From assembly GCA_963708725.1 (NCBI GenBank), contig CAVPTL010000008.1, positions 530,988 through 594,987 of the forward strand: a stretch of 64,000 bases of DNA, given 5' to 3'. The translations under genes were made by a program, and so were the position numbers. Below the pieces are notes generated by a model that was not told the origin of the DNA, ran no database searches, and saw nothing but the letters and a program-made list of their open reading frames with translations. Positions 1 through 64,000 of this stretch are shown piece after piece; within the stretch, counting starts at the first letter, position 1; each line of letters opens with the position of its first letter. The stretch is from an uncultured Actinomycetes bacterium. Lineage in GTDB: Bacteria > Actinomycetota > Thermoleophilia > Gaiellales > JAICJC01.

Positions 1-107
1 TGCCGCTGGTCGCGACCGACGAGCAGCTCGACGAGGCGCTGGACATCCTGTCCCAGGCGATCGCGGTGGCCTGCGGCGCACCCGCGCTCGCGGCCGCCGG
101 GGACTAA
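1..107 (+). CDS. 3' end of a CDS that starts upstream of the window (34 aa visible: PLVATDEQLDEALDILSQAIAVACGAPALAAAGD)
   Basis: Open frame from the window edge (codons from nt 3) to TAA at 105-107. The tail resembles the C-terminal helix of class-III PLP aminotransferases but is too short for a firm call. Confidence 0.35.
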   Translation, partial: PLVATDEQLDEALDILSQAIAVACGAPALAAAGD

Positions 108-1315
108 GCCGCCACCGCGTCCTTGCTGCGGTCCTCGACGACCGCAGCGGGGCGCCGGGCGGCGCGCATCGTCGGTACCAGGATGCCGGCTGCCAGCACG
201 CAGCCGAGCGCGGCCAGGCCATAGGCACCGCGCACGCCGAGTACGTTGATGATCAGTCCCGCAAACGGGAACGACAGGGCAAATGCACACATCGCCGCCG
301 CCTCGGTGGCGGAGTTGACCCGGGCGCGTACAGCGTCGGGAGTGAATCGCTGGATGATCGTGAGCTCAGCCACGCTGACGGTTCCCTCCGAAAGGCCGGC
401 CACGATCATGCCGATCATCGCGACCTCGAAGATTGGTGCGCCGGCGACCACCGCGAAACCCAGGCCGATCAGCACACAGCCCCAGATCATCGTGGCGCTC
501 TCGTTTCTCCGCGCGGTGACCCGTCCCAGGAATGAGCCGACGATTGCACCACCGCCCCAGCACGAGGCGATGATGCCGTAGCCGGCCGCTCCCAGGCCGA
601 ACAGATGGGCGAGCGGAAGTTCGGCGACCAGGATCGGCCCAAGCAGGAAGAGCAGCACCATCCACGCTGCCGTCATTCCTCGCAGCACGGGCGAGTGCCA
701 CACGAACGTGAATCCGGCGCGCAGCTCTCCGTGTTCTCCCGCGTGAGCCACGCGGCCGCCGAAGTTCCCCGAGACCGACGCGACCATGCCGGCCGCCGTC
801 AGCGCTGCGACGGCCGAGATCGCGAACACTGCCGAGGCTCCCACCGCAGCGGCCAGCACGCCGCCACACAGTGGTCCGAGCAACGCGCCCACGTTTCGGC
901 CGACCGAGATCGTCGAGTTGGCCCACTCGAGCCGGTCGTCACTCACCAGATTGGGCACGCTGGCGCTCGACGCCGGCATGAACGGCGCCTGGGCGAGACT
1001 GCCGAGGGCCGCCAGTGCGACCAGCAGCACCGGCGCTCGCGTGAACACCATCCCGAGTGCAAACACGCTGGTCGCGAGTTCGGCCGTGATCATCACCAGA
1101 CGCCGGTCGTAGCGGTCGCCCAGAGCGCCCGCAACCGGCGCCACCAGTCCCGCGGTGGCGATCGTGAAAAACAGCGCGGCCGACATCCACACGGTCGAAT
1201 GCGTGCGGGCGTAGACGGCCACCATGAGGGCGATCCAACCGGCTTCCCAGCCGGTGACCGAGATCGCGCGGCCGACGGCGAGGCGGTGAATTGCGGTTGT
1301 TGGTGCGGTGGTCAC
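104..1315 (-). CDS. MFS transporter (12-TM type, EntS/YbdA-like)
   Basis: ORF 104..1495. The hydrophobic repeat pattern and motifs such as GALGDRYDRR are typical of MFS. The start is placed at GTG 1315 (VTTAPTTAIHRL...) because the upstream part of the ORF is Arg/Pro/Cys-rich noise. The exact start is uncertain. Confidence 0.8.
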   Translation of the reverse strand: MTTAPTTAIHRLAVGRAISVTGWEAGWIALMVAVYARTHSTVWMSAALFFTIATAGLVAPVAGALGDRYDRRLVMITAELATSVFALGMVFTRAPVLLVALAALGSLAQAPFMPASSASVPNLVSDDRLEWANSTISVGRNVGALLGPLCGGVLAAAVGASAVFAISAVAALTAAGMVASVSGNFGGRVAHAGEHGELRAGFTFVWHSPVLRGMTAAWMVLLFLLGPILVAELPLAHLFGLGAAGYGIIASCWGGGAIVGSFLGRVTARRNESATMIWGCVLIGLGFAVVAGAPIFEVAMIGMIVAGLSEGTVSVAELTIIQRFTPDAVRARVNSATEAAAMCAFALSFPFAGLIINVLGVRGAYGLAALGCVLAAGILVPTMRAARRPAAVVEDRSKDAVAA

Positions 1316-1488
1316 GAACGAGTCTCCAGACAAGCAGGACGGCGGGGGAGGTGCGGCGCGCAGCCGCGCGCCGTTCAACTGAGGAGATTCGATGTCACGT
1401 GCCGACTGTAGCACACACAGAAGGGGCTCAAGCACGGGCGTCCACGACCGATACAGGGGACAGACCCTCCTCATAGCACAAAGAACCA

Positions 1489-1917
1489 ATGGCAAGTTTT
1501 CAGATCAAACGGATCACACTCCCCAGCGGCAAAGTGGTCGAGATCGTGTATTTGGCCCCCGCTCCGCAGACAGTCATCGCCGGCACCGACACGGTCGAAA
1601 TGGACCATGTCGAATTCCCGCATGTGCGGCGGATCGAGCTCTGCCCCGCGTGTGGAGGAGACCGGGTACACCCGCTTGACTGGCACGAGGTCTCAGACAT
1701 GCGCTGGCAGCTGGTGGTGCGCTGTCCCGACTGTCGTTGGCGCACCAGTGATGTGTTCGAGCAGCCCGAGGTCGAGCGCTACGACGACGTGCTGGCGGCC
1801 GATACCGACCGGCTGATCGAGGTGCTCGACAGAGTTACCCGTGAGAACATGACCGAGCAGCTGGAACGGTTCCGGCGGGCTCTGGAGCACGACGCCATCG
1901 AACCGATGGACTTCTAG
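1489..1917 (+). CDS. hypothetical protein with a Cys4 zinc-ribbon (CPAC...CPDC)
   Basis: 142-aa ORF with an ATG start and two CxxC pairs. The C-terminus is acidic and helical. No family recognised. Confidence 0.55.
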   Translation: MASFQIKRITLPSGKVVEIVYLAPAPQTVIAGTDTVEMDHVEFPHVRRIELCPACGGDRVHPLDWHEVSDMRWQLVVRCPDCRWRTSDVFEQPEVERYDDVLAADTDRLIEVLDRVTRENMTEQLERFRRALEHDAIEPMDF

Positions 1918-2982
1918 CTAGTACGCGTACTGCTGGGCTTCGCGGTGGCGTTCCAGCGCGAGTTCGATCAGGCGGTCGAGCAGCTCCGCATAGGGGATCC
2001 CCGACGCTTCGAACAGCTGGGCATAGACGCTGGTCGAGGTGAATCCCGGGATGGTGTTGATCTCGTTCAAGATCACGCGATCATCGGGGGTGACAAAGAA
2101 ATCGATGCGCGCCATGCCCGCGCATTCACACCGGGCGAATGCGACCCTGGCCGTGCGCTGTAGCTCGTTGGTCACCTCGGGGGTCAGCTCGGCCGGCACG
2201 ATCAGATCCATCCCACCCGGCAGATACTTGGCATCGAAGTCATACCAATCGGCGGTGATCGTGATCTCACCCGGCAGGCTCACGACCGGCTCGGCGTTGC
2301 CCAGAACGCCGCACTCCACTTCGCGGCCGACGATCATCTGCTCGACCAGCACCTTCGAGTCGTGCCGAAACGCGAGTTCGAGCGCCGGAGCGAGCTCTTC
2401 GATCGTGTTGATCTTCGAGATCCCAACGCTCGACCCCAACCGTGCGGGCTTGACGAAGCACGGTGGTGCGATCCCGGCGGCGGCCAGTTCGGCCTCGTGG
2501 TCGACGACGACACGCGCCCGGAAGGTGACGCTGGGGGCGGTCTCGATGCCGACACTCGCCAGCAGGGGCTTGACCATGTCCTTGTCCATCGTCACCGCGG
2601 ATCCGGTGACGCCCGAACCGACGTATGGCAGGCCGACCATCTCAAGCATCCCCTGGACGGTGCCGTCCTCGCCGAATGGGCCGTGCAGGATCGGCAGAAC
2701 CACGTCGATCGGCTCGATCGTGCGGGCCTGGGTCAGCGAACCGCCGGCGCGCGGGATGACGGAGCTGGTCTCGCCCGGCGCCAGCGCGAGCGATTCGCCG
2801 GGCTCGTCGGGCGGGGACTCGAGCTGCCATGTGCCCGTGCGATCGATCTCGATTTCGACGACGTCATAGCGCGCGGGGTCGAGGGCGGCGATCACCGACT
2901 TGCCCGACTCGACCGAGATGTCATGCTCCGAGCTGCGGCCCCCGTAGAGCACCGCGACCCGAATTCGAGATCCCGAACTCAT
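1918..2982 (-). CDS. ddl: D-alanine--D-alanine ligase
   Basis: MSSGSRIRVAVLYGGRSSEHDISVESGKSV... through ...INTIPGFTSTSVYAQLF, classic Ddl ATP-grasp motifs. The ATG at 2980-2982 overlaps the pknB stop (ATGA). The rest of the 659-aa track ORF is an antisense shadow of pknB. Confidence 0.95.
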   Translation of the reverse strand: MSSGSRIRVAVLYGGRSSEHDISVESGKSVIAALDPARYDVVEIEIDRTGTWQLESPPDEPGESLALAPGETSSVIPRAGGSLTQARTIEPIDVVLPILHGPFGEDGTVQGMLEMVGLPYVGSGVTGSAVTMDKDMVKPLLASVGIETAPSVTFRARVVVDHEAELAAAGIAPPCFVKPARLGSSVGISKINTIEELAPALELAFRHDSKVLVEQMIVGREVECGVLGNAEPVVSLPGEITITADWYDFDAKYLPGGMDLIVPAELTPEVTNELQRTARVAFARCECAGMARIDFFVTPDDRVILNEINTIPGFTSTSVYAQLFEASGIPYAELLDRLIELALERHREAQQYAY

Positions 2983-4856
2983 GTCACCGGTGGGACGGGG
3001 CAGGTGCCGCTCTGGTTGTAGTGGGCCACCCTGATATGAACGGTCGAACCCTGCTGGGCCTGTTGCCCGGAGCTGGGATCCTGGCCCGTGACCGTGCCGT
3101 CCTGGGACTGATTGCAGGTGTTGGAGTTGATGACCCCGACCTTGAAGCCGTTGTTGGTGATGGCTGTGCTGGCATCGGTCTCGGTGAGTCCGAGCACCGC
3201 AGGCACAACCCCGTTGCCCGGGCCGTCGGACACGGTGATCGTGACCGAGGTGCCCTGCGACACGAGGCTGTCCTGTGACGGGGATGTGCCGATGACCTCG
3301 TTCACCGGCACGTCGGTGCTGTTGGTGCGCGTACACGAGCCGTTGAGCTTCTGTGACTTGAGTCGTTGCTTGGCCTGATTGCAGTTGAGACCAGCGACTG
3401 CCGGGACGGTGACGTTGCCAGAGGCGACGGTGATCGTGATCGGCTTGTCGAGGTCGACGACGCTGCCTCGCTTCGGCGTCGTCGACACCACGTCGCCGCC
3501 CGGCTGGGCCGGCGTGTCGGGTTGATTCGGGTTGATCGTGACGTGTGTGAATCCGGCCCCGGTGAGCTCGGCGGTCGCGTCGGCTGCGGACTTGCCAGTG
3601 ACGTCGGGTACCGCTTTTGCGCCCGGTCCGGCGCTGATCGAGAGCGTCACGACCGAGTTCTTGTCGACACTCGATCCCTGGTCGGGGTCGACCTTGAATA
3701 CCGTGCCCAGCTTGGCGTTCGAAGTGGCATCGACGCACTTGCCGACCAGTCCGGCCTGACGGAGGCTGGCCTGGGCGGCGAGGCACGTGTGCGTCTTGAG
3801 GTTGCTGGGGACGGTCACCTGATCGCCGCGCAGCTGCTGATACACGACCAGCCCGATACCGGCGGCGACCACCAGGAACAGCACAACCAAGAGCCACGGC
3901 AAAAGGCTCCGCTTGGGACCAGCGGGGGCGCTGGGAGGCGCCGGCGGCAACACGGCGGTTGCGGCGGCCTGCTGGGCCGAGATCACCTGGGTCGCCTGCT
4001 GGGTATCGGCCGAAACGGCGCCACCGCGGGAAACGCGCCGCAGCTCGTCGGCCATCGCGCGGGCCGAGGAATGCCGCAGCGCGGGGTCCTTCGCGAGGGC
4101 GCGCATCACGACCTGCTCGAGCTCGGGCGACACCAGCCGGTTCTTGCTTCGCAGCGACGGTGGCTGATCCGACACCTGCTTCATGGCGATGTCGACCGCC
4201 CCGTCGCCGGTGAAGGGCAGCTCTCCCGTGAGCATCTCGAACAGCACGATGCCCATCGAGTACAGGTCCGACTGTGGCCCGACGGCCTGGCCTCGGGCCT
4301 GCTCGGGGGACAGGTACTGCGCAGTACCGACGATCGAGCCGACCTCGGTCATCTCCTGGGTGTTCTGGGCGCGGGCGATCCCGAAATCGGTGACCTTCAG
4401 CCGGTTGTCATCGGTCAGCACCATGTTGTGGGGCTTCACGTCGCGGTGGATCACCCCGCGGCGATGTGCGAAGTCGAGCGCGTCCAGCGCCTGCGTCGCC
4501 CAGCCGATCGCCTCAGCCTCCGGCAGCGGGGCGCGCTGCGTGATCTCCTGCTTCAGCGTCGGGCCGTCGAGGAACTCCATCGCGATGTAGTAGGTGCCCT
4601 CAGCCTCACCGCGGTCGTACACCGCGACGATGTTGGGATGGTTCAGACCAGCCGCCGCCGAGGCCTCACGCCGGAACCGCTCGACAAAACCGTCGTCGCG
4701 CGCAAAGCGGTCGGAGAGGATTTTGATCGCAACCTGGCGGCCGAGCAGCTCGTCGGTGGCCAGGTAGACGTCGGCCATCCCGCCCGAGCCCAGGCGCCGC
4801 CCCAACCGGTACCGGTTGTCGAAGAGATTCCCGTTGTCTGGAGGAGTGTCGTCCAC
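2979..4856 (-). CDS. pknB: Ser/Thr protein kinase with one TM helix and four extracellular PASTA repeats (PknB type)
   Basis: Hanks kinase motifs (LGSGGMADVY, HRDVKPHN, DFGIA, SPEQ), a TM segment (LLPWLLVVLFLVVAAGIGLVVY), then four ~65-aa PASTA-like repeats. GTG start. Confidence 0.95.
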   Translation of the reverse strand: MDDTPPDNGNLFDNRYRLGRRLGSGGMADVYLATDELLGRQVAIKILSDRFARDDGFVERFRREASAAAGLNHPNIVAVYDRGEAEGTYYIAMEFLDGPTLKQEITQRAPLPEAEAIGWATQALDALDFAHRRGVIHRDVKPHNMVLTDDNRLKVTDFGIARAQNTQEMTEVGSIVGTAQYLSPEQARGQAVGPQSDLYSMGIVLFEMLTGELPFTGDGAVDIAMKQVSDQPPSLRSKNRLVSPELEQVVMRALAKDPALRHSSARAMADELRRVSRGGAVSADTQQATQVISAQQAAATAVLPPAPPSAPAGPKRSLLPWLLVVLFLVVAAGIGLVVYQQLRGDQVTVPSNLKTHTCLAAQASLRQAGLVGKCVDATSNAKLGTVFKVDPDQGSSVDKNSVVTLSISAGPGAKAVPDVTGKSAADATAELTGAGFTHVTINPNQPDTPAQPGGDVVSTTPKRGSVVDLDKPITITVASGNVTVPAVAGLNCNQAKQRLKSQKLNGSCTRTNSTDVPVNEVIGTSPSQDSLVSQGTSVTITVSDGPGNGVVPAVLGLTETDASTAITNNGFKVGVINSNTCNQSQDGTVTGQDPSSGQQAQQGSTVHIRVAHYNQSGTCPVPPVT

Positions 4857-4866
4857 TGGAGAATGC

Positions 4867-6339
4867 CTACTGTGCCACGTTTGGCCCGAGGTAGGCCCTG
4901 ATCACGTCTGCTGCGATCGGTGCTGCGACCTGCCCGCCGAACTCGGTCGTGCGATCGATCACGACCGCGACGGCGATCTTTGGTGTGTCCCCGGGGGCTC
5001 CCGGAGCGAACGCGATGAACCATGAGGTGTAGATACTGGAACCCGGGGGCCCGATCTCGGCTGTCCCGGTCTTGCCCGCGACCGGCAGGTTGCCGATCTG
5101 GGCCTCGGTGCCGGTGCCCTCGTCGACGACCTTTTGCATCATGCCGGTCATTTCCTGTGCTGTTTGGTTCGACATCACCCGCTGGATCGCCTGCGGATGG
5201 TGTTGGTAGACGGTTGAACCTCCCGGCGTCACCGCCTTGTCGACGAGCGACGGCTGCATGCGCACACCGCCGTTTGCGATGGTCGCAGCCACCTCCGCCA
5301 TTTGCAGGGGCGTGACCGCCAGGTTGCCCTGCCCGATGGCAGTGCGGGCGACGTCGATCGGTGCCGATTGTGAGATCTGGTGGCCGTTGCGGTAGAGCCC
5401 GGACGGCACGACCTCGTCGCCGGGCAGATCGATCGTGGGATCGGTGAAGAACCCGAACTCGCTCATCGCGTTTCGCAGTCTCTGCGAGCCGATCTTCTGC
5501 CCGACCTGGGCGAACACGGTGTTGACCGATTGGGTCAGGGCGTAGCTCAGGTCGATCGGCGGGAACGACTCGAGCCCGGCGTTGCAGAGCTGGACGAACA
5601 CCTTGATGCAGGCCGGTGCCGGGGTCAGCGGTGATGTGGGCGTGTACAGGTGGCTTTTGAGCGCGGCGGTCGAGGTCACCGTCTTGAAGGTCGATCCCGG
5701 CGTGTACAGGCCCTGAGTGGTGCGGTTCAAGAGCGGTGCGCCCGAGTTCGGCCGGGTGAGCTTGGCGTAGTTTGCGACGACCCGGTTGGGGTTGAAGGTC
5801 GGCGTCGAGGCCATTGCGATCACCCGCCCGGTCGACGGCTGGATTGCGACCACCGCGCCGTGCATCTGGCCAAGGCCGTCCATCGCGGCTCGCTGGGCCG
5901 GTAGTGACAGGCTGGTGATCACGTTGTCGCCGGTGATCGTGCGCCCCCGCAACGAATCGCCGAGGTTTTGGAGCTGAGTCGAGAGGTTCGCGTTCGACGA
6001 TGTCAGGAAGTCGTTGTAGGAGAGCTCGAGCCCCGTCCGTCCCTGATTGACGGAGTTGTACCCCACGGCCTGGGCGAACAGTCCGCGGAAGGGATACTTG
6101 CGGGTGTAAATCGTCTGGCCGTCCTGTTTGGATTGGCGGTTCTCGGCCAGCACAGTGCGGCCGTTGCCGGCAAAGATCAATCCCCGCTTGATCTGAAGCT
6201 GGCGATACACCAGACGGGCGTTGTCCTGGCGCACTGCGAGCGAGTCCGCGGCCCAGATCTGCCAGTAGGCGGTGAACGAGATCAAGACCGCAAAGCCGAT
6301 GGCGCACAGGCGAAAGAGGTTGTTGATCTGGTGGTTCAC
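4867..6339 (-). CDS. pbpA: penicillin-binding protein A / peptidoglycan D,D-transpeptidase (class B, PbpA type)
   Basis: N-terminal TM anchor and transpeptidase motifs (STFK, SVN, KTGTAE). The GTG start overlaps the rodA stop (GTGA). Confidence 0.9.
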   Translation of the reverse strand: MNHQINNLFRLCAIGFAVLISFTAYWQIWAADSLAVRQDNARLVYRQLQIKRGLIFAGNGRTVLAENRQSKQDGQTIYTRKYPFRGLFAQAVGYNSVNQGRTGLELSYNDFLTSSNANLSTQLQNLGDSLRGRTITGDNVITSLSLPAQRAAMDGLGQMHGAVVAIQPSTGRVIAMASTPTFNPNRVVANYAKLTRPNSGAPLLNRTTQGLYTPGSTFKTVTSTAALKSHLYTPTSPLTPAPACIKVFVQLCNAGLESFPPIDLSYALTQSVNTVFAQVGQKIGSQRLRNAMSEFGFFTDPTIDLPGDEVVPSGLYRNGHQISQSAPIDVARTAIGQGNLAVTPLQMAEVAATIANGGVRMQPSLVDKAVTPGGSTVYQHHPQAIQRVMSNQTAQEMTGMMQKVVDEGTGTEAQIGNLPVAGKTGTAEIGPPGSSIYTSWFIAFAPGAPGDTPKIAVAVVIDRTTEFGGQVAAPIAADVIRAYLGPNVAQ

Positions 6340-7637
6340 CGGCGGTCTCGGGTGGTGCGGTTGGAGATCATTAAGAGCAGCGCGAGCAGGAGGAAGTTCG
6401 AGACGATCGAGGAACCGCCGTAGCTCACGAATGGCAGGGTGATGCCGGTCAGCGGAACCAGCCGGGTGACGCCGCCCACGATCAGGAATGCCTGGAGGGA
6501 GAAGGCGAATGTGAGCCCGGCGGCCAGCAGGGTCGAGAACCCGTCAGGGGCGAGCGTCGCGATCTTGAAGCCGCGGTAGGCAAACAGCAGGTACACCAGC
6601 AACAGCCCCGCGGCTCCGGCCAACCCGGCCTCGTCGGCCCACACGGCGTAGATGCCATCGGTCTGGGCGGCTGGGATGATCGGGTGCGGCGGCGACCCCA
6701 CCAGCTGAAAGCTCTTGCCCAGGCCGGTGCCGAACACTCCGCCGTCGGCGATGGCCTCGATCGACTGCACGATCTGATACCCGCTGGTGTGGGCGGTCGC
6801 CCAGGGGTCGATCCAGATCTGGAATCGCTCGTGGACGTGGGCGATGTTCTGGTAGATGAACCACGATCCGGCCGCGAACAGCCCCAGGCCGACGACCGTG
6901 TAGGCGTGGCGCCCGGTGGCCACGTACAGCATCGCCAGAAACACTCCGAACAGAAGCAGGGCGGTGCCGAGGTCGTTCATCACGGCCACCACGCTCAGGG
7001 CGAGCCCGGTCATCAAGAGCAACGGGCCGAAGTGCTTCATGGCGGGGATGCCGATGCCCAGCACGCGGCGGTGGGCGAAGGTCAGAACCTCCCGTTTCTC
7101 GCGAAGGTACCCGGCCAGGAATATCACCAGCAGCAGCTTGGCGAACTCACCCGGCTGCACCTGCACGCCGCCGAATCGCAGCCACAGCTTGGCGCCGTTC
7201 ACGGTCGTGCCGGCGACCATCGTGATCACCAGGAGCAGCACCGCCGTCGCGGCCAGTGTGTACTTGTAGTTCTCGAGCTTCCGGTGGTCGCGAAGCACAA
7301 AGATCAAGCCGGCAAACCCCACCAGCCCGACCACGATCCAGACCGACTGGTCGCGTGCGAGCACCGGGTCGAGCCGGTAGATCTCGATCAACCCGATGGC
7401 CGTCATGAGTGCCGCCAGCGGCAGCAGCCAGGGGTCGGCCAGCGGCAGGCCGGCGCGCACCACCAGGTGTGCGATCACGAACAGGCCGAGGAACAGCCCG
7501 GCGTACACCAGCGAGGTGGATCGGATGTCCTGCTGGCGGGCGGTGTAGACAGCGAGGAAGCCCACCGCTGTCAGCAGGCCGACCCAGCCCAGGTTGACCA
7601 GTTCTCGCATCCGGGGGGTTCGCATGGCGCGGATCAT
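6336..7637 (-). CDS. rodA: FtsW/RodA/SpoVE-family peptidoglycan polymerase (RodA)
   Basis: Polytopic SEDS protein (…TDGIYAVWADEAGLAGAAGLL…PLTGITLPFVSYGGSS…). Start taken at ATG 7635-7637 (MIRAMRTPRM), which overlaps the pstP stop (ATGA). The longer 554-aa track ORF is an Arg-rich extension. Confidence 0.9.
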   Translation of the reverse strand: MIRAMRTPRMRELVNLGWVGLLTAVGFLAVYTARQQDIRSTSLVYAGLFLGLFVIAHLVVRAGLPLADPWLLPLAALMTAIGLIEIYRLDPVLARDQSVWIVVGLVGFAGLIFVLRDHRKLENYKYTLAATAVLLLVITMVAGTTVNGAKLWLRFGGVQVQPGEFAKLLLVIFLAGYLREKREVLTFAHRRVLGIGIPAMKHFGPLLLMTGLALSVVAVMNDLGTALLLFGVFLAMLYVATGRHAYTVVGLGLFAAGSWFIYQNIAHVHERFQIWIDPWATAHTSGYQIVQSIEAIADGGVFGTGLGKSFQLVGSPPHPIIPAAQTDGIYAVWADEAGLAGAAGLLLVYLLFAYRGFKIATLAPDGFSTLLAAGLTFAFSLQAFLIVGGVTRLVPLTGITLPFVSYGGSSIVSNFLLLALLLMISNRTTRDRR

Positions 7638-8773
7638 CAGGGCAGTTCCAACGGCTGTATCGCCTCGCGGGCGCTTGACTGGGAGCGCAGCCGGTGATTG
7701 AACAGACGCTGCCGCTCGGCCGCGCTCAGAGAGCGGTACGGCACATCGGAGAGAAAGGTTTCGTGGTACAGGCGGACTCCCAGCGGTAGATCCACCGGGA
7801 CGCCCTGGTACACCGCCACCTGGCCGGTGCGCTCGTCGGCGCCGACGAAGTGGCTCCAGCGCAGCCCCGCGATGGCACCAACCACGGCCACCGCGATCAC
7901 CGCCAGGGCGGCCAGCCCGCCGAACACGAGCCGCAGGGTGTGTCGCCCTTCGCCTCGGTCTCCACCGCTGCCGGAGTCGCCCGACGCACCTCCCAGCCAC
8001 AGCTCCGGTGGAAGCACGTGCTCGCCGGGAGTCTGTTCGTCGTCCTCGACATCGGCCAGGTCGTCGATCCGGAAGATCACCACCGTAACGTTGTCCTCAC
8101 CACCGGCCGCGAGGGCGGCGCGCACCAGCTCGGAGGCCGCCTCGGCGGCGCCGGCGTGCTCGTACAGCAGCCGGCCGATGGTCGCCTCGTCCACCATGGT
8201 GGTCAGTCCGTCGCTGCACAGCAGCACCACGTCACCGGGCTGAGAGTCGACCGTGAAGGTATCCACGCGCACGTCGGCCTCTGCCCCAAGCGCGCGGGTG
8301 ATCACGCTTCGCTGGGGGTGCTGTTCGGCTTCGGCTTCGGTCAGCTCGCCCTGGCGCACCAGCTCTCCCACCAGTGAGTGATCCTCGGTGAGCCGTTGCA
8401 ACTCGCCGTCGCGAAGCAGGTATGCCCGGCTGTCGCCGACGTGCGCAAATGCGACCCGGCCATCGTCGCCGACGAGCGCGGCGGCCACAGTTGTGCCCAT
8501 GCCGGCCACGGTGCTGTCGCTGCTTGCCCGCTGGTGGATCTTGGCGTTGGCCGCCACGATCACATCACGTAGCGTGTCCTCGCCGCGAGCGGGCACAAGC
8601 CGGGCCTGGGCGAACTCCTCGGTTGTCATCCGCGATGCGATCTCGCCTGCCTGGGCGCCGCCCATACCGTCGGCCACCATGAACAGCGGCTCTCGGATCA
8701 GGTAGGAGTCCTCGTTCAGGCGCCGGACGTTTCCGGTCTGAGTGGCGCCGGCGCGGTCGGCAACGCGTTTCAT
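7637..8773 (-). CDS. pstP: PP2C-family Ser/Thr phosphatase with C-terminal TM segment (PstP type)
   Basis: PP2C motifs (NEDSYL, VADGMGG, LLCSDGL, GGEDNVT). The ATG overlaps the fhaB stop (ATGA). Confidence 0.9.
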   Translation of the reverse strand: MKRVADRAGATQTGNVRRLNEDSYLIREPLFMVADGMGGAQAGEIASRMTTEEFAQARLVPARGEDTLRDVIVAANAKIHQRASSDSTVAGMGTTVAAALVGDDGRVAFAHVGDSRAYLLRDGELQRLTEDHSLVGELVRQGELTEAEAEQHPQRSVITRALGAEADVRVDTFTVDSQPGDVVLLCSDGLTTMVDEATIGRLLYEHAGAAEAASELVRAALAAGGEDNVTVVIFRIDDLADVEDDEQTPGEHVLPPELWLGGASGDSGSGGDRGEGRHTLRLVFGGLAALAVIAVAVVGAIAGLRWSHFVGADERTGQVAVYQGVPVDLPLGVRLYHETFLSDVPYRSLSAAERQRLFNHRLRSQSSAREAIQPLELP

Positions 8774-9231
8774 GCGCCACTCTCGTAGGTGAACTGGGTC
8801 TGGCCGATGGTGATGGTGTCACCGGCTGCCAGGGTGTGGGTTCCGTTCAGGCGCTGGCCGTTGACGAAGGTGCCATTGGTGGAGTGCAGATCCTCGATGA
8901 TGTCCATATCCCGGCCGCGAATGAACCGGCAGTGGCGAGTCGAGGCATACCCGTCGGCCTGGAGTGTGATGTCGAGCGCCGGTTCCCGCCCAGCGACCAG
9001 CTCGTGGGCGATCGGGATCCGCGAACCGACTTCGAGCTCGGGGCTGCGGCTCACCACCAGTCGGCCGACCGCGCGCTCCGCTACGGGCTTGGCCGGACGG
9101 GTGGGAGTGAGGATCACGCTCTCCTGCCCGGCTTCCATGTCGCGGGACGCCACCCTGATGACGCGCCAAATGAACAGGTAGAGCAGCACCACGAACCCGA
9201 TCTTGAGTGCAAGCAGGAGCTGTTCAACCAA
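8770..9231 (-). CDS. fhaB: FHA-domain membrane protein (FhaB/FipA type)
   Basis: N-terminal TM helix plus a C-terminal FHA domain (…STRHCRF…EDLHSTNGTFVNGQRL…). Synteny with fhaA and pstP. Confidence 0.85.
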   Translation of the reverse strand: MVEQLLLALKIGFVVLLYLFIWRVIRVASRDMEAGQESVILTPTRPAKPVAERAVGRLVVSRSPELEVGSRIPIAHELVAGREPALDITLQADGYASTRHCRFIRGRDMDIIEDLHSTNGTFVNGQRLNGTHTLAAGDTITIGQTQFTYESGA

Positions 9232-10042
9232 GGCGGCGCTCGAACGTGAGCTTGGTCTGGCCCACGCCGATTACATCTCCGTTCATCAGCGCCGTCTCGC
9301 TGACCGTGAGGCCGTTGACCTCGGTGCCGTTGGTCGATCCCAGGTCGACCAGCGAATATCCCTCCCCGATCCGCCGGATCTCGGCATGTGCCCGCGAAAC
9401 GTTGGGATCGTGCAGCACGATCGCGCAACTCGACGACCTGCCGATCGTCGAGACCGACCGCGTCAGTTCGAGCGTTTCACCCCCCCAGCTCAAGGTGGCG
9501 ACTTCGGGTGCCGGGGTCGGTTCGGCGGCGGGTGGCTCGGGAATCGGAACCGGCGCGTACACCATCGTCTGGCTCGCCGGCGGTGGCGGAGGCTCGATCG
9601 GCGGGGCGACCAGCGGTGGCACAGGAACCGGCGGAGCGACCACGTCCGGGGTGGCCCCCGCGGCGGCTTCGTCGCCTTCGCTGCTCTCGACCGAGATCCC
9701 GAACAGGCCGACTGTCAACGCCGGCTCTGTTTCGAGCGAAACCTTGGGCCGGGTCGTCAGGCTGTAGCCCTCGCGGCGGGCGTGCTCGGACAGGTACTCC
9801 TCGAGCTCGTTGGTCATCTGATGCTCGTAGGCTGCGAACTGCTCACGATCCTCCGGGTTCAGGTGCACCGTGTAGGCGTTGGGCACGTACACGCGGTGGA
9901 TCGAGATGGTGCGGTGATCGTCCATCTCCTTGGCGAGTTTGCGCGCCAGTTCGACCGGCTGCACCCCGGAGCGGAGCGTTTTTCCAAACGCCCCCTCGAC
10001 CAAGTCGCCGATCTTCCGCTCGATATTGCGAAGAACACTCAT
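9224..10042 (-). CDS. fhaA: FHA-domain protein with N-terminal DUF3662-type domain (FhaA type)
   Basis: MSVLRNIERKIGDLVEGAFGK... N-terminus, a Pro-rich linker and a C-terminal FHA domain (…GRSSSCAIVLHDPNVSRAHAEI…DLGSTNGTEVNG…). ATG at 10042 chosen over the 10-codon upstream extension. Confidence 0.85.
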   Translation of the reverse strand: MSVLRNIERKIGDLVEGAFGKTLRSGVQPVELARKLAKEMDDHRTISIHRVYVPNAYTVHLNPEDREQFAAYEHQMTNELEEYLSEHARREGYSLTTRPKVSLETEPALTVGLFGISVESSEGDEAAAGATPDVVAPPVPVPPLVAPPIEPPPPPASQTMVYAPVPIPEPPAAEPTPAPEVATLSWGGETLELTRSVSTIGRSSSCAIVLHDPNVSRAHAEIRRIGEGYSLVDLGSTNGTEVNGLTVSETALMNGDVIGVGQTKLTFERRLG

Positions 10043-10085
10043 ACTGGATGGGGGGTGGGGATCCGGTGCCATGAGCGCACCAGGT

Positions 10086-10805
10086 TCACCGACCGAAGCT
10101 GACCCGCGGGTGTACCAGCGCCCAAGCGGCCGGGATTATAGCCGCGACGCACGCGACCAATGCCGCTTGCTGCCACGCCTGACCGGCGGATCCCGAAAGC
10201 AGCGGGATCGCGATCATCGAGAGGCCGAAGCCGATTCCCCAAAGCGCGACCGCGTGGGCCCGCCGGCCTGAGGGCTCGTTCCACGCGCGGGGGAGGATGG
10301 TTGCGAACACGATCATCGCGATTGCGACGCCCACCGCATCGGGTGCGTGGGCAAGGACTCCCAGGTACACGAGCGGGTCGTTGGCTCCCGCCAGGTTGCT
10401 GGTCGCCGTAGCCGGGACGAGGCTGCCGGTTGCGAGCACGATCACCGCTCCCAGCGACGCCTCGGCGATCCGCCGCCGGTTCGTGGGAGCAGTCGCCGCG
10501 ACCAGCACGAAGGCGGGGCCCAGGCCGACGAGCGCCAGCGGCCACGCCAGCAGCGGCGCGAGCGGGCGGTTACGGCCCCAGTCGCGCGCCATCCAGATCC
10601 ACGTGGCGGCCATGCCGATCCACAACAGTCCGGCCGCCTCCGCCAGGTTCCAAAACGCCGGCACGCACATCACCGCGCCGATGGTGAGGGCGGTCAGCGG
10701 CCGAAACCAGGCCACGAGCGCAAGCACGGCCGCGAGTGGCAGCGTCCATTGCGTCGGATAAAACGGGAAGGCGGTCAGCACGAACAGCGTCGTGGTTGCC
10801 ACCAC
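10086..10805 (-). CDS. polytopic integral membrane protein, unknown function
   Basis: 239-aa very hydrophobic ORF with a GTG start. Third-codon positions are almost all G/C through 10570-10805, so this frame is the coding one in the overlap with the kinase ORF. Confidence 0.6.
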   Translation of the reverse strand: MVATTTLFVLTAFPFYPTQWTLPLAAVLALVAWFRPLTALTIGAVMCVPAFWNLAEAAGLLWIGMAATWIWMARDWGRNRPLAPLLAWPLALVGLGPAFVLVAATAPTNRRRIAEASLGAVIVLATGSLVPATATSNLAGANDPLVYLGVLAHAPDAVGVAIAMIVFATILPRAWNEPSGRRAHAVALWGIGFGLSMIAIPLLSGSAGQAWQQAALVACVAAIIPAAWALVHPRVSFGR

Positions 10806-11739
10806 GGCGCTGCTCAGCGTTCGGCCCGACGAGCGGGCTCATCAGGGGTAGCGCGTGTACGCGCGGCTTCTCGGTGGAGGCCTCAGCGGCGGCCTCGCCG
10901 GATTCGACGGCCTCGACCTCGGGAGCCAGCGCCATCAGCAGCTGATCGCGCAGCTCGGAGGCTCCCGGTCGCTTCCGGGGATCGTGATCGAGCGCTCGCG
11001 CGAGCGTGTCTGAGATCGCGATGGGGATGTCGGGGCGCGTCTCGACCAGCGGACGGGCGCCTTCGCGCAGCTTCTCCAGGAGATCGGGGAGTGTGCGCGC
11101 CTTGAAGGGGTTTCGCCCGGCCAGGTGGGAGTACAGCGTCAGGGCGGCGGCCCACACGTCGGTTGCGCCCGACGCGCGCTCGCCCGCCGCTTGCTCGGGG
11201 GCCATGTAGGAGAGCGTGCCCATCAACCGCTCCTCGAGAGTGGTCTCGAGCGCGTCGTCGTCACGCGCGATCCCAAAGTCGGTGAGACAGACCTCGCCGT
11301 CGGTCGACACCAGGATGTTGGCCGGTTTGACGTCGCGGTGGATCACCCCGCGCGAGTGCGCGTGGTCGAGTGCGTCGGCGACCGCGGCGATTGCTCGCAC
11401 GGCCTGCTCGTCGGTCAGGTCGGAACGATCGAAGCGTTCTCCCACCACCAACTCGGAGATCAGGTAGGCATTGTCCTCATCAGACTCGACCCCGACCACG
11501 GTGTGGATGTTGGGGTGGGCGAGTTTCGATGCGGTGCGGGCTTCGCGCTCGGCGCGAGCCGCCAGTCCTTCGCTGCGGCGAAACACCTTGACGGCGACCG
11601 AGCGGGCGCCGCTGGCGTCATGCCCGGAATAGACCGAGCCGAACCCGCCCTTGCCGAGCATCTCCTGGAGCTCGTATTTTCCGGCCACGGTGCGACCGGA
11701 CATATCGGATCCGGGGTCAAGCTGAGCAGGTTGCGCCAC
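10570..11739 (-). CDS. Ser/Thr protein kinase; 3' end doubtful
   Basis: Kinase motifs (LGKGGFGSVY, HRDVKPANIL, DFGIA, SYMAPEQ). The last ~80 codons are Arg/Gly-rich and overlap the membrane ORF by 236 nt, so there may be a frameshift or fusion. Confidence 0.75.
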   Translation of the reverse strand: MAQPAQLDPGSDMSGRTVAGKYELQEMLGKGGFGSVYSGHDASGARSVAVKVFRRSEGLAARAEREARTASKLAHPNIHTVVGVESDEDNAYLISELVVGERFDRSDLTDEQAVRAIAAVADALDHAHSRGVIHRDVKPANILVSTDGEVCLTDFGIARDDDALETTLEERLMGTLSYMAPEQAAGERASGATDVWAAALTLYSHLAGRNPFKARTLPDLLEKLREGARPLVETRPDIPIAISDTLARALDHDPRKRPGASELRDQLLMALAPEVEAVESGEAAAEASTEKPRVHALPLMSPLVGPNAEQRRGGNHDAVRADRLPVLSDAMDAATRGRACARGLVSAADRPHHRRGDVRAGVLEPGGGGRTVVDRHGRHVDLDGARLGP

Positions 11740-11802
11740 GCCGCAGGGATTGGCGGCACGCGGCCGGAGTCCTGCAAATCCCTGTCCGTGGAGCGTGGTA
11801 GT

Positions 11803-13002
11803 GTGAGTTTCGTGCCTCCTGAAGACTTCTTCGACGAGGACTGGGAGGAGCCGAGCAAGACCCAGGAAACGGCCGCCACTCGACCCTCGAGTGGTGCTCC
11901 CCCCACCGGTCCCGGCGCCCCCAACCCACCGCCAACCGGGCGGTCACGTCCGCGGCTTCGAACAGGTGGCGGCGGTCGCCCACCCCGCTCGGGTCAATCG
12001 CTCGAATACGGACGGCTGGCGCTGCTGGGCGGCGGGATCGTGCTCGTGCTGCTGGTCGGGTGGCTGCTGGTAAGTCAGTTCGGCGGAAGCTCCGTGCCCC
12101 CGTCGCAAAAGTATTTCAACTCACTCGGCCCCATCATCAAGAGCTCGAATGCCGCCGGTGTCGAGTTCCACCAGCTGATGCTGCGGCCTCAGACGCCGGT
12201 CACGAAGTTCAAGGAGGGGCTCAACTCCCAGCTCACCCAATCGCAGGCGGCGGTGACCAACGCCAGCGCGCTCAAGCCTCCCAAGCAGCTCGCCCCTGTG
12301 CAGCCGTTCCTGTTGCAAGCCCTCCAGTACCGGGTAAATGGGCTGACGTGCCTGCTCAAGAACGCCGACGCTGCCTACGCGGCCCACACCCAGATCGGGG
12401 CGGGCACCGCGATGGCGCAATGTACGCAGAAGCTGCTCGCCTCCGACGTGATCTACGCCGACTCGTTCTCGGGCGCGGCGACAGTGATCCTCAAGTCCGA
12501 CAACACGGTCGCCCAGCCGCCGACGTCGCGGTTCCTGGCTCCGAGCGACACCAACCTGGTGCTCCCCACCGGATTCGGCGAGGCGATCCAGCGCTTGTCC
12601 AAGCCGCCCACCGGTCTGCACGGCACCGAGGTCGGTCGCATCACCGCGCTGCCGTCGGGCAAGGTGCTTCAGGGTGCCGGACCGACCCAGGTGCAGGAGT
12701 CGAGTGACCTGTCGTTCCAGGTGAACGTGATCAACAAGGGGAACTTCGAAGAGGTGCAGATCCCGGTCGACTTCGTGATGACCCATCCGGGTGCCAAGAC
12801 GATCAAGAAGACCGAGATCATTCCCGAGGTCGCCGCGCACAAGAAGACGCAGGTGACGTTCACCGACATCTTCGACAGTTCCAACATCCCGCAGTACAAC
12901 CAGCCATACACGATCACGGTCACTGTGCATAAGGTTCCGGGTGAAACCCGCCTCGACAACAACCACACGACCACCAAAGTCACCTTCCTGGCACCGAAAT
13001 GA
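11803..13002 (+). CDS. membrane-anchored protein with Pro-rich N-terminus, one TM helix and a C-terminal CARDB-like beta-sandwich domain
   Basis: The coding-looking part of ORF 11125..13002 starts at GTG 11803 (VSFVPPEDFFDEDW). TM segment LALLGGGIVLVLLVGWLLV. The C-terminal pattern (VNVINKGNFEE…TVTVHKVPGETRLDNN) resembles CARDB. Confidence 0.65.
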   Translation: MSFVPPEDFFDEDWEEPSKTQETAATRPSSGAPPTGPGAPNPPPTGRSRPRLRTGGGGRPPRSGQSLEYGRLALLGGGIVLVLLVGWLLVSQFGGSSVPPSQKYFNSLGPIIKSSNAAGVEFHQLMLRPQTPVTKFKEGLNSQLTQSQAAVTNASALKPPKQLAPVQPFLLQALQYRVNGLTCLLKNADAAYAAHTQIGAGTAMAQCTQKLLASDVIYADSFSGAATVILKSDNTVAQPPTSRFLAPSDTNLVLPTGFGEAIQRLSKPPTGLHGTEVGRITALPSGKVLQGAGPTQVQESSDLSFQVNVINKGNFEEVQIPVDFVMTHPGAKTIKKTEIIPEVAAHKKTQVTFTDIFDSSNIPQYNQPYTITVTVHKVPGETRLDNNHTTTKVTFLAPK

Positions 13003-13481
13003 CCCGAACTGATACTGCGATGTACGTGGCGATCGCCGCGGCCGCGCTCGCGGTCGTGCTTGCGATCGTCGTGATCTACCTGCTGGTGGCGGTTCGCCGT
13101 TTGCGTGCCAATCAGCGCTTGATCGTCGGCGGTGACACCCACGATCTCGTGGAGTACGCCGTTGGGCTGCTCGCCCGGGTTGAGGACTGCGAGGTTCGCT
13201 TCGGCGCGGTCGAGAGTGCAACTGGCGCCGCCATCGGGCGCATCGACGGCTGTCTGCAGCGCCGGTCGCTGCTGCGCTACGACGCACTCGAAGGGTCGGG
13301 CGGCAAGCAGTCGGCGACGATCGCGGTGACCGACGCTTCCGGGTCGGGGCTGGTGCTCTCGGCGATCCAGGGCCGCGACTACGCCCGGATCTACATCAAG
13401 GACGTTCGCGAAGGCGAGAGCGACGTCGAGCTCTCACCCGAGGAGCAGCGCGCTCTCGACGTGGCCGCCGGCGAACCCTGA
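12999..13481 (+). CDS. DUF4446-like membrane protein
   Basis: N-terminal TM helix plus a conserved-looking core (RYDALEGSGGKQSATIAVTDASGSGLVLSAIQGRDYARIY). The ATG overlaps the upstream stop (ATGA). Confidence 0.6.
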   Translation: MTRTDTAMYVAIAAAALAVVLAIVVIYLLVAVRRLRANQRLIVGGDTHDLVEYAVGLLARVEDCEVRFGAVESATGAAIGRIDGCLQRRSLLRYDALEGSGGKQSATIAVTDASGSGLVLSAIQGRDYARIYIKDVREGESDVELSPEEQRALDVAAGEP

Positions 13482-13732
13482 CCGGTCAAGTCGAGGTGGA
13501 GATGGCGGGCGACCGCGAGCCCACGGTGTTGGTCGACGGGGTGGGCGCTGCGGCCAGTGCGGCCACCCATGGCCACCAGTAACTCCATACGTGTGGCTCG
13601 TCGCCGGTCGAGTTTGCTGCGCCGCCGGAGCCGGAATCGGGGGTGAGTCGGTGACTATCCACGGAAACGAAGGCAGTATTCCCGAGGCCTCGGACGTCGC
13701 CCGGCGGTGAGCCAGCGTGTACGGTGGATGCC

Positions 13733-14353
13733 ATGGTAAGGATTCGACTCGTCCCCCAATCGCGCGAGTTCTACGAGCTGTTCGACCGTTCAGCCCAGAA
13801 CCTGGTGGCGACTTCGCGACTGCTGCTGGAGCTGCTCGAGCATTATCCCGACCGCAGCGGACTGGTGGCCGAGATCAAGGATCGTGAGCACGAGGGCGAC
13901 AACGTCACCCACGAGATCGTCCAGCTGCTGCACAAGACGTTCGTCACGCCGATCGATCGCGAAGATATCTACGACCTGTGCACGGCACTCGACGACATCT
14001 GCGATTTCATGGATGAGGTCGCCGACCAGTTGACACTGTATGGGGTTGAAGAGGTGCCGCCCGAGGCCATCGACCAGGCCGGGGTGATCCTGCGGGCCGT
14101 CGACAAGCTCGCCCAGGCCGTGGCGGGGTTGAATGGCCTCAGCGATGTCAGCGACGTCCTGGTCGAGATCCACACGCTCGAGGATGAGGGTGATCGGCTG
14201 CTGCGCAAGGCGACGGCCAACCTGTTCTCCAACGGTCTGGATCCGCTGGTCGTGATCCGGTGGAAGGACATTCACCAGGGCCTCGAGCAGGCCGTCGATG
14301 CGTGCGAGCACGCAGCGCATGTGCTCGAGAGCGTGTATCTCAAGAACCGATGA
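13733..14353 (+). CDS. DUF47/PhoU-like phosphate-transport accessory protein
   Basis: MVRIRLVPQSREFYELFDRSAQN…EHEGDNVTHEI…TPIDREDI… is typical of the PiT-associated DUF47 family. It is coupled to the PiT gene by an ATGA overlap. Confidence 0.85.
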   Translation: MVRIRLVPQSREFYELFDRSAQNLVATSRLLLELLEHYPDRSGLVAEIKDREHEGDNVTHEIVQLLHKTFVTPIDREDIYDLCTALDDICDFMDEVADQLTLYGVEEVPPEAIDQAGVILRAVDKLAQAVAGLNGLSDVSDVLVEIHTLEDEGDRLLRKATANLFSNGLDPLVVIRWKDIHQGLEQAVDACEHAAHVLESVYLKNR

Positions 14354-15339
14354 ACGACGTGATGCTGTGGGTGGTGATCGCCTGCGCGATCGGGTTTGAC
14401 TTCACCAACGGCTTTCACGACACGGCCAACGCGGTCGCCACCAGCGTCTCGACTCGCGCGCTGGCTCCTCGCACGGCGGTGTTGATCGCCGCGGTGATGA
14501 ACCTCGCTGGTGCCTTTGCCTGGACAGCCGTCGCCGAGACCGTCGGTAGCGGACTTCTGAACGGGGCGGTGAGCTTGCGCGTGTTGCTTGCCGCCGTGCT
14601 TGGAGCCACGGCCTGGAACCTGATGACGTGGCGGATGGGCTTGCCGTCGTCCTCGTCGCACGCGCTGATCGGCGGGCTGGTCGGCGCGGCGGTGGCCGGT
14701 GGCGGGACCGCCGCGGTCGATTGGAGTGGAATCTGGACGAAGGTGATCATCCCGGCGGTCGAGAGCCCATTGATCGGATTCGTGCTCGCCGGGTTGGTCA
14801 TGCTTGCGATCCTGTGGGGGTTCCGGCGGGTTCGGCCGGCACCCCTGACCCGTTCGTTTCGTCACCTGCAGATCGCATCGGGCAGCCTGATGGCGTTTCT
14901 CCACGGCACCAACGACGCGCAAAAGACAATGGGCGTGATTGCATTGGCTCTCTACTCGACACACCACATCAACTCCTTCTACATCCCGTGGTACGTGAAG
15001 CTTTCGGCTGGCCTGGCGTTGGGGATCGGCACCTATGTCGGTGGTTGGCGGATCATGCGCACGATGGGCACGCGGATCACGAAGCTCGAATCGCCGCAGG
15101 GCTTTGCCGCCCAGGCGACCGCCAGCGTGGTGCTCGCGATCACGGCGAGCCAGGGGTTTCCGATCTCGACCACCCATGTGATCTCGGGGTCGGTGATGGG
15201 AGCGGGGGCGACCACCAAACTCTCGGCCGTTCGGTGGGGTATCGCGGCCAACATCGTGGTGGCCTGGATCGTGACCCTGCCGGCGGCTGCCCTCGTCTCC
15301 GCGGCGGTGTACGGCCTGCTCGGTCCGTTCACCACCTAA
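14350..15339 (+). CDS. pit: inorganic phosphate transporter, PiT family
   Basis: MNDVMLWVVIACAIGFDFTNGFHDTANAVATSV… and the second GxNDAQKTMG signature. The real start is ATG 14350, inside the longer track ORF. Confidence 0.9.
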   Translation: MNDVMLWVVIACAIGFDFTNGFHDTANAVATSVSTRALAPRTAVLIAAVMNLAGAFAWTAVAETVGSGLLNGAVSLRVLLAAVLGATAWNLMTWRMGLPSSSSHALIGGLVGAAVAGGGTAAVDWSGIWTKVIIPAVESPLIGFVLAGLVMLAILWGFRRVRPAPLTRSFRHLQIASGSLMAFLHGTNDAQKTMGVIALALYSTHHINSFYIPWYVKLSAGLALGIGTYVGGWRIMRTMGTRITKLESPQGFAAQATASVVLAITASQGFPISTTHVISGSVMGAGATTKLSAVRWGIAANIVVAWIVTLPAAALVSAAVYGLLGPFTT

Positions 15340-15396
15340 TCGCCCGAAACACGAAGTGGATTACCGCGATTCGGGGATGTCGGTTTCGTTTTCCGC
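15339..15396 (+). terminator. possible intrinsic terminator after pit
   Basis: ATCGCCCGAA (15339-15348) pairs with TTCGGGGAT (15370-15378): 9 bp, one bulged G, 21-nt loop. It is followed by the T-rich GTCGGTTTCGTTTTCC. Hand-folded only. Confidence 0.3.
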
Positions 15397-15414
15397 TCAC
15401 TACTGTTTGCGCCC

Positions 15415-17421
15415 GTGGTCACGAACGGCTCCAACCACCTCCGACCCGACGTGCGGTCCCAGCTGAATCCCCCACGGGGAGTGGCTGAGGTCGTCGCGGA
15501 GTTGTCCGCGGTGGGGCCCGACGCGTTGCCCTCCGCTGCGTGTCGTGCTCTGGCCGACGTACTTCCGCTCGACGAGGCCCGGTTCGTCACCAACATCGGG
15601 GAGGTCGGGTCGTGGGCGCGGGTTCGAGATCGCCGCCGAAGCATCCGTCGACACAGCGTGCAGACCGCTGTGTCCGGGGCAACCGAGCGGCCGTTGCAAT
15701 GGCGAGACGGAAACCAGACGCTGCTTGCAGTGCCGGTTCGCCGCAGCGGCCGTCGGTTGGCGGTGCTCCTTGGATCGGCCGCAACGACGCAGGAGTTCAC
15801 CGATCGGGAAGTACACACGGGTGAGCTCGTGGCCGCTGCGGTCGCGGCGGCCGACGGCGACTCCGAGCGCGACCGTGAAGCGACCGCGCGGCCGCTGGAG
15901 GCTGCGGTGTCGGAGATCGAGGTTGGATGGGCCACGGTCGAGGCGCTGAAAGCGGTGTTGGAGTTCGACGCGTGTCGCGTGTATCTCCCCGGTGTGGGGG
16001 ACAACCGGGTTGCACCGATCGTTCAGTGTGGGATCGGGCAGACTGCGTGCCCCGAAGCGACGACCGCCGAGGCGTGTGCGCCGGGAGTCGGTGCCGCGGG
16101 CCGGGCGATGCTGGACGGGCGATCGCGGATCATCCCCAACAGCCGTTTCGAGCCGCACGCCGCCAAGATCGTCGATGTCGTACCCGTCGACGAATCACTC
16201 TTGGTGGTCCCGGTGATGGTGCATGAGCAGCCCGTTGCGGTGATCGTGGTCGCTCGGCTTGGCGCCGACCAGATCAGTCGCGGAGATCTGGTTGAGGTCG
16301 AGCGCGTTGCCATGCGTTCTGCCTCGGCCTTTCGGGCGGTGGGGCTGTTTCGAAAGGCAGCCGAGCAGGCCCGCGTCTCGCAGGCGTTGCTGGAGCTCGG
16401 TGAGGCACTCGGCGCCCAGACCGGCGTGGAGGGAGTCGCCGCGATGCTTGCGGCCGCCGCTGACCGGTTGATCGAGTGCGCGGCGGTGTCGGTGTGGCTG
16501 CGCGACGGCGATCAGATGCGCATAGCCTCCGCGCGCGGATACACCCCCGACGAATCCGCGCGACTCTTCGAGCAACCGATTCCGGCCGATGCTCCCCTGT
16601 TCGCCGAGGCACTCGATCGCCGCGAGGTGGTGGTGCGCCCGTTCCTCGCCGCCGAGCCGCTCGCCTCGCGACTCGATGGCACGCTCGACGGCTCGACATT
16701 CGCCGTTGTCGCGGTCGGCGAGCGCTCGGCGAATCGGGCTGCCATCGTCGTCCAGCGTGGCCCGCGCCGGGGTGCTCCGTCCCCGCTCGAACGCCAGATG
16801 CTGCATGGCATCGCGGATCAGACCTTGATCGCGCTCACAAACCGGATGCTGTATGCCGAACTCGACCAGTGGTTTCTGGCGACGGTGCAGGCACTTGCCA
16901 CAGCGCTCGAGACCAAGGACGAGTACACGGGGATGCACGCAAGCCAGCTCGAGCAACTCTGCACCACCGTCGCGTCCGAGCTTGGCCTGACCGGGGCCGA
17001 GTTGCGAAACGTGAAGCTCGGTGCGCTGCTGCACGACATCGGCAAGATCGGAATCCCGTCGCCGATCCTGAACAAGCCCGCGCCACTGACCGAGGCGGAG
17101 TGGGAGGTGATGCGGCGCCATCCTGAGCTCGGCGCTCGCATCATCGAGCCGGTCGCCGGCCTCGACGGCGCCCGCGAGCTGGTGATCGCCTGTCATGAGC
17201 ACTGGGATGGGAGCGGCTATCCCAACGGCCTTGCGGGCGAGGCGATCCCACTGGGGGCGCGCATCATCCTGACCTGCGATGCCTACGACGCGATGACCTC
17301 TGATCGGGTGTATCGCGCCGCGCTTCCGGTCTCGGAGGCGATTGTCGAACTCCAGCGACACGCCGGCACACAGTTTGATCCGGCGGTGGCGGATGCAGTG
17401 GTGGCCGTCGTCGGCGAGTGA
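15415..17421 (+). CDS. GAF-domain-containing HD-GYP protein (putative c-di-GMP phosphodiesterase)
   Basis: The C-terminal HD-GYP domain is clear (HDIGKIGIP…CHEHWDGSGYPNGL). The N-terminal ~430 aa look like tandem GAF domains. The start is uncertain. Confidence 0.85.
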   Translation: MVTNGSNHLRPDVRSQLNPPRGVAEVVAELSAVGPDALPSAACRALADVLPLDEARFVTNIGEVGSWARVRDRRRSIRRHSVQTAVSGATERPLQWRDGNQTLLAVPVRRSGRRLAVLLGSAATTQEFTDREVHTGELVAAAVAAADGDSERDREATARPLEAAVSEIEVGWATVEALKAVLEFDACRVYLPGVGDNRVAPIVQCGIGQTACPEATTAEACAPGVGAAGRAMLDGRSRIIPNSRFEPHAAKIVDVVPVDESLLVVPVMVHEQPVAVIVVARLGADQISRGDLVEVERVAMRSASAFRAVGLFRKAAEQARVSQALLELGEALGAQTGVEGVAAMLAAAADRLIECAAVSVWLRDGDQMRIASARGYTPDESARLFEQPIPADAPLFAEALDRREVVVRPFLAAEPLASRLDGTLDGSTFAVVAVGERSANRAAIVVQRGPRRGAPSPLERQMLHGIADQTLIALTNRMLYAELDQWFLATVQALATALETKDEYTGMHASQLEQLCTTVASELGLTGAELRNVKLGALLHDIGKIGIPSPILNKPAPLTEAEWEVMRRHPELGARIIEPVAGLDGARELVIACHEHWDGSGYPNGLAGEAIPLGARIILTCDAYDAMTSDRVYRAALPVSEAIVELQRHAGTQFDPAVADAVVAVVGE

Positions 17422-17451
17422 TTTCCGGGCAGTCGTGTAAGCTTTGAGCGT

Positions 17452-17490
17452 CGATCCCAACGGCGGGGTCGGCAGAGGCAACGACGCCTC
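17452..17490 (+). promoter_or_regulatory. candidate ANTAR-target RNA: two hexaloop hairpins (P1, P2) in the glnA leader
   Basis: P1 is CGATCCC[AACGGC]GGGGTCG (17452-17471). P2 is GAGGC[AACGAC]GCCTC (17475-17490). Both loops are 6 nt with A1 and G4. The P2 3' arm is shared with the terminator stem. Confidence 0.55.
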
Positions 17491-17533
17491 CAGGTGACGG
17501 ATTTCGCGATCCGCCACCTGGGGGCGTTTTTTT
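17486..17533 (+). terminator. intrinsic terminator (17-bp stem, T7 tract) between the HD-GYP gene and glnA
   Basis: GCCTCCAGGTGACGGAT[TTCGCG]ATCCGCCACCTGGGGGC with one A/C mismatch, then G and TTTTTTT (17527-17533). Confidence 0.8.
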
Positions 17534-17563
17534 GTGCCGTAAATGCGAACAGGAGGGGCGAAA

Positions 17564-18925
17564 ATGGCGACAATCGAAGATACGCGGAACCTCGAGGCGG
17601 TTCGCGCTGAGGTCGTGCGAGAGGTGCGCGAGCGCGAGATCAAGTTCGTGCGGCTGTGGTTTACCGACGTGGTGGGACGGCTCAAGAGCTTTGCGATCAC
17701 GGCGTCAGAACTCGAGGGTGCACTCGAGCGGGGGATGGGGTTCGACGGCTCATCGGTCACGGGCTTCAACGCGATCGAGGAATCCGACATGATCGCGATG
17801 CCGGATCCCACCACCTTCAAGGTGCTGCCGTGGCAGACCGGTGAGAGCAACGTGGCGCGCATGATCTGCGACGTGCGCACACCCGACGGTGAGCCGTACG
17901 AGGCAGACTCGCGGCACGTGCTGCGAACCGCTCTGGAGCGGATGCACTCGCTCGGCTTCGACTCGTTCAAGGTCGGCCCGGAACTCGAGTACTTCTACTT
18001 CAAGATCGACGAGCAGGGCCGCCCGCACGCGCTCGACTCCGGCGGCTACTTCGAAGAGACGACGGTGGATGCCTCGGCGGACCTGCGCAAGGAGACCGTG
18101 CTGGCGCTCGAGGGGATGGGGATTCCGGTCGAGTATCTCCACCATGAGGTCGGCCCGTCACAGCACGAGATCGACGTGCGCTACGCCGAGGGTCTCGACA
18201 TGGCCGATCACTGCATCACGTACCGAAATGTCGTGAAAGAGGTCGCCAAGAAGCACGGTATCCATGCGACCTTTATGCCGAAGCCGCTTTTCGGCGTCAA
18301 CGGCTCGGGGATGCACACCCATCAGTCGCTCTTCATCGGCGACTCCAACGCGTTCTATGACCCGGACGACCCGTGGTTTTTGTCCGATGTGGCCAAGAGC
18401 TTCATCGCGGGCCAGCTGCGTCACGCGCGCGAGATCTCGATGCTGTTCGCGCAGTGGGTCAACAGCTACAAGCGGCTGGTGCCGGGGTATGAGGCGCCGG
18501 TGTACGTCGCGTGGTCGCGGCGCAACCGATCCGCGCTGATTCGGGTGCCGCTGTATCACCCTGGCATGGAGAAGGCGACGCGGGCAGAGATTCGCTGCCC
18601 CGATCCGTCGTGCAACCCGTATCTGGCCTTCGCCGGTCTGCTGCACGCCGGGCTGGAGGGGATCGAGAAGGGCTATGAGCTGCCCGATCCGATGGAGAGC
18701 AACCTCTATGACCTGACCGCCCCCGAGCGCGCGAGCCTCGGGATCGACTCGCTGCCCGAGTCGCTGGGTGAGGCGATCGAGGCGGCGGCGAGCTCGGAGC
18801 TCGTTGAGAAGGCACTCGGAAGCGAGCTGCGCGATCGGCTGGTGACGCTCAAGCGCGAGGAGTGGGACGAGTACCGGGTGCAGGTAACGCCGTGGGAGTT
18901 GGAGCGATACCTCCCCACGCTGTAA
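17564..18925 (+). CDS. glnA: glutamine synthetase, type I
   Basis: GS-I motifs (FDGSSVTGF, NGSGMHTHQSLF, VPGYEAPVY…SRRNRSALIRVP). AGGAGG lies 7 nt upstream of ATG 17564. Confidence 0.95.
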   Translation: MATIEDTRNLEAVRAEVVREVREREIKFVRLWFTDVVGRLKSFAITASELEGALERGMGFDGSSVTGFNAIEESDMIAMPDPTTFKVLPWQTGESNVARMICDVRTPDGEPYEADSRHVLRTALERMHSLGFDSFKVGPELEYFYFKIDEQGRPHALDSGGYFEETTVDASADLRKETVLALEGMGIPVEYLHHEVGPSQHEIDVRYAEGLDMADHCITYRNVVKEVAKKHGIHATFMPKPLFGVNGSGMHTHQSLFIGDSNAFYDPDDPWFLSDVAKSFIAGQLRHAREISMLFAQWVNSYKRLVPGYEAPVYVAWSRRNRSALIRVPLYHPGMEKATRAEIRCPDPSCNPYLAFAGLLHAGLEGIEKGYELPDPMESNLYDLTAPERASLGIDSLPESLGEAIEAAASSELVEKALGSELRDRLVTLKREEWDEYRVQVTPWELERYLPTL

Positions 18926-18933
18926 GAGATCGG

Positions 18934-18957
18934 CGACAATCCCCGGATGGATTGTCG
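18934..18957 (+). other. 9-bp hairpin in the glnA-pdtaS spacer
   Basis: CGACAATCC[CCGGAT]GGATTGTCG, with no U-tract after it. Confidence 0.4.
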
Positions 18958-18975
18958 ACTGACCAGGAGTTGCCC

Positions 18976-20469
18976 GTGAGCGCGGTCGCCGAGCGCGACC
19001 GCGCCGCGCGGCACCTCCAGCTTCTGACCGAAACGATCGCGGCGGTCAACTCGACGCTGGACCTGGCCGGCGTGTTCACCCAGATCGCGTCCAAGGTTGC
19101 GCAGGCGATGAACACCGATGCCTGTTACGTGTACCTGTACGACGAGCCCAGCGGCATGCTGGAGCTGCGAGCCACCCACGGTGCCCGCTTCGACGACCCG
19201 GCCCACCGACCGCGGATGGCCCCGGGTGAGGGCATCACGGGTGTGGCGGCGGCATCGCTGCGTCCGGTGACGATCGCGCGGGCGGCGCATCTCGATCCAC
19301 GGTTCCTGTCGTTTCCGAACCTGCCCGAAGACGAGTACGAGTCGATCCTGGCGGTGCCGGTACTGGCTCGCGACAAGCTTGCCGGCGCGCTGAATGTGCG
19401 TACCCGTGAGCCGCGGGTGTTCGGCGCCGACGAGATCGCGTTGCTGTCGGCGATTGCCGGCCAGGTCGGCCAGGCAATCGAGAACGCGAAGCTGTACGAG
19501 CGCTCCCAGCAGCGGGTGGTCGAGCTGGAGGCTCTGGCCGACATCGGTCGCACGATGTCGGGTTCGCTCTACCTGGATGAGGCGCTGGCCGGAATCGCCA
19601 CCCGCGCGATGCGCGCGCTCGGCGCCGACGGCTGCGCGGTCGTGCTCGAAAGCGATGAGGGGATCTCGGTGGGCTTCCGCGAGGGCGTCACCCGATCGGA
19701 CGCCGACCTGATCGCGATGGCGGGGGCCGCCGAGCCCGAGGGCGAGACGTTTCTCGTGCGCCGCTTGCAGTGGAAGCAGCGCGACAACGGGGCGCTGGTG
19801 GTGCTGTCGGAGACTCCGCGCTCGTGGTCGCCCGAGGAACGCTCGTTGCTCACGACGATCGCCCACGCCGCAAGCGCCGCGGTCGCAAACGCCCAGGCGG
19901 CGCTGCGCGGCCTGCTGGCTCAGGAGATTCACCATCGGGTCAAGAACAACCTTCAGACGGTCGCCTCGCTGCTCCGTCTCCAGGCCGGCGCGACCGACGA
20001 CGAGCACGCGTCCAAGGCGCTCGAGGAGAGTGTCAACCGCATTCTTTCGATCGCGGCGGTCCATGATCTTCTGACCGAGTCCCGAGCCGACGATGTCGAC
20101 TGCGCGGGCCTGATCGGCACGCTCGAGGCGATGCTGGGGCAGGGCCTTGGCGGCCGCAGCTTGGACTCTCAGCTCGACTCGGTGAAGCTTTCCGGGGCGC
20201 GCGCCACCGCGCTTGCCCTGGTGTTCTGTGAGCTCTTCCAAAATGCGGTCGAGCACGGTGGCGGCGCTATCCAGGTCGGGTTGAGGCGAACCGGCGAGAC
20301 GATCGAGCTGACGGTCTCGGACGAGGGCAGCGGGCCGTCGTCCGACAGCCAGCCGGGGCTGGGGCTTCGGATCGCGCAGGCGCTTGTCACCGGCGAGCTC
20401 GGCGGGACGTTGGAGCTGGCCACCGCGGGGAGTGGGAAGGCGGTGGTGAGATTTCCGGCCGCGTCTTGA
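18976..20469 (+). CDS. pdtaS: GAF-domain sensor histidine kinase, HisKA_2 type (PdtaS-like)
   Basis: The H-box EIHHRVKNNLQTVASLLRLQ and a C-terminal HATPase region (ELFQNAVEHG…DEGSG…GLGLRI). Start placed at GTG 18976 after CCAGGAG. The track ORF start at 18862 overlaps glnA. Confidence 0.85.
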   Translation: MSAVAERDRAARHLQLLTETIAAVNSTLDLAGVFTQIASKVAQAMNTDACYVYLYDEPSGMLELRATHGARFDDPAHRPRMAPGEGITGVAAASLRPVTIARAAHLDPRFLSFPNLPEDEYESILAVPVLARDKLAGALNVRTREPRVFGADEIALLSAIAGQVGQAIENAKLYERSQQRVVELEALADIGRTMSGSLYLDEALAGIATRAMRALGADGCAVVLESDEGISVGFREGVTRSDADLIAMAGAAEPEGETFLVRRLQWKQRDNGALVVLSETPRSWSPEERSLLTTIAHAASAAVANAQAALRGLLAQEIHHRVKNNLQTVASLLRLQAGATDDEHASKALEESVNRILSIAAVHDLLTESRADDVDCAGLIGTLEAMLGQGLGGRSLDSQLDSVKLSGARATALALVFCELFQNAVEHGGGAIQVGLRRTGETIELTVSDEGSGPSSDSQPGLGLRIAQALVTGELGGTLELATAGSGKAVVRFPAAS

Positions 20470-21020
20470 TCGCCGAGGACGAGACGATCATCCGGCTCGA
20501 TCTGGCCGCGATGCTGCAACGCGCCGGCTTCGAGGTGGTGGCTGAGGCCAGCGACGGTCTCGAGGCGGTCGACCTGGCGGCGTCATCGGCGCCGGATATC
20601 GCGCTGCTCGACGTCAAGATGCCTGGTCTCGACGGCATCGACGTGGCCCGCAAGATCCTGGAGCAGCGTCCGATACCGGTGGTGATCGTGACCGCCTTTT
20701 CGGAGCGCGAGGTGGTGGAGCGCGCGATCGAGGCCGGGGTGTTCGGGTACCTGGTCAAGCCATTTCGCGAGGGTGATCTGTTACCGGCGATCGAGACCGC
20801 CCGGGCTCGTCACGCCGAGCTCGAGGAGCTGCGGGCCGAGTCGGACGACCTTCGCGACGCTCTGGCTGCGCGCAAGGCGATCGAGCGGGCCAAGGGACTG
20901 CTGATGGCTCGCGATGACCTCACCGAGTCAGAAGCATTTGGCCGCATGCGTCGCGCATCTCAGCAAACCGGCCGCTCGATGCGCGAGATCGCCGAGGCCA
21001 TCGTCGCAACCCTTGAATAA
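20466..21020 (+). CDS. pdtaR: response regulator with ANTAR RNA-binding output domain (PdtaR-like)
   Basis: REC domain (IAEDETIIRLDL…LDVKMPGLDG…YLVKP) plus an ANTAR helix pattern (AARKAIERAKGLLMARDDLTESEAFGRMRRASQQTGRSMREIAEAIV). The TTG start overlaps the pdtaS stop. Confidence 0.9.
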   Translation: MIAEDETIIRLDLAAMLQRAGFEVVAEASDGLEAVDLAASSAPDIALLDVKMPGLDGIDVARKILEQRPIPVVIVTAFSEREVVERAIEAGVFGYLVKPFREGDLLPAIETARARHAELEELRAESDDLRDALAARKAIERAKGLLMARDDLTESEAFGRMRRASQQTGRSMREIAEAIVATLE

Positions 21021-21042
21021 CGGTGCCAGGCACCGTTATTCA
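21014..21042. terminator. perfect 14-1-14 palindrome, likely bidirectional terminator; copy A of a repeated element
   Basis: TGAATAACGGTGCC-A-GGCACCGTTATTCA. The stop codons of both convergent genes (TAA 21018-21020 on plus, TAA complement 21036-21038) lie inside its arms. Confidence 0.7.
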
Positions 21043-21617
21043 CTCCCGATCCCGACTGGCGTCGGTCCCTCGGGACAGGGGGCTGGGTCCGGGCGGCAGA
21101 TAACCACGGCGTAGGGTTCGGTCAGGCTGTAGTGGTTGCCGAACCGGTCGTGGTAGCGCACGGTGAAGCCGCGTGCGGTGGCCGCAGTGCCGCGAGTCGA
21201 CTTCAGTCCGATGAGCAGCTGGGCGCCGGCGAGTGGTTCAGATTTCGGCCGGATCACGAAGCCTTGGAGTGGCTTGATGCCTGGGAGTTCAGGGATGTCG
21301 CCCGCAGCTGGCGGATAGTCGTCGGAGCCCGCGAGGTGGTCGTGGGCTCCGTCAGCTGGTCGGGCGAGCCCACCCACCACTCGGAATCCTGGCGTCGCGT
21401 CGATCGGCGTCACGGAGTCGAGTGTGATCGACTCGTTGCTGCCGTTCATCAGGAGAATCCCCCCGAACGTGAACGAGCGTCCAACCTTGACTCCAAACGA
21501 CGCGCCAAGTGCGCTATCCGGCCGTTGGAGGAGTCCGGGAGATTGACCCGCGCATGCAGAGATCACACCTGCGGCCGCTGGGATTGCCAAAACGATGAGG
21601 ATCCGCCTCCAACTCAT
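21036..21617 (-). CDS. putative lipoprotein, unknown function
   Basis: MSWRRILIVLAIPAAAGVISAC: signal peptide with a lipobox-like ISAC. Start at ATG 21617 inside the track ORF. No family recognised. Confidence 0.55.
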   Translation of the reverse strand: MSWRRILIVLAIPAAAGVISACAGQSPGLLQRPDSALGASFGVKVGRSFTFGGILLMNGSNESITLDSVTPIDATPGFRVVGGLARPADGAHDHLAGSDDYPPAAGDIPELPGIKPLQGFVIRPKSEPLAGAQLLIGLKSTRGTAATARGFTVRYHDRFGNHYSLTEPYAVVICRPDPAPCPEGPTPVGIGSE

Positions 21618-21630
21618 CTGTGGAGCGCGC

Positions 21631-22800
21631 TCAGGCACCGGCGAACACACGACTTGCGGTGTCGATCGGGGCGTCATTCCCACAGAGAGTTCGATCGCCG
21701 TTCGGTGAAAATGTCCAGATGCTCTGCACGTTTGTCGAGTAGCCACTCTGGGCTTCGACCGAGATGGGGCCGAGGTCGACGGCAGAGCTGAACCATGTGG
21801 CCTTGTTCTTCCACCGTCGCCAACCCGTTTGCGTGGGCCTAAAGGTGTACGCGTTGGCGCTGTGAGAGCACGCTCCGTCCTCGTCGGAGTTGGTCACTGG
21901 CCCGAGATAGACATCCTTTCCGTCCCATTGGGAAACCACGGTTTTGAGCTGTCGCGTGCAGGTGTTCTGATATCGCCGAACGTCGAAGCCGGCAAGCACG
22001 CGCCGGCCGTCGGCATGGCGCCCTGTGATTCCGGTAAGTCCGGCCGAACCCCAGGAGCTCGAGTTGTCGATATGAATCGCTCCGCCTACGTGCCATGCTC
22101 CGTCCGAACCGGTAACCCCGATCTGAACGTTGGTGTCGGCTTCCGTCCCGTACATGAAGGTGTCGCTCTGGCCCGTCCACGAGTGCACCTCTCCCACAAC
22201 GACAGGTTTAATACCGAGATCGGCGACCTGTGCCCACGAGCAGGGTGGCGACACCGCAGGACTGAACGAGCTGCTCGTACCCAGCGATGGGCGTGGCTTT
22301 AGTCGCATCACTCCCGGAGCGTTCAGAGCGAGGCGCACGATCTTCCGGGTCACGACACCCGAGGAGCTCCGCCATGACCCGGGTCGGGTTTTGGTCGCTT
22401 TCCGGAACTGCGCTGGGAATGACCACGAGGAGGTGAGGCCGATCGATTGATCGGTAGTGTCGAGTTCGAAGTTGGCGAAACCGCCGTTGTTGGCCGCGGC
22501 CGCGGCAATCGCCGGTGTGGCTGCTGAGGCGAGGTCGTACGTACCGTCCGCCCCCGTGGTCGCCGACGCTACGCGCACCGGGGTCACCGTCCCGTTGGCA
22601 GCGGTCTCGTCTGGCCAAAGGCTCACGGTGACGACCGCTCCTGAAACTGGGGCACCCTTGGCGTCGATTACTGTCCCCGAAACCAGGCGATTCCCGTCCG
22701 CATGGTGCGCGTGGGATTGTGGCTTCGTCGCCGCGATCGCTGCCGCCACGAACAGGGCGACCCCACCTGCGATACATGCTGTTTTCCACCGTCGATACAC
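21631..22800 (-). CDS. secreted protein, unknown function, with a possible carboxypeptidase-regulatory-like beta-sandwich near the N-terminus
   Basis: Signal/anchor MYRRWKTACIAGGVALFVAAAIAA, then VSGTVIDAKGAPVSGAVVTVS…TGADGTYDL. The remaining ~280 aa are unrecognised. Confidence 0.55.
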   Translation of the reverse strand: MYRRWKTACIAGGVALFVAAAIAATKPQSHAHHADGNRLVSGTVIDAKGAPVSGAVVTVSLWPDETAANGTVTPVRVASATTGADGTYDLASAATPAIAAAAANNGGFANFELDTTDQSIGLTSSWSFPAQFRKATKTRPGSWRSSSGVVTRKIVRLALNAPGVMRLKPRPSLGTSSSFSPAVSPPCSWAQVADLGIKPVVVGEVHSWTGQSDTFMYGTEADTNVQIGVTGSDGAWHVGGAIHIDNSSSWGSAGLTGITGRHADGRRVLAGFDVRRYQNTCTRQLKTVVSQWDGKDVYLGPVTNSDEDGACSHSANAYTFRPTQTGWRRWKNKATWFSSAVDLGPISVEAQSGYSTNVQSIWTFSPNGDRTLCGNDAPIDTASRVFAGA

Positions 22801-22907
22801 GATAAAGCTCCCTCAAAGAGATTTATCGGCAAACGTACCAGCGTGTATCCGTCGATCAGCTGGGTGTATCGGGGTTGTTACAGTTTTGTCACCATCCCGA
22901 GGTACAG

Positions 22908-24791
22908 CTACACCTGGGACGCGTACTTCTCCCACTCGCGGTACTTGTACGCGATCTCCTGCTGAAGCTCCTGGTGGCGTCGGCCGTCGACGGCGAGCGT
23001 GGTCGGGTCCTCGTAGGCGTCGGGCTCCGATAGCCGCGTCTCGATGGCTCCCAGCTCCTCCTCCATCGCTGCGATCTCGCGCTCCAGCCGTGACGTCTCG
23101 CGCTTGGCGCGTTGCGACGGTCGCTTCTCGTTGCGCGGCTTGGCGGCCGCAGTCGCCTTCTCCTTGCGGGCAGGCGCAGGCGTCGGCTTGCGTGGCGCAG
23201 GAGCGGGGGCGGTCTCGTGCGCACTCGCGTATGCGCCGAACGCTCCTTCACGGGCGATCAGCCGTCCGTCCTCGATCGCCAGCGTGCGGGTGGCGATGGC
23301 CTCGATCAACGCGCGGTCGTGTGAAACCAGGAGCAACGTACCTGGAAAGGCTTCGAGTGCGTCCTCGAGCGCCTCGCGGCTCTCGATATCGAGATGGTTG
23401 GTGGGCTCGTCAAGAACCAGCAGGTTGGCGCCGGAGATCACGGTACGAGCGAGGGCCAGCCTTCGCCGCTCGCCTCCCGAAAGGGCAGACACCGGCTTCT
23501 CGACATCCTCACCTGAGAACAAGAACATTCCCAGCAGATCACGGGCTCGCGGCCCGCTCAGGCCCTCAGCCGTGATCACATCGATCATGCGGTAGGCGTC
23601 AGGTAGCTCGAGCGACTGCTGCGAGTAGTAGGCGACCTCGACGTTGTGGCCGATCTTGACGCGTCCGTGCTCGGGTGCGCGGTTTCCCAGAATCGTCTCG
23701 AGCAGGGTCGTCTTGCCTGCGCCGTTGGGGCCGATCAGGGCAACCCGCTGGCCCCGCTCGATCGCAAACGACGCTCCCTTTACGAGTGTCCGGCCGGCGA
23801 CCCCAATGGTCAGCCCTTCGACGTCGAGCACAACCCGGCCGCTGCGGGCGGGAGCTGGGAACTCGAACCGCAGCGACTTTTGGCCGCTGACCTTCTCGAC
23901 CCGCTCGATCCGAGCCATCGCCTTCAGCTTGGACTGCGCCTGCCGGGATTTGGTGCCGTAGCGGAACCGGTCCACGAACCTCTGGAGATGGGCGAGCTCG
24001 GCCTGCTGGCGGTCGTACGCGCCTGCCTGCGAGGCCAGCCGCTCGGCCTCAACCCGGCGAAAATGGGAGTAGGTGCCCTTCTCGAACCGCCCCTGGCCGC
24101 GCTCGATCAGAAGCACGCCGTTTGCGACCGACTCGAGGAACCAGCGGTCGTGGGAGACGAACAGCACGGCGGCGTCGAGGCTATCGATGTGCTCCTCGAG
24201 CCACTCGATCGCGTCGGTGTCGAGGTGATTGGTGGGCTCGTCGAGCAGCAGCACGTCGGGTTCCGCGGCCAGCGCCCGCGTCAGCGACGCACGGGTCAGC
24301 TCACCACCCGAGAAGCTCCGCAGCGGTCGCTCCAGATCCTCGGGAGAGAATCCCAGCCCGCGGGCGACGCTCTCGAGGCGCGAACGCCAGCCATATCCCC
24401 CCGCGCGCTCGAACTCACGTTGTGCTGCGTCGTAGCGGCGCATCACCGCGGGCTCGGTGTCGCCCTCGGCCATGCGCTGCTCGAGGTCGCGCAGCTCGCC
24501 CTCGAGTCGCTCGGCGGCGGCCGCCCCACCGCCGACGTACTCGCCGAGCGTGGTCTCCGACGCCAGCGGTGGGCGCTGGTCGTGGAGGGCAATGCGGGTG
24601 CCGGTGGTGACCGAGATCTCTCCACGCTCCGGCGTCAGCTCGCCGGCCACCATCCGCAGCAGCGTCGTCTTTCCCGCGCCGTTTCGGCCCACCAGGGCGA
24701 TCCGGTCGCGCGGTCGCACGATCGCCGACACATCGTCGAGCACTTGATCGGCGCCGAACGACAACGCTACGGAGGTGATGTGCACGGTCAT
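22908..24791 (-). CDS. ABC-F family ATPase (two ABC domains plus C-terminal coiled-coil, Uup-like)
   Basis: Two Walker A sites (GRNGAGKTTLL, GPNGAGKTTLL), two LSGGE signatures and a K/E-rich C-terminal tail. Real start at ATG 24791 (MTVHITS). Confidence 0.9.
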   Translation of the reverse strand: MTVHITSVALSFGADQVLDDVSAIVRPRDRIALVGRNGAGKTTLLRMVAGELTPERGEISVTTGTRIALHDQRPPLASETTLGEYVGGGAAAAERLEGELRDLEQRMAEGDTEPAVMRRYDAAQREFERAGGYGWRSRLESVARGLGFSPEDLERPLRSFSGGELTRASLTRALAAEPDVLLLDEPTNHLDTDAIEWLEEHIDSLDAAVLFVSHDRWFLESVANGVLLIERGQGRFEKGTYSHFRRVEAERLASQAGAYDRQQAELAHLQRFVDRFRYGTKSRQAQSKLKAMARIERVEKVSGQKSLRFEFPAPARSGRVVLDVEGLTIGVAGRTLVKGASFAIERGQRVALIGPNGAGKTTLLETILGNRAPEHGRVKIGHNVEVAYYSQQSLELPDAYRMIDVITAEGLSGPRARDLLGMFLFSGEDVEKPVSALSGGERRRLALARTVISGANLLVLDEPTNHLDIESREALEDALEAFPGTLLLVSHDRALIEAIATRTLAIEDGRLIAREGAFGAYASAHETAPAPAPRKPTPAPARKEKATAAAKPRNEKRPSQRAKRETSRLEREIAAMEEELGAIETRLSEPDAYEDPTTLAVDGRRHQELQQEIAYKYREWEKYASQV

Positions 24792-24811
24792 GTCCGTATG
24801 ATGACGGCTCG

Positions 24812-25519
24812 ATGGTCGTGTTGTTCCCCACCTGCCTGGGCGACGCCGTCTCGCCTGCAACGGTGCGTGACGCGACGGCGGTGCTGCGGGCTGCGGGAAT
24901 CGAGCCGGGCCGCCCGAACGGCGCGGCCTGCTGCGGACAGCCGGCCTGGAACAGTGGATTTACCAAAGACGCCCGGCGAGTGGCGCGAGCGACGCTGAAA
25001 GCCCTGGAGCATGCCGAGGCGGTGGTGGTGCCGGCCGGCTCCTGCGCGGCGATGATGCGCCTGCACTGGCCGGTGCTGTTCGAGGGCGCCGAGCGCCAAC
25101 GGGCCAAAGCGGTGGCGGGCCGCGTGTATGAGCTGTCGCAGTACCTCGTTGACGTGTTGGGGGTGACGTCAATCGGAGCTCCCAGCGAGCAGACGGTCGC
25201 ATACCACGACTCGTGCCACATGCTTCGCGAGCTGCGCATCCACGATCAGCCGCGCACGTTGCTTCGGTCGGTCGCCAATCTGGTTGAGCTTCCGCGCTCC
25301 GACCGCTGCTGTGGGTTCGGCGGGACGTTCAGCGTTCGCTATCCCGAGGTATCGACGGCAATGGCCGACGACAAGCTGGCTGCGGCTTCGACCGCCGGCA
25401 TCGACCTGATCGCAACCGCCGATCCCGGGTGTGCCCTACAGATCGGCGGACGGGCGTCGCGCACCCGCGCGCCCGTGCAGGTCGAGCATCTGGCCTCGGT
25501 GCTGGCGAGGGCGTTGTGA
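24812..25519 (+). CDS. lutA: L-lactate utilisation protein LutA ((Fe-S) oxidoreductase with CCG motifs)
   Basis: LFPTCLGD…CCGQPAWNSG…HDSCH…CCGFGG pattern, followed by lutB and lutC. Confidence 0.9.
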   Translation: MVVLFPTCLGDAVSPATVRDATAVLRAAGIEPGRPNGAACCGQPAWNSGFTKDARRVARATLKALEHAEAVVVPAGSCAAMMRLHWPVLFEGAERQRAKAVAGRVYELSQYLVDVLGVTSIGAPSEQTVAYHDSCHMLRELRIHDQPRTLLRSVANLVELPRSDRCCGFGGTFSVRYPEVSTAMADDKLAAASTAGIDLIATADPGCALQIGGRASRTRAPVQVEHLASVLARAL

Positions 25520-26835
25520 CCAGCTTCACCGAGCGCGCGCACGACCGGCTCGGCGACCACGACCGGCGGGCGGCCCTTGCCGTGATGACCGATCGCCAGT
25601 CGGACTCCCGGGTCGAGGCAACCGCCGAGATCGCCGACTTCGAAGCGCTGCGCGAGCGTGGTGCGGCGATTCGAACCGATGCGATTGAGCACCTCCCCCG
25701 GTACCTGGACGAGCTGGTCGCAAATGTCGAGCGAAACGGGGTGATCGTGCATCGCGCGGCGACCGCGGCCGAGGCGGTGTCGATTGTCAGTGAAATCACC
25801 GCTCAGCATGGCGGCGGACCGGTCGTCAAGGGAAAGTCGATGCTGTCCGAAGAGATCGGCCTGAACGAGCGGCTCGAGGCCGATGGCGTGGAGGTGTTCG
25901 AGACCGACCTGGGGGAGTTCATCCTGCAGCTCGCCGGCGAGGCCCCTGAGCACATCCTCGCACCCGCGATCCATTGGAGTCGAGAGCGGGTGCGAAAGCT
26001 GTTCGAGCCGCTCGCCGGGCGAACTCTGGGTGACGACCCCGAGGAGCTCGTCGGGTTCGCCCGCGGCCACCTGCGTGCCCGGTTCGAATCGGCCCGCGTC
26101 GGCATCACCGGCGTGAACTTCGGTGTGGCCGAGACCGGCACGGTCGTGGTTGTCTCCAATGAAGGCAACGGGCGGCTGTCGGCGGCGATGCCACCGGTGC
26201 ACATCGCGCTGATGGGAATTGAGCGGGTGGTGCCGAGGTTCGCCGACCTCGGCGTGCTTCTGCCACTGCTGGTGCGCTCGGCGACCGGGCAGCGGATGAG
26301 CTCCTACGTCTCGATGATCCAGGGCCCCCGCCGCGACGACGAGATCGACGGGCCCGAGGAGATGCACCTGGTACTCGTGGACAACGGCCGTTCGGGGGTA
26401 CGCGATTCGCGATACGCGAGCGTCCTTCGCTGCATCCGTTGCGGTGCGTGTCAAAACGTGTGTCCGGTGTATCGCCAGGTTGGTGGCAGCGCCTACGGGT
26501 GGGTGTACGGCGGTCCGATCGGCGCGGTCCTGACTCCGCTCTTTCGCGGGCAGCGTGAAGCCGGCGAGCTGAGCCAGGCCTCGTCGCTGTGTGCTGCCTG
26601 CGACGACGTCTGTCCCGTCAAGATCCCTCTGCACGACCTGCTGCTCGACCTTCGCCGCGATCGCGCGGCCGAGGTTGCCGGGCCGCTGGAGCGCCTCAGC
26701 TTCCGGCTGTGGAGCGAGGTCTGGAGCCGGCCGTGGGCCTACCGTGCGTCGATCCGGCTGGCGCCACTGGCTGCGCGGTTGCCGGGTCCGGGGCGCCGGT
26801 TCACTCGCACCCGAGATCTGAAGGTGCGGAGATGA
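25516..26835 (+). CDS. lutB: L-lactate utilisation protein LutB (4Fe-4S, LUD domain)
   Basis: CIRCGACQNVCPVY and CAACDDVCPV ferredoxin motifs. GTG 25516 overlaps the lutA stop (GTGA). Confidence 0.9.
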   Translation: MTSFTERAHDRLGDHDRRAALAVMTDRQSDSRVEATAEIADFEALRERGAAIRTDAIEHLPRYLDELVANVERNGVIVHRAATAAEAVSIVSEITAQHGGGPVVKGKSMLSEEIGLNERLEADGVEVFETDLGEFILQLAGEAPEHILAPAIHWSRERVRKLFEPLAGRTLGDDPEELVGFARGHLRARFESARVGITGVNFGVAETGTVVVVSNEGNGRLSAAMPPVHIALMGIERVVPRFADLGVLLPLLVRSATGQRMSSYVSMIQGPRRDDEIDGPEEMHLVLVDNGRSGVRDSRYASVLRCIRCGACQNVCPVYRQVGGSAYGWVYGGPIGAVLTPLFRGQREAGELSQASSLCAACDDVCPVKIPLHDLLLDLRRDRAAEVAGPLERLSFRLWSEVWSRPWAYRASIRLAPLAARLPGPGRRFTRTRDLKVRR

Positions 26836-27242
26836 TCGAGCGCTTCCGCGAGCGCCTGGAGGCCGCCGGCGGCGTGTTCTACCGAGGCCGCGAGGCCGCC
26901 ACCGACCTCGCCGGAGAGGGCGTGTCGCTGACCGGCACCCTGGTTGCAATCGCTGACACCGGCACCGTTGTCACCAGCTCTCGGCTGACCGGCGGGCGGC
27001 TGCCGGGCCTTGCCGATCCGGTGCATGTGGCCGTGGTCGAGGCAGCTGACGTGGTGGCGAATCTTCCGGAGGCGTTGGAGCGGATCGCGCCCGAGCTCGC
27101 GCGCGCGTCAGTTGTGACGCTGATTACCGGACCCAGCCGCAGTGCGGACATCGAAGGGATTCTGATTCGCGGTGCCCACGGGCCCCGTGAGCTGCACGTC
27201 GTCTGGGTCGACGGACCGCCCGGGGCGCCCCCGGCCGCCTGA
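26832..27242 (+). CDS. lutC: L-lactate utilisation protein LutC (LUD domain, short form)
   Basis: ATG 26832 overlaps the lutB stop (ATGA). …ADTGTVV…ITGPSRSADIEG… pattern. 136 aa. Confidence 0.8.
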   Translation: MIERFRERLEAAGGVFYRGREAATDLAGEGVSLTGTLVAIADTGTVVTSSRLTGGRLPGLADPVHVAVVEAADVVANLPEALERIAPELARASVVTLITGPSRSADIEGILIRGAHGPRELHVVWVDGPPGAPPAA

Positions 27243-27463
27243 ATGGGCGCGCTGCCAGTCGGCCAATTGCTCGTCTGTGAGGTCGCTCGGGGGCAACCGG
27301 CGGGCATATATGCCAAAACGCACAAGGAAGCCCAGCCCGATCACCGCGGGGATGATGTGCGGAATGTGTTGAAGCACAAGGTCCATCCACCCTCACTGTA
27401 GACCCTGGACCTCAGTAATGGGTTGGTTTTGCCCCCGTCACGCCGGTCCCCTAAGATTGCCGG

Positions 27464-28486
27464 GTGCAAGCTTTCAAAGTCGGGCTGTTCGCGGTCGTCC
27501 TGGGCACCATCGGATGGATAGCCGTGTACCTCACGCCCTCGTGGTTCCCGCCCCAGGCCTCGGTTCAAGCCGTCCGGCACGACCACATCTACTTCGCACT
27601 GATGATCATGGCGTCCTACATCTTCGCCATCGTCGTTTCGTTCCTGGGCTACTCGATGTGGGTGTTTCGGGCCAAGGACGGCGACATGTCCGACGGCGAG
27701 CCCATTCACGGCAACACAATGCTCGAGATCGTGTGGACGGTGATTCCGCTCGTGCTCGTGCTTGGCTTTGCCGTCTACGGGGCATTCGTGCTCTCCAAGA
27801 ACGAGAACACGTCGAACGCCCGGCTGCTGGTGAACGTCACGGGTGAGGAGTTCGAGTGGCGGTTCGATTACCCGACCCAGAAAGTGCACTCAGGGATTCT
27901 GGAGCTGCCGGTCAACCAGAAGGTCGTCTTCAAGGTTCATGGCCTCCCCAAGGACGTCATCCACGGGTTCTACATCCCGGCTTTCCGCGAGGGTATCGAC
28001 GCGGTTCCGGGCGAGGTGACGACGCTGGTAGCCACGCCCGACCGGGTCGGCTCCTACAACGTCATCTGCAACATGCTGTGCGGCATCGGCCATAGCCAGA
28101 TGCGCACGGTGGTCAATGTCGTTCCCCAGGAGAAGTTCGCCGCGTGGGTGCACACACAGCTGCATCCGCCAAAGCCCAAGCCGACGTCAGGGCCGATCGA
28201 TGCCAAGGCGCTGTTCACGACCAACTGCGCCTCGTGCCACACGCTGTCGGCTGCCGGCTCGACCGGGACGATCGGTCCAGACCTCGACAACGTGAGTTCC
28301 GATGCCACCAAGTACGGCAACGGCCAGTCGGCTGAGGACTACGTGAGAGAGTCGATCGTGGATCCGGATAAGGTAGTGGTGTCCGGCTTCCCATCCGGCA
28401 CGATGCCGCCGACCTTTGGAACATCGCTCAGCTCGCAGCAGATTGATGCACTCGTGGACTTCATCCTGAAAGGCAACAGCGGATGA
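27464..28486 (+). CDS. ctaC: cytochrome c oxidase subunit II with fused C-terminal cytochrome c (caa3 type)
   Basis: Two N-terminal TM helices, CuA ligands (VIHGFYIP … CNMLCGIGHSQM) and a heme-c site CASCH with a downstream SGTMP. Confidence 0.9.
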   Translation: MQAFKVGLFAVVLGTIGWIAVYLTPSWFPPQASVQAVRHDHIYFALMIMASYIFAIVVSFLGYSMWVFRAKDGDMSDGEPIHGNTMLEIVWTVIPLVLVLGFAVYGAFVLSKNENTSNARLLVNVTGEEFEWRFDYPTQKVHSGILELPVNQKVVFKVHGLPKDVIHGFYIPAFREGIDAVPGEVTTLVATPDRVGSYNVICNMLCGIGHSQMRTVVNVVPQEKFAAWVHTQLHPPKPKPTSGPIDAKALFTTNCASCHTLSAAGSTGTIGPDLDNVSSDATKYGNGQSAEDYVRESIVDPDKVVVSGFPSGTMPPTFGTSLSSQQIDALVDFILKGNSG

Positions 28487-30912
28487 CCGCACACGTTGAG
28501 GAACTTCCGGGGCAGAGCCATGGGCATGACCACGGCCACGGTCACAGCGGCCCCAAGAAGTCGATCTGGTTGCGCGGGAGCTGGGTGCGCGCCGCCTGGG
28601 TGTCCACGCTTGGCGCGCTGATCGGGCGCTTCGGCGTGATGGCGATCCGCAGCTGGCTGTTCGGGTACCCCGCCCAGGACTCCGGCGTCGAGGACACCTT
28701 CATGATGCTGTTCGGCGGCGTCGGGTTCCTGATCGGCATCGGCTGCTTCGATTACTGGTACGGCTACCTCGTCGGCAAGCACGATTGGGTCGAAGAGGAT
28801 CACTCGGCGCACGGCGCCTACACCTGGAAGGACTACTTCAAGGTCAATACCGACCACAAGGTGATCGGTATCCAGTACCTGTGTACGACCTTCATCTTCT
28901 TCATGATCGGCGGCGCGCTGGCCGAGGGAGTCCGCGCCGAACTCGCGACGCCGGGTACCCAGTACTTCTCGCCGGGCACCTACAACGGCCTGTTCTCGGT
29001 ACACGCGGCGCTGATGATCTTCCTGTTCATCATCCCCGCCTTCGCCGGTCTCGCCAACGTGGTCATCCCGCTCATGCTGGGCGCGCAGGACATGGCCTTC
29101 CCGCGGCTCAACGCGCTGTCGTTCTGGATGCTCCCGATCGCCGGCGTGTGCATGTGCTCGTCGTTCCTGGTGGGTGCGTTCGACGCCGGCTGGACGAACT
29201 ATCCGTCGCTCGCGGTGCACGGCCCTGCGGGCCAGACGTTCTGGGTGATGGGTGTGCAGTTCGCCGGCGCGTCGTCGATCGCGACGGCCGTCAACTTCCT
29301 GGTCACCATCGTGACGATGCGCGCCCCAGGGATGACGTTCTGGCGGATGCCGCTGCTGGTGTGGGCGAACCTGGCGACGTCGACCCTGGTTGTGTTGGGC
29401 ACGCCGTTCATCGCCGGTGCCCAGTTCATGGTGCTGTTCGACCGGTTGTTCCCGACGCACTTCTTTGATCCAGCCGCCGGCGGCAACTTAATTATGTACC
29501 AGCACATATTCTGGTTCTACTCGCACCCAGCGGTGTACATCATGATGCTGCCCGGGTTCGGGATCATTTCCGAGGTGATCGCGACTCATTCGCGCAAACC
29601 GATCTTCGGCTACCGCCTGATCGCCCTCTCGACGGTCGCGATCGGTGTGCTCGGATTTACCGTGTGGGCGCACCACATGTTCATCGCGGGCATGGCTCCG
29701 TGGCTGCGCGTGCCCATGATGTTCACGACGATGCTGATCGCGGTCCCGACCGGCATCAAGATGTTCTCGTGGCTTGCGACCATGTGGAAGGGCGTGATCC
29801 ATCTCACGACGGCCATGCTGTTTGCCTGTGGCTTCCTGTTCACGTTTGCGATCGGCGGCCTCTCCGGCGTCTTCCTGGCCGTGCTGCCGGTCGACATCAA
29901 CGTCTCGAGCTCCTACTTCGTGGTCGCCCATATCCACTACGTGCTGTTCGGCGGCTCGGTGTTCACGATCTATGCGGGCATCTACCACTGGTATCCGAAG
30001 ATGACCGGCCGGATGTACGACGAGACGCTCGGAAAGCTGCACTTCTGGATCACGTTCTTTGCGTTCAACTTCACGTTCATGCCGATGCACTGGCTGGGTC
30101 TGGAGGAGATGCCGCGGCGCGTTGAGGACTACGACCCGAGGTTCGGCACCGTCAACTTCTTCATCTCGGTGTGGGCGTTCGTCCTGGGTGCCTCGACGCT
30201 GATCTTCCTCTACAACATGATCCACTCGTGGGCCAAGGGCAAACGCGCGCCCGCCAACCCGTGGCGGTCGCTCACCCTGGAGTGGCAGGTGACCTCGCCA
30301 CCGCCGATCTTCAACTTCGACGAGCCGCCGCAGGTCGTGGGCAGCCCGTATGCCTACGGCATCCCCGGGGCGCGCCACGCCATCGTGACCGTGCACACGC
30401 CGGAACCGGTCGCACGCCCCATGCCGGCGGTGCTTGCCACCGCTACGCCCGCTCAAAGGGAGGCGATCATGTCGACGCTCAAACACATACTGGTGGTCGC
30501 GAACCAGACGGTCGCGAGCGAACCGCTGATCGCCGCGGTGCGGGCGCGGGCCCAGGCCGAACCGAGCCGTGTGACCGTGATCTGCCCGCAGAACGACCCG
30601 AGCGACAGTTGGGTGGTGGACGAGGAGGATGTGGCTGCCGAGACGCGCCGTCGCCTCGACGCGACGCTGGCTGCACTCTCCAACGCGGGGGTGCAGGCCG
30701 AGGGTCACGTGGTCGCGGCCGACCCGTACACCGCGGTGCTGGACGTGGTGGAGTCCGACGACCCGCCCGCCGAGATCATCGTCTCGACACTGCCTCGCAC
30801 TCGCTCAGGCTGGATGCGGCGCGACCTGATCGAGCGACTGCGTGATCGCGTCGACGTGCCGGTCTCTCATGTCGAGGCCGATATGCGTACCGATCCGGCG
30901 GAGAGCCGTTGA
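28483..30912 (+). CDS. ctaD: cytochrome c oxidase subunit I (A2 type), with a ~115-aa N-terminal extension and a 147-aa C-terminal USP-like domain
   Basis: The core runs from …TDHKVIGIQYL… through …WFYSHPAVYIMMLPGFG… and HHMF to …SPPPIFNF. The same frame continues without a stop into MSTLKHILVVANQT… (from 30469). Confidence 0.9.
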   Translation: MTAHVEELPGQSHGHDHGHGHSGPKKSIWLRGSWVRAAWVSTLGALIGRFGVMAIRSWLFGYPAQDSGVEDTFMMLFGGVGFLIGIGCFDYWYGYLVGKHDWVEEDHSAHGAYTWKDYFKVNTDHKVIGIQYLCTTFIFFMIGGALAEGVRAELATPGTQYFSPGTYNGLFSVHAALMIFLFIIPAFAGLANVVIPLMLGAQDMAFPRLNALSFWMLPIAGVCMCSSFLVGAFDAGWTNYPSLAVHGPAGQTFWVMGVQFAGASSIATAVNFLVTIVTMRAPGMTFWRMPLLVWANLATSTLVVLGTPFIAGAQFMVLFDRLFPTHFFDPAAGGNLIMYQHIFWFYSHPAVYIMMLPGFGIISEVIATHSRKPIFGYRLIALSTVAIGVLGFTVWAHHMFIAGMAPWLRVPMMFTTMLIAVPTGIKMFSWLATMWKGVIHLTTAMLFACGFLFTFAIGGLSGVFLAVLPVDINVSSSYFVVAHIHYVLFGGSVFTIYAGIYHWYPKMTGRMYDETLGKLHFWITFFAFNFTFMPMHWLGLEEMPRRVEDYDPRFGTVNFFISVWAFVLGASTLIFLYNMIHSWAKGKRAPANPWRSLTLEWQVTSPPPIFNFDEPPQVVGSPYAYGIPGARHAIVTVHTPEPVARPMPAVLATATPAQREAIMSTLKHILVVANQTVASEPLIAAVRARAQAEPSRVTVICPQNDPSDSWVVDEEDVAAETRRRLDATLAALSNAGVQAEGHVVAADPYTAVLDVVESDDPPAEIIVSTLPRTRSGWMRRDLIERLRDRVDVPVSHVEADMRTDPAESR

Positions 30913-31520
30913 GCGCCCACAGCGTTCCGATCGACGGTCCAGCCCTGCCCGATGCAGCCGCTGAGCAGCCTCACGAGAGCCTTCTGACCAACCGCGTCTA
31001 CCTCGGGATGGTCATGTTCCTGGGGTCGGAGGCCATGCTCTTCGGGTCGTTCTTCACGGCCTTCTTCTTCCTTCGCTTCACAAGCTCCAGCTGGCCGACG
31101 GACGGGCTCACCCTCCCGGTCGAAGCGACCGGGATCAACACCGCGATCCTGATCAGCTCGTCGTTCACGATGCATTGGGCGCTGGTCTCGATCCGCCGCA
31201 ACAGCCGGTTTGGGTTGGTACTTGGCCTGGGCCTGACGCTGCTGATGGGAGTGACCTTCCTCGCGCTCCAGATCCACGAGTACCTCACGCTCGGATTCTC
31301 GCCCTCGACCAATGCATTCAGCGGCGCGTTCTTCGCGCTGACCGGTCTGCACGGATTCCACGTGCTGATCGGCGCGACGCTCTTGACAATCGCCTTCACG
31401 CGCGCATCGCGCGGACACTACTCCCCGGAATCCCACCTCGGCCTCGAAGTGACCGGCCTCTACTGGCACTTCGTCGACGTCGTCTGGATTCTCCTCTACA
31501 CAGTCGTCTACCTCTTGTAG
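30909..31520 (+). CDS. ctaE: cytochrome c oxidase subunit III
   Basis: …FLGSEAMLFGSFF…LTGLHGFHVLIG…YWHFVDVVWILLY… is typical of subunit III. The TTG start overlaps the ctaD stop. Confidence 0.9.
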   Translation: MSAHSVPIDGPALPDAAAEQPHESLLTNRVYLGMVMFLGSEAMLFGSFFTAFFFLRFTSSSWPTDGLTLPVEATGINTAILISSSFTMHWALVSIRRNSRFGLVLGLGLTLLMGVTFLALQIHEYLTLGFSPSTNAFSGAFFALTGLHGFHVLIGATLLTIAFTRASRGHYSPESHLGLEVTGLYWHFVDVVWILLYTVVYLL

Positions 31521-31639
31521 CTCGGCGGGCGGCTGCAAACCTACGCGTGGCGGTGTCCTCGGTTGGGCAAGTGCGAAGCACGTGCCCTCCCTCGTCCTTG
31601 CCCCGCTTGGTTTTCGCTCGCCGGCCGAGCTACAAGGGC

Positions 31640-31672
31640 GTGAATAAATGGTGCCTGGCACCATTTATTCAC
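31640..31672. terminator. perfect 16-1-16 palindrome, likely bidirectional terminator; copy B of the repeated element
   Basis: GTGAATAAATGGTGCC-T-GGCACCATTTATTCAC, between the two convergent oxidase operons. Shares TGAATAA / GGTGCC-N-GGCACC / TTATTCA with 21014-21042. Confidence 0.7.
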
Positions 31673-31680
31673 CTTTGAGC

Positions 31681-31902
31681 CTAGTCGGGGAGGTTGCGGT
31701 ATTCCTCGAGGGAGTCGCGCACCCAGACGAAGATGGCGCCGATTGTGATCATGGCGCCGATCGAGACGAGTGCCAGACGGTAGATGCGCGCGTCGGGCAC
31801 GAACCCGAACAGCAGCAGTGCGATCCCAAAGCCGGTCACAATCGGGACTCCCGACGGCGACGGCAGGTGGAACGGGTTTTGGTCGTGGTCTTCGTCAGCC
31901 AT
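31681..31902 (-). CDS. small two-TM membrane protein, probable accessory oxidase subunit (N-terminus resembles the start of subunit III)
   Basis: MADEDHDQNPFHLPSPSGVPIVTGFG… The H-x-P-x-PS-x-x-P pattern resembles subunit III helix 1. It starts 2 nt after the preceding small ORF. 73 aa. Confidence 0.6.
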   Translation of the reverse strand: MADEDHDQNPFHLPSPSGVPIVTGFGIALLLFGFVPDARIYRLALVSIGAMITIGAIFVWVRDSLEEYRNLPD

Positions 31903-31904
31903 GA

Positions 31905-32021
31905 TCAGTAGTGGATCGTGATCTCGCCGACCACGAAGGTCGCGGCCAGGATCAGGAGCGAGGCGAGTGACAGCCACAGCGCGAGGCGGATGTTCTTGTT
32001 GGCGGTTCGCTTATCGAGCAT
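31905..32021 (-). CDS. 38-aa single-TM protein (not in the ORF track), probable small oxidase subunit
   Basis: MLDKRTANKNIRLALWLSLASLLILAATFVVGEITIHY. The ATG lies 1 nt after the coxI stop (TGAgATG). Nearly every codon ends in G or C. Confidence 0.55.
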   Translation of the reverse strand: MLDKRTANKNIRLALWLSLASLLILAATFVVGEITIHY

Positions 32022-32022
32022 C

Positions 32023-33684
32023 TCAGGCTTTCGATTCTATCGCCGCTGCGTCCGCGGCCTGCCGCTGTCGCAGGTCGTACAGCGGGCGCTCGCTGCGGAT
32101 CGGGGGCAGGTCGTCGAAGTTGTGGGCCGGCGGCGGGGAGGTCGTGTACCACTCGAGGCTGTTGCCGCCCCACGGATCGTTCGGGGCGATCCGGCCGTAG
32201 CGCAGCGAGCTGATGCAGTTCCACAGCACCATCATCACGCCGACGGCCAGCAGCAGCGCGCCGATGGTGGCCAGTTGGTTGTAGATCTGCCAGCTGTGCT
32301 CGGTGTACGTCGACACCCGTCGGCGCATGCCCGAGAGACCCGCGGCGTGCATCGGGAAGAACGTCAGGTTGAAGGCGATGAACAGCACCCAGAAGCTGCG
32401 AACAGCGAGCTTGCGATCGAGCATCCGGCCCGTGATCTTCGGATACCAGAAGTGCACCCCCGCCATCACCGCGAACACCGGAACCGTGCCCAGCACGTAG
32501 TGGAAGTGGGCCACCACGAAATACGTATCGGTGGTGTACTGGTCGATCGGGTAGACGGCCAGCATGATCCCCGAAAGCCCGCCGATGATGAACAGCCCGA
32601 TGAAGCCGACCGCGAACAGCATTGGTGGCTCGAATCGCAGCCGGCCCATCCACATCGTGCCGATCCAGTTGAAGATCTTGACCCCGGTGGGGATCGCGAT
32701 CAGGAGCGACGTGAACATGAACCAGATCTGCAGCGGCTCCGAGAACCCGACGGCGAACATGTGGTGGCCCCAGACCAGGAAGCCGAGGAACGCGATCGCC
32801 GCGGTGGAGTACACGAGTGCGCGATACCCGAACAGCGGCTTGCGCGAGAACACCGGCAGGATCTCGGAGATCATTCCGAACCCGGGCAGGGCCATCACGT
32901 ACACCACCGGGTGTGAGTAGAACCAGAACAGGTGCTGATACAGCAGCACGTTGCCGGAGTGCGCCGGGTTGTAGAAGTTCGTGCCGTAGTTGCGGTCGAG
33001 CAGCAACATCGTGAGGGCTCCCGCCAGCACCGGCCCGGCGGCCACGATCATGATCGAGTAGATCTCGATCGTCCACGTGAACAGTGGCATCCGCGACAGC
33101 CGCATTCCGGGAGCGCGCATGTTGTGGATGGTGCACAGGAAGTTGATCGCCCCGATCAGCGATGAGATCCCGATCACATGCAGGCCCACGATCCACAAGT
33201 CCTGGCCATGGCCGGGCGAGAGCACCGACAGCGGTGGGTAGCTCGTCCAGCCGGAGTCGGCCGGCCCGCCGCCCCAGACGAACCCGGAGTACAGGATGAT
33301 GCCCCCGAACAGGAGCAGCCAGAACGACAGCGCGTTGAGGCGCGGGAACGCCATGTCGCGGGCGCCGATCTGGAGCGGCACGAGGTAGTTGCCGAACGCC
33401 GCCATCACGGGCACCACGAACAGGAAGATCATGGTCGTGCCGTGCATGGTCATGATCTGGTCGTAGGCCTCCGACGAGATCAGCGTGTTGTTGGTGTGCT
33501 CGAGCTGGAGCCGGATCACCAACGCGAAGATGCCGCCGATCAGGAAGAACACGAAGGTCGTGACCAGGTAGAGGATCCCGATGCGCTTGTGGTCGACGGT
33601 CGTGATCCAGGACATGAACCCGCCGCCGTCGGCTTCGGGAAGCTGGGCCACGGTGGGCGTAGGAGCTGCTTCGGTGGTAGCCAC
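32023..33684 (-). CDS. cytochrome c oxidase subunit I (second copy, A2 type)
   Basis: …TVDHKRIGILYL…WFYSHPVVYVMALPGFG…HHMF…SPPPAHNF. The GTG start overlaps the TAG of subunit II (TAGTG). 553 aa. Confidence 0.9.
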   Translation of the reverse strand: MATTEAAPTPTVAQLPEADGGGFMSWITTVDHKRIGILYLVTTFVFFLIGGIFALVIRLQLEHTNNTLISSEAYDQIMTMHGTTMIFLFVVPVMAAFGNYLVPLQIGARDMAFPRLNALSFWLLLFGGIILYSGFVWGGGPADSGWTSYPPLSVLSPGHGQDLWIVGLHVIGISSLIGAINFLCTIHNMRAPGMRLSRMPLFTWTIEIYSIMIVAAGPVLAGALTMLLLDRNYGTNFYNPAHSGNVLLYQHLFWFYSHPVVYVMALPGFGMISEILPVFSRKPLFGYRALVYSTAAIAFLGFLVWGHHMFAVGFSEPLQIWFMFTSLLIAIPTGVKIFNWIGTMWMGRLRFEPPMLFAVGFIGLFIIGGLSGIMLAVYPIDQYTTDTYFVVAHFHYVLGTVPVFAVMAGVHFWYPKITGRMLDRKLAVRSFWVLFIAFNLTFFPMHAAGLSGMRRRVSTYTEHSWQIYNQLATIGALLLAVGVMMVLWNCISSLRYGRIAPNDPWGGNSLEWYTTSPPPAHNFDDLPPIRSERPLYDLRQRQAADAAAIESKA

Positions 33685-34409
33685 TAGGTCAGCGAGTCCC
33701 GGTATTTGGCGTTCCAGGTGGCGAGCGGAACGACGTGGACGGTGATCGTCATCGAGGCGTGGCCGATGCCGCAGAACTCTGCGCAGGCCCCGACAAACGT
33801 GCCCACCTGACTGGGCGTGAACCCGACGTAGTTGGTGCGGCCGGGCAACGCGTCGATCTTCGGGGCGAGCGAGGGCACCCACCAGTCGTGGTCGACGTCC
33901 TTCGACGTCACCGACAGCTTCACCGGCCGACCCACCGGGATGACCAAAATCCCGCCCGGCGCGATCTTGCCCGACGGGTAGGTGTAGGTGAACGAGAACT
34001 GCTGAGCTGTGACGTTGACGTCCATCGCGTGTGACGAGATCTTCTCAGCACTCGGGATCTTCACGAGCGTGAACACGAGGATGCCGATCACGATCAGCGC
34101 CGGCACCACCGTCCAGCCAATCTCGAGCCGCGTCGAACCGTGGGTCTGGGGCGGCTCGTGGGTGTCGCCACGGCGTTCGCGGAACCGCACCGCGGTGTAC
34201 AGCAGCCAGCCGCCCACGAGCACGAAGATCGTGAGACAGATCCCGAGCAGGCCGAAGTAGAGGCTTTTTATCGAGTCCGCATTCCCGCTATCGGGAGTGT
34301 TTGGCGTCGCCGTGTCGGCAAATGCAGGCGCGGCCGCGACCAGGAGTACCAGTAGCGCGAGCGCCGCTGCGGCGGCCCAAAGGCGGGGTCGACGATGAAA
34401 CACAGTCAC
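33684..34409 (-). CDS. cytochrome c oxidase subunit II (second copy, no fused cytochrome c)
   Basis: Signal peptide (…AAPAFA/DT), two TM helices and CuA ligands (DVDHDWWVP … CAEFCGIGHASM). Confidence 0.9.
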   Translation of the reverse strand: MTVFHRRPRLWAAAAALALLVLLVAAAPAFADTATPNTPDSGNADSIKSLYFGLLGICLTIFVLVGGWLLYTAVRFRERRGDTHEPPQTHGSTRLEIGWTVVPALIVIGILVFTLVKIPSAEKISSHAMDVNVTAQQFSFTYTYPSGKIAPGGILVIPVGRPVKLSVTSKDVDHDWWVPSLAPKIDALPGRTNYVGFTPSQVGTFVGACAEFCGIGHASMTITVHVVPLATWNAKYRDSLT

Positions 34410-34459
34410 AGGCGGGCGGATTGTACAGCGCCCCAGCGGTCGTTGGCTGCGGGGTCAGC

Positions 34460-35473
34460 TCACGAAGGCTGATCTTCGGGCGGCGTGACCTCGTCGGTGG
34501 GCGTCCTGCGGGGCGGAGGCGCGGCCGGTTTAGGTGCTTTGGGAGGGGAATTTTCGGCGGCTCCGGTCGCGAAGGCCGCGCCCATGCTGGCGACGGCGGC
34601 CATCGCATCCGACGCGCCGGAGGGCACCACGATCAGCTTGTTGGCATCGCCGGCGGCGACCGCGGGCAAGGCCTCGAGGTACTTGTAGCCGAGCACGTTG
34701 GCCGGGTCGGCGCCCGAGGTTTTGATCATCTCGAAGATCTGCCGCAGCGCTTCGGCTTCGCCCTGTGCGCGCAGCGCGCGCGCCTGGCGGTCGCCCTCGG
34801 CTCGCAGCACGTTGGCCTGCTGCTCGCCCTGGGCGTTGAGGATCGCGGCCTGCTGCAACCCCTCCGCGCGGAGGATCGCCGACTGCTTCTCGCCCTCGGC
34901 CTGGAGCACGGTGGCGCGCTTGGCCCGGTCGGCACGCATCTGCTGCTCCATCGCCTCTTGGATCGACCGCGGCGGGTCGATCGACTTGAGTTCGACGCGA
35001 GTCACCCGCACGCCCCACTTCTCGGTCGCCTCGTCGAGCACGACCCGCAGCTGGGTGTTGATCTGGTCGCGACTGGTCAGGGTGCCCTCGAGCGTCATCG
35101 CCCCGACCACGTTTCGCAGGGTCGTGATCGTCAGTTGCTCCATCGCCAGCAGCATGTTTGCGACGCCGTACACGGCCGCGGTGGGATCGGTCACCTGGTA
35201 GTAGACGATCGTGTCGACCCCGATGGTCACGTTGTCCTGGGTGATCACGGGCGTCGGTGGGAACGGCTGCACCGTCTCCTTCATGTCGACCACCATTCGC
35301 TGGCGGTCGAGGAACGGCACCAGGATGTGCACTCCCGGCTGAAGCGTGCGCTGATAGCGGCCCAGCCGCTCGACGATGCCGACGTAGCTCTGGCGGACGA
35401 CCTTCACCGACGAGGCGATACCGACCAGGACGACCAGAGCCACCAGTGCCGCGAGGATGGTGAGAATAATCAT
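34460..35473 (-). CDS. SPFH/band-7 (stomatin/HflK-C-like) membrane protein
   Basis: N-terminal TM helix, an SPFH core (…VKVVRQSYVGIVERLGRYQRTLQPGVHILVPFLD…) and an A/E/Q-rich coiled-coil tail. Confidence 0.9.
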   Translation of the reverse strand: MIILTILAALVALVVLVGIASSVKVVRQSYVGIVERLGRYQRTLQPGVHILVPFLDRQRMVVDMKETVQPFPPTPVITQDNVTIGVDTIVYYQVTDPTAAVYGVANMLLAMEQLTITTLRNVVGAMTLEGTLTSRDQINTQLRVVLDEATEKWGVRVTRVELKSIDPPRSIQEAMEQQMRADRAKRATVLQAEGEKQSAILRAEGLQQAAILNAQGEQQANVLRAEGDRQARALRAQGEAEALRQIFEMIKTSGADPANVLGYKYLEALPAVAAGDANKLIVVPSGASDAMAAVASMGAAFATGAAENSPPKAPKPAAPPPRRTPTDEVTPPEDQPS

Positions 35474-35937
35474 GGGAGTGCTCCTTCGATTTGATCGTCC
35501 GAACCGTGCACCGGCAGCACCAGCGCCGTGACGCCCTTGATCTCGACCACTTCGATCCGGGTTCCGACAGCGAGCTGCTCGCCGTCGAAGAAGCTGCGCG
35601 CGCTCCAGATGTCACCGTCGACCCGCACCTGTCCGGGCTCCAGCTCGGCGATCGCCTTGGTGACGACGCCCTTGCGCCCGCGCATCGCCTCCACCCCGGT
35701 GCGGAGCTGTGGCCCCGAGGTCGCCGCGCGCTGGAGCGCTGGGCGGGTCAGCCATAGGCCGGCGACGGCCGCAATCGCGAATGCCGCGATCTGGAGCACC
35801 AGTGGGCCTCCAACCAGACCGACGATGGCCGCGACGATTGCAGCAATACCGAAGTACACGGCCACGAATGCGGTGGTCGTGGCCTCAACGATCAGCAGCG
35901 CCACAGCGATGATGACCCAGATCACCCAGGTGTCCAT
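35470..35937 (-). CDS. NfeD-family membrane protein (partner of the SPFH protein)
   Basis: Three or four TM helices plus a C-terminal OB-like domain (…GRKGVVTKAIAELEPGQVRVDGDIWSARS…). ATGA overlap with the SPFH gene. Confidence 0.85.
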   Translation of the reverse strand: MDTWVIWVIIAVALLIVEATTTAFVAVYFGIAAIVAAIVGLVGGPLVLQIAAFAIAAVAGLWLTRPALQRAATSGPQLRTGVEAMRGRKGVVTKAIAELEPGQVRVDGDIWSARSFFDGEQLAVGTRIEVVEIKGVTALVLPVHGSDDQIEGALP

Positions 35938-36039
35938 CTGGTATCCAGCTTAGATCCCTTTTCGGTCGAGCGCATCCCCGCGAGCCACGTTTGTGGCGAA
36001 GGCACCAGCAATTTGAGCCAAGCGCTACAGTCACTTTCG

Positions 36040-37221
36040 ATGTCGCGCTCATCGATCGAGCAGATCACCGATCCCCAGGCGGTCGCATCATTGGTTGGAG
36101 TTGCCCGGGCGGAGGGGCGCTGCGCGGTCGACACCGAGTTCGTGTGGGAGCGAACCTACGCGCCGGCGCTGTGTCTGATCCAGATTGCGACCGCCGATCG
36201 GCTTGCGGTGATCGACCCGCTGTCGGGAGCGCCGCTGGAACCGATCGCCGAGCTCATGGGCGACGCGGCGGTGACCAAGGTGATGCATGCCGCGTCTGGG
36301 GATCTCGCGGCCTTCGTGCTGCACTTTGACCTGCGACCGCGCTCGATCTATGACACCCAACTCGCCGGTGGGTTCGCGGGGTTCGGGGGATCGCTCTCGC
36401 TCGAGCGGCTGTTGGACGCCTCTGTCGGGGCGAAGCTGAAGCACGACGAGGGGTTCACCGACTGGCAGAAGCGACCGTTGACCGAGACTCAGGTCGAGTA
36501 CGCGGCCGACGACGTTCGCTACCTGCTCTCGGCTGCCGACCGGCTCGACGCGCGGTTGGCGGATCTGGGGCGATCGGCCTGGCTCGCCGAAGAGCTCGAT
36601 CATCGGTTCGGACCGGGCGTTCCGCTGGTGCAGGATCCCGACACCGCCTGGCGGCGGGTGGCCGGGCGCGGCAAGCTCCGGGGGGCGCAGCTGGGCGTGC
36701 TGGTGTCGGTGGCGGCGTGGCGTGAGCGCGAGGCTCGCGAGCGGAACATGCCGGCGGCCTGGCTCGTCAAGGATGCGACGCTGGTCGAGCTGGCCCGGCG
36801 TAGGCCCAAGACTGCGGCCCAGGCCGAAGGCGTGCGCGGCTTGACGTTGCGCCGCGGAGTCCGTCTCGATGGCCTCCTGGCGGCGATCGATCAGGCGGGC
36901 GACCCGCCACCGTCCACGGAGACCGAGCTCACAGGTGACCTGCGGCGGCGGGTGCGGTCGGTGCTGCCGCTGGCCAGCTCCGTGCTCCAGGCCCGCTGTG
37001 CGGAGGCGGGGATCGCCTCAGAGCTCGTTGCCACGCGGGCGGATGTCGAGGCGTTGATCGTGCACGAGGCGCTCGGCGATGCCGACACCCAGCCGCTCAT
37101 GCACGGCTGGCGCCGCGAGCTCGCGGGTGATCGCCTGATCGCGCTTTTGCGCGGCGAGGTGTCACTTCGGGTGCTGCCGAGCGCTCCGCACATCGCGGAG
37201 ACGCCCGTGACTGCCCAGTGA
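36040..37221 (+). CDS. rnd: ribonuclease D (DEDDy 3'-5' exonuclease plus HRDC)
   Basis: DTEF…, HAASGDL…, YAADDVRYL exonuclease motifs. ATG 36040 preferred over TTG 36013. Confidence 0.85.
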   Translation: MSRSSIEQITDPQAVASLVGVARAEGRCAVDTEFVWERTYAPALCLIQIATADRLAVIDPLSGAPLEPIAELMGDAAVTKVMHAASGDLAAFVLHFDLRPRSIYDTQLAGGFAGFGGSLSLERLLDASVGAKLKHDEGFTDWQKRPLTETQVEYAADDVRYLLSAADRLDARLADLGRSAWLAEELDHRFGPGVPLVQDPDTAWRRVAGRGKLRGAQLGVLVSVAAWREREARERNMPAAWLVKDATLVELARRRPKTAAQAEGVRGLTLRRGVRLDGLLAAIDQAGDPPPSTETELTGDLRRRVRSVLPLASSVLQARCAEAGIASELVATRADVEALIVHEALGDADTQPLMHGWRRELAGDRLIALLRGEVSLRVLPSAPHIAETPVTAQ

Positions 37222-37224
37222 CGC

Positions 37225-37446
37225 CTACGCGGTGAGCGCCAGGGCGTGCTCGGCGCGTCGCAGCCGGTCGCCGTCGACGACCCGCACGCCAATCGGATAC
37301 TCGCCCTCGTCTGTGTGAGCGGCTCGATAGAGCGCCGCGGCAGTGTGCCGCGCCTTGGCGGGCTCGCTGTCACAGCCGAAAGTAACCCATCGGCCACGCT
37401 GGAATGTGCTGAATCGCAGTTGGACGTACCACATGGAATTCGACAT
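37225..37446 (-). CDS. hypothetical small protein (73 aa)
   Basis: MSNSMWYVQLRFSTFQRGRWVTFG… with GGGGAGGG 8 nt upstream of the ATG. No family recognised. Confidence 0.4.
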   Translation of the reverse strand: MSNSMWYVQLRFSTFQRGRWVTFGCDSEPAKARHTAAALYRAAHTDEGEYPIGVRVVDGDRLRRAEHALALTA

Positions 37447-37550
37447 TGTGCGAACCCTCCCCACCATAAGGCGGTCGCATCGCGAGCGCTGTCCGTTCGA
37501 AGTTTGACGCTTGAACGCCGTTTCCTTCTTGAAAACGGTGTGAGTAGCGG

Positions 37551-39311
37551 TTAGGAGCGCGAGATGGTGACGGCGCTTACCCAAGTCGCCCGATCACCCG
37601 GCGTCAGCAGACGCAGATCCGCGCCCGAGTTCTCGCGATTTCCGAAGTAGGCGTCCGGAATCTTCCACGTCAATGTTTTCCACTTCTTGCCGCCCGTCAA
37701 CGTGAACGAGTTGGCTGCGCGGGTGAAGGCGTTCTTGACTCCGTCGTACACCAGCGAGACAGGGCCGCCGCCGGTATCCAGAAGCGTTACCGCGACCGTC
37801 ATCTTGCGCCCCTTGGGAACCGCGTAGGCGAACTGGTTTTGGACGCTGAAGTACATGTATCGCCGAGGATTTCCCGCCGAGACCGCAGCGCGAGCCGCGC
37901 GTCCCATCGCAAATCCCGAGGTGGTCATCCCGTCCGAGCTGTCGAGCTGCGACAAGCCGTTGTCGGTGTTGGTGGCGCCCAGCGTCTCGGTGATTGACGA
38001 TTGGCTCGCGTACGCGCCGGGAAGCGGCGAGGCCGCGAATCGCTGCACCCAGGCGTTGGTGCGGTACAGGTATCCGTACGCACCCACGGATCCGTAGTCC
38101 TGATACCTGGCGCCCGCGCTCGGATCGCACACGATGTCGCTCCCGGTGGCCGTTTGGCCGTAGCCGGCCGGCTCGATCTGGGTGCCTTCGTGCCACTCGT
38201 TGAAGCTCGTGATCGCGATGTCTTCGAGCGGCGGACCGTTCCAGATTGCGCTCCACTGGCCATCGTAGGTGGCACCGTCCTGGCGCGGTGCTGCGATGCT
38301 GGTCGACGCCTGTGCGCAGTCGTTGGCAAAGCCCGGCGTCACGCTCGGGATCGCCCAGCCGTTGGGGGGCATGGCGAGTTCCCACTGGCGCGCAGTTTGG
38401 TAGGGGTTGTTGGTGGCCGTGGGGAGCTCGGCATACAGGTAGCCACCATCCATGTGCGCGGCCTGGAGTTCGGCCACGGTGTATTGGCCGGTGCCGAGCA
38501 CGATCCCACCTGCGGCGGAGGCGTGCACGGCGTCGATCGCGGGCTTCCAATACCCGGGTGAGACGTCGGTGGTGCAGCCCGAGCAGTACTTCGGCCACAT
38601 ACTCTGGTTGGGGTTGTAGAGCAGGAACAACCCCTGGCCCTGCGCCCGGGCGGCCGTGTTCAGGCCCGGTCGCGTCGTGCGATAGAACCCCGCGGTATCC
38701 CCGTAGCTCGAGTTCAGGTAGGCGATGTCGGAGGCGAGCGTCGCCGCGGATCGCCCGGCGTAGGGCTCGAGCTGGAAGGCCACATGCAGTCCTGCGGCCG
38801 CGGCCCGATCGAGGATCAGGGGAGTGAGCTGATCCTCAGGGCTGCCCGGACCGTCCCAGCTCTCGATCAGGACGTTGGCGCCGCTCTGGCGGATCTCGGC
38901 GAACTGGCGGTCGAGCGTCGCGGGATCAGACACTGAGTAGGGTCCGCCAAGCGGCCAGAAGTCCGACGCGATGTTCGCTGCGGATGGGTCATACGTCGGC
39001 AGGATCTGCCATCCCGCCCACGAGCCATCGAGATCGGGCGTGCCGTACCAGGGGTAGTAGAACATGAAGACGTCGTGCCCGCCGAGGGTCACCGGCGCCG
39101 GGCAGCCGGTGGTGGTTGCCTCGGCGGTGGCAGGGTCGCCGATCGCGCCGGCATTGGCGTCCTGAGGAGTGACCGTGTAGGTGCGCGTCGTCGCGCACGG
39201 CACGGTCATGTCGGTGTACTGGGGGGCGGTGGTCACCGCCGAACCGCCGTCCCAGGCGACCAGGTAGCTGGCGACGCCGGGGCTGGCCGCCCACGAGAGC
39301 GAGACGCTCAC
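37551..39311 (-). CDS. secreted glycoside hydrolase, GH99-like (endo-alpha-mannosidase fold), with N-terminal FN3-like and C-terminal beta-rich domains
   Basis: FYYPWYG… and ITSFNEWHEGTQIEP motifs as in GH99 enzymes. The frame stays open upstream to about 39428 and encodes a signal-peptide-like segment without an ATG, GTG or TTG. Confidence 0.75.
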   Translation of the reverse strand: MSVSLSWAASPGVASYLVAWDGGSAVTTAPQYTDMTVPCATTRTYTVTPQDANAGAIGDPATAEATTTGCPAPVTLGGHDVFMFYYPWYGTPDLDGSWAGWQILPTYDPSAANIASDFWPLGGPYSVSDPATLDRQFAEIRQSGANVLIESWDGPGSPEDQLTPLILDRAAAAGLHVAFQLEPYAGRSAATLASDIAYLNSSYGDTAGFYRTTRPGLNTAARAQGQGLFLLYNPNQSMWPKYCSGCTTDVSPGYWKPAIDAVHASAAGGIVLGTGQYTVAELQAAHMDGGYLYAELPTATNNPYQTARQWELAMPPNGWAIPSVTPGFANDCAQASTSIAAPRQDGATYDGQWSAIWNGPPLEDIAITSFNEWHEGTQIEPAGYGQTATGSDIVCDPSAGARYQDYGSVGAYGYLYRTNAWVQRFAASPLPGAYASQSSITETLGATNTDNGLSQLDSSDGMTTSGFAMGRAARAAVSAGNPRRYMYFSVQNQFAYAVPKGRKMTVAVTLLDTGGGPVSLVYDGVKNAFTRAANSFTLTGGKKWKTLTWKIPDAYFGNRENSGADLRLLTPGDRATWVSAVTISRS

Positions 39312-39552
39312 CTGGGTTACGGTGGTGACGGTGGCTTCGGCTGCTCGGGCCTCAGCGGCGGTGCCGAGCCAGGCGGCGGCCAGCGTGACCGCGATGGCGC
39401 CTGCGGCGATGTGCCGATGGATGGAAATGACCTCGGACCCCTCCGGGAGCGCGGCGGCTCGGAGCGATATCGCCGCACCTCCCCGTGATCGCCCATAGCG
39501 GCGACATCCGCATCGCCCGGTTGGGGGAGGTCGCAGTTAGGATGGGGCGCAG

Positions 39553-39625
39553 GCCCTCGTAGCTCAGGGGATAGAGCGCGGCTCTCCTAAGGCCGGCGTC
39601 GCAGGTTCGAATCCTGCCGAGGGCA
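39553..39625 (+). tRNA. tRNA-Arg (anticodon CCT)
   Basis: Hand-folded cloverleaf: acceptor GCCCTCG/CGAGGGC, D arm GCTC-AGGGGATA-GAGC, anticodon arm CGGCT-CTCCTAA-GGCCG, variable loop GCGTC, T arm GCAGG-TTCGAAT-CCTGC, discriminator A. 73 nt, no encoded CCA. Confidence 0.9.
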
Positions 39626-39720
39626 TGTGTGACTTGTGACCGCCGTTGCGTTTCCTGGAGGTGGATGCAAGCGGGGTGGTACCATCGGCCGTCACCGACT
39701 GTTTACCTGGAGGCATATAC

Positions 39721-40635
39721 GTGCGCCGTTTTTCCGTTCTGTTCGCCGTTCCCCTGGTCGCGACGCTCGTGCTCGCGGCCGGCTGTGGTTCAAGCTCCTC
39801 AGACTCTTCTTCGTCGAGCTCCTCGGCGTCGACCTCGACCGCTGCCGCGGGCTCCGATCCCGCCATCGCGGCGATGATGCCCTCGAACCTCCAGTCCGGG
39901 GGCTCGATCACGGTGGGCACAGACGCAAGCTATGCCCCGAATGAGTTCTTCGACACCGACAACACGACGATCATCGGCATGGACATCGACCTCGGCCACG
40001 CTATCGGCAAGCTCGAGGGCGTTCAGTGGAACTTCGTGAATGCCGGCTTCGACTCGATCATCCCGGGCATCCAGTCGGGCAAGTACCAGGTCGGCATGTC
40101 CTCGTTCACCGACAACAAGCTGCGCGAGAAGGTCGTCGACTTCGACACCTACTTTACCGCCGGCACGTCGTTCTACATCGGTGCGAACGAGCCCAAGATC
40201 AACGGCGGGCTGTCGGCGCTCTGCGGGCGCTCAGTCGGTGTTGAGAAGGGCACCACCCAGCTCGACGACACGACCGCCCAGAACAAAAAGTGCACCTCCG
40301 CCGGCAAGCCCGGGGTCAAGATCTCGGCCTTCCCCGACCAGAACGGCGCCAACGAGGCGCTCGCGGCTGGGCGTGTTCAGATCGTGATGGCCGACTCACC
40401 GGTGGCCGCGTATGCCGTAAAGCAGTCCGACGGCAAGTTCGTGCTCAGCGGCACCCCCTACGGCGAAGCGCCGTACGGCATCGCGTTTCCGAAGGACAAC
40501 CCTGATCTGACGAAGGCCAGCCTGGCTGCGCTGCAGAAGCTGATCGCGAACGGCACGTACCTCACGATCTTGAAGAAGTGGGGCGTTCAGGTTGGCGCGA
40601 TCACGAATCCTGTCGAGAATGGTGCGATCAGCTAG
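39721..40635 (+). CDS. polar amino-acid ABC transporter substrate-binding lipoprotein (SBP family 3)
   Basis: GTG start 7 nt after GGAGG. Signal peptide with lipobox LAAGC and a Ser-rich linker. …GTDASYAPNEF…GMDIDLG…GFDSIIPGIQSGKYQVGMSSFT…. Confidence 0.85.
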   Translation: MRRFSVLFAVPLVATLVLAAGCGSSSSDSSSSSSSASTSTAAAGSDPAIAAMMPSNLQSGGSITVGTDASYAPNEFFDTDNTTIIGMDIDLGHAIGKLEGVQWNFVNAGFDSIIPGIQSGKYQVGMSSFTDNKLREKVVDFDTYFTAGTSFYIGANEPKINGGLSALCGRSVGVEKGTTQLDDTTAQNKKCTSAGKPGVKISAFPDQNGANEALAAGRVQIVMADSPVAAYAVKQSDGKFVLSGTPYGEAPYGIAFPKDNPDLTKASLAALQKLIANGTYLTILKKWGVQVGAITNPVENGAIS

Positions 40636-40653
40636 ACAACGAGGCACCTGAGC

Positions 40654-41568
40654 ATGAGCACGCTGACGTCCGGAGGCCCGCCCCCGGACGGAACGCAGAG
40701 TGAGCCAATCGTCGCCATCCCCGCCCGCCATCCCGGCCGGTGGGTGGCGGCGGCGATTGTGCTTCTGCTCGCCGCACAGCTGGTCGATAGCGTCGTCACG
40801 AATCCCCGCTTCGAGTGGGGGATCGTGCGTCAGTACGTGTTCGATCCGACCGTGCTTCACGGCGTCCGGGTAACCATCGAGCTCACGATTCTCTCGATGG
40901 CTATCGGTATCGCCCTGGGGATCGTGCTGGCGGTCATGCGGCTTTCTCCCAATCCGATCGTGTCGTCGGCGGCATGGCTCTACATCTGGTTCTTCCGGGC
41001 AACGCCGCTGCTCGTCCAGCTCTTTTTCTGGGGATTCGTGGCGGCGCTCTACCCCGACATCTCCTACACGCTGCCGTTCGGTCCCCAGATCTTTTCGGAG
41101 CACGCGAATACGCTGATCCCGATCTTCGTGGCAGCTCTGCTCGGGTTGAGTCTCAACGAGGGCGCCTACATGGCCGAGATTGTTCGCGGCGGCATCCTCT
41201 CCGTGGACGACGGCCAGAATGAGGCCGCCCAGTCGATCGGGATGACCCAGCTCCAAACCATGCGCCGGGTGGTGCTCCCGCAGGCCATGCGTGTGATCAT
41301 CCCGCCCACTGGCAACGAGGTGATCTCGATGCTCAAGAACACGTCGCTGGTGAGCGTGCTGGGCTACACCGAGCTGCTCTACTCGGTGCAGATCATCTAT
41401 GCCCGTAACTACCAGACGATTCCGCTCCTGATCGTCGCGTGCATCTGGTACATGATCCTGACCTCGATCCTGTACGTCTTCCAGGGCTACATCGAGAGGC
41501 GCTTCTCGAGGGGCCAGACCCGAGACGTGGCTCGCCAGCGGTTCATGCGGTTCGGGCAGGGGCGATGA
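40654..41568 (+). CDS. amino-acid ABC transporter permease (His/Glu/Gln/Arg/opine family)
   Basis: [46 protein letters not shown] is the typical EAA loop region. Confidence 0.9.
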
Positions 41569-42341
41569 GCAGCGACGGTTGGCATCCGATGGTCGAAGCG
41601 GTCGGCGTGCGCAAGTCGTTCGGTCGTACCGAGGTGCTGCGGGGCATCGATTTGGAGGTCAAGCGCGGCGAGGTGTTCTGCATCGTCGGGCCTTCGGGCT
41701 CGGGCAAGTCCACGTTCCTGCGCTGCATCAATCACCTCGAGCGGGTCAATGCCGGCCGGCTTTCGGTCGACGGCGAGCTCGTGGGGTACCGCCGCAAGGG
41801 CGACAAGCTGTACGAGTTGCGCGAGAAGGAGGTCGCCCACAAACGGGCCGAGATCGGGATGGTGTTCCAGCGCTTCAACCTGTTCCCGCACATGACGGCG
41901 CTCGGCAACATCGTGGAGGGGCCGCTGCGAGTCAAGCGCGAGCCCAAGACCGAGGTGCGCGAGCGGGCGCAGATGCTGCTCGACCGCGTCGGACTCGGTG
42001 ATCGCGGCGACGCGTATCCGCGGGAGTTGTCGGGCGGCCAGCAGCAGCGAATCGCAATCGCCCGCGCGCTCGCGATGCGGCCGAAGCTGATGCTGTTCGA
42101 CGAGCCCACCTCGGCGCTCGATCCCGAGCTGGTCGGCGAGGTGCTCGACGTCATGCGCGGACTCGTCGGCGAGGGGATGACCATGATCCTGGTGACCCAC
42201 GAGATGGGTTTCGCGCGCGAGGTGGGAGACGCCATCGTCTTCATGGACGACGGCGTGATCGTCGAGAAGGGCCACCCTCGCGAGGTCCTGACCAACCCAC
42301 AGCACGAGCGCACCCGGGCCTTCCTGAGCAAGGTGCTATGA
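41565..42341 (+). CDS. amino-acid ABC transporter ATP-binding protein (GlnQ-like)
   Basis: Walker [10 protein letters not shown], signature LSGGQQQR and Walker [12 protein letters not shown]. The ATG overlaps the permease stop (ATGA). Confidence 0.9.
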
Positions 42342-43015
42342 CCTTCTCGCTTGCCGCTGTTGATCGGTCCACCGGCATGTCCGGGATCGTTGTCAGCTCG
42401 TCCAGTCCATGCGTCGCGGCGCGGTGCGCGCACGCCCGAGCCGGCGTCGGGGCAGCGGCGTCGCAGAACGTGACAGACCCGCGGCTGGGGCCAAAACTGC
42501 TCGACCTCGTGGCAGCGGGCCACACGCCCGCCGACGCAATCGCGGTCGCCCTCGCCGACGAGCCACACGCAGCCTTTCGGCAGCTGACCGTGGTGTCTCT
42601 CGCCGGGCAGACCGCGGCGTTCTCGGGCGAGCAGACACTGGGCTTGTACGCCAGCAGTGAGGGCGACGGTGCCGTGGCTGCGGGGAACCTGCTGGCCGAC
42701 GGTTCGGTGCCCGAGGCGATGGTCGCGGCGTTTGCCTCCACCGCCGGCCATCTCGGCGCGCGGCTGGTGGCGGCGCTCGCCGCCGGACTTGCGGCCGGTG
42801 GTGAGGAGGGGCCGGTTCGATCGGCGGGGATGTTGGTGGTCGACCGCGTCAGCTGGCCGGTCGCGGATCTGCGGGTGGACTGGGACGACTCACCGATCGA
42901 ACGGTTGTCCGATCTTTGGGATGTGTGGGAGCCTCAGCTCGCCGACTACGTCACGCGTGCGCTCGACCCCACGGTCGCACCCAGCTACGGCGTGCCCGGC
43001 GACCCGGCAGCCTAG
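42338..43015 (+). CDS. DUF1028-family (Ntn-hydrolase-like) protein
   Basis: [44 protein letters not shown]… is typical of the DUF1028 N-terminus. ATGA overlap with the ATPase gene. Confidence 0.75.
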
Positions 43016-44035
43016 ATGGTCGATGACGACGAGCTGATCGAGTTCGCCTCGATCGCAGCACCGACCGGCGACGAGGGTGCCCGCACCGAGTGGCTGGTGG
43101 CGCGGCTTGAGGGGCTTCCCGGTGAGCGGACGGTCGACGCCGCCGGGAATCTTGTGTGGCGGTTCGGGCCGGATCGGCCGCGGCTGCTGGTGATGGCGCA
43201 CCTCGACACGGTGTTCAAGGAGGGAGTCGACCTTGAGATCAGGCGCGAGGCGGGCGAGCTGGTCGGCCCCGGCGTCGGTGACAACGCGGCCGCCGTGATG
43301 GCGGTGGTGTGGGCGGTCGAGCAGATGGACGACGTGCCGGCGGGACTCGCGGTCGCGTTCACGGTGGGTGAGGAGGGTCTGGGGAACTTGCGCGGTGCCC
43401 GGGCAGCGTGTGCTGCGCTCGACCCTGAGGCCGTGATCGCGCTCGAGGGCCACGGTTTAGACGACGTCATCGTCGATCACGTCGGCAGCGTGCGCGTGCG
43501 CGTCACGGTGTCTGGCCCCGGAGGTCACTCGTGGTGGGATCGCGGCACGCCCAGCGCGTCGCACGCAATCGTGGAACTCGCGGCCGAGCTGGTTGACCGT
43601 GGTGCCAACATCGGCGTGATCGCGGCGGGTGATTCGGTCAACGCGATCGCCGCTCGCGGTGAGCTGTTGGCGGAGCGCCGATCGCTGGTCGAGGCCGAGC
43701 TCGACGAGTACACATCAGCGCTCGAGGCGCTGCGGGTCGATCCGCCGCTACAGCTGACCGTCGAGCCGGTGGGGCGGCGGCCCGCCGGCCGCACCGATCC
43801 TGACGGTGGCCTGGTCACCGCGCTGCGAGGTTTGCGGATGGGGCTTGGTCTGCCGGATCGGCTGGGCTCAGGGTCGACCGACGCCAATGCGGCGATCGCT
43901 GCCGGGATTCCGGCGGTCGCCCTGGGGTGCGCTCGCGGCTCGGGGATGCACTCCCTGGATGAGCGGATCGACCTGCGATCGCTCGAGTTCGGCTGCGTTC
44001 AGGTGCTCGAGGTCATGCGCGCGCTCGGCCGCTGA
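43016..44035 (+). CDS. M20-family metallopeptidase/deacylase
   Basis: …AHLDTVF…GVGDNAAAV…GEEGLGNLRG… are metal-ligand motifs of the ArgE/DapE/CPG2 family. Confidence 0.8.
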   Translation: MVDDDELIEFASIAAPTGDEGARTEWLVARLEGLPGERTVDAAGNLVWRFGPDRPRLLVMAHLDTVFKEGVDLEIRREAGELVGPGVGDNAAAVMAVVWAVEQMDDVPAGLAVAFTVGEEGLGNLRGARAACAALDPEAVIALEGHGLDDVIVDHVGSVRVRVTVSGPGGHSWWDRGTPSASHAIVELAAELVDRGANIGVIAAGDSVNAIAARGELLAERRSLVEAELDEYTSALEALRVDPPLQLTVEPVGRRPAGRTDPDGGLVTALRGLRMGLGLPDRLGSGSTDANAAIAAGIPAVALGCARGSGMHSLDERIDLRSLEFGCVQVLEVMRALGR

Positions 44036-45189
44036 ACGATGACCTCGACCTCCGCGGGGTGCTCGACTGACTCGTCATCCGCGGTGGGGGGAGTGCCGCG
44101 ATCGGAGAGCGAGATCACGAGCACGCATCCGGCGGCGGCGGCGAACGCCACCACCTTCCACAGCGGCGCCTCGGTGTTGGCATTGGCGAACACCCACGGC
44201 GTGAGCATCACGAGCCACACCGGTGACAGCCGCGGGCGACGCAGGCCCAGCGGCAAGAGCAGCAGCATGAAGTAGTTCAGCCACACGATCGGGGAGAGCG
44301 CCAACCCCGCCACGAGCGTTGCGGCGAACGCCTTGCGGTCGCCGTCGGGGGTGTCGCACAATCGCCAGGCTGCGAGACACAGCGCGCCCGCAGTGGCGAT
44401 CGCGAGCCATCGCCCGACGCCGGTGCCGATGCCGGCTCCGGCTGCGAGCGCCGTCAATGAGAAGCCTTTGTGTTGCTCGATCTGTGAGACCGCGCTCAGC
44501 AGGTGCGGGTAGCTGGTGAAGCCGTGAAAGCCGATCACCGCCCACGCGATGGCGGTTGTGGCGGCGGCAATCGCGACCGACAGGACGGCGGCGGCACGGC
44601 GGCCGGTAACCCACAGCCACACCACCAGCGGGGCGAGGAAAAGCTTGACCACGATCAGGGCCGCCAGCGCGGATGCGGCCACGTATCGGCGGTCGCGGTA
44701 GCGCCACGCCAGCGCAGCGCCGATCAAAAGCAGCGGGGTGAACGTCCCCATGACCACGCTTTGGAGCGTGGCCAGCGAGCAGAAGGCCAACGCATAGCAG
44801 CGCCAGTCACGCACGCCGACCAGCCGTAGCGCTCCGAATACCGCGGCGATGTTCAGGCCGATGAAGATCGTGGCTGCGACGCTCAGCGGCAGCAGCGCGA
44901 ATGGGACCATCGCGACCGCAGCGGGTGCCGGGTACACGAACTGGTTCTGGTTTCGGAGCGCCTCAGCGGTGATCGGCGGATACGGTGTGACCCCGTCCAG
45001 CACCTGCCGGCCGGCATGCCAGAAGATGTGGAAGTCGTAGAAGTTGCGCGGACCGTAGGCGAGGCCGATGGTGATGATGCCCAGGGCGATCGCCGGCACC
45101 GCGAGCGCTAAAAGCCACAGCAGAGCCACGGGGTCGGCGGGTGACCGTCTCCCGGTTCGGGCTCGAGATGTGGGGCTTTGTGACGACAA
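43999..45189 (-). CDS. polytopic membrane glycosyltransferase-like protein (DUF2029/GT87-like)
   Basis: Many TM helices and an N-terminal loop motif NFYDFHIFWHAGRQVLDGVTPYP, as in DUF2029 mannosyltransferases. TTG start. The 3' end overlaps the M20 gene by 37 nt. Confidence 0.65.
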   Translation of the reverse strand: MSSQSPTSRARTGRRSPADPVALLWLLALAVPAIALGIITIGLAYGPRNFYDFHIFWHAGRQVLDGVTPYPPITAEALRNQNQFVYPAPAAVAMVPFALLPLSVAATIFIGLNIAAVFGALRLVGVRDWRCYALAFCSLATLQSVVMGTFTPLLLIGAALAWRYRDRRYVAASALAALIVVKLFLAPLVVWLWVTGRRAAAVLSVAIAAATTAIAWAVIGFHGFTSYPHLLSAVSQIEQHKGFSLTALAAGAGIGTGVGRWLAIATAGALCLAAWRLCDTPDGDRKAFAATLVAGLALSPIVWLNYFMLLLLPLGLRRPRLSPVWLVMLTPWVFANANTEAPLWKVVAFAAAAGCVLVISLSDRGTPPTADDESVEHPAEVEVIVQRPSARMTSST

Positions 45190-45299
45190 CTGGGGTAGCG
45201 GACGTTTCCCCCGCTATCGGCAGGCCGGTCTCTCAAGGTGAGAGGATCGGGATCATCGTTATTTTCAGATTAATCCCTCATGTACTCGAGTATGTACGG

Positions 45300-45327
45300 T
45301 TGACGCCATAAAAACCGCTGCTATAAT
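45300..45327 (+). promoter_or_regulatory. near-consensus sigma-70/SigA-type promoter
   Basis: TTGACG (45300-45305), 16-nt spacer, TATAAT (45322-45327). The ATG at 45334 is 7 nt after the -10, so a leaderless mRNA is predicted. Confidence 0.65.
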
Positions 45328-45333
45328 CAGAGT

Positions 45334-45522
45334 ATGAGAACAATCTACAACATTCATTCAGTATCGCAGCACTCCCCAGCCCGTGAGACTGAGGAGCAGT
45401 ACTTCATCCGTCTGGCCAACGAGAAGCATCGCCAGCGGCGTGCCGAGCGGCGCGCTGAGAGGCGCGGCAACCTGGTTCGAAAGCTCGGCCTGCGGAAGCC
45501 CGACCGTCGCCCGGCCGCATAA
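45334..45522 (+). CDS. small basic protein (62 aa), unknown function
   Basis: MRTIYNIHSVSQHSPARETEEQYFIRLANEKHRQRRAERRAERRGNLVRKLGLRKPDRRPAA. Flanked by the strong promoter and a long hairpin. The 5' part has lower GC. Confidence 0.5.
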   Translation: MRTIYNIHSVSQHSPARETEEQYFIRLANEKHRQRRAERRAERRGNLVRKLGLRKPDRRPAA

Positions 45523-45551
45523 TCGTGGCTGACAAGGCGGCGTGTAACGTC

Positions 45552-45597
45552 GTCGAGCCCCCCGCCTGACATCTCCATCGTCAGCGGGGGGCTCGAC
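45552..45597. terminator. long GC-rich hairpin between convergent genes
   Basis: GTCGAGCCCCCCGCCTGAC[ATCTCCATC]GTCAGCGGGGGGCTCGAC: about 18 bp with one bulged C and only a weak U-tract (GTTTAA) on the plus strand. Confidence 0.6.
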
Positions 45598-45610
45598 CGT
45601 TTAAGCGCCT

Positions 45611-46957
45611 CTAGAGCCGCTCGAAGCCCCGGAACAACTCCCAGTCGGTGACTGCGGCGTCGTACATCGACTGTTCGGTGCGGGCGTAGTGGATGTAGTG
45701 CTCGACCACTTCCTCCCCGAACGCGGTTCGCGCCACCTCGGAGCCCTCCAGCAGGTCGGCGGCCTCATGCAGGGTCTCGGGTAGTCGCGGCTTTCCCGGC
45801 GCGTTGTAGGCGCTGCCGACGAACTCGTCCTCGAGTTCCAGTTCGTTGTCGATGCCGTGCAGGCCTGCGGCGATGATCGCCGCGAACGCCACGTACGGGT
45901 TGCAATCGGCGCCGGGCGAGCGGTTCTCCAAGCGCGCACTCTGCCCGTGTCCGACCACCCGCAGTGCGCAGGTACGGTTGTCAGTGCCCCACACCAGCGT
46001 CGTGGGTGCAAACGACCCGGCGGCGTAGCGTTTGTAGGAGTTGACGTTGGGCGCGAGGAAGGCCGTCAGCTCGCGGCCGACGGCGATCTGCCCGGCGACG
46101 AACTGGCGGCCCAGCGTGCTCAGTCCGTGGCCGTCGGCGGCGGGGAACAGGCTGCCACTCTCGTCCCACAGGCTGCAGTGGATGTGGCATGAGTTGCCCT
46201 CGCGTTCGTTGAACTTGGCCATGAACGTGAGCGCGTAGCCCTGCTGCCAGGCGATCTCTTTCGCCCCATTCTTGTAGACGGAGTGGTTGTCGGCCATCGT
46301 GAGCGCGTCCGAATACCGGAAGTTGACCTCGTGCTGGCCGAAGTTGCACTCGCCCTTCGCGTCCTCCACGGTGATTCCGGCGCCGGCCATGCCAAGCCGG
46401 ATCGGTCGCAGCACGTCTTCCACGGTGGTGGTGCCGAAGATCGAGTAGTCGACGTTGTATGCGTTGGCCGGTTCGAGGTCGTGATACCGCTTGGCCCGGG
46501 CCTGGTCATAGCTGTCGCGGAAGAGGATGAACTCGAGTTCGGAGCCCATGTTGGCGGTCCAGCCGCGCTCGGCCAGCCGCTCGAGCTGGCGCCGCAGGAT
46601 CTGGCGTGGTGAGGCGACGACCGGCTGGCCGTCCTGCCACTCGAGGTCGGCGATCACCAGCGCGGTCTTCTCGAGCCACGGCACTCGTCGCAGGGTTGCG
46701 AAGTCCGGCTTGAACACGAAGTCGCCGTAGCCGCTGTCCCACGAGCCCATTCGGTATCCCTGCACCGTGTTCATGTCGACGTCGACGGTCAGCAGGTAGT
46801 AGCAGCCCTCCGCGCCGTGGCGAGCGACCTCGTCCACGAAGAACGAGCCGTGCACGCGTTTGCCCATCAGCCGGCCCTGCATGTCGGTCAAGACCAGCAG
46901 TACCGTGTCGATGGCCCCCGACCGGACGTCTGTTTCCAGTTCCTTCAGCGTGAGCAT
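45611..46957 (-). CDS. glutamine-synthetase-family gamma-glutamyl-(poly)amine ligase (GlnA3/PuuA-like)
   Basis: GS fold motifs (…GSELEFILF…, EGNSCHIHCSLW, …NSYKRY…). ATG 46957 (MLTLKEL) is preceded by GAGGGAG. Neighbours are puuD-like and aldehyde dehydrogenase genes. Confidence 0.8.
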   Translation of the reverse strand: MLTLKELETDVRSGAIDTVLLVLTDMQGRLMGKRVHGSFFVDEVARHGAEGCYYLLTVDVDMNTVQGYRMGSWDSGYGDFVFKPDFATLRRVPWLEKTALVIADLEWQDGQPVVASPRQILRRQLERLAERGWTANMGSELEFILFRDSYDQARAKRYHDLEPANAYNVDYSIFGTTTVEDVLRPIRLGMAGAGITVEDAKGECNFGQHEVNFRYSDALTMADNHSVYKNGAKEIAWQQGYALTFMAKFNEREGNSCHIHCSLWDESGSLFPAADGHGLSTLGRQFVAGQIAVGRELTAFLAPNVNSYKRYAAGSFAPTTLVWGTDNRTCALRVVGHGQSARLENRSPGADCNPYVAFAAIIAAGLHGIDNELELEDEFVGSAYNAPGKPRLPETLHEAADLLEGSEVARTAFGEEVVEHYIHYARTEQSMYDAAVTDWELFRGFERL

Positions 46958-47009
46958 CCGGCACTCCCTCGATCGTGGATGTGTCGGTGATTCATATACT
47001 GCTGGCGGT

Positions 47010-47738
47010 ATGGACCGCAACCGACCGCTGATCGGGGTCACCGCCTACGAGGTGCCGGCGTCGTTTGGTCATTGGACCGACGTGCAGACGGTGATGGTGC
47101 CGAGCACCTACACCCGGTCGGTACTGCGCGCGGGCGGGCTACCGGTGGCAATCCCACCGATGGAGGGCGTCGAGCAGGTGCTGGACGTGCTCGACGGGAT
47201 CGTGTTCACGGGCGGCTCGGACATCGATCCAGAGGTCTACGGGCAGGCGGCCCATCCCGAGACCGCCGGCCTCTACCGACATCGCGACGACTCGGAGCTC
47301 GCGCTGATGCGAGCCGCACTCGAGCGAGCGCTGCCCATGCTCGCGATCTGTCGCGGGATGCAGCTGCTGAACGTCGTTCGCGGCGGCGATCTGCATCAAC
47401 ACCTGGGCGATGTCCTCCCGGACGCTGCGATTCACCGCGGCACGCCGGGGCGGTTCGCCGAGCACACCGTCCGCGTCGAGCAGGGCACGACGCTCGCGTC
47501 GCTGATCGGGTCAGAAACGTCGACCCACTCGTTTCATCATCAGGCGCCAAATCGGATCGGCGCGGGGCTGCGCGTCTCGGCCGTTGCCGATGATGGCTCT
47601 GTCGAGGCGATCGAGGATCCCAACATGCGCTTCACGGTCGGGGTGCTGTGGCATCCCGAGGAGAGTCCCGAGGGCGGGGCACCGCTTTTCCGGGAGTTGG
47701 TTTCGCGCGCACAAGATCGAAGGAGGGCGACGGCATGA
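47010..47738 (+). CDS. gamma-glutamyl-GABA hydrolase-like class-I amidotransferase (peptidase C26, PuuD-like)
   Basis: …GIVFTGGSDIDP… , …AICRGMQLLNV… (nucleophile Cys), …FHHQA… , …GVLWHPE…. Confidence 0.8.
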   Translation: MDRNRPLIGVTAYEVPASFGHWTDVQTVMVPSTYTRSVLRAGGLPVAIPPMEGVEQVLDVLDGIVFTGGSDIDPEVYGQAAHPETAGLYRHRDDSELALMRAALERALPMLAICRGMQLLNVVRGGDLHQHLGDVLPDAAIHRGTPGRFAEHTVRVEQGTTLASLIGSETSTHSFHHQAPNRIGAGLRVSAVADDGSVEAIEDPNMRFTVGVLWHPEESPEGGAPLFRELVSRAQDRRRATA

Positions 47739-49180
47739 GCACCATGGCAGTCGAGCAACTCGTGGTCGGAGGCGAGCGCGTGCCCGCCGCGGAAGGGCGG
47801 ACGTTCGAGGTCACCGACCCGTCGGTGGGAGTGGCGCTTGCCACCGTCGCCGAGGCCGGAGCCGAGGACGTCAACCGAGCGGTCGAAGCCGCTGCCCGGG
47901 CGTACGAGACGTGGGGTGCGCTCTCACCGGTCACCCGCGGTCGTCACATGCACCGGTTTGCCAACGTCCTGGAGGAGCACGCCGAGGAACTCGCCCAGCT
48001 CGAGTCGCGCAATGTGGGGATGCCAATCTCGGACGCTCGCGGCCAGCTCGGCATGATCGTCGACGTGGTTCGCTACTACGCGGGCGCGGTCGACAAGTTC
48101 TTCGGGAACACGGTGCCGGTAGAACGCAACGGTGTCGCCATGACGTTTCGCGAGCCGATCGGTGTGGTCGGCCTGATCACTCCCTGGAACTTTCCGCTGA
48201 ACATCGCCAACTGGAAGGCCGCGCCCGCGATGGCTGCGGGCAACACCGTGGTCTTGAAGCCCGCGTCGCTGACCCCGCTGACGGCGCTTCGCTATGGCGA
48301 GCTGGCGCTTGAGGCCGGCATCCCCGACGGTGTGCTGAACGTGATTCCCGGGCCAGGATCGAAGGTCGGTAACACACTCGTGGAGCATCCACTGGTCGGA
48401 AAGATCGGCTTCACCGGTTCGACCGAGGTTGGCGCCGAGATCGCCCGCCGGGCGGCCGGCACCATCAAGCGCGTCACCCTGGAGTTGGGCGGCAAGTCGG
48501 CCTGCGTCGTCTTCGCCGATGCCGATCTCGAGAAGGTCGGCGCGCTGGCGCCATTCGCCGTGTTCGAGAACTGTGGCCAGGATTGCTGCGCCCGTTCCCG
48601 GCTGCTGGTCGAGGAGTCGGTCAAGGACGAGGTGGTCGAGCGCTACGCGGCCACCACCGCCGCGATCCGGGTGGGAATGCCTTCCGACCCCGAGACCCAG
48701 GTCGGGCCGATGATCTCGGCCGGCCAGCGTGACACCGTCGAGGGCTACATCGCTCGTGGCGTCGATGAGGGCGCCCGGATCGTGACCGGTGGGGAGCGGC
48801 CGGGAGGCGCGCTCGGGGCCGGCTACTTCCTACGACCGGCGGTGCTCGACGGCGCCACAAACGACATGGCCGTCGCGCGCGAGGAGATCTTCGGCCCGGT
48901 CGTTTCGGTGATCGGGTTCCGGGACGAGGCCGAGGCGATCCGCCTGGCCAACGACACCAGCTACGGGCTGTCGGGCTCGTTGTGGACGCGCGACGGCGCT
49001 CGCCAGCTGCGCGTCGCCCGAGCGCTGCGCACGGGTGTGCTCGGCGTGAACACCAACTCGAGCGTGTTCGTGCAGATGCCCTTCGGTGGCTACAAGCAGT
49101 CGGGTGTGGGCAAGGAGCTGGGGATGCACGCGCTCGAACACAACACCGAACTCAAGAGCGTGTTCATCTCGACCGAGTAG
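47735..49180 (+). CDS. NAD(P)-dependent aldehyde dehydrogenase
   Basis: …PWNFPL…, …FTGSTEVG…, ELGGKSA, …ENCGQDCCARSR… catalytic motifs. AGGAGGG upstream. ATGA overlap with the puuD-like gene. Confidence 0.9.
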   Translation: MSTMAVEQLVVGGERVPAAEGRTFEVTDPSVGVALATVAEAGAEDVNRAVEAAARAYETWGALSPVTRGRHMHRFANVLEEHAEELAQLESRNVGMPISDARGQLGMIVDVVRYYAGAVDKFFGNTVPVERNGVAMTFREPIGVVGLITPWNFPLNIANWKAAPAMAAGNTVVLKPASLTPLTALRYGELALEAGIPDGVLNVIPGPGSKVGNTLVEHPLVGKIGFTGSTEVGAEIARRAAGTIKRVTLELGGKSACVVFADADLEKVGALAPFAVFENCGQDCCARSRLLVEESVKDEVVERYAATTAAIRVGMPSDPETQVGPMISAGQRDTVEGYIARGVDEGARIVTGGERPGGALGAGYFLRPAVLDGATNDMAVAREEIFGPVVSVIGFRDEAEAIRLANDTSYGLSGSLWTRDGARQLRVARALRTGVLGVNTNSSVFVQMPFGGYKQSGVGKELGMHALEHNTELKSVFISTE

Positions 49181-49227
49181 TTGCCGCCGGCGCATCGAGG
49201 CTCTCGGTCATCCCTCCGGGTGGACGC

Positions 49228-50961
49228 TCAGTCGCCCTCTCCAGCGAGCGCGAGCTCGACGCCCTCCACCGACTCCACGTTGGTGATGTGCTCGGGCATG
49301 CCCTCGTCGTTCACGTACTTGCCGCCGCGCAGCCACGACGCTGCCGCTGCGATCAGGCACGCGACGATGGCAAAGTCGAAGGCGGCATGCAGGCCGTCGG
49401 AGAACGGCTTGGAGATCAGGCTTGGGAAAAAGGTGCGGCCGGTCAGATAGGTGGCCTGGCCGTGGGACAGGTTATGGATCACGTGCGGCCCCAGCAGCTC
49501 CTTGATCGGGTTGTAGCCAAGGAACGACGCGAACAGCACGCCCACGGGTGGCAGGTGCGAGATCCGAAGCGCGTCGGCTGCCGGCACTCCCTGCTTCACG
49601 AGGCCCGCGTACATCTCGCCCGGAAGCGTCCCGCTCAGGCCGACCACCATCAGGGTGAAGAAGATGCCGATCGAGAGCACCATTGCGGAGTTCTGGAAGG
49701 TCGCGGCCATACCGGAGCCGACGCCTCGGCGGTTGGCCGGCAGGCTGTTCATGATCCCGGTCTGGTTGGGCGCGGAGAACAGGCCCATCGCCAGCCCGAT
49801 CAGCAGCAGGAAGGTCGCAAACCACTCGTAGCGGAAGTTGACCGGCAGCAGCTCGAGCGCAAGGAACGATGCCGCCGCCATCAGCATCCCCCCGGTTGCA
49901 AACGGGCGTGCGCCAAACCGGTCGGACAGATATCCCGAGGTCGGGCCGGCAACCAGGAACCCGACGGTCAGCGGCAGCATGTAGATACCGGCCCAAAGCG
50001 GGGTCTGCTCGAAGCTATAGCCGTGCAGCGGCAGCCAGATTCCCTGGAGCCAGATGATCAGCATGAACATCAGCCCACCTCGCCCGAGGGATGCCAGGAA
50101 GCTCGCAATGCTGCCCGCCGTGAACGCGCGGATCCGAAACAGCCCGAGCCGGAACATCGGGTTCTCGACCCGCAGCTCGATCCACACGAATGCGCCGAGC
50201 AGGATCAGGCCGGTGATCAGCTCGGCCAGCACCTGGGGGTTCGTCCAGCCCATCACGTGCCCGCCGTAGGGCTGGATCGCGAGGGTGATCGAGACCAGCA
50301 CGAGGATCAGGCCCGCGCCGAAGGTGAGATTCCCCCACCAGTCGATCTTGGCCGGGTGGCGTTGACCCCTCTCCTCGAGCTTCCAGTACGACCAGATCGT
50401 GCCCAGCACCCCTGCCGGAACCGACACCAGAAATACGAGCCGCCATGAGATCGGCCCGAGGATGCCGCCCAGTACAAGCCCGATGAATGCGCCGGCGATC
50501 GCGGCCACGGCGTTGATCCCGAGTGCGAGGCCGCGCTCATCGTGCGGGAACGCGTCGGTGAGGATGGCTGAGGAGTTCCCGATCAGAAGCGCCCCGCCGA
50601 CACCCTGGCCGACCCGCATCGCGATCATCCACTTGGCGGCTGCGGTTCCCTCGAGCCAGGTCAGCGAGAGCAGGATCGAGCACAGCGTGAAGATCGCAAA
50701 CCCGATGTTGAACATCTTCACCCGGCCGTAGATGTCACCGATCCGGCCGAAGCTGACGACCAGTACGGCGGTCGACACCATGAAGCCCATCATCATCCAC
50801 AGCAGATAGATGGTGTTGCCCGGCTCCAGCGGGTTGAGGTTGATACCGCGGAAGATGTCGGGCAGGGCGATCAGGACGATCGACGAGTTGATGGTCGCCA
50901 TCAGCATGCCGATGGTGGTGTTGCTCAGGGCGATCCACTTGTAGCGATCGTTGTGACTCAC
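49228..50961 (-). CDS. MFS transporter, 14-TM DHA2 (EmrB/QacA) type
   Basis: N-terminal motif …ALSNTTIGMLMATINSSIVLIALP… and …GRIGDIYGR…, with about 14 hydrophobic segments. Confidence 0.85.
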   Translation of the reverse strand: MSHNDRYKWIALSNTTIGMLMATINSSIVLIALPDIFRGINLNPLEPGNTIYLLWMMMGFMVSTAVLVVSFGRIGDIYGRVKMFNIGFAIFTLCSILLSLTWLEGTAAAKWMIAMRVGQGVGGALLIGNSSAILTDAFPHDERGLALGINAVAAIAGAFIGLVLGGILGPISWRLVFLVSVPAGVLGTIWSYWKLEERGQRHPAKIDWWGNLTFGAGLILVLVSITLAIQPYGGHVMGWTNPQVLAELITGLILLGAFVWIELRVENPMFRLGLFRIRAFTAGSIASFLASLGRGGLMFMLIIWLQGIWLPLHGYSFEQTPLWAGIYMLPLTVGFLVAGPTSGYLSDRFGARPFATGGMLMAAASFLALELLPVNFRYEWFATFLLLIGLAMGLFSAPNQTGIMNSLPANRRGVGSGMAATFQNSAMVLSIGIFFTLMVVGLSGTLPGEMYAGLVKQGVPAADALRISHLPPVGVLFASFLGYNPIKELLGPHVIHNLSHGQATYLTGRTFFPSLISKPFSDGLHAAFDFAIVACLIAAAASWLRGGKYVNDEGMPEHITNVESVEGVELALAGEGD

Positions 50962-51422
50962 CCAGCCGCCTTGCTGGCACCGTTCAAGATCGAGCGCACG
51001 CGGCGGCGCGACGACACGAGCTCATCCTCGAGCTGTTCGAGTGCGGCTCGCCGGCTGCGCACGAGTTCGAGCTGGGTTTCGATGTGCTGAAGCGACTCGC
51101 CGGCGATCTCGAGCTGCTCATCCGCGTCGGGCTCGTCGCGAAACCAGCGCTCCCGCAGGCCCGCTCGGGCCTTGGCGGCGCTCGACCACGCCAGCAGCTC
51201 CTGGAGGGACAGTCCGAGCAGGTCGCGAACGCCGATCAACTCGCGCAGCTCGGCTTCGTCGGCCGAGTCGTACAGCCGGTGCGTACCCCGCTCGCGGCCG
51301 CGCTCGGGAAGCAGCCCCAGCTGCTCGTAGTAGCGGACTGTCCTGGGGGTGGCGCCAACCCTTCGGGCGAGTTCGCCGATCCGAAACGTCTCGGTGGTTG
51401 TGGTGTCCATACTCAAGTCCAT
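50958..51422 (-). CDS. MerR-family transcriptional regulator
   Basis: FRIGELARRVGATPRTVRYYEQLGLL helix-turn-helix and a coiled-coil C-terminus. ATGA-type overlap with the MFS gene. An alternative ATG lies at 51410. Confidence 0.85.
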   Translation of the reverse strand: MDLSMDTTTTETFRIGELARRVGATPRTVRYYEQLGLLPERGRERGTHRLYDSADEAELRELIGVRDLLGLSLQELLAWSSAAKARAGLRERWFRDEPDADEQLEIAGESLQHIETQLELVRSRRAALEQLEDELVSSRRRVRSILNGASKAAG

Positions 51423-51495
51423 AAACCTTACGTCTACGGAAGGTTATCACACGCTAACCGGGTGTACGGCGGGTGGTTTCTGTCATGATACTGAC

Positions 51496-52161
51496 GTGGA
51501 CGTTCGGTGGTACGGACAATCGGCCTTCACCCTCGACGGGCGCGAGACGCGCGTGACCATCGACCCGTTCGGGGATCTTCGCGCGAGGCTGGGAGCGACC
51601 CACCAGTTCGGCTACGACCCGGTGCCCGAGCACGAGGCACATCTGTTGCTGGTGACCCACGAACACCTCGACCACAATGCGGTCGAGGCTGTGACCGGTG
51701 ATCCCGTCGTGATCCGGTCAACCGCCGGGACGCACGAGAGTCCCGTCGGCGACGTGATCGGGATCAACTCCGAACACGACAACCAGGCGGGGACGAAACG
51801 CGGCCCCAACACGATCTTCGTGTTCACCCTGGACGGCATCAGGATCGCCCACTTCGGAGATTTCGGGCAGGACGGCCTGCGTCCCGAACAGATGGCTGCG
51901 CTGGGATCGCCCGACCTGATCTTTCTGCCGGTCGGCGACGGGCCGACAGTCGGGCCCGAGCAGGCCGAGGTCATCATCGGGCAGCTCGCCCCGCGATGGG
52001 TGGTGCCGATGCACTACCGCACGGAGCGCATCAACTTCCTCGAGCCGGTCGATCCCTTCGCGGCGCGGTTCGAGAACGTGCGGTGGCTCGACTCACCGCA
52101 GTTCACGATCGAGCGGGACGGCGCCCCCGGCCCCGAAATCGTGATCCCCGCCGCTCCCTGA
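51496..52161 (+). CDS. MBL-fold metal-dependent hydrolase
   Basis: VDVRWYGQSAF… and LLVTHEHLDH (HxHxDH). Start put at GTG 51496. The upstream part of the track ORF is antisense to the MerR gene. Confidence 0.7.
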   Translation: MDVRWYGQSAFTLDGRETRVTIDPFGDLRARLGATHQFGYDPVPEHEAHLLLVTHEHLDHNAVEAVTGDPVVIRSTAGTHESPVGDVIGINSEHDNQAGTKRGPNTIFVFTLDGIRIAHFGDFGQDGLRPEQMAALGSPDLIFLPVGDGPTVGPEQAEVIIGQLAPRWVVPMHYRTERINFLEPVDPFAARFENVRWLDSPQFTIERDGAPGPEIVIPAAP

Positions 52162-52163
52162 GC

Positions 52164-52586
52164 TCAGTGACCGCGCAGGCGCGTCGGCGTGACCCGGATC
52201 GGGACGCTGTAGTCGGAGGCGAAGCTCTCGGGCGTCCAGTCGTAGTCGGCGATCAGGCCGCGATACTTGGCGATGTACTCCGAGACCGCGTCCGCGCGCG
52301 GGTCGTCGCTGGTGGCGGCGTTGCCCGACACGACCACGATGTCATCTCCGGTGTCGTCGCTGTTGAAGTGCAGCGACACCTTCGGGTTGGCGGCGATGTT
52401 TCGCAGTTTGGGCGTGCCCGGCTGGCTGTAGATCAGAAACGACTCGTTGTCCCACAAAAACCACACCGGGATCGGCACCGGTGCACCAGCAGTGTTGATC
52501 GTCGTCAGCCAGACGATCAGTTCCTGCTCGAGCCGCTCGCTGACCCGCTTTCCAAAGGCCGTCTTGGTGTCGAGATCGATCGCCAC
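52164..52586 (-). CDS. PPOX-class (pyridoxamine-5'-phosphate-oxidase fold) probable F420-dependent enzyme
   Basis: …ELIVWLTTINTAGAPVPIPVWFLWDNESFLIYS…KLRNIAANPKVSLH… is typical of split-barrel FDORs. Confidence 0.7.
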   Translation of the reverse strand: MAIDLDTKTAFGKRVSERLEQELIVWLTTINTAGAPVPIPVWFLWDNESFLIYSQPGTPKLRNIAANPKVSLHFNSDDTGDDIVVVSGNAATSDDPRADAVSEYIAKYRGLIADYDWTPESFASDYSVPIRVTPTRLRGH

Positions 52587-52621
52587 GCGTGGATCGTAGC
52601 GAGCCGCCTAGACTGCCTCAC

Positions 52622-53416
52622 GTGACGGCCTTTCCGATCCGTGTGGGTGTTCAGCTCGAGCCCCAGCATGTGACCTACCCGCAGATGCGCGACGCCTGGC
52701 TGCGGGTCGAGGCGATGGGCGCCGACGTTCTCTACAACTGGGATCATTTCTACCCGCTCGAGGGCGATCCCGACGGGCTTCACTTCGAATGCTGGACGGC
52801 GCTCGCGTCGATGGCCGAGGTCACCGACCAGATCCGATTCGGGGCGCTCGTGACCTGCAACTCCTACCGCAACCCGCAACTCCTCGCCGACATGGCGCGC
52901 ACCGTCGATCACATCTCGGGCGGCCGCCTGATCCTGGGCCTGGGCTCGGGCTGGTTCGAGCGCGACTACGACGAATACGGCTACGACTTCCTGACGACCG
53001 GCGGCCGATTGCGCGATCTCGATGCGGCCATCCCGCTGATGCTCGAGCGATTCTCGAAGCTCAACCCACCCCCGGTGCAGGAGCGGATTCCGATCCTGAT
53101 CGGCGGCGGCGGTGAAAAGCTCACCCTCCGGATCGTGGCCGAGCGCGCCGACATCTGGAACTACTTCGGCGAGCCGGAGGAGCTCCGGCACAAATCGGCG
53201 GTGCTGGATGAGTGGTGCGACCGGGTGGGCCGTGATCCGAGCGAGATTGAGCGCTCGGTCACCGACTTGCAGACCGCCACGGAGGACGACCTGGACGCCT
53301 ACCTCGCTCTCGGTGTCACCCAGATGATCTTGCCGATGACCGGCCCCGACTTCGACTACCCCGCGCTCGAGCGGCTGCTCGGGTGGCGCGATTCTCGACG
53401 GGCGTCGCGTGACTGA
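52622..53416 (+). CDS. LLM-class (luciferase-like) F420-dependent oxidoreductase, paralog 1
   Basis: …FECWTALASMAEVTDQIRFGALVTCNSYRNPQLLADMARTVDHISGGRLILGLGSGW…. GTG start at 52622. Confidence 0.8.
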   Translation: MTAFPIRVGVQLEPQHVTYPQMRDAWLRVEAMGADVLYNWDHFYPLEGDPDGLHFECWTALASMAEVTDQIRFGALVTCNSYRNPQLLADMARTVDHISGGRLILGLGSGWFERDYDEYGYDFLTTGGRLRDLDAAIPLMLERFSKLNPPPVQERIPILIGGGGEKLTLRIVAERADIWNYFGEPEELRHKSAVLDEWCDRVGRDPSEIERSVTDLQTATEDDLDAYLALGVTQMILPMTGPDFDYPALERLLGWRDSRRASRD

Positions 53417-54194
53417 CTTTCCAATCCGCGTCGGAGTCCAGGTTCAGCCGCAGCAGGGCACCCTGGCGAACATCCGGGAGACGTGGCGGCGGATCGATGA
53501 TTCCGGCGCTGACACGCTTTTTACCTGGGATCATTTCCATCCGCTGTACGGCGATCCCGACGGCGCCCACTTCGAGTGCTGGACGATGCTTGCCGGGATG
53601 GCCGAGGTGACCCACCGGGTGCGCTTCGGCGCGCTCGTGAGCTGTAACTCCTACCGCAACCCCGAACTGCTTGCCGACATGGCGCGGACGGTGGACCACA
53701 TGTCCGATGGCCGCCTCATCTTTGGGATCGGTTCCGGATGGTTCCAGCGCGATTACGACGAGTTTGGGTACGAGTTCGGCACCGCGCCCAGCCGTCTCCG
53801 CGACCTCGATGCCGCGTTGCCGCGGATCGAGCAGCGCTGGGCGAAGTCCAATCCGCTGCCCGTGCAGGATCCCATCCCGATCCTGATCGGGGGTGGGGGC
53901 GAGAAGGTCACACTTCGGATCGTGGCCCAGTACGCCCAGATGTGGAACGGTTTCGGTGATCCGGATCGTGCCCGTCACAAGAACGCCGTGATCGACGCCC
54001 ACTGTGCCAAGCTGGGGCGCGACCCCAGTCAGATCGAACGCTCGATCGCCGGGATCAAGGATGTCGACATCGACACGCTCGATGCCTATGTCGATGCCGG
54101 CATCACCCACTTCATCTTCGCCACCGGCGGACCCGCCTGGGATCTCAGCCCGTTACAGAAGCTGGTTGACTGGCGCGATTCACGGTCGGCCTGA
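53409..54194 (+). CDS. LLM-class F420-dependent oxidoreductase, paralog 2 (tandem duplicate)
   Basis: Collinear with paralog 1 over the full length (…FECWTMLAGMAEVTHRVRFGALVSCNSYRNPELLADMARTVDHMSDGRLIFGIGSGW…). The GTG start overlaps paralog 1 by 8 nt. Confidence 0.8.
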   Translation: MTDFPIRVGVQVQPQQGTLANIRETWRRIDDSGADTLFTWDHFHPLYGDPDGAHFECWTMLAGMAEVTHRVRFGALVSCNSYRNPELLADMARTVDHMSDGRLIFGIGSGWFQRDYDEFGYEFGTAPSRLRDLDAALPRIEQRWAKSNPLPVQDPIPILIGGGGEKVTLRIVAQYAQMWNGFGDPDRARHKNAVIDAHCAKLGRDPSQIERSIAGIKDVDIDTLDAYVDAGITHFIFATGGPAWDLSPLQKLVDWRDSRSA

Positions 54195-55140
54195 TCGGGA
54201 TCTTCACAGGAATCAGGTGCAGAGCGGCGATCGTGCCCCACAGCACCACCAGCCCCACGAACTGCCAGAAGTCAATCGTGGCGCCAAGGTAGAAGTAGTT
54301 CACGACCAGCGCGGTCGCGGGGAACGCCAGCTCCGCGAACGTCGCCACCGGTGCAGGGGTCGTTCTCAGTCCGCGGTAGTACAGGAGCAGTGCGATCAGA
54401 CCTGGGAACAGCGCGAGCAGCAGCAGGCGCACCCAGTCGCCGTTGCTCTGACCGGTCGGGGTGAACTCGCTTCCGCCGCGCACCAGCACGAGGAACGCCA
54501 GGAACGGCAGAGCCAGTACGAACCGCATGCTCGTGACCATGTTGGAGTCGATCTGGCGCAGCGCCCGCCGGCCGAACGCGGTGGCCGAGCCCCAGAGCGC
54601 GGCCGCGATCAGCGCCAGAAGTGCGGCCTTGCCATCATTCGAGTACACATCGGTGGGAGACTGCCAGCCGAACGACAGCAGGTACGTTCCGATCGCGGCG
54701 GGAATGAACACCAGGAGAATCAGCGGCCTCGGCACCTCTTTGACCACGATCGCCGCAGCTCCGATCGCCCACAGCGGCTGGGTCTTTTGCAACAGCACCA
54801 CCACGTTGGGGTTGCCGTATTCGAACGCGGTCGTGAAGGCCAGCGTGGCGAGTGCCGAGCCGCCCCAGGCGATCGCGATCAGCGACAGCCAGCCCATCCG
54901 GTCGAGCTGGGACAGCTGCGATCGGTGGCGGATCACGAAGTAGGCGACACACGCCACCAGGATCACATGCTCGTACAGCACGATCGTCCACGGCGACCAG
55001 GTGTCGACCAGCGGTTGACGCAGCGCGCCATCGGTGCCCCACAGCGCGGCGCCCGCGGCAACCAGCGCGACTCCGGCGATCGGCGCATACCGAATTGCGA
55101 AGCGCGAGGTCAACGAGGTCTTGGAGGTGTGTGCCGTCAT
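54145..55140 (-). CDS. EamA/DMT-family transporter
   Basis: Ten hydrophobic segments with a duplicated EamA pattern. Start at ATG 55140 (MTAHTSK). The 3' end overlaps the LLM paralog by 50 nt. Confidence 0.75.
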   Translation of the reverse strand: MTAHTSKTSLTSRFAIRYAPIAGVALVAAGAALWGTDGALRQPLVDTWSPWTIVLYEHVILVACVAYFVIRHRSQLSQLDRMGWLSLIAIAWGGSALATLAFTTAFEYGNPNVVVLLQKTQPLWAIGAAAIVVKEVPRPLILLVFIPAAIGTYLLSFGWQSPTDVYSNDGKAALLALIAAALWGSATAFGRRALRQIDSNMVTSMRFVLALPFLAFLVLVRGGSEFTPTGQSNGDWVRLLLLALFPGLIALLLYYRGLRTTPAPVATFAELAFPATALVVNYFYLGATIDFWQFVGLVVLWGTIAALHLIPVKIPIRPTVNRASQPASVTG

Positions 55141-55169
55141 AGAGCGTTCGGGCGGCATGATACGCATCC

Positions 55170-56114
55170 ATGTCCACTCGGCCAATCACAGTTCTCTCGG
55201 GCGGCGTCGGCGCCGCCCGGTTCCTCCAGGGTGTGATCGATGTGGTGCCGGCAACCGACGTCACCGCGATCGGGAACGTCGGCGACGATCTCGAGATCTA
55301 CGGGCTGCACGTCTCGCCGGATCTCGACACCGTGCTCTACACGCTCACCGGCTGGATCGACGAGCAAAAGGGCTGGGGCGTGCGAGGCGACAGCTCCCGC
55401 GCGCTCGATCGCGCCCGGGATCTCGGCGCGCCCGCATGGTTTTGGCTGGGCGATCTCGACATCGGTCTGCACCTGGCGCGCACCGAGCGGTTGCGCCTGG
55501 GTGAGCCGCTGAGCGCGATCACCGCGGTTCTGTGCGAGGCCCTCGGCCTGGGCGTCCAACTCCTGCCGAGCACCGATGATCGGCTGCGCACGATGGTGAT
55601 GACACCGGCGGGGGAGCTCGACTTCCAGACGTACTACGTCGGCCGCCAGCACCGAGACACGGTCACCGGTCTGCGCTATGACGGCGCCGATGCCGCGCGC
55701 CCCGCAGCGGGAGTGATCGATGCTCTCGGCGGTGCGCGAGCGATCGTGATCGCTCCGTCCAATCCCCTGATCTCGATCGAGCCGATCCTCGCCGTCCCCG
55801 GCGTGCGTGAGGCACTTGGCGCCCGCACAGCGCCGTGCGTCGCGGTCAGCCCGATCGTCGCAGGGGCGGCCCTGCGCGGCCCTGCCGCCGACATGCTGCG
55901 CTCGCTCGGGCACGAGGTCTCGCCAGTCGGCGTCGCCCGCCACTACGGCGAGCTGATCGACGCGATCGTGATCGATACCAGCGATGCAGATCTGGCACCG
56001 GCGATCGAGGCCCTGGGCGTTCGGGCAATCGTGACCGACACGGTCATGCGCGATCCCCAGGTGCGCGCGGCGCTCGCCCGATCGGCGCTTGCCGCCGCCG
56101 GAATCGAGGCCTAG
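55170..56114 (+). CDS. cofD: 2-phospho-L-lactate transferase (F420 biosynthesis, CofD/FbiA)
   Basis: [16 protein letters not shown]…GNVGDD…[13 protein letters not shown]…WFWLGD…APSNPLISI… are hallmark CofD motifs. Confidence 0.9.
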
Positions 56115-56845
56115 TGGCGCTTGGAATCATGCCGCTTCGGCTCGAGGGCGAGATCGCCGCCGGCGCCGACCTGGCCGCGTTGATCCTGGCCGCGGCACCG
56201 CCGCTCGAGGCCGGTGACGTGATCGTGATCGCACACAAGGCTGTGGCGAAGTCCGAAGGGCGGGTGGTGGATCTGACCACAGTGACCCCCTCGCCCCGGG
56301 CGATCGAGCTGGCCGGCGATGACGGTGATCCCCGCCAGGTGGAGCTTGTCTTGCGTGAGAGCAGACGGATCGTGCGGCGCCGCGGATCGCTCTTGATCGT
56401 CGAGACCCATCATGGATTTATCTGCGCGAGTGCCGGAATCGACCGCTCGAACGCGCCGGGGGCCGACACTGCGGTGCTGCTGCCGGTCGACCCCGACGCG
56501 TCCGCCAGGGCGCTGCGGCTGGCGCTGCGCGAGCAGCTCGACGGCGACCTGGCGGTGATCGTGGCCGACACCATGGGGCGCCCGCTGCGAAACGGAATCG
56601 TGGGCACTGCGATCGGCTCGAGTGGCATCGTGCCGCTGCTCGGCCTGCAGGGAAACATCGACCCGAATGGCTACGAGCTTCGCACCACACAGGTTGCGAT
56701 TGCCGACGAGCTGGCTGCCGCCGCCGACCTGGTGATGGGAAAGCTCGAGCGGGCGCCCGCCGCGCTCATCCGCGGCTATGCGGCTGAGGGTGACGGCTCA
56801 GCGCGCGAGCTGATCCGAGAATCGGAGCGCGACCTCTTCATCTAG
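56114..56845 (+). CDS. cofE: F420-0:gamma-glutamyl ligase (CofE), single-domain form
   Basis: …[19 protein letters not shown]…[15 protein letters not shown]…[11 protein letters not shown]…[12 protein letters not shown]…. GTG 56114 overlaps the cofD TAG (TAGTG). An alternative ATG lies at 56129. No nitroreductase-like C-terminal domain. Confidence 0.85.
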
Positions 56846-57430
56846 GAGACCCGCGCGGCGGGCATCGGCGGGCGTGTCGACATCCAGCGCCAGCCCGGGC
56901 AAGTCGACCAGCACCGCGTCGAGTCCCGCGGCAGCGGCGCGGCGCAGATGCAGCTGAGCGCTTTGGGGCGCCCCGAAGTTGGGCTGAAGGACGGTGGCGG
57001 GCGCGACCCATAGGGCGTTGGTGCCGTTGTCGTGAGCCCGGGCAGCCACCACGCCGCGGGGCGGTGCGGCGTCGCGCAGGGCGCGCAGCTCGGCGGCGGT
57101 CACGAGCGGTAGGTCACCGGCGAGATACAGCACCGCATCAGGCGGCGGCTCCACCGCGGCCAGTGCATGCAGGAGGCCCTCGTTCCACGGCAGGTCGCCG
57201 TCGTCCAAAAAGTCGATTCCCAACTCGGAGGCGAGCGCCGGCGCGCCGGGATCGGAGCTGACGAGCGCCACCTGTCCGATCTCTGCCTCGCGCGCCGCTG
57301 CGGCCACCCGCGAGAGCATGACGCGCATCAGCGCCCGGCGAGCGTCGCCGTCGAGCTCCGGCGCGAGCCTGCTCTTGGCCGCATCGAGATGCTTCATGCC
57401 GATCAGAACCGCGGTGGTCATGGTCGGCAT
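56798..57430 (-). CDS. cofC: phospholactate/phosphoenolpyruvate guanylyltransferase (CofC/FbiD)
   Basis: …AVLIGMKHLDAAKSRLAP… , …LYLAGDLPLV… , …HDNGTNAL… , …DVDTPADA…. The 3' end overlaps cofE by 48 nt (convergent). Confidence 0.8.
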   Translation of the reverse strand: MPTMTTAVLIGMKHLDAAKSRLAPELDGDARRALMRVMLSRVAAAAREAEIGQVALVSSDPGAPALASELGIDFLDDGDLPWNEGLLHALAAVEPPPDAVLYLAGDLPLVTAAELRALRDAAPPRGVVAARAHDNGTNALWVAPATVLQPNFGAPQSAQLHLRRAAAAGLDAVLVDLPGLALDVDTPADARRAGLLDEEVALRFSDQLAR

Positions 57431-57459
57431 GGTAGAGGTCGGCGGCTACAGTTTTTGGC

Positions 57460-58461
57460 GTGATCACCCTCGGTTACAAGGCCTCTGCCGAGCAGTTTGC
57501 TCCGGTCGAGCTGCTGCGGTTTGCACTCGCCGCCGAGCGCAACGGGTTTGACTCGGTCGCGATCTCGGATCATTTTCAGCCGTTTCGGCACACCGGCGGT
57601 CACGCCCCGGCGGCCCTGCCGTGGTTGGGTGCGCTCGCTGTTCAGAGCGAGCGGATCAGGATCGGCACCAGCGTCTCGACCCCGACGATGCGATTTCATC
57701 CCTCGATGGTTGCGCAGGCGTTCGCCACGCTTGGATGTTTCGCGCCGGGGCGGATGTTTCTGGGGGTTGGCACCGGCGAGTCGATGAACGAGGTGCCGCC
57801 GCTGGGGATCGAATGGCCGGGATTCAGCGAACGGCTGGGTCGCCTGAAGGAGGCGATCGAGCTGATTCGGCTGCTCTGGACCGAGGACCGCGTGAGCTTT
57901 GAGGGCGAGTACTACACGACCCGGCGGGCCACGGTGTATGACCGCCCCGAGACGCCGCTTCCGATCCTGATCGCCGCTGCCGGTCCTCGCGCGGCGCGGT
58001 TCGTGGGGCGAACCGGCGACGGTTTCATCACCACCAGTGGCAAGCCACCCGAGCTCTACTCCGAGACGTTGCTGCCGGCCGTGGCCGAGGGAGCGATCAA
58101 GGCCGGTCGCGATCCTGAGTCGCTGGAGAAGCTGCTCGAGGTCAAGGTCTCGTACGATCCCGATCACGCCCGGGCGGTTGCCGAATGCGCGTTCTGGGCA
58201 CCGCTGGCCTTGCCGGCCGAGGCCAAGCAAGGTGTGCATGACCCGCTCGAGCTCGAGCGGCTGGCAGATAGTCCCGACGTTCACGCCGAGAGCCGCTTCA
58301 TCGTGTCGGGCGATCCGCAGGAGCAGGTCGAACGCATCGGTGCCTACGTCGATCTCGGCTTTCGCCACCTCATCTTCCACAGCCCAGCGCCTGATCAGGA
58401 GCGGTTTCTCGAGATGTTCGGCAGCCAGGTGCTGCCGCTCCTGCGCGCCCGCTACAGCTGA
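57460..58461 (+). CDS. fgd: F420-dependent glucose-6-phosphate dehydrogenase
   Basis: Collinear with mycobacterial FGD1 as I remember it (LGYKASAEQFAP…SDHFQP(F/W)RH.GGHAP…GVGTGE(S/A)(M/L)NE…FWAPL(A/S)L…). GTG start. Confidence 0.85.
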   Translation: MITLGYKASAEQFAPVELLRFALAAERNGFDSVAISDHFQPFRHTGGHAPAALPWLGALAVQSERIRIGTSVSTPTMRFHPSMVAQAFATLGCFAPGRMFLGVGTGESMNEVPPLGIEWPGFSERLGRLKEAIELIRLLWTEDRVSFEGEYYTTRRATVYDRPETPLPILIAAAGPRAARFVGRTGDGFITTSGKPPELYSETLLPAVAEGAIKAGRDPESLEKLLEVKVSYDPDHARAVAECAFWAPLALPAEAKQGVHDPLELERLADSPDVHAESRFIVSGDPQEQVERIGAYVDLGFRHLIFHSPAPDQERFLEMFGSQVLPLLRARYS

Positions 58462-58859
58462 CCGCGGGCGGCGGGTCCCAGCACTCGCTGGGGTGCCAGA
58501 TACCACTTCACGCGCTGCTCGCCCGGCTCGAGGTCGCGAAACCGCTCGCCCGTGTACTTGATCGCGATCTCGTGCGAGTGGGCGTCGCCGGCCTCGGGGT
58601 CGCGGTGCTCGGCCACACACCGGATCTCAGCGTAGTACTCGTCATCCTCATCGGAGGTGATCTCGACCGTGCAGCGCGGCTCGCGCTGGAGGTTTCGATC
58701 CTTCACCCTGCCGATCGCCGTGTTGAACACCACCAACCCGTCCTCGACGTCGATCCAAAGCGGCGTCACCTGCACCGATCCGTCGCGGTTGATTGTCGCC
58801 AGATGAGCCAGCAACGGCGCCTCGAGCAGCGCGATCGCACCGGCGGGCAACTCGATCAT
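58452..58859 (-). CDS. PPOX-class probable F420-dependent enzyme
   Basis: …LLAHLATINRDGSVQVTPLWIDVEDGLVVFNTAIGRVKDRNLQREPRCTV… split-barrel pattern. ATGA overlap with the upstream LLM gene. Confidence 0.7.
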   Translation of the reverse strand: MIELPAGAIALLEAPLLAHLATINRDGSVQVTPLWIDVEDGLVVFNTAIGRVKDRNLQREPRCTVEITSDEDDEYYAEIRCVAEHRDPEAGDAHSHEIAIKYTGERFRDLEPGEQRVKWYLAPQRVLGPAARGQL

Positions 58860-59809
58860 GCGGCCACAACCTCGGGCACCAGCTCGTTTCCGATCAGCTC
58901 GACCATCTCGATGTCAGTGTGGCACAGATGCTGGAGCATCACCCGCTCGACCCCGACCTCGGCGAGGGCATGGAGCTTCTCCACCACCTCCGGCACGGTG
59001 CCGCCGATCCAGTCGTCGCGGTTTTCGCGCAAAAGGGCGGCGCCGCTGTCGCCCAGGCCCAGGGCGGCCAGGTCGTCCAGCCGGCGGCTGAGTTCATGGA
59101 CGTCGGCGCCGACCACCGCGGTCGTCATCACCGACATTGCCAGCGTGGCCGGGTCGCGGCCGGCGGCCTCGCAGGCCCGGTCAAGGCGTTCGCGCAGGGC
59201 GCGGCACTCCTCGACGTCGCCGGTGACGGCGTTGTATTCCTGGGCAAACCGCACGGCAATGGCCACACTTCGGGGCTTGCCGGCGCCGCCGACGATCACC
59301 GGCGGATGGGGGCTCTGGAGTGGCCGCGGCAACGAAGGGCACCGATCCAGGGTGTAGTGGTCGCCAGCGAACGAGAACTCGTCCTCAGTCCACTGACGGG
59401 TGATGATCTCGAGCTGCTCTTCGAGCATCTGCATCCGGGCCTTCAGCGGCGGAAACGGAAACCCGAAGGCCTCGTGCTCCAGCTCGTACCAGCCCGCTCC
59501 AAGCCCGAGCTCCACCCGCCCGCCGGAGATGTGGTCGACCGTTGTTGCACTTTTGCCGAGTACGGACGGGTGCCGGAACGTCGCGGGTGACACCATCGTT
59601 CCCAGCCTGATTCGCGAGGTGTGCGCGGCGATCCCCGCCAGAGTGGTCCACGCGTCCAGCGACCCACGCCCGACCCGGCCGTCACCGGACAGGTAGTGAT
59701 CCGAGCGAAACAGCCCGTCGAGGCCGGTGCGCTCGGTGGCCTCGGCCAGCGCCAGCCATTGATCCCAGGTGACATCCTCCTGGCCCTCCACCATCAGGCA
59801 CAGTCGCAT
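58856..59809 (-). CDS. LLM-class F420-dependent oxidoreductase
   Basis: MRLCLMVEGQEDVTWDQW…FRSDHY…LGTMVSPATFRHPSVLGKSATTVDHISGGRVELGLGAGW…. Confidence 0.8.
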   Translation of the reverse strand: MRLCLMVEGQEDVTWDQWLALAEATERTGLDGLFRSDHYLSGDGRVGRGSLDAWTTLAGIAAHTSRIRLGTMVSPATFRHPSVLGKSATTVDHISGGRVELGLGAGWYELEHEAFGFPFPPLKARMQMLEEQLEIITRQWTEDEFSFAGDHYTLDRCPSLPRPLQSPHPPVIVGGAGKPRSVAIAVRFAQEYNAVTGDVEECRALRERLDRACEAAGRDPATLAMSVMTTAVVGADVHELSRRLDDLAALGLGDSGAALLRENRDDWIGGTVPEVVEKLHALAEVGVERVMLQHLCHTDIEMVELIGNELVPEVVAA

Positions 59810-59817
59810 TGCTGGGG

Positions 59818-60246
59818 TCAGGCCCCCAGGTGCGCGGATCGGATAGCGTCGATCAGCTCGTCGAGGCCCACGCCTTTCTTAAGGCAGTTGGACGCCCCGG
59901 CGGCGAGCGCGGCCTCGATCATCTGAGGCTCGTCGTAGGCCGACAACACCACCACCGGCATCGCCCACTCCGCGTGCGCAATGTTCTCGGTGGCCTCGAT
60001 CCCGTCCACGTTGGGCATGCGCATGTCCATGACCACGACGTTGGGGCGCTTTGTTTCGGCCAGCGTCATCGCTTCAGCACCATCGCCGGCCTCACCCACG
60101 ACATGCATTCCGGCCTCCTCGAGTGCATCACGCAGAACACCCCGGAGCAGGGCGTTGTCTTCGGCAATGACGATCGTAATATCGTTATCCACGGGGCTGC
60201 GAGGTTCTGGATCCCCGCGAACCATACCGGGGTTCTGCGCGGTCAT
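59818..60246 (-). CDS. single-domain response regulator (receiver only)
   Basis: …IVIAEDNALLRGVL…VVVMDMRMPNVDG…VVVLSAY…CLKKG… REC motifs. No output domain. Confidence 0.85.
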   Translation of the reverse strand: MTAQNPGMVRGDPEPRSPVDNDITIVIAEDNALLRGVLRDALEEAGMHVVGEAGDGAEAMTLAETKRPNVVVMDMRMPNVDGIEATENIAHAEWAMPVVVLSAYDEPQMIEAALAAGASNCLKKGVGLDELIDAIRSAHLGA

Positions 60247-60252
60247 GTGACC

Positions 60253-61047
60253 TCAGCTCGCCGATGCGTACAGGTCGTCGACGGCCGCGGCGGCGGAGCG
60301 GGCGGCGGCACCTGGTGCCGAGCCGCGTGACCGCTCGAGCACGTACACGGCCAGCCACGAATCGCCCGCCCCGGTGGGATCGTCGAAGCTCTCGCCGTTG
60401 GAGCCGCTGCGCTCCACACCCTCGGCGGTGACCACCATCGCTCCGTCTCGGCCGAGTGTGATCGCCACCTCGGGCACGTTGAGCCGTGCCAGCCGCTCGG
60501 GCTCGACTCCCCCGCACACGGCCATCGCCTCGGCCCGGCTCAGCTTGAGCATCGCCGCTCCCGCAACGGCCTCGGCGGGGAATGGCCGCAGTCGCAGCGG
60601 CCCTGGGTCTGGCCCGCGGGCGAGTCCCTGAGCATCGATGCAGACGAGCAGCCCCGCCTCGGACAACACCGCGATCATGTCCGGCGGGAAGTCGGTCGAG
60701 GCCTGCCCGCCCAGAATCACCCATTCGCAACCCCCGAGCAGTGGCAGCATTTCGCGAGCTTCGGCCGCCGTGAACGGTTCTCCGACCGCGGCCAGCTGTT
60801 GATCGGTGGCTTCCGGCGAGTGGACGAGCACCGACTCGAAGGTGGACCGCGATGGCAGCACAACGGCGTCGGGAAGCTCGGCGCCCTTGGTGATCACCAC
60901 CGGTTCCACACCCACCGCCCGCAGCGCGCGGGCCGCGTACAGGGGCGTCCCGCCCAGCCGGCGTTGGGTGGCTTCGGCCGGTGTCGATACGACGTCCCAC
61001 CCGGTATGGCCGATCACGGCGACGCTCACCCGGTCATTATCCGCCAT
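60253..61047 (-). CDS. PfkB-family (ribokinase-like) small-molecule kinase, substrate unknown
   Basis: 264 aa. N-terminal …VAVIGHTGWDVV… and C-terminal DPTGAGD signature. ATG at 61047 (MADNDRVSV). Confidence 0.75.
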   Translation of the reverse strand: MADNDRVSVAVIGHTGWDVVSTPAEATQRRLGGTPLYAARALRAVGVEPVVITKGAELPDAVVLPSRSTFESVLVHSPEATDQQLAAVGEPFTAAEAREMLPLLGGCEWVILGGQASTDFPPDMIAVLSEAGLLVCIDAQGLARGPDPGPLRLRPFPAEAVAGAAMLKLSRAEAMAVCGGVEPERLARLNVPEVAITLGRDGAMVVTAEGVERSGSNGESFDDPTGAGDSWLAVYVLERSRGSAPGAAARSAAAAVDDLYASAS

Positions 61048-61279
61048 CGTCCGCCGGCCCGACGGGTTGGCGCAGGCGCGATACCTGATCGCGCAGCTGG
61101 TCGGCGGCGTCGTCGGCGGTGGATGCGATCCGGTCGAGTGCTCGCTTGGCGGTCTCGGCGTCGCCGGCGTCGAGTGCCGTGAGCGCAGCATCGGTCAGCA
61201 GCCTGATCGCTGTCACCGATTGCTGCGGCCCGTCGTGCAACCAGGCCGCGAGTCGTTCGCGCTCAGTCGATGAGGGCAT
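61037..61279 (-). CDS. stand-alone HisKA_3-type DHp (dimerisation/His-phosphotransfer) protein, 80 aa, no ATPase domain
   Basis: MPSSTERERLAAWLHDGPQQSVTAIRLLTDAALTALDAGDAETAKRALDRIASTADDAADQLRDQVSRLRQPVGPADDGG. Contains the NarX/DesK-type H-box (ER.RLA..LHD….Q). About 80% of codons end in G or C. It overlaps the regulator gene by 17 nt and the PfkB gene by 11 nt. In the track it is hidden inside the 181-aa ORF 61037..61582. Confidence 0.55.
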   Translation of the reverse strand: MPSSTERERLAAWLHDGPQQSVTAIRLLTDAALTALDAGDAETAKRALDRIASTADDAADQLRDQVSRLRQPVGPADDGG

Positions 61280-61922
61280 AGCGCAGCGCCAGTGCGACGG
61301 CTTGGGTGCGCGTGTCGGCTTCGAGCTTCGCCATCGCGTTTCGCACATGGGTGCGAACGGTCTCGGGGCTGATGAAGAGCTTCGCGGCGATCTCGGGGTT
61401 GGAGTTGCCGTCGGCCAGCAGGCCGAGGATTTCGCGCTCGCGACCCGACAGCGCCGGCAGCCGCTCGGTGGCCTTCGGGCTGACGAGTTCGGACGCCAGG
61501 GTCGGATCGACGTATGCCCCGCCTTCGGCCACGCGCTTGACCGCTCGCACGATGTCGTCGGGTGGCGCGTCCTTGAGCACATACCCGCGTGCGCCGCAGT
61601 CGAGGCCCTCCGCCAGTAGACCCCGCTCGCTGTGGGCGGTGTAGAGGATGACGGCCATGTCGGGGTGGTTGGCCGTTATCTGGCGGGTGGCCGCGAACCC
61701 GTCCATGCCCTCCATCCGCACGTCCATGACCACCACGTCGGGGCGGCGGCGACCGGCCATCTCGACCGCTCCGCGACCGCTGCTACTCTCGCCGATCACG
61801 GTAATCTCGCGGTCTCGGGCGAGAATCATCTTGACGCCTTCGCGCACGGCAGCGTGATCATCGACGACGATGCAGCGCACTTGCGTGAGTTCAGAACCGG
61901 AAGATCCGTGTGTGGCAGCCAC
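61263..61922 (-). CDS. NarL/LuxR-family response regulator
   Basis: REC domain (…CIVVDDHAAVREG…VVVMDVRMEGMDG…) plus a LuxR helix-turn-helix (LSGREREILGLLADGNSNPEIAAKLFISPETVRTHVRNAMAKL). Confidence 0.9.
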   Translation of the reverse strand: MAATHGSSGSELTQVRCIVVDDHAAVREGVKMILARDREITVIGESSSGRGAVEMAGRRRPDVVVMDVRMEGMDGFAATRQITANHPDMAVILYTAHSERGLLAEGLDCGARGYVLKDAPPDDIVRAVKRVAEGGAYVDPTLASELVSPKATERLPALSGREREILGLLADGNSNPEIAAKLFISPETVRTHVRNAMAKLEADTRTQAVALALRYALID

Positions 61923-61981
61923 GGGGCACCGTCCGAAATGTTTCCATCGTTTGTAGGAGCCGAACGTTACTTGGGAGAACT

Positions 61982-61987
61982 TACAAT
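61982..61987 (+). promoter_or_regulatory. candidate -10 element for a leaderless CDF transcript
   Basis: TACAAT lies 7 nt upstream of ATG 61995, with no Shine-Dalgarno in between (ACCCCGC). No convincing -35. Confidence 0.4.
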
Positions 61988-61994
61988 ACCCCGC

Positions 61995-63341
61995 ATGTCA
62001 ACCGCACGCCGAACCGCGTTGGCGTCTCTGGGCGGCGCGCTGGCTCTGGCGCTGGCGAAGCTCGCGGTCGGCCTTGCCACCGGGAGCCTCGGAATTCTGG
62101 CTGAGGCGGCCCATTCGGGCATGGATGCTGTTGCCGCCCTGTTGACCGTGTACGCGGTTGGGGTCGCCGAGCGGCCGGCCGATAGCGACCATCCCTACGG
62201 TCACGGCAAGGCTCAGCATCTGTCCGCGCTGGCCGAGGCGGCGATCCTGGCGGCGGTCGCGGTGTGGATCGCGGTCGAGGCGACCACGCGCCTCATCAAC
62301 GGCAGCACGGCGGTGTCGGCCACCTGGTACGCGTTCGTGTTGATGGTGATCGTGCTGGTCGTCGATGCCGGACGGTCAACGGCGTCCCTGCGGGTCGGCC
62401 GGGCCGAACACAACGCGGCGCTCCTGGCCAACGCCGCGCATTTTGCGTCGGACTTCGTCGGCAGCCTCGCGGTGCTGGTCGGCCTCATCCTGGTGTCGTT
62501 CGGAGTGCAGGGCGGCGACTCGGTGGCCGCCATCTTCGTGTCGGTGATCGTGCTTGCCGGTGCCGCCCGGCTGGCCTGGATCAACGTCGATGTGCTGATG
62601 GATCGTGCTCCGACCGGTACCGCTTGGCGGGTCGAGCGGGCCGCGCTTTCGGTGCCGGGAGTGACCGCCGTACGCTCGGTGCGTGTGCGCGAGGCCGGTG
62701 GTGAGAACTTTGCCGAAGTGGTGATCGGCGTGTCGCGACTGGCCGGGCTCGAGCGTTCGCACGACACGATGGATCTGGTGGAGCAGGCGGTGATCGAGGA
62801 GCTCGGCCGCGCGCAGGTGGTGGTGCACGCCGAACCCGACGCCGTGGGCGAGCGCGCCAACGATCGCATCGCCGCGGCCGCGCTGCGCGTCCCGGGTGTG
62901 GTCGAGACGCACAACATCACTGTCCTGGCTCAGCCCGACGGGCTCGCGGTCACGCTGCACGTGCGGCTCCCTGAGGACACTCCACTGTCGGAGGCCGGTG
63001 CCGTGGTGATGCGGTTGAAGCAGGAGATCCGGCGCGAGATCGGGGTCGCCCGCGTCTTCGCCCATGTGGAGCCATCCCTCCCGGACGCCCAACCCGCCCA
63101 GGAGGTCACGAGCGTCGAGCCCGCCGTGCTGCGGATCGCCGCTGACGCGGTGCGCTCGGTGGCGGGCGACGGCGCCGAGGTGGTCGTCTATCGCCAGGCC
63201 GAGCGCTTGCTGGTCGTGACCTCGGTGCACGGTCAGCCGACCATGACCGTTCGCGACTCACACGAACTCGCAAGCCGCATCGAAGACGTCGTCCGCGAAC
63301 GGCTCGACCACGTCGACGACGTGATCGTCGAGGTCATCTAG
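61995..63341 (+). CDS. cation diffusion facilitator (CDF) metal efflux protein with three tandem cytoplasmic C-terminal domains
   Basis: Six TM helices with HSGMD (TM2) and HFASD (TM5) metal-site motifs, then three ~75-aa repeats of the …PGV…V…V…G….V…HV…EP type. 448 aa. ATG inside the longer track ORF. Confidence 0.85.
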   Translation: MSTARRTALASLGGALALALAKLAVGLATGSLGILAEAAHSGMDAVAALLTVYAVGVAERPADSDHPYGHGKAQHLSALAEAAILAAVAVWIAVEATTRLINGSTAVSATWYAFVLMVIVLVVDAGRSTASLRVGRAEHNAALLANAAHFASDFVGSLAVLVGLILVSFGVQGGDSVAAIFVSVIVLAGAARLAWINVDVLMDRAPTGTAWRVERAALSVPGVTAVRSVRVREAGGENFAEVVIGVSRLAGLERSHDTMDLVEQAVIEELGRAQVVVHAEPDAVGERANDRIAAAALRVPGVVETHNITVLAQPDGLAVTLHVRLPEDTPLSEAGAVVMRLKQEIRREIGVARVFAHVEPSLPDAQPAQEVTSVEPAVLRIAADAVRSVAGDGAEVVVYRQAERLLVVTSVHGQPTMTVRDSHELASRIEDVVRERLDHVDDVIVEVI

Positions 63342-63356
63342 CCGTTAAAAGCAGAT

Positions 63357-63413
63357 GCCGGGGCCCCATTGGCAGGTGGGGTGGGGCCCCGGCGAGCACG
63401 CCCGAGGGCGTGC
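63357..63413. terminator. two adjacent GC-rich hairpins between convergent genes
   Basis: GCCGGGGCCCCA[13 nt]TGGGGCCCCGGC (63357-63393) and GCACGCC[CGAG]GGCGTGC (63396-63413). No clear U-tract. Confidence 0.45.
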
Positions 63414-63499
63414 AACTTGGCCGTCCAGACTTCCACCGACCCCGTTCTGCGCAGGCTGGGGCCGGTGGTGTCCGGTCGGTGGCTTTGAAGGTGAAGCGG

Positions 63500-64000
63500 T
63501 TAGCTGGCGGGGCGATCTGCGAGCGTGACCTGCACGTCGCGGGACTGCCCGTCGTGGGTGACGGTGAGTGACAGCGAATCGCCAGGGCTGTGAGCGGCGA
63601 TCGCGTCGTAGAGATCACTGAACTGTTCGATCTGCTTACCGTCGACTGCGGTGATCACATCACCGCCGAGCTTGAACGGCGTTCCGCCGATGGTTGCGGT
63701 TGAGGTGCCGCCCTGGAGGCCGGCCTTATCGGCGGGCGAACCGGCGGTGACGTCCTCGACCAGGAACCCGTGTTGGGTCGAGAGATGCAGCGCCTGTGCC
63801 AGCTCGGGGGTCAACGCGACGCCGCGAACTCCGATATAGGGGTGTGTGGCGTGACCGGTCTGGATGATCTGGTCGGCCACCGAGCGGGCGGTGTCGATCG
63901 GGATGGCAAAGCCGATGCCGATGCTGCCCGACTGCTCGCTGTTACTGCCCGTCAGGATCTGGCTGGTGATGCCGATGACCTGGCCCTCGGCGTTGATCAG
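63500..64000 (-). CDS. HtrA/DegP-family serine protease with PDZ domain; C-terminal part only, gene continues beyond the window
   Basis: The frame is open from the window end: LINAEGQVIGITSQ…GIGFAIPIDTARSVADQII…, then a PDZ domain (GFLVEDVTAGSPADKAGLQGG…GDVITAVDG). Confidence 0.85.
   Translation of the reverse strand: MINAEGQVIGITSQILTGSNSEQSGSIGIGFAIPIDTARSVADQIIQTGHATHPYIGVRGVALTPELAQALHLSTQHGFLVEDVTAGSPADKAGLQGGTSTATIGGTPFKLGGDVITAVDGKQIEQFSDLYDAIAAHSPGDSLSLTVTHDGQSRDVQVTLADRPAS

Follow-up and report, generated by a model that had tools for sequence, protein, structure and literature searches.

The question raised by this locus is how glnA, which encodes a type I glutamine synthetase (GS), comes to be transcribed in a Gaiellales-type actinobacterium when an intrinsic terminator lies directly in front of it. 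The subject of the analysis is the glnA leader and promoter, located at positions 17438 to 17563 of a 64-kb stretch of DNA (here termed the window), and we consider it likely that this segment represents the glnA promoter followed by a 5′ leader whose attenuator is under classical ANTAR-type antitermination. In Firmicutes and Proteobacteria, nitrogen genes are well known to be controlled by ANTAR regulators. For the PdtaR-type regulators of Actinobacteria, by contrast, it is poorly understood which RNAs are physiological targets and which signals serve as input, and Thermoleophilia, abundant in soil, have hardly been studied. The present locus and approximately 50 relatives, in which a textbook terminator-overlapping target is syntenic with a PdtaR homolog and a kinase, provide a testable model of such control.

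Architecture of the glnA leader

Pfam assignments define a gene order of GAF-GAF-HD-GYP, GS-I, GAF plus HisKA_2 plus HATPase kinase, and REC plus ANTAR. The stop codon of the HD-GYP gene, as read from the sequence, ends at position 17421, and glnA, the regulated gene, extends from 17564 to 18925 on the plus strand. Its 453-amino-acid product harbors the Pfam domains Gln-synt_N and Gln-synt_C and scores 514.8 bits against NCBIfam TIGR00653 (cut-off, 429.15). The gamma-glutamylputrescine synthetase model was rejected for this product, as its score of 324 bits lies under the cut-off of 650.

A −10 promoter hexamer of the TAnnnT type, TAAGCT, is located at 17438 to 17443 on the plus strand, 31 nt before the P2 hairpin, and would set the transcription start at approximately 17449 to 17451, at the foot of the P1 hairpin. 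P1 (17450 to 17473, plus strand) comprises 9 bp and the hexaloop AACGGC (17459 to 17464), its core, CGATCCC[AACGGC]GGGGTCG at 17452 to 17471, contributing 7 bp with one G-U pair. The anti-terminator hairpin P2, GAGGC[AACGAC]GCCTC (17475 to 17490, plus strand), closes its hexaloop (17480 to 17485) with 5 bp. Both loops consist of six nucleotides, the first being A (A1) and the fourth G (G4), as expected of an ANTAR target, and the linker between the hairpins measures 1 nt or 3 nt, depending on whether P1 is counted as 9 bp or 7 bp, which agrees with the definition of such targets as a pair of neighboring small stem-loops with a short linker in between. The linker range given in a survey of actinobacterial ANTAR targets is 2 to 25 nt (PMC8164766).

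The intrinsic terminator occupies 17483 to 17533 on the plus strand and consists of a 22-pair stem (17483 to 17528, 46 nt) with one A/C mismatch and a run of seven T residues (17527 to 17533). The 5′ base of its stem, 17483 to 17490, overlaps the end of the P2 loop and the P2 3′ arm, with the result that GCCTC (17486 to 17490) serves both as the 3′ arm of P2 and as the terminator base, rendering P2 and the terminator mutually exclusive. Sequence reading and folding placed all three elements at the positions given in the original prediction. A simple promoter/terminator scanner reported nothing in 17000 to 21500; since this scanner allows no stem mismatch, the A/C mismatch hides the terminator from it, and its output does not count against the element.

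The ribosome-binding site (RBS) of glnA, AGGAGG, is located at 17552 to 17557 on the plus strand, 62 nt downstream of P1/P2, and is sequestered by neither hairpin. It is separated from the T run by 18 nt that contain no TAnnnT hexamer, and because this gap leaves no room for a promoter, glnA must be transcribed through the terminator.

Folding and energetics

The MFE structure of 17450 to 17490 is composed of P1 and P2 (−23.6 kcal/mol, z = −4.6), and the terminator fold reaches −35.4 kcal/mol (z = −7.8). When progressively longer prefixes were folded, P1 and P2 persisted to approximately nucleotide 17520, after which P2 was displaced. The terminated fold is favored over the P2-constrained fold by 8.8 kcal/mol and, where P2 is enforced, the residual hairpin ends 6 to 7 nt short of the U tract. 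The mutual exclusion of P2 and the terminator, as originally proposed, is thus upheld by the common GCCTC segment, by this difference in energy, and by an overlap that recurs in all related leaders.

Uniqueness and covariance model searches

The glnA leader is the sole dual A..G.. hexaloop pair on either strand of the 64 kb, and a search across the window for further ANTAR targets, sought as a RAYGNN hexaloop hairpin followed by a T run, returned the same leader and none besides. Because approximately 2.5 occurrences of the relaxed dual-hexaloop motif, and approximately 0.14 of the strict form (stems of at least 7 and at least 5 bp), are expected per window by chance, the motif alone is weak evidence; the non-chance origin of the leader is settled by its conservation.

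A leave-out covariance model, constructed from 18 relatives with the window and loci L001 and L002 left out, identified the glnA leader as the top match in the window (29.2 bits, E = 3.6e-4), with P1 of the window aligned in a different register. The second match, at 42713 to 42759 on the minus strand (17.7 bits), was rejected, being located inside a coding sequence and possessing a loop of approximately 20 nt and no terminator. An Rfam cmscan of the whole window at gathering thresholds yielded one tRNA, located elsewhere, as its only match. Interrogation of Rfam 15 with 17350 to 17650 at E ≤ 10 produced only chance hairpin matches to miRNA/sRNA models, with no ANTAR-target or riboswitch family among them.

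Conservation of the leader among related loci

The comparison set comprised 80 related Thermoleophilia loci with an orthologous GS gene, 53 of which carry a P2-type hexaloop hairpin overlapping a terminator before that gene. In these 53 loci, the leader is present whatever gene stands upstream, tracking the GS gene and not its upstream neighbor, and it is also present upstream of a second GS paralog of 480 amino acids in at least 10 relatives. The P2 core, AGGC-N6-GCCT, is nearly invariant in the leaders of the 53 loci, and the overlap between the P2 3′ arm and the 5′ base of the terminator is kept in all leaders. Each of 66 related leaders contains a TAnnnT hexamer at a set distance before P2, 30 to 45 nt in the dual-hairpin class and 9 to 16 nt in the single-hairpin class, whereas the background frequency of the hexamer is 0.00074 per nt; the claim that the leader has its own −10 element, from which the transcript would begin with P1, is supported by this constancy. 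The dual-hexaloop anti-terminator architecture over an intrinsic terminator, the central element of the original prediction, is likewise borne out by the structures and their conservation.

Compensatory changes were observed in four of five P1 stem pairs across 21 dual-hairpin leaders, and 97% of cells were paired, a percentage inflated by the selection of P1 in each leader as the best hexaloop hairpin, which affects neither loop G4 nor the compensatory changes. None of 500 shuffles reached the P1 covariation score. Pairs were counted on P1 and P2 aligned without gaps after removal of the linker, since MAFFT and RNAalifold applied to whole leaders set P1 out of register between subgroups. The terminator stem also covaries, with both-side changes in 10 of 21 pairs among 11 orthologous leaders. 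No covariation was seen in the P2 stem in the dual-hairpin alignment, a result that is uninformative because this stem never varies; its conservation could stem from terminator or protein-sequence constraints alone. The covariation anticipated for the leader is therefore present in P1 and in the terminator, and the invariant P2 provides no signal.

All 21 P1 loops and 66 of the 71 P2-type loops retain G4. In most relatives the canonical A at position 1 is replaced by G (49 of the 71 P2-type loops), and approximately 44 loci carry one hairpin only. These single-hairpin and G1 forms do not conform to the ANTAR target as defined in 2012. A strict scan of the relatives for the dual A..G.. motif matched only L001 and L002, a shortfall which direct reading of the leaders explains by a first loop nucleotide that is usually G and by the many single-hairpin forms.

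Of the 53 leader-positive loci, 38 encode a kinase/ANTAR pair within approximately 4 kb, versus 1 of the 27 negative loci (Fisher p = 2e-9, uncorrected for phylogeny, which confounds the association, as the positives are all Gaiellales-like and the negatives all Solirubrobacterales-like). The 15 leader-positive loci in which neither a kinase nor an ANTAR gene lies within the fetched flank would suit an attenuator governed by another factor, whether an ANTAR protein from another locus, an RNA-binding protein of a different kind, or an RNA that itself senses a small molecule, as would the departure of the G1 loops and single-hairpin forms from the canonical ANTAR target. We regard this explanation as rather improbable. 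The synteny of leader and kinase/ANTAR pair persists across GS identities from 94% to approximately 70%, the invariant G4 corresponds to the ANTAR contact, and the P2 element is near-identical to an experimentally bound GnfR site (see below). Furthermore, a pair of hairpins of 5 to 9 bp is too small for a ligand pocket, and no Rfam riboswitch matched.

A post-transcriptional role, in which the leader would act as a 5′ stabilizer or as a processing or translation signal behind a leaky and unregulated terminator, appears more improbable still. 5′ hairpins are known to stabilize mRNAs, and P1 stands at the extreme 5′ end of the predicted transcript; moreover, many actinobacterial ANTAR RNAs act on translation and not on termination (PMC8164766). 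Such a role is at odds with the retention of the P2/terminator overlap in all leaders and with the position of the RBS, free of P1/P2 and well downstream, and leakiness would not be expected of a terminator with 22 stem pairs and U7. That the large hairpin does no more than terminate HD-GYP transcription constitutively, with P1 and P2 being chance hairpins and glnA being transcribed independently, might be entertained from its position 62 nt past the HD-GYP stop codon and from the chance frequency of the relaxed motif, but it is highly improbable and already contradicted by the comparative data, given the like leader before GS genes with unrelated upstream genes, the conserved −10 element upstream of P1, the short T run-RBS gap without such an element, the covariation of P1 together with the conservation of the loops, and the score of the leave-out model.

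The neighboring kinase and regulator

The genes downstream of glnA bear on the identity of the factor that acts on the ANTAR-type attenuator. An intergenic hairpin with the hexaloop CCGGAT is located between glnA and the kinase gene (18930 to 18962, plus strand); as it has no U tract, it is not a canonical intrinsic terminator, and read-through from glnA into the kinase gene is possible. The kinase gene (18976 to 20469, plus strand) is preceded in the window by an SD sequence and encodes a sensor histidine kinase with Pfam GAF, HisKA_2, and HATPase_c domains, in which approximately 150 amino acids between GAF and HisKA_2 (residues ~170 to 310) have no domain match. The best match of the GAF domain is the N-terminal GAF of PtsP/EI-Ntr (NCBIfam NF008283, E = 2.9e-24; PDB 3ci6 and 3trc), and the H-box reads HHRVKNNLQ. 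The PtsP-type GAF domain of enzyme I-Ntr senses glutamine and 2-oxoglutarate. A PDB search with the sensor region of the kinase returned no chain named PdtaS even at E ≤ 10.

The stop codon of the kinase gene overlaps the start codon of the regulator gene (20466 to 21020, plus strand), which begins 1.5 kb past glnA, and this kinase is the probable cognate partner of the regulator. The regulator is PdtaR-like, with Pfam Response_reg (97.7 bits) and ANTAR (72.6 bits) domains both above their cut-offs, and its AEDE...LLDVKMP segments provide the acidic pocket and phospho-acceptor Asp of a receiver domain. It shares 49% identity with Mycobacterium tuberculosis PdtaR (Rv1626, PDB 1S8N; E = 3e-49) over an ungapped full-length alignment and 39% identity, also at full length, with EutV (6WSH). 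A Phe of the regulator (SEAF) aligns with a Tyr of EutV (EEAY) and a Phe of PdtaR (PDAF). The EutV residue most likely corresponds to the G4-stacking Tyr164, as it is the only Tyr of the aligned ANTAR domain, and the regulator would thus present an aromatic residue, Phe, at the G4-stacking position.

As anticipated, the window encodes no other ANTAR domain, and the regulator, with its kinase, is encoded 3′ of glnA, an arrangement confirmed by Pfam and by the synteny described above. The accompanying PdtaS/PdtaR-type label is apt for the regulator on the basis of its identity to Rv1626, but for the kinase it reflects domain architecture only, the GAF domain being PtsP-like. The operon probably ends at a perfect 13-bp hairpin located between convergent genes after the regulator gene (21014 to 21042, plus strand; z = −5.3 for the region), which has no U tract. 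The suggestion of positive feedback through cotranscription of glnA with the regulator pair is compatible with the 18930 to 18962 hairpin of the window, which allows read-through, but is rendered uncertain by the relatives L001, L005, and L007 to L010, where a TAnnnT hexamer a few nucleotides before the kinase start suggests a separate kinase promoter.

Proposed mechanism

It is proposed that transcription would begin a few nucleotides past TAAGCT, so that the RNA would open directly with P1. P1 is predicted to fold first and P2 next, until the emerging 3′ arm, GGGGGCG, allows the far more stable terminator to displace P2. In this presumed default OFF state, RNA polymerase would halt at U7, 30 nt short of the ATG of glnA. 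The neighboring regulator is the probable leader-binding factor, and phosphorylation of its receiver by the adjoining GAF/HisKA_2 kinase would be expected to activate it. The signal may be nitrogen limitation, as suggested by the target gene and the PtsP-like GAF domain of the kinase. A dimer of the phosphorylated regulator would then bind the hexaloops, chiefly through G4, and keep P2 closed, thereby withholding GCCUC from the base of the terminator and leaving a residual hairpin 6 to 7 nt from the U tract. Polymerase would consequently enter glnA and, in the genome of the window, perhaps also the kinase and regulator genes.

An extension of this model, in which a PdtaR-type regulator and a kinase with a PtsP/EI-Ntr-type GAF (which may sense glutamine/2-oxoglutarate) control both GS paralogs throughout the Gaiellales by way of attenuators, mostly with single-hexaloop G1 antiterminators, is possible but doubtful at present. 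If true, it would supply the first in-genome examples of the minimal single-hexaloop ANTAR site proposed from the EutV structure, would suggest that sensing of nitrogen status was an ancestral function of the PdtaS/PdtaR family, and might imply cross-wiring to c-di-GMP through the adjacent GAF-HD-GYP phosphodiesterase. The single-hexaloop relatives represent, in any case, a natural test of the revised ANTAR binding model.

Comparison with known systems

PdtaS and PdtaR of Mycobacterium and Streptomyces resemble the window proteins in the identity of the regulators and in the possession of a cytoplasmic kinase with an N-terminal GAF and a HisKA_2 core. In those genera, however, both are orphan genes that lie apart from one another and from glnA, whereas their counterparts in the window are linked, and the sensor region of the window kinase resembles the PtsP GAF and not a PDB PdtaS chain. 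Among the papers found, none described a nitrogen or GS role for PdtaS/PdtaR or a link of either protein to glnA, and surveyed actinobacterial ANTAR RNAs are rarely linked to terminators (PMC8164766). The NasR/nasF system of Klebsiella and the AmiR/amiE system of Pseudomonas likewise feature a nitrogen-related leader bound by an ANTAR protein, with an A1/G4 hexaloop hairpin before a terminator, but employ NIT or AmiC partners as sensors, with no phosphorelay, and target nitrate assimilation and amidase genes.

The eut leaders of Enterococcus faecalis, controlled by EutV/EutW, share with the window two short hairpins with A1 and G4 hexaloops and a P2 3′ arm common to the terminator. EutV is a receiver-ANTAR regulator activated by its cognate kinase, as is presumed in the window, and displays the 39% identity given above, although its target pathway is ethanolamine use and not GS. 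In the EutV-RNA structure, G4 stacks on Tyr164, A1 has no protein contact, and one hexaloop constitutes the minimal site (Walshe et al., PMC8934654). The conservation of G4 in the leaders agrees with this structure and supports the ANTAR reading, the stacking position being occupied by Tyr in EutV and by Phe in the window regulator and PdtaR.

A close sequence counterpart is provided by Geobacter sulfurreducens, where GnfR binds the site CAGGCAANGGCGCC (Ueki and Lovley 2010, PMC2995071), which is almost identical to the window P2 sequence CAGAGGCAACGACGCC; both overlap a terminator. There, a kinase-activated receiver-ANTAR regulator antiterminates nitrogen genes, as proposed here, but the targets named in the available passages are nif genes (nifH and nifEN) and not glnA. 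As described there, gnfK and gnfR are not linked and are subject to control by GnfL/GnfM and RpoN, whereas the window kinase and regulator genes adjoin, and GnfK is without a sensor domain, whereas the window kinase has a GAF.

The nearest parallels in target are Clostridial. Table S2 of Ramesh et al. 2012 (PMC3369931) lists ANTAR leaders overlapping terminators before GS genes, beside ANTAR response regulators, in many Clostridia, the genera including Alkaliphilus, Desulforudis, Carboxydothermus, Desulfotomaculum, Desulfitobacterium, Heliobacterium, and Caldicellulosiruptor, and the perspective accompanying that study named glutamine synthetase as an ANTAR-leader target. NitR of Clostridium saccharobutylicum is described as an ANTAR antiterminator through which GS/GOGAT genes are induced under nitrogen limitation (PMC6316151). 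The novelty originally claimed for the circuit was consequently overstated with respect to the link between ANTAR leaders and GS. The Clostridial leaders and that of the window have in common a dual-hexaloop RNA over an intrinsic terminator directly before the GS gene and an adjoining ANTAR response-regulator gene. The window differs in belonging to another phylum, Actinomycetota (class Thermoleophilia), in its PdtaR-like regulator, translationally coupled to a GAF/HisKA_2 kinase (the available Clostridial table entries mention no kinase), and in having relatives whose loops mostly begin with G and whose leaders often contain just one hairpin. The glnA leader leaves the broad understanding of ANTAR biology as it was and adds the Thermoleophilia and a PdtaR-like regulator to the known class of ANTAR leaders before GS genes.

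Leader architecture and predicted folding

The glnA leader follows a GAF-GAF-HD-GYP gene (15415-17421, forward strand; HD motif at residue 540, GYP at residue 601), and its directly read sequence agrees base for base with the original prediction of an ANTAR-type dual-hexaloop leader. On the forward strand it comprises a -10 hexamer, TAAGCT (17438-17443); hairpin P1, CGATCCC[AACGGC]GGGGTCG (17452-17471, extendable to 9 bp at 17450-17473); hairpin P2, GAGGC[AACGAC]GCCTC (17475-17490); a terminator hairpin with one A/C mismatch (17483-17528), next to which comes a run of seven T (17527-17533); and the glnA ribosome-binding site AGGAGG (17552-17557) and ATG (17564). Because the 18 nt between the T run and the ribosome-binding site contain no -10 element, glnA is necessarily transcribed through the terminator.

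The minimum free energy structure of 17450-17490 consists of P1 plus P2 (-23.6 kcal/mol, z=-4.6; ViennaRNA), while the terminator fold reaches -35.4 kcal/mol (z=-7.8; ViennaRNA). When the leader was folded as growing prefixes, both hairpins were kept to approximately nucleotide 17520, and P2 was lost only on appearance of the final 3'-arm bases of the terminator. Enforcing P2 incurred a penalty of 8.8 kcal/mol and left a residual hairpin which stops 6 to 7 nt short of the U tract. The fold switch predicted by this modeling has the geometry of a protein-dependent attenuator.

The leader harbors the sole dual A..G.. hexaloop pair on either strand of the 64 kb, for which shuffled sequences gave an expectation of approximately 2.5 (relaxed version) or 0.14 (strict version). 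The hexaloop motif by itself is weak evidence, and it is the comparative data that decide. At gathering threshold, Rfam matched nothing in the window but a tRNA gene (39553-39625, forward strand).

Conservation and covariation among relatives

The GS protein was scanned against one genome per species, yielding 80 loci, all from Thermoleophilia MAGs or genomes (Gaiellales and Solirubrobacterales), with the nearest GS being 94% identical to that of the window. A hairpin of the form (A/G)GGC-[RAYGNN]-GCC(T/C) is located 5' of the GS gene in 53 of the 80 loci, where its 3' arm forms the base of a terminator with a terminal T run. The genes upstream of the leader vary among loci (HD-GYP, ABC transporter and others), and the element therefore goes with the GS gene, not with the HD-GYP gene.

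A TAnnnT hexamer was found in all 66 leaders (background, 0.00074 per nt), at distances from P2 which fall into two tight classes: 30 to 45 nt in leaders with P1 and 9 to 16 nt in those without. Since TAAGCT lies 31 nt ahead of P2 in the window, transcription is expected to start at the foot of P1, the start site originally predicted.

Covariation was assessed in 21 dual-hairpin leaders (that of the window, those of the related loci L001 to L010, and ten belonging to a second GS gene). The P1 stem was paired in 97% of cells, a percentage inflated by selection of the best hexaloop hairpin per leader, and pairing dropped to 34 to 54% in slid registers. Four of its five pairs show compensatory changes, and none of 500 shuffles gave as high a covariation score. 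Loop sequence played no part in the selection, and G4, the fourth loop nucleotide, is invariant in P1 (21/21). The terminator stems of orthologous leaders also covary strongly. P2 is without variation and thus gives no covariation evidence for or against; as its outermost pair is retained in just 13 of the 21 leaders, its core is the 4-bp AGGC/GCCU. P1 and the terminator of the original prediction are, in this manner, upheld by covariation, with P2 invariant. When a covariance model was trained on 18 relatives, with the window, L001 and L002 left out, the window element was its top match in 128 kb (29.2 bits, E=3.6e-4), with P1 aligned in a different register. A second match (17.7 bits) was rejected, being within coding sequence.

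Two loci, L037 and L041, are one GS locus found at either end of contig JALYTD010000004.1 (24,160 bp), inverted relative to each other and with identical leader sequences; the palindromic appearance of this contig probably reflects an assembly artefact. The loop statistics and the covariation set exclude L041, which is still included in the 80-locus tallies and the 66 TAnnnT leaders.

The linked kinase and ANTAR regulator

The glnA product scores above the cut-off of the curated type I GS model. It also scores 324 bits, under the cut-off, on the gamma-glutamylputrescine synthetase model, and a polyamine-related role of this 453-aa GS paralog is conceivable. Between the 453-aa GS and kinase genes, the single-hairpin loci carry a gene for a flavin amine oxidase (Pfam Amino_oxidase; 5575-6924, forward strand, in L012).

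glnA is followed by a kinase gene (18976-20469; domains GAF, HisKA_2 and HATPase_c), and the stop codon of this gene and the start codon of the receiver-ANTAR regulator gene (20466-21020) overlap. The ANTAR domain of this regulator is, as originally stated, the only one in the window. The regulator shares 49% identity over its whole length with Mycobacterium tuberculosis PdtaR (PDB 1S8N; E=3e-49) and 39% with EutV; like PdtaR, it carries a Phe aligned with a EutV Tyr which, from the alignment, is taken to be Tyr164, stacking on the flipped-out G4. The GAF domain of the kinase has its best match in the GAF domain at the N terminus of PtsP/enzyme I-Ntr (NCBIfam NF008283, E=2.9e-24; PDB 3ci6 and 3trc), and no chain named PdtaS occurs among its PDB matches up to E<=10. 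Of the proposed PdtaS/PdtaR-type pair, the PdtaR-like regulator is thus retained, while "PdtaS-like" is valid for the domain architecture of the kinase only.

A kinase (>=50% identity) or ANTAR regulator (>=60% identity) was encoded inside the fetched flank (~4 kb) in 38 of 53 leader-positive versus 1 of 27 leader-negative loci (Fisher p=2e-9), an association confounded by phylogeny, as the former are Gaiellales-like and the latter Solirubrobacterales-like. Just past the regulator stop codon, a perfect 13-bp hairpin, GAATAACGGTGCC/GGCACCGTTATTC with loop AGG (21014-21042), lies between convergent open reading frames; it has no U tract and is probably a bidirectional transcript end.

Variant leaders and a second GS gene

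The window leader is canonical; non-canonical features are confined to its relatives. The first loop nucleotide is a G in 49 of the 71 P2-type loops and in 17 of the 21 P1 loops, and the family consensus reads R-A-Y-G-N-N. Approximately 44 loci possess a P2-type hairpin alone, without P1, straight after the -10 element (for example, L014 3912-3984, L034 3907-3979 and L025 3912-3985; TAnnnT 9 to 16 nt upstream, hexaloop mostly GACGNN, terminator overlap). The leaders of these loci are candidates for naturally occurring ANTAR antiterminators with a single hexaloop. The G at position 1 and the lone hairpin are each consistent with the crystal structure of EutV bound to RNA, in which A1 makes no protein contact, the G4 stacking contact is critical and a single hexaloop is the minimal binding unit (PMC8934654).

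At least ten relatives encode a second GS-I protein of 480 aa with its own dual-hexaloop leader and terminator, on the reverse strand (L012 550-2083; L034 2325-3857; also L015, L020, L025, L032, L037, L039, L040, L043 and L056) and frequently in divergent orientation to the 453-aa GS gene. Its P1 loops include GACGGC, GAGGAG and GCCGAA, and its P2 is AGGC-GAYGNN-GCCT. Both GS genes of these genomes seem, judging from their leaders, to be under one attenuator type, the element thus marking a small GS regulon in this lineage.

Leader-negative loci (L021, L022, L024 and other Solirubrobacteraceae) share CAAGTAAGGTTC(C/T)CGCGCGATG approximately 10 to 20 nt before the GS start. TAAGGT or TAACGT is present approximately 8 nt ahead of the GS ATG, a proximity suggestive of a glnA mRNA without a leader and of another mode of control in Solirubrobacterales-like loci.

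Proposed mechanism

Classical ANTAR antitermination is the best-supported reading of the glnA leader, and the structural and functional interpretation originally advanced is well supported computationally by the folds, their mutual exclusivity, conservation, promoter and synteny. By default, transcription would end at U7. We infer the binding protein to be the linked regulator, which, once phosphorylated, would bind the hexaloops and stabilize P2; with P2 held, the base of the terminator would be unable to form and the polymerase would continue into glnA. The inferred signal has an obvious candidate in nitrogen limitation, because the target is a GS and the kinase GAF is of the PtsP type. In enzyme I-Ntr, this type of GAF responds to glutamine and 2-oxoglutarate.

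Positive feedback through co-transcription of glnA, kinase and regulator is possible but uncertain. In the window, the glnA-kinase spacer, which contains a hairpin that lacks a U tract (18930-18962; 13 pairs, one bulged base, hexaloop CCGGAT) and a Shine-Dalgarno sequence ahead of the kinase GTG, is compatible with co-transcription. In L001, L005 and L007 to L010, a TAnnnT hexamer (TACACT, TACGCT or TAGTAT) lies a few nucleotides ahead of the kinase start codon, often behind a strong GC hairpin, suggesting that the kinase gene has a transcript of its own, which may be leaderless.

The leader is directly preceded by a gene for a GAF-GAF-HD-GYP c-di-GMP phosphodiesterase in five related loci (the window, L001, L002, L006 and L010; 49 to 72% identity). 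Binding of c-di-GMP has been reported for mycobacterial PdtaS (bioRxiv 10.1101/615575) and the ANTAR protein NasT (PMC10783516), and a c-di-GMP input here is conceivable.

Comparison with known ANTAR systems

The ANTAR target has been defined as two small hairpins whose hexaloops carry conserved A1 and G4, with P2 overlapping a terminator, and most matches lie upstream of nitrogen genes, including those for GS (Ramesh et al. 2012; PMC3369931). Table S2 of that study lists terminator-overlapping matches 5' of GS genes adjoining ANTAR response regulators in Alkaliphilus, Desulforudis, Carboxydothermus, several Desulfotomaculum, Desulfitobacterium, Heliobacterium and Caldicellulosiruptor, and the accompanying perspective likewise reports ANTAR leaders upstream of GS genes. 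PMC6316151, with reference to Stutz et al. 2007, describes Clostridium saccharobutylicum NitR as an ANTAR antiterminator by which GS/GOGAT genes are induced under nitrogen limitation. Geobacter GnfK/GnfR, as described in PMC2995071, binds CAGGCAANGGCGCC, which overlaps nif-gene terminators and is almost identical to P2 of the window. Given these precedents, antitermination of a GS gene by an ANTAR regulator is not new, and the novelty originally claimed was overstated.

Our literature search found no description of such a circuit in Actinobacteria or Thermoleophilia, with a PdtaR-type regulator or with a physically linked GAF kinase, and no link to glnA in PdtaS/PdtaR papers. In the actinobacterial ANTAR-RNA survey (PMC8164766), terminator-linked examples are few; its tables, searched for Gaiella, Thermoleophilum, Solirubrobacter and Rubrobacter with none matched, include one GS-gene match, of the RBS-sequestering type, in Actinomyces meyeri and one Conexibacter woesei match upstream of a hypothetical protein. 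Set beside these systems, the glnA leader is of modest novelty, a solid example that lends itself to experiment, and not a surprise.

What the first reader, a model, noticed from the sequence alone, without database searches (positions are those of the whole stretch)
30456..30912. USP-like domain fused in frame to cytochrome oxidase subunit I, yet preceded by its own Shine-Dalgarno and ATG
The subunit I core ends about 50 aa after the usual SPPPxxNF region. The frame then continues without a stop into MSTLKHILVVANQTVASEPLIAAVRARAQAEPSRVTVICPQ…EIIVSTLPRTRSGWMRRDLIERLRDRVDVPVSHV (147 aa, 30469-30909). This pattern resembles small stand-alone universal-stress-protein/adenine-nucleotide-alpha-hydrolase-like proteins of actinobacteria.

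Immediately upstream of this Met is AAAGGGAGG (30455-30463) with a 5-nt spacer, an ideal ribosome-binding site. The locus could therefore yield both a subunit I-USP fusion and a free USP-like protein from internal initiation. It could also be a recent stop-codon loss between two genes. I have not seen a nucleotide-binding-fold domain attached to the catalytic subunit of an A-type oxidase described.
Basis: partly seen in the sequence, partly recalled or inferred. Interest (0 to 1): 0.6.

Follow-up and report, generated by a model that had tools for sequence, protein, structure and literature searches.

The report
Oxidase subunit I with USP-like tail
The catalytic subunit of a respiratory oxidase in this soil actinobacterium (order Gaiellales) ends in a small stress-protein-like domain that related bacteria encode as a separate gene in the same operon, and a conserved internal ribosome-binding site suggests the cell also makes that domain on its own.

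Summary
One 809-codon ORF (28483-30912, +) encodes a complete A-type oxidase subunit I and then runs without a stop into a 147-residue tail (30469-30909). AAAGGGAGG, a 5-nt spacer and an ATG precede the tail.

- **Fold:** the tail has a universal-stress-protein (USP) fold. Its closest solved relative is the uncharacterised Thermus protein TT0030 (2IEL). The canonical USP ATP-binding motif is absent.
- **Not an artefact, not recent:** 54 distinct fused sequences from independent metagenomes and 15-16 GTDB species genomes (Gaiellales) carry the same fusion. Their synonymous sites are saturated.
- **Sister lineages:** in other Thermoleophilia the homologue is a separate two-domain gene of about 275 aa, wedged between ctaD and ctaE and translationally coupled to ctaD. 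A third form, about 920 aa, has both domains fused.
- **Operon link:** the gene was fused to ctaD or immediately downstream of it in 73 of 73 informative genome loci. I read it as an oxidase-dedicated cytoplasmic accessory module.
- **Internal start:** the site appears to be under nucleotide-level selection. The Arg codon in the Shine-Dalgarno (SD) motif is AGR in 22 of 24 sequences, against 0-1 of 23-26 at 22 other conserved Arg columns. When Met is replaced, the codon is usually TTG.

No short product has been shown, and the ligand and function are unknown. I found no literature on this.

The parts
27464..28486 (+). ctaC: oxidase subunit II with a C-terminal cytochrome c domain (caa3-type). 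Its stop overlaps the ctaD start.
   Evidence: Pfam COX2_TM, COX2 and Cytochrom_C; ORF list.
28483..30912 (+). ctaD-USP fusion ORF, 809 aa.
   Evidence: Pfam COX1 E 1.3e-149 at residues 128-566. TIGR02891 scores 671.4 against a cut-off of 670.75. Orthologues of 795-820 aa at 71-95% identity.
28483..28845 (+). N-terminal extension of subunit I (residues 1-121): His-rich start and two extra predicted membrane helices.
   Evidence: AF2 helices at residues 34-60 and 67-86. Conserved GIGCFDYW and EDHSxHGA motifs. Not covered by any solved oxidase.
28846..30357 (+). Subunit I catalytic core (residues 122-625) with invariant His and Tyr ligands and the A2-type Y-S-H-P motif.
   Evidence: Matches to solved CtaD chains cover residues 121-625. 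Invariant H174, H348, Y352, H397, H398, H483, H485.
30403..30468 (+). Pro/Ala-rich variable linker (residues 641-662). Most of it, up to residue 651, is predicted disordered.
   Evidence: AF2 pLDDT below 50 for residues 633-651. Variable sequence and length among orthologues.
30455..30463 (+). Shine-Dalgarno-like AAAGGGAGG inside the ORF (codons CAA AGG GAG G).
   Evidence: The Arg codon is AGR in 22/24 orthologues, against 0-1/23-26 at 22 other conserved Arg columns. It is the only AGGGAGG-N4-7-ATG in the window.
30469..30471 (+). Internal in-frame ATG (Met663), 5 nt after the SD-like motif.
   Evidence: Across 54 distinct orthologues the site is ATG 36, TTG 14, CTG 3, CTC 1. It is the only alignment column with at least 3 TTG codons.
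30469..30909 (+). USP-fold domain of the TT0030-like subfamily (residues 663-809); cytoplasmic by the known topology of subunit I.
   Evidence: AF2 pLDDT 82.5 with a five-strand/four-helix alternating beta-alpha pattern. Foldseek 2IEL E 1.2e-6, then USPs. phmmer 2IEL E 8e-8. 4879 homologues.
30909..31520 (+). ctaE: oxidase subunit III (203 aa). Its TTG start overlaps the ctaD-USP stop.
   Evidence: Pfam COX3 E 1.3e-39; sequence.

Best explanation
**Shown**
- This is a caa3-type (A2) cytochrome c oxidase operon, ctaC-ctaD-ctaE.
- The last 147 codons of ctaD encode a divergent universal-stress-protein-fold domain.
- In sister lineages of the class Thermoleophilia the same domain family is encoded as a separate two-domain gene. 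That gene sits between ctaD and ctaE, and its start overlaps the ctaD stop.
- In this Gaiellales lineage the stop is gone. One domain, more like the N-terminal half of the tandem protein, is joined to the C-terminus of subunit I by a Pro/Ala-rich linker of about 22 residues that is mostly predicted disordered.

**Inferred, with high confidence**
- The domain is an oxidase-dedicated accessory module on the cytoplasmic face of the enzyme.
- The fusion is old and is maintained by selection.

**Inferred, about 60% likely**
- The ancestral ribosome-binding site and start codon are kept because they still work. The ORF would then yield both the 809-aa tethered form and a free 147-aa form.

**Speculative, about 30% likely**
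- USP domains act as dimers, and the ancestral tandem protein can pair with itself. The free copy may therefore pair with the tethered copy.
- The module may sense a cytoplasmic ligand, not through the canonical ATP motif, to tune or stabilise the oxidase.
For: **Continuity and domains**
- ORF continuity.
- COX1 and COX3 assignments.

**Fold**
- AF2 model with pLDDT 82.5.
- Foldseek against the PDB gives 2IEL first, then MJ0577, TeaD, the KdpD USP domain and others, all at probability 1.00.
- The family profile hits 2IEL at E 1.3e-10.

**Fusion conserved**
- About 25 protein clusters of 795-820 aa at 71-95% identity.
- 54 distinct fused DNA sequences from JGI metagenomes and GTDB genomes.
- Third-position identity at four-fold sites is only 0.52-0.59.

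**Split form in relatives**
- ctaD of about 648 aa, then a gene of 274-283 aa, then ctaE.
- ATGA, GTGA or TTGA overlaps, or an in-frame TAG followed by a restart.
- The gene is fused to ctaD or adjacent to it in 73/73 informative GTDB loci, and ctaE follows in 79/80.
- The tail scores higher against the N-terminal half of the tandem protein in 14 of 15 comparisons.

**Internal start**
- AGR at the SD Arg codon in 22/24 sequences, against 0-1/23-26 elsewhere.
- TTG where Met is replaced: 14 of 18 Leu codons at the site, against a 1.8% background.
- The SD and the start codon are lost together in the two most divergent lineages, L044 and L045.
- There is a local dip in GC content and in predicted RNA structure at the site.
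- Single-domain fusions have a Met before the domain in 24/25 cases. Two-domain fusions have one in 0/28.

**Family residues kept**
- All family-invariant residues are retained in the fused tail.
Against: - No expression data of any kind exist. The short product is inferred only from sequence conservation.
- The 54 sequences are phylogenetically related. They represent roughly a dozen clades, so the counts overstate the number of independent events. The TTG state, for example, is essentially one clade.
- A generic sliding-window test of synonymous diversity did not single out the site.
- The Glu-Ala codons (GAG GCN) give part of the GGAGG core for free if those residues are constrained at the protein level.
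- Pfam Usp is below threshold for this tail, and the ATP-binding glycine motif is absent. A nucleotide ligand is therefore not supported.
- The full-length AF2 model gives no usable information on docking, because the linker has pLDDT below 50.
- Thermus homologues of TT0030 are not linked to oxidase genes, so the oxidase role is specific to this clade.
Confidence: 0.7

Rival explanations
1. Only the fused protein is made. The SD-like motif and the Met are a relic of the ancestral separate gene, or are kept for protein-level reasons because they lie at the N-terminal boundary of the domain. There is no functional internal initiation.
For: - The fusion clearly derives from a translationally coupled gene pair whose SD lay in the ctaD 3' end.
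- GAG-GCN for Glu-Ala yields much of the motif automatically.
- The synonymous-diversity scan did not flag the region.
- Two-domain fusions function without any internal Met.
- Two fused lineages have lost both the SD and the ATG.
Against: - Synonymous sites are saturated (0.52-0.59), yet the rare AGR codon persists only at this Arg column, and TTG occurs only at this column.
- The equivalent N-terminal residues are variable in the stand-alone proteins, so a protein-level constraint on R-E-A-I-M is not expected.
Confidence: 0.3
2. The fusion is an assembly or sequencing artefact, or a very recent stop-codon loss, and the true state is two genes.
For: - More distant relatives do have two genes.
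- Some database entries look like stand-alone tails (P0001, P0012, P0018).
Against: - 54 distinct fused sequences come from many independent short-read assemblies and 15-16 species genomes.
- The apparent stand-alone calls lie on frameshifted long-read contigs where COX1 itself is broken, or at a contig edge.
- Divergence within the fused clade is saturated at synonymous sites.
Confidence: 0.02
3. The purine-rich motif is kept as an internal SD-like pause site. It would slow ribosomes after the last membrane helix so that subunit I can insert or take up cofactors before the soluble tail is made. It would not act as a start site.
For: - The motif lies in the linker, just after the membrane core and just before the soluble domain.
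- The nucleotide-level conservation is equally compatible with any function based on anti-SD pairing.
Against: - A start-capable codon (ATG or TTG) at the optimal 5-nt spacing is conserved together with the motif and is lost together with it.
- From my own knowledge, the generality of SD-induced pausing has been disputed in later ribosome-profiling work.
- GGAGG is otherwise depleted in this window.
Confidence: 0.08

Closest known systems
TT0030 of Thermus thermophilus (PDB 2IEL), an uncharacterised structural-genomics protein
   Same: It is the closest solved relative by sequence (E 8e-8 with the single sequence, 1.3e-10 with the profile) and by fold (TM 0.69-0.75). It shares the motifs LVVA-x-x-T, S-T-L-P-x3-S-x-W-[LM]-R and P-V-x-H-V.
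   Different: It is a stand-alone single-domain protein of 138 aa. Its orthologues in Thermus are not next to oxidase genes. No function or ligand is known.
Universal stress proteins of the ATP-binding class (MJ0577 1MJH, UspFG type; Pfam PF00582)
   Same: Same alpha/beta fold. Some family members pass the Pfam Usp threshold (P0101, 29.9 bits). The invariant residues lie in the same loops after beta1, beta2 and beta4 that form the nucleotide pocket in USPs; this mapping is read from the secondary structure and is an inference.
   Different: The window's tail is below the Pfam threshold (19 against 24 bits). The G-x2-G-x9-G-[ST] ATP motif is absent.
USP modules attached to membrane machines: TeaD of the TeaABC TRAP transporter operon (3HGM) and the USP domain of the KdpD sensor kinase that binds c-di-AMP (7JI4)
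   Same: A USP-fold module is encoded in the operon of a membrane complex, or fused to it, and acts (TeaD, KdpD) as a cytoplasmic ligand-binding regulator. Both are among the structural matches. KdpD binding of c-di-AMP is described in PMC4686210 (listed).
   Different: Here the partner is the catalytic subunit of a heme-copper oxidase. No ligand or regulatory effect is known. TeaD carries the canonical ATP motif.
Subunit I+III fusion of the Thermus thermophilus caa3 oxidase (PDB 2YEV)
   Same: It is an A2-type caa3 oxidase whose subunit I is extended at the C-terminus by fusion with the product of the next gene in the operon. It matches the core at E 1.2e-128.
   Different: The fused partner there is the membrane subunit III. 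Here it is a soluble USP-fold domain, and subunit III remains a separate gene.
Bacterial genes with in-frame internal translation starts that give two isoforms (infB IF2-alpha/beta, clpB 93/79 kDa, cheA long/short); from my own knowledge
   Same: An SD and a start codon inside an ORF, in frame, would yield a full-length protein and a C-terminal fragment.
   Different: In those cases the short products have been shown experimentally. Here the short product is only inferred from codon conservation.

Membership tests
Universal stress protein superfamily (USP fold, adenine-nucleotide alpha-hydrolase-like) | Alpha/beta fold with a five-stranded parallel sheet in beta-alpha-beta order. | tested here: met
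   AF2 gives E5-11, H18-30, E33-40, H52-72, E77-82, H86-94, E102-107, H118-127, E132-136, with pLDDT 82.5. Forty-one Foldseek PDB matches have E <= 1e-3, and nearly all are USPs.
Universal stress protein superfamily (USP fold, adenine-nucleotide alpha-hydrolase-like) | Score above the Pfam PF00582 gathering threshold (24 bits). | tested here: not met
   The tail alone scores 19.0 bits and scores 14.8 bits within the full protein. The relative P0101 passes with 29.9 bits, while P0073 scores 14.3 and P0017 gets no hit. No NCBIfam model matches.
ATP-binding USP class (MJ0577 / UspFG type) | G-x2-G-x9-G-[ST] motif after beta4. | tested here: not met
   The equivalent segment is I-I-V-S-T-L-P-R-T-R-S-G-W-M-R-R-D-L. 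Across the family it is S-T-x-P-x3-S-G-W-x-R-R. The motif definition comes from my own knowledge of the USP literature.
TT0030-like subfamily (PDB 2IEL) | Significant sequence similarity over the whole domain, and shared motifs. | tested here: met
   phmmer E 8.1e-8 over residues 7-137. Profile E 1.3e-10. Best Foldseek match.
A-type heme-copper oxidase subunit I (CtaD), A2 subtype | COX1 domain above the curated cut-offs, with six His ligands and the cross-linked Tyr. | tested here: met
   PF00115 scores 499 bits. TIGR02891 scores 671.4 against 670.75. H174, H348, Y352, H397, H398, H483 and H485 are invariant in 72 sequences.
A-type heme-copper oxidase subunit I (CtaD), A2 subtype | Y-S motif (F-Y-S-H-P) in helix VI in place of the D-channel glutamate. 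| tested here: met
   WFYSHPAVY at residues 344-352, invariant across the alignment. The A1/A2 criterion comes from my own knowledge of the oxidase classification.
Genes with a functional in-frame internal translation start | SD at 4-9 nt from a start codon inside the ORF, conserved at the nucleotide level. | tested here: met
   AGGGAGG, 5 nt, then ATG. AGR in 22/24 at the SD Arg column against 0-1/23-26 at other Arg columns, and the only TTG-rich column in the alignment.
Genes with a functional in-frame internal translation start | The shorter protein product is detected. | not testable with these tools
   No proteomic or ribosome-profiling data are available. The apparent stand-alone database entries are artefacts of frameshifts or contig edges.
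Oxidase accessory subunit (operon-encoded component of the cta complex) | Consistent genomic linkage with the ctaD and ctaE genes. | tested here: met
   Fused to ctaD (17) or immediately downstream of it (56) in 73/73 loci with upstream sequence. ctaE follows in 79/80.
Oxidase accessory subunit (operon-encoded component of the cta complex) | Physical presence in the purified enzyme. | not testable with these tools
   No solved oxidase structure contains such a domain. Matches to solved CtaD chains end at about residue 625.

The most novel reading that the evidence does not exclude
Thermoleophilia oxidases may carry a previously unrecognised cytoplasmic sensor subunit. This would be a USP-fold module with a non-canonical ligand pocket that adjusts or stabilises the proton-pumping oxidase according to the cell's metabolic state, a bacterial counterpart of nucleotide control of mitochondrial cytochrome oxidase by its supernumerary subunits. 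In Gaiellales a single ORF would be programmed to make both a tethered and a free copy of the module, which then pair on the enzyme.
Probability: 0.25. Interest if true: 0.75.

Novelty: new variant of a known kind. Interest (0 to 1): 0.52.

Why it matters
Bacterial A-type oxidases are generally treated as three or four membrane subunits with no cytoplasmic regulatory part. This analysis finds a soluble, conserved domain that is either fused to the catalytic subunit or encoded inside the cta operon. The 80 genomes inspected are nearly all from the class Thermoleophilia, an abundant group of soil bacteria.

This gives a concrete candidate for post-translational control or stabilisation of respiration in these organisms. 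It also offers a natural three-state series for comparative biochemistry: a split gene, a one-domain fusion and a two-domain fusion. The conserved in-frame start is a clean, testable case of one gene encoding both a membrane-tethered and a free form of the same domain. The practical limits are that most of these organisms are uncultured and that nothing is known about the ligand.

Tried and rejected
1. **Stand-alone tail entries.** Database entries such as P0001, P0012 and P0018 looked like evidence for two genes. They lie on long-read contigs with frameshifted COX1 or begin 12 nt from a contig end, so I rejected them.
2. **Chance within the window.** The SD+ATG motif is not significant on its own, with 0.37 expected. 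I relied on comparative data instead.
3. **Synonymous-diversity scan.** A 9-codon sliding window over 27 orthologues did not single out the internal start; the minima lie at KPIFGYRLI and PPIFNFDEP. The scan counts AGA and AGG as different codons, so it cannot see retention of purines. I replaced it with column-wise rare-codon counts.
4. **RNA folding.** The site is less structured than its flanks but is not the least structured stretch within +/-360 nt. This is only weak support.
5. **Full-length AF2 model.** The linker is of low confidence and no contact information is returned, so docking of the tail could not be judged.
6. **Other resources.** Pfam and NCBIfam have no dedicated family.
7. 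**Thermus context.** The genomic context of the Thermus TT0030 homologue shows no link to oxidase genes, and neither does a more distant single-domain homologue.
8. **Literature.** Four full-text searches found nothing on USP-oxidase fusions or on 2IEL.
9. **Membrane-anchored paralogue.** A motif search for a membrane-anchored USP-like gene downstream of ctaE found it in only 3 of 63 split loci, so it is not a general part of the system.
Full report
**1. What is in the sequence**

One search lists one ORF at 28483..30912 on the + strand, 809 aa long. One search shows the junction. AAAGGGAGG lies at 30455-30463, the spacer CGATC at 30464-30468, and ATG at 30469, which is Met663. The frame is open from the SPPPIFNF motif (residues 605-612) to the stop at 30910-30912.

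The ORF sits in a compact operon.
- ctaC (27464-28486) encodes subunit II with a fused cytochrome c domain.
- ctaD-tail starts with an ATG that overlaps the ctaC stop.
- ctaE (30909-31520) starts with a TTG that overlaps the ctaD stop.

Pfam COX1 covers residues 128-566 at E 1.3e-149. TIGR02891 just passes its cut-off. The His and Tyr metal ligands are invariant in an alignment of 72 relatives. The F-Y-S-H-P motif marks an A2-type enzyme; that criterion is from my own knowledge. The oxidase part looks fully functional.

**2. What the tail is**

Pfam Usp matches the tail only below threshold, at 19 bits against a cut-off of 24. NCBIfam has nothing.

A search of the 5.8-billion-protein collection found 4879 homologues. 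Most are proteins of about 270-285 aa that contain the domain twice. An all-against-all HMMER pass over 50%-identity representatives found 2022 clusters at E <= 1e-3 and 484 at E <= 1e-10.

An AF2 model built on 36 homologues has pLDDT 82.5 and an alternating beta-alpha pattern of five strands and four helices. Foldseek against the PDB returns the uncharacterised Thermus protein TT0030 (2IEL) first, with E 1.2e-6 and TM 0.69-0.75. A long list of bona fide USPs follows, including MJ0577, YnaF, TeaD, the KdpD USP domain and the cAMP-binding MSMEG_3811, all at probability 1.00. 2IEL is also the only significant sequence match among solved structures.

The fold assignment is therefore sound. The ATP motif of the MJ0577 class, G-x2-G-x9-G-[ST], is missing. 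The family has instead an invariant S-T-x-P-x3-S-G-W-x-R-R, together with the conserved segments L-V-V-A-N-x-T-V, C-P-Q-N, D-P-D-P-Y and P-V-x-H-V. These conserved segments fall in the loops after beta1, beta2, beta3 and beta4. In USPs that is where nucleotides bind, so a pocket for some ligand is plausible. Its identity is open.

**3. The fusion is real, old and clade-wide**

The full-length search found about 25 protein clusters of 795-820 aa, at 71-95% identity, that cover the whole query. They are named Gaiellales where a name exists.

A scan of JGI metagenome contigs gave about 40 loci with an open frame from FNFDE into the domain. A scan of one genome per GTDB species gave 15-16 more, all MAGs labelled Gaiellales, Thermoleophilia or uncultured Actinomycetes. 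Together these make 54 distinct fused sequences.

Between the window and 25 non-redundant orthologues, identity at four-fold third positions is only 0.52-0.59. That is saturation for a GC-rich genome. The protein keeps every family-invariant residue. A sequencing artefact or a recent stop-codon loss is excluded.

The few database entries that look like free tails do not count against this. They lie on long-read contigs where COX1 itself is broken into pieces, or they start 12 nt from a contig end.

**4. Relatives show where the tail came from**

Three architectures appear in the Thermoleophilia.

| Form | ctaD length | USP-like domains | Where found |
|---|---|---|---|
| Split | about 642-652 aa | two, in a separate gene of 274-283 aa between ctaD and ctaE | Thermoleophilaceae, Solirubrobacterales, Gaiellaceae, Conexibacter, one Acidimicrobiia bin |
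| Two-domain fusion | about 905-947 aa | two, fused | Thermoleophilia and Solirubrobacterales |
| One-domain fusion | 795-820 aa | one, fused | Gaiellales, including this window |

In the split form the start of the USP-like gene overlaps the ctaD stop as ATGA, GTGA or TTGA. In L057 and L058 it follows an in-frame TAG by 9-18 nt.

Of the 80 best GTDB loci, 17 are fused to ctaD, 56 lie immediately downstream of ctaD and 7 are cut by a contig end. ctaE follows in 79 of the 80.

The window's tail scores higher against the N-terminal half of the tandem proteins in 14 of 15 comparisons. TT0030-type homologues in Thermus are not next to oxidase genes, so the oxidase link is a feature of the Thermoleophilia branch of the family.

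This is a classic Rosetta-stone pattern. The domain is best read as a dedicated accessory component of this oxidase. The C-terminus of subunit I is cytoplasmic in all solved A-type oxidases (established knowledge), so the tail is cytoplasmic.

**5. Is the internal start used?**

In this window alone the motif is not beyond chance. The comparative evidence is stronger.

- **SD Arg codon.** In 26 non-redundant fused genes there are 23 columns with conserved Arg. Twenty-two of them use CGN almost exclusively, with AGR in 0-1 of 23-26 sequences. The Arg inside the SD-like motif is AGA or AGG in 22 of 24.
- **All distinct sequences.** Over the 54 distinct sequences the site reads AGA 23, AGG 22, AAG (Lys) 4, CGG 4 and CGA 1. 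The background AGR share is 7%. CGG-GAG-G still spells GGGAGG.
- **Start position.** The start codon site is ATG 36, TTG 14, CTG 3 and CTC 1. TTG makes up 1.8% of Leu codons overall, and this is the only alignment column with three or more TTG codons.
- **Joint loss.** The two most divergent fused lineages, L044 and L045, have lost the SD-like motif and the start codon together.
- **Local context.** The site lies in a local trough of GC content (0.57-0.63 against 0.75-0.80) and of predicted RNA structure. It is a better consensus ribosome-binding site than those of ctaC, ctaD and ctaE.
- **Contrast between fusion types.** A Met lies just before the domain in 24 of 25 single-domain fusions and in 0 of 28 two-domain fusions.

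Several caveats apply. The sequences are related and form about a dozen clades, so the counts overstate independence. Glu-Ala codons supply part of the motif for free. A generic synonymous-diversity scan did not flag the region. No product has been observed. I put the probability that the short product is made and matters at about 0.6.

**6. Mechanism proposed**

Shown: the oxidase subunit I carries a USP-fold domain, tethered by a linker and conserved under purifying selection. The same module is an operon-encoded separate protein in sister lineages.

Inferred: the module belongs to the oxidase complex on its cytoplasmic side.

Speculative: USP domains normally function as dimers, and the ancestral tandem protein can form an internal pseudo-dimer. 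The two-domain fusion shows no internal start, whereas the one-domain fusion keeps one. This pattern fits a model in which the tethered domain pairs with a free copy translated from Met663. Alternatively, two tails might pair two oxidase monomers.

What the module senses or does is unknown. Options include ligand-dependent tuning, as with TeaD or KdpD-USP, and stabilisation under stress. The missing ATP motif argues against simple ATP binding.

**7. Comparison with what is known, and novelty**

- No solved oxidase has sequence beyond about residue 625 of this protein, or before about residue 107.
- Thermus caa3 fuses subunit I to subunit III, so C-terminal fusion with the next gene of the operon has a precedent. 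The partner here is different.
- USP modules attached to membrane transporters and sensors are known.
- In-frame internal starts are known (IF2, ClpB, CheA; from my own knowledge).
- Four full-text searches found no description of a USP-type component of a heme-copper oxidase, nor any paper on 2IEL.
- Public annotations call these proteins simply 'cytochrome c oxidase subunit I', and the split gene 'hypothetical protein'.

I rate this a new variant of known kinds. It is real and widespread in one class, of moderate interest, and with function unproven.

Noticed in passing
window 28483-28845 (+), residues 1-121 of ctaD: Subunit I has an N-terminal extension of about 120 aa. It has a His-rich start (HGHDHGHGH), two extra confidently predicted membrane helices (residues 34-60 and 67-86) and conserved GIGCFDYW and EDHSxHGA motifs. 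It is present in the split, one-domain and two-domain forms alike, and no solved oxidase covers it. It might be a fused small subunit or a metal-handling segment.
   Followed up: partly
window 31681-35937 (-): A second A-type oxidase cluster lies convergent to the first. It comprises ctaC2 (34409..33684), ctaD2 (33882..32023, also with Y-S-H-P) and a 97-aa membrane ORF (31977..31681). NfeD (35937..35470) and an SPFH/Band-7 gene (35473..34460) precede it. The same arrangement is seen in relatives L001 and L002.
   Followed up: partly
L004 8378-9019; L007 7445-8011; proteins P0406, P0410, P0423: Some split-type operons carry a third USP-like gene right after ctaE. It has an N-terminal membrane hairpin (MRNPLRSEAEAF...) followed by the same domain family. 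The L007 copy looks degenerate. A motif search found it in only 3 of 63 split GTDB loci.
   Followed up: partly
proteins P0152, P0180, P0224 and others (about 905-947 aa); locus L109: A separate class of ctaD has two USP-like domains fused, a shorter linker (43-44 aa after FNF[DE]) and never a Met before the first domain. It is probably an independent fusion event.
   Followed up: partly
whole window: GGAGG is markedly depleted on both strands, with 128 observed against 196 +/- 14 in dinucleotide-preserving shuffles. This is consistent with general avoidance of SD-like sequences in an organism that uses SD-dependent initiation.
   Followed up: no
L001, L002; proteins P0157, P0158: Long-read metagenome contigs of close relatives carry many frameshifts in the cta genes. 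These produce spurious 'stand-alone' tails and run-on ctaD-USP-ctaE products of 1092-1231 aa. Database gene calls from those assemblies need caution.
   Followed up: yes
window 25429-27242 (+): LutB-like (LUD domain plus 4Fe-4S) and LutC-like (LUD domain) lactate-utilisation genes lie directly upstream of the oxidase operon. A LUD-domain gene also lies upstream of the cluster in relative L002.
   Followed up: no

Follow-up and report, generated by a model that had tools for sequence, protein, structure and literature searches.

The window, the whole 64-kb stretch of DNA analyzed, carries a derived, ATPase-less form of a four-gene signaling module that is conserved in Gaiellales-like soil Actinobacteria. 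The conserved unit, comprising the genes for a NarL-type regulator, a HisKA_3 protein, a PfkB-like kinase, and a receiver-only protein, adjoins a divergent CDF (cation diffusion facilitator) transporter gene in approximately 70 Gaiellales-like soil metagenome loci. This gene order beside the CDF gene was found in loci L001-L011, L018, and L099/L100, as well as in those of the L019-L092 loci whose contigs reach far enough. The original prediction had proposed a six-gene operon, including two F420-type oxidoreductase genes, around a stand-alone DHp open reading frame (ORF). The neighborhood of this ORF proved to be kept in relatives as the four genes plus the CDF neighbor, whereas the oxidoreductase genes accompany this core only in the window's own clade. 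All six predicted minus-strand ORFs were recovered at their coordinates, and Pfam/NCBIfam matches confirmed their domains. The packing is as tight as claimed (overlaps, or gaps of no more than 8 nt), with overlaps of 17, 11, and 4 nt at the regulator/DHp, DHp/PfkB, and LLM/PPOX junctions and gaps of 6 and 8 nt at the PfkB/receiver and receiver/LLM junctions. The sequence of the window is 68% G+C, a composition at which chance ORFs are common. The first module gene (61263..61922, minus strand) encodes a NarL/FixJ-type response regulator (REC plus GerE; Response_reg, 94.5 bits; GerE, 70.6 bits) that is 83 to 95% identical across all related loci (dN/dS, 0.06 to 0.10), and its phosphorylation pocket, as read from the sequence, contains DD, D, T, and K.

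The DHp protein encoded next (80 amino acids; 61037..61279, minus strand) is a small histidine kinase cut at both ends, without the transmembrane and ATPase parts. It carries His15 and D16xxxQ20 and matched Pfam HisKA_3 at 49.2 bits (cutoff, 24) over profile positions 1 to 66 of 68, and the Pfam/NCBIfam search revealed no further domain of substance in the ORF. Two deletions, both in frame, reduced the kinase of the window's lineage to exactly the two DHp helices by removing its transmembrane segment and its ATPase domain, while the translational coupling to both neighbors was kept. The start codon and the MPSSTE N terminus are common to the full-length kinases of relatives; the ancestral start is thus retained, and the DHp protein is not an independent invention. 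Lacking both the ATPase domain and the sensor/transmembrane part, the protein therefore cannot autophosphorylate in the known way. The operon is indeed, as had been claimed, without an ATP-dependent sensor kinase: the domain search of its genes detected no HATPase_c, and tblastn searches that used ATPase domains from related kinases as queries gave no match elsewhere in the 64-kb window, so that neither operon nor window contains an ATPase-bearing HisKA_3 kinase. Apart from the module, the window encodes just one kinase, which is of the GAF-HisKA_2 type and is paired with a REC-ANTAR regulator (18862-21020).

Relatives of the module preserve intermediate steps of this shrinkage, with four forms at the DHp position: kinases with an intact ATPase domain, kinases with a degenerate one, DHp-PfkB fusions without an ATPase domain (P0071-P0076; 15 contigs carry P0074, with the NCBI MAG GCA_035695105.1 among their sources), and stand-alone DHp proteins of 72 to 80 amino acids. 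The N-box Asn, G1 Asp, and G2 GxG are all intact in 21 loci and all three motifs are degenerate in 19, while the domain is missing from the window clade and the L063/L070/L071/L099/L100 lineage. Pfam HATPase_c was found in all three intact examples tested and in none of the five degenerate ones. Every sequence retains the H, D, and Q of HDxxxQ unchanged. The ancestral form was a genuine small, sensor-less HisKA_3 kinase with intact N, G1, and G2 boxes, and its ATPase domain was lost twice independently. In a neighbor-joining tree of PfkB (200 bootstraps; a single protein, with sequences from metagenome contigs), the degenerate and fused forms split from the intact forms and the window clade with 99% support, and the stand-alone and fused clades, each supported at 100%, never grouped together. 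ATPase-domain loss would also be seen in a system drifting toward loss of function.

The third gene (60253..61047, minus strand) encodes a 264-amino acid PfkB/ribokinase-fold kinase of the myo-inositol-kinase-like subgroup (Pfam PfkB, 31.5 bits; cutoff, 25.8), for which a small-molecule kinase role with a cyclitol- or inositol-type substrate is predicted. Its AF2 model (pLDDT, 95.1) retrieved TM0415 (PDB 5ysp) and the myo-inositol 3-kinase (MI3K) of Thermococcus kodakarensis (PDB 3w4s/4xf7) as the top Foldseek matches (TM-score, 0.83). These are the best structural and sequence matches to the protein, 3w4s being the closest PDB sequence match (E = 7.6e-7 with a single sequence; 1.7e-12 with a profile). 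All three share a compact ribokinase fold of approximately 265 to 285 residues and, at only about 20% sequence identity, the catalytic GAGD Asp and five inositol-contact residues. The latter residues, D18, G33, Q140, R144, and D229, align with MI3K D12, G26, Q136, R140, and D219, which contact inositol (PMC5931981). TM0415 is a PPi-dependent myo-inositol kinase (PMC5931981), and its PPi-specific Arg residues precede the catalytic Asp by 5 and 2 positions; the window protein has Pro and Ala there, so that ATP is its likely donor. The GAGD motif is kept in PfkB everywhere, whereas Ser replaces the Asn of the NxxE motif in the window clade; the protein has diverged to 41% identity among related loci (dN/dS, 0.23 to 0.32). 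Unlike the window PfkB, MI3K and TM0415 have no link to two-component proteins.

The single-domain receiver protein encoded behind PfkB (59818..60246, minus strand; Response_reg, 101.6 bits) is 79 to 90% identical in approximately 74 metagenome loci, with a dN/dS of about 0.08. The receiver is joined to the PfkB C terminus in eight clusters (P0020, P0023, P0027-P0030, P0037, and P0137), and the PfkB and receiver pair persists in L069/L073 without the regulator or the kinase. These arrangements indicate that the receiver-only protein is primarily a partner of the PfkB-like kinase and hence not simply a Spo0F-type shuttle; it does figure in the proposed Spo0-like part list, but not in that role alone. 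Judged from the DHp-PfkB and PfkB-receiver fusions and from this pair, the DHp protein, PfkB, and the receiver appear to be physically coupled.

Two alternative readings concern which genes belong to a working system. The DHp ORF might be a decaying remnant of a kinase destroyed by deletions, its 80 codons staying open only for translational coupling between the regulator and PfkB. Indeed, the ORF overlaps both neighboring genes, its start codon lying across the regulator's stop; no Shine-Dalgarno sequence is evident upstream; the G+C content of the window favors chance ORFs; and, among the five operon genes compared (PPOX left out), the ORF has the highest dN/dS. However, this dN/dS, based on about 72 codons and three lineages only, is still just 0.33 to 0.37, and changes fall mostly at codon position 3 (37, versus 20 at position 1 and 13 at position 2). 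The orthologs, stand-alone proteins of 69 to 80 amino acids at the equivalent position in L001-L005 and L018, are 56 to 98% identical and preserve both helices, and the indels among them are in frame. The DHp/PfkB junction is different in each of the three stand-alone lineages, yet the ORFs are separate in all of them, and the same minimal DHp was retained independently, as a fusion, in another lineage. Because the His and DxxxQ never change at a dN/dS of about 0.35, the ORF is better regarded as a selected protein, and the remnant reading as highly improbable; an untranslated remnant, which the original prediction had considered, is at odds with this purifying selection and with the recurrence in relatives.

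At the other extreme, all six genes could form one system in which a phosphorelay controls F420-dependent redox chemistry. The last two genes encode F420-dependent oxidoreductases of the LLM class (58856..59809, minus strand; TIGR03560, 275.8 bits; cutoff, 231.4) and the PPOX class (58452..58859, minus strand; TIGR03618, 91.1 bits; cutoff, 79.05). The LLM gene starts 8 nt past the receiver gene with no terminator-like site found between them, and this arrangement is kept in L001-L005 and L018. Yet the LLM gene follows the receiver gene only in these loci and the window (PPOX is duplicated in L001), and neither LLM nor PPOX was found downstream of the module in any locus outside the window clade. 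The genes 3' of the module vary by lineage: L006 has a GGDEF gene, and L007, L009, and L099 have GATase, glutamine-synthetase-like, and aldehyde-dehydrogenase genes in varying order. Moreover, LLM and PPOX appear to mark the margin of an F420 island (55170..58461; four NCBIfam matches), because they border fgd (57460-58461, plus strand; TIGR03554, 419.6 bits), cofC (56798-57430, minus strand; TIGR03552, 133.6 bits), cofE (56111-56845, plus strand; TIGR01916, 247.5 bits), and cofD (55170-56114, plus strand; TIGR01819, 305.8 bits). The two genes, with an LLM dN/dS of 0.20 to 0.26, thus appear to be co-oriented passengers from the adjoining island, outside the conserved system, although probably cotranscribed with the module in the window clade. 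The claimed wiring of the signaling module to F420 enzymes is not borne out by these data, and we consider a six-gene system quite improbable.

The best explanation overall, which we would give about an even chance, is that the DHp protein acts as a hub between the two receivers, coupled to a cyclitol-type PfkB kinase, with the F420 genes as passengers. The 80-residue protein would most likely dimerize into a four-helix bundle docking both receivers. With its His it would be a hub for reversible phosphotransfer, linking the receiver-only protein to the NarL regulator, and through its DxxxQ it would also act between them as a phosphatase. The PfkB enzyme would operate in a complex with the DHp protein and the receiver, either controlled by receiver phosphorylation or reporting metabolite and ATP state to the hub. 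The phosphoryl groups would have to be supplied by a source outside the operon, whether a small-molecule donor or an unlinked kinase. In broader terms, the DHp protein is best read as a putative kinase-derived phosphotransfer or phosphatase hub physically coupled to the cyclitol-type kinase; such a role is credible because about 19 loci carry a Spo0B/ChpT-style pseudo-ATPase at the DHp position. The part list of the Spo0F/Spo0B/Spo0A-style relay originally proposed (a receiver-only protein, an ATPase-less His-bearing DHp protein of the HisKA_3 type, and a DNA-binding regulator) is real and conserved. The relay itself we infer, because an upstream kinase was found in neither the operon nor the window.

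A narrower possibility is that the DHp protein is a phosphatase only, its DxxxQ keeping the NarL regulator and/or the receiver-only protein unphosphorylated. Acetyl phosphate or unlinked kinases would charge the receivers, and the His would pass no phosphoryl group. The invariance of DxxxQ across all forms and the repeated loss of the ATPase with retention of the DHp part fit such an ATP-independent function. The isolated EnvZ DHp domain reportedly retains phosphatase activity (Zhu et al., PNAS, in 2000), and DxxxQ reportedly serves NarX-type kinases as their phosphatase motif (Huynh et al., PNAS, in 2010). Nevertheless, several kinases can keep phosphatase activity without the phospho-accepting His, so that this residue would be dispensable in a pure phosphatase, and yet it is invariant in every ATPase-less and pseudo-ATPase sequence. 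PhyT, originally described as a phosphatase, proved to be a phosphotransferase too (PMC5898713). The phosphatase-only account also leaves the PfkB fusion unexplained, and we regard it as unlikely, if worth keeping in mind. More doubtful still is that PfkB replaces the ATPase, using ATP on the DHp His or supplying phosphoryl groups otherwise, such that DHp plus PfkB would make up a histidine kinase whose catalytic domain is of a non-GHKL type. The fusions place PfkB about 10 linker residues past the second DHp helix, the usual ATPase site; the DHp-PfkB-receiver order mimics a hybrid kinase; and the ATPase is decayed or gone in about half of the lineages, with the PfkB GAGD motif kept throughout. 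However, the five inositol-contact residues are invariant in the PfkB family, ATPase-less lineages included, which argues for a small polyol substrate. Approximately 21 loci have an intact ATPase domain alongside PfkB, L069/L073 have PfkB and the receiver without any DHp, and we know of no ribokinase-fold enzyme that phosphorylates protein histidine.

With the DHp protein read as a phosphotransfer hub, the module would best be viewed as a new variant of Spo0B/ChpT/PhyT-type relays. As proposed for the window, Spo0F-Spo0B-Spo0A of Bacillus and CckA-ChpT-CtrA/CpdR of Caulobacter place a dimeric four-helix-bundle His phosphotransferase between receivers (ChpT structure, PMC3433190), and Spo0B and ChpT likewise lack ATP-dependent autophosphorylation. 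They carry a pseudo-ATPase domain, as do about 19 relatives of the module, whereas the window DHp has no C-terminal domain at all and matches HisKA_3 rather than Spo0B- or ChpT-type helices, which excludes sequence membership; nor is the receiver of those relays tied to an enzyme by gene fusions. The combination of a histidine-kinase descendant, a stand-alone receiver, and a terminal regulator is also seen in PhyT (PhyP) of Sphingomonas melonis, a kinase-like histidine phosphotransferase and phosphatase with a single-domain response regulator upstream (PMC5898713), and in Caulobacter PhyK/LovK, kinase-like phosphotransferases behind the single-domain response regulator MrrA (PMC5964349); both provide an experimental precedent for kinase-like proteins in such a role. 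PhyT-type systems receive phosphoryl groups from unlinked kinases, and input from outside the operon is likewise suggested for the window module. Those proteins, of the HisKA_2/HWE type, are membrane anchored and retain a (pseudo-)ATPase domain, in contrast to the two bare HisKA_3 helices of the window protein; their terminal regulator is the anti-anti-sigma factor PhyR rather than a NarL-type protein, and they have no PfkB enzyme. NarX/NarL, DesK/DesR, and LiaS/LiaR share its DHp family (HisKA_3, H-D-x-x-x-Q) and its regulator family (REC plus GerE), but NarX, DesK, and LiaS retain the ATPase and sensor/transmembrane parts. The four-component system RedCDEF of Myxococcus xanthus similarly combines a kinase, a kinase-like protein, and two receivers, with the phosphoryl group moving between the receivers via the kinase-like protein (PMC2755868); however, RedE retains a kinase-like architecture, and the system includes no metabolic enzyme and comes from a different lineage and different protein families.

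Wherever the flank of a locus is long enough, the CDF gene lies upstream of and divergent to the module. In the window, it encodes a transporter (61995..63341, plus strand; Cation_efflux, 137.5 bits; ZT_dimer, 109.2 bits) separated from the regulator gene by a 72-bp intergenic region (61923..61994). A scan of this region for consensus sigma-70 promoters found no match. TACAAT occurs at 61982-61987, 7 nt ahead of the CDF ATG, and the 20-locus alignment of the region revealed a conserved block, GTTGACAT...ATTGTA, that is made up of a -10-like hexamer and the start codon of the CDF gene.

The six minus-strand ORFs of the original prediction were all present between 58452 and 61922, and each of its domain calls was upheld by Pfam and NCBIfam. 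The first gene (61263–61922) encoded a NarL-type regulator with an N-terminal REC domain (Response_reg, 94.5 bits in Pfam) and a C-terminal GerE/LuxR helix-turn-helix; the protein reached no NCBIfam equivalog cut-off (best match MadR, 171 bits vs. a cut-off of 300). It overlapped by 17 nt the gene for an 80-aa DHp protein (61037–61279), which in turn overlapped by 11 nt the PfkB gene (60253–61047), whose product gave a weak Pfam PfkB match (31.5 bits). After a 6-nt gap came the gene for a receiver-only protein with one REC domain (59818–60246; Response_reg, 101.6 bits in Pfam), followed after a further 8 nt by an LLM-class gene (58856–59809; TIGR03560, 275.8 bits, above the NCBIfam cut-off of 231.4) and, with a 4-nt overlap, a PPOX-class gene (58452–58859; TIGR03618, 91.1 bits, above the NCBIfam cut-off of 79.05). 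Reading of the sequences indicated intact phosphorylation pockets (acidic pair, phospho-Asp, Ser/Thr, and Lys) in both the regulator and the receiver. The β5 aromatic "switch" position was occupied by Cys in 7/7 aligned receivers (C121 in the window) and by Tyr in the NarL regulator. Classification of the receiver-only protein by a FATGUY-type motif (PMC9981736) was dropped, its LSAYDE being also typical of NarL-family receivers.

The ATG of the DHp ORF lies within the final codons of the regulator gene and its TAA within the opening codons of the PfkB gene; the encoded product reads MPSSTERERLAAWLHDGPQQ..., with His15 followed by D16-x-x-x-Q20. HisKA_3 was the sole Pfam family matched (49.2 bits, profile positions 1–66 of 68), the same scan (E ≤ 0.01) giving besides it a sub-threshold NIT match and no match to the Spo0B or ChpT families. 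Judged by these profiles, the protein is an analogue of Spo0B/ChpT proteins and not a family member. No ATPase domain was encoded in the operon, which bears out the predicted lack of an ATP-dependent sensor kinase there, and a tblastn search of the rest of the 64 kb window, in which ATPase domains from related kinases served as queries, likewise gave no match. Among the window and two related loci (L001 and L005), dN/dS was 0.33–0.37 for the DHp, 0.23–0.32 for PfkB, 0.20–0.26 for the LLM gene, 0.06–0.10 for the regulator, and about 0.08 for the receiver. Between the window and L001, the DHp ORF differed at 20 first, 13 second, and 37 third codon positions; its orthologues ranged from 69 to 80 aa with length differences in frame, and the DHp/PfkB junction took three forms (11-nt overlap, 4-nt overlap, and 7-nt gap), with separate ORFs in each. 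Codon-level comparison thus showed a selected protein under purifying selection, and an untranslated remnant is unlikely because of the dN/dS values, the codon-position pattern, the in-frame indels, and the maintained separation of the ORFs. A protein search with the DHp yielded only seven clusters (56–80 aa, 68–98% identity), all HisKA_3-only and on contigs with the same gene order; another stand-alone DHp was P0171 (69 aa). A search of representative sequences gave 98 weak matches, many of which are probably fragments, and provides no measure of how frequent stand-alone HisKA_3 DHp proteins are.

With PfkB as the query, the search extended to more distant relatives, in which PfkB-receiver fusions of ~396 aa were seen and whose core consisted of a divergent cation diffusion facilitator (CDF) gene (61995–63341, plus strand, in the window), followed by the NarL regulator, a HisKA_3 protein (215–280 aa), PfkB, and the receiver. 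A metagenome scan, for which the receiver alignment was used instead of the PfkB alignment, yielded 80 loci, the receiver being 70–90% identical to that of the window in 74; useful loci among the matches listed in a PfkB-alignment scan of genome contigs were L010 and L011, the others being generic PfkB patterns. PfkB was directly upstream of the receiver wherever the contig was long enough, with the exception of five loci carrying an opposite-strand PhzF-like insertion. These insertion loci (L048, L049, L051, L054 [4144–4974, minus strand], and L055) belong to one degenerate-ATPase lineage. Across related loci, identity to the window was 83–95% for the regulator, mostly 79–90% for the receiver, 41–75% for PfkB, and 42–68% for the kinase/DHp, with the receiver far more conserved than its PfkB and kinase neighbours. 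The relatives, whose source annotations named Gaiellales and Thermoleophilia MAGs, were all metagenome contigs or MAGs, some of the long-read assemblies being frameshifted (L002–L004 and L011). In the region upstream of the CDF gene (61923–61994), TACAAT at 61982–61987 lies 7 nt before the CDF ATG within a block conserved in 20 loci, which suggests a leaderless CDF transcript. In most loci, the intergenic DNA also contains GTTTCC(A/T)(A/T)TCG, which may serve to bind a regulator and has the inverted orientation in the window clade.

The arrangement whose conservation was to be checked therefore stood for the regulator, HisKA_3 protein, PfkB, and receiver but not for the LLM and PPOX genes, which came after the receiver in the window clade alone (the window, L001–L005, and L018), where they adjoin fgd, cofC, cofE, and cofD; the downstream genes differed in other lineages. 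Co-transcription of both genes with the module is probable in this clade because 8 nt separate the receiver and LLM genes, with no terminator-like site between them. A promoter and terminator scan returned no promoter and three terminator-like matches at chance level and was uninformative on operon structure. The LLM and PPOX genes are outside the conserved system, and the proposed linkage of the signalling module to F420-type enzymes as one system is improbable, being confined to the window clade at an F420 island. In the window this island (55170–58461) comprised cofD, cofE, cofC, and an fgd-like gene (419.6 bits vs. a 420-bit cut-off). Two more LLM-class paralogues lay upstream (about 52637–53317 and 53424–54104), along with an EamA transporter gene (54145–55185, minus strand), and the PPOX gene occurred as a tandem duplicate in L001 (10387–11186).

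To define the ATPase state at the kinase position, the N-box Asn, G1 Asp, and G2 GxG were read from the alignment together with Pfam matches. All three motifs were intact in 21 loci, most of which had one or two hydrophobic N-terminal segments, whereas 19 loci lacked all three, having H, D, G, S, A, or E at the Asn position and no recognisable G1 or G2; the domain was absent from the window clade and from a lineage with DHp-PfkB fusions (L063, L070, L071, L099, and L100). Pfam detected HATPase_c in 3/3 intact and 0/5 degenerate examples. The H, D, and Q of HDxxxQ were identical in all sequences at the kinase position, the motif being invariant as LHDGPQQ in all loci. The window clade shares with the full-length kinases both an N-terminus (MPSSTE/D) and a start codon that overlaps the regulator stop, and therefore two in-frame deletions, of the membrane/linker part and of the ATPase domain, must be assumed. 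This alignment showed descent from a kinase of which just two DHp helices were left. The predicted DHp-only protein without an ATPase on a HisKA_3 scaffold was accordingly correct in its HisKA_3 assignment and lack of an ATPase, but by its N-terminus and start codon it is a truncated kinase. In a neighbour-joining tree of one protein (PfkB), a split with 99% bootstrap support placed the degenerate and fused forms on one side and the intact forms plus the window clade on the other; the stand-alone and fused clades were each monophyletic at 100% and grouped together in 0/200 replicates. Their separate positions in the PfkB tree indicate that the ATPase domain was lost at least twice.

Gene fusions showed, at the level of ORF architecture, that the DHp, PfkB, and receiver are tied together. 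DHp-PfkB fusions formed six clusters (P0071–P0076, 316–323 aa) in which HisKA_3 was directly followed by PfkB. One of them, P0074, was found on 15 contigs of independent assemblies, one being the NCBI MAG GCA_035695105.1, at a locus placed between the regulator and receiver and adjoining the CDF gene, and its AF2 model consisted of a helical hairpin (residues 8–44 and 48–76) joined to the PfkB domain by a short linker of lower confidence. PfkB-receiver fusions formed eight clusters, and at L069 (2805–5366) and L073, where the regulator and HisKA_3 genes were absent, PfkB and the receiver came directly after the CDF gene. The fusions and this pair argue that PfkB and the receiver are the most basic unit and that the DHp, PfkB, and receiver function in contact. 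L011 and P0028 were not counted as kinase-PfkB fusions; the kinase C-terminus was in frame with PfkB (L011, 5161–6720), with continuous frames, but the N-box region of L011 was frameshifted, and both may be assembly errors. P0178 (234 aa), from a window-like lineage, had an in-frame DHp-PfkB junction with a frameshift further on, also a possible assembly error.

The AF2 model of the PfkB-like protein (pLDDT, 95.1) was matched by Foldseek to 5ysq and 1vk4 (E = 4e-18; TM-score, 0.83), the nearest solved structures being TM0415, a PPi-dependent myo-inositol kinase, and the Thermococcus kodakarensis myo-inositol 3-kinase (MI3K), with TM-scores up to 0.83. By sequence, too, MI3K (3w4s) was the top PDB match (E = 7.6e-7 with a single sequence; 1.7e-12 with the family profile). 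G32 and G33 of the GG motif and G226-A227-G228-D229 of the GAGD motif were invariant. In MI3K, D12, G26, Q136, R140, and D219 touch all six inositol hydroxyls (PMC5931981); D18, G33, Q140, R144, and D229 of the window protein align to these residues in HMMER, and 5/5 were invariant in a 38-sequence family alignment. The NxxE motif read S-R-A-E in the window clade, N-x-x-E in the rest of the family, and D-L-G-E in MI3K, the Ser (S170) replacing Asn throughout the stand-alone-DHp clade and in no other member. PPi use in TM0415 is marked by a pair of Arg residues located 5 and 2 residues ahead of the catalytic Asp; as the window protein has Pro and Ala at these sites, we infer that ATP is a likelier phosphodonor than PPi. 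Overall, the protein looks like an active small-molecule kinase with a predicted cyclitol-like substrate.

Functionally, the module resembles Spo0F-Spo0B-Spo0A, CckA-ChpT-CtrA, and Pak-SdrG-PhyT-PhyR, whereas its descent places it in the HisKA_3/NarL class, in which NarX, DesK, and LiaS kinases share a HisKA_3 DHp with H-D-x-x-x-Q; unlike the window protein, HisKA_3 kinases carry HATPase_c with N, G1, and G2 boxes. The Spo0B-style part list originally proposed thus held for a His-bearing DHp without an ATPase, a receiver, and a regulator with intact pockets, but homology to Spo0B/ChpT and an upstream kinase in the window were both lacking. We favour a model, which we consider to have an even chance of being correct, in which the DHp is a hub between receivers, coupled to PfkB and supplied with phosphoryl groups from outside. 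The DHp dimer would dock both receivers, phosphoryl groups would pass between them via His15, and the receivers would be dephosphorylated via Q20. PfkB would either be controlled by the phospho-receiver or feed metabolite and ATP state to the hub, and the phosphoryl input would come from outside the operon. A kinase-derived phosphotransferase acting behind a single-domain receiver has experimental precedent in PhyT (PMC5898713) and in the MrrA hub (PMC5964349).

A DHp acting as a phosphatase only is unlikely, the invariant His counting against it. A bolder reading is that the PfkB domain replaces the lost ATPase domain, so that DHp and PfkB together make a histidine kinase whose catalytic module is not of the GHKL type; the natural fusions, with PfkB at the ATPase position, favour this geometry, and the PfkB-REC fusions and two independent ATPase losses are compatible with it, but the conserved polyol-binding residues, the persistence of an intact ATPase domain in some lineages, and the PfkB-receiver pairs without a DHp make it improbable. 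We regard as comparably doubtful a joint reading in which PfkB either replaces the ATPase domain or, in a weaker form, gates His-Asp transfer by its cyclitol substrate as an active "trigger enzyme". A genuine six-gene F420-directed system, given the restricted distribution of its enzymes, is very improbable, and a DHp ORF that is a remnant, given its selection, about as improbable.

Histidine phosphotransferases of the Spo0B, ChpT, and PhyT type are thought to have descended from histidine kinases. To our knowledge, the intermediates of this descent are rarely seen together; here, one orthologous locus spans the series of intact kinase, pseudo-ATPase form, bare DHp, and DHp fused to an enzyme, with the end state reached twice. 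Gene fusions here also connect two-component signalling with an enzyme of ribokinase fold that resembles inositol kinases. In the literature, we found no relevant link of PfkB to two-component proteins, no account of a module of this kind with a HisKA_3 DHp standing alone, and none of fusions between PfkB and DHp or receiver domains. Four small soluble proteins make it possible to test the capacity of a minimal 80-residue DHp, what selects for ATPase-domain loss, and whether a metabolic kinase can serve as sensor, output, or even phosphodonor of a phosphorelay.

Neither the operon nor the rest of the 64 kb window contained a HisKA_3 kinase with an ATPase domain, and the upstream kinase that defines the relay class was thus not found there. 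A second two-component pair (18862–21020, plus strand) encoded a GAF-HisKA_2/HWE kinase of 535 aa and, after it, a REC-ANTAR regulator of 184 aa, an architecture that is PdtaS/PdtaR-like; a glutamine synthetase gene (17543–18925) lay just upstream. This kinase (18862–20469) was rejected as the missing one on account of its other DHp family and its own ANTAR regulator. In the DHp-PfkB fusion lineage, L100 (11948–13222) and also L099 encoded a 424-aa multi-transmembrane HisKA_3 and HATPase_c kinase, located in L100 4 kb downstream, beyond GATase, glutamine-synthetase-like, and aldehyde-dehydrogenase genes, which is a candidate external phosphodonor.
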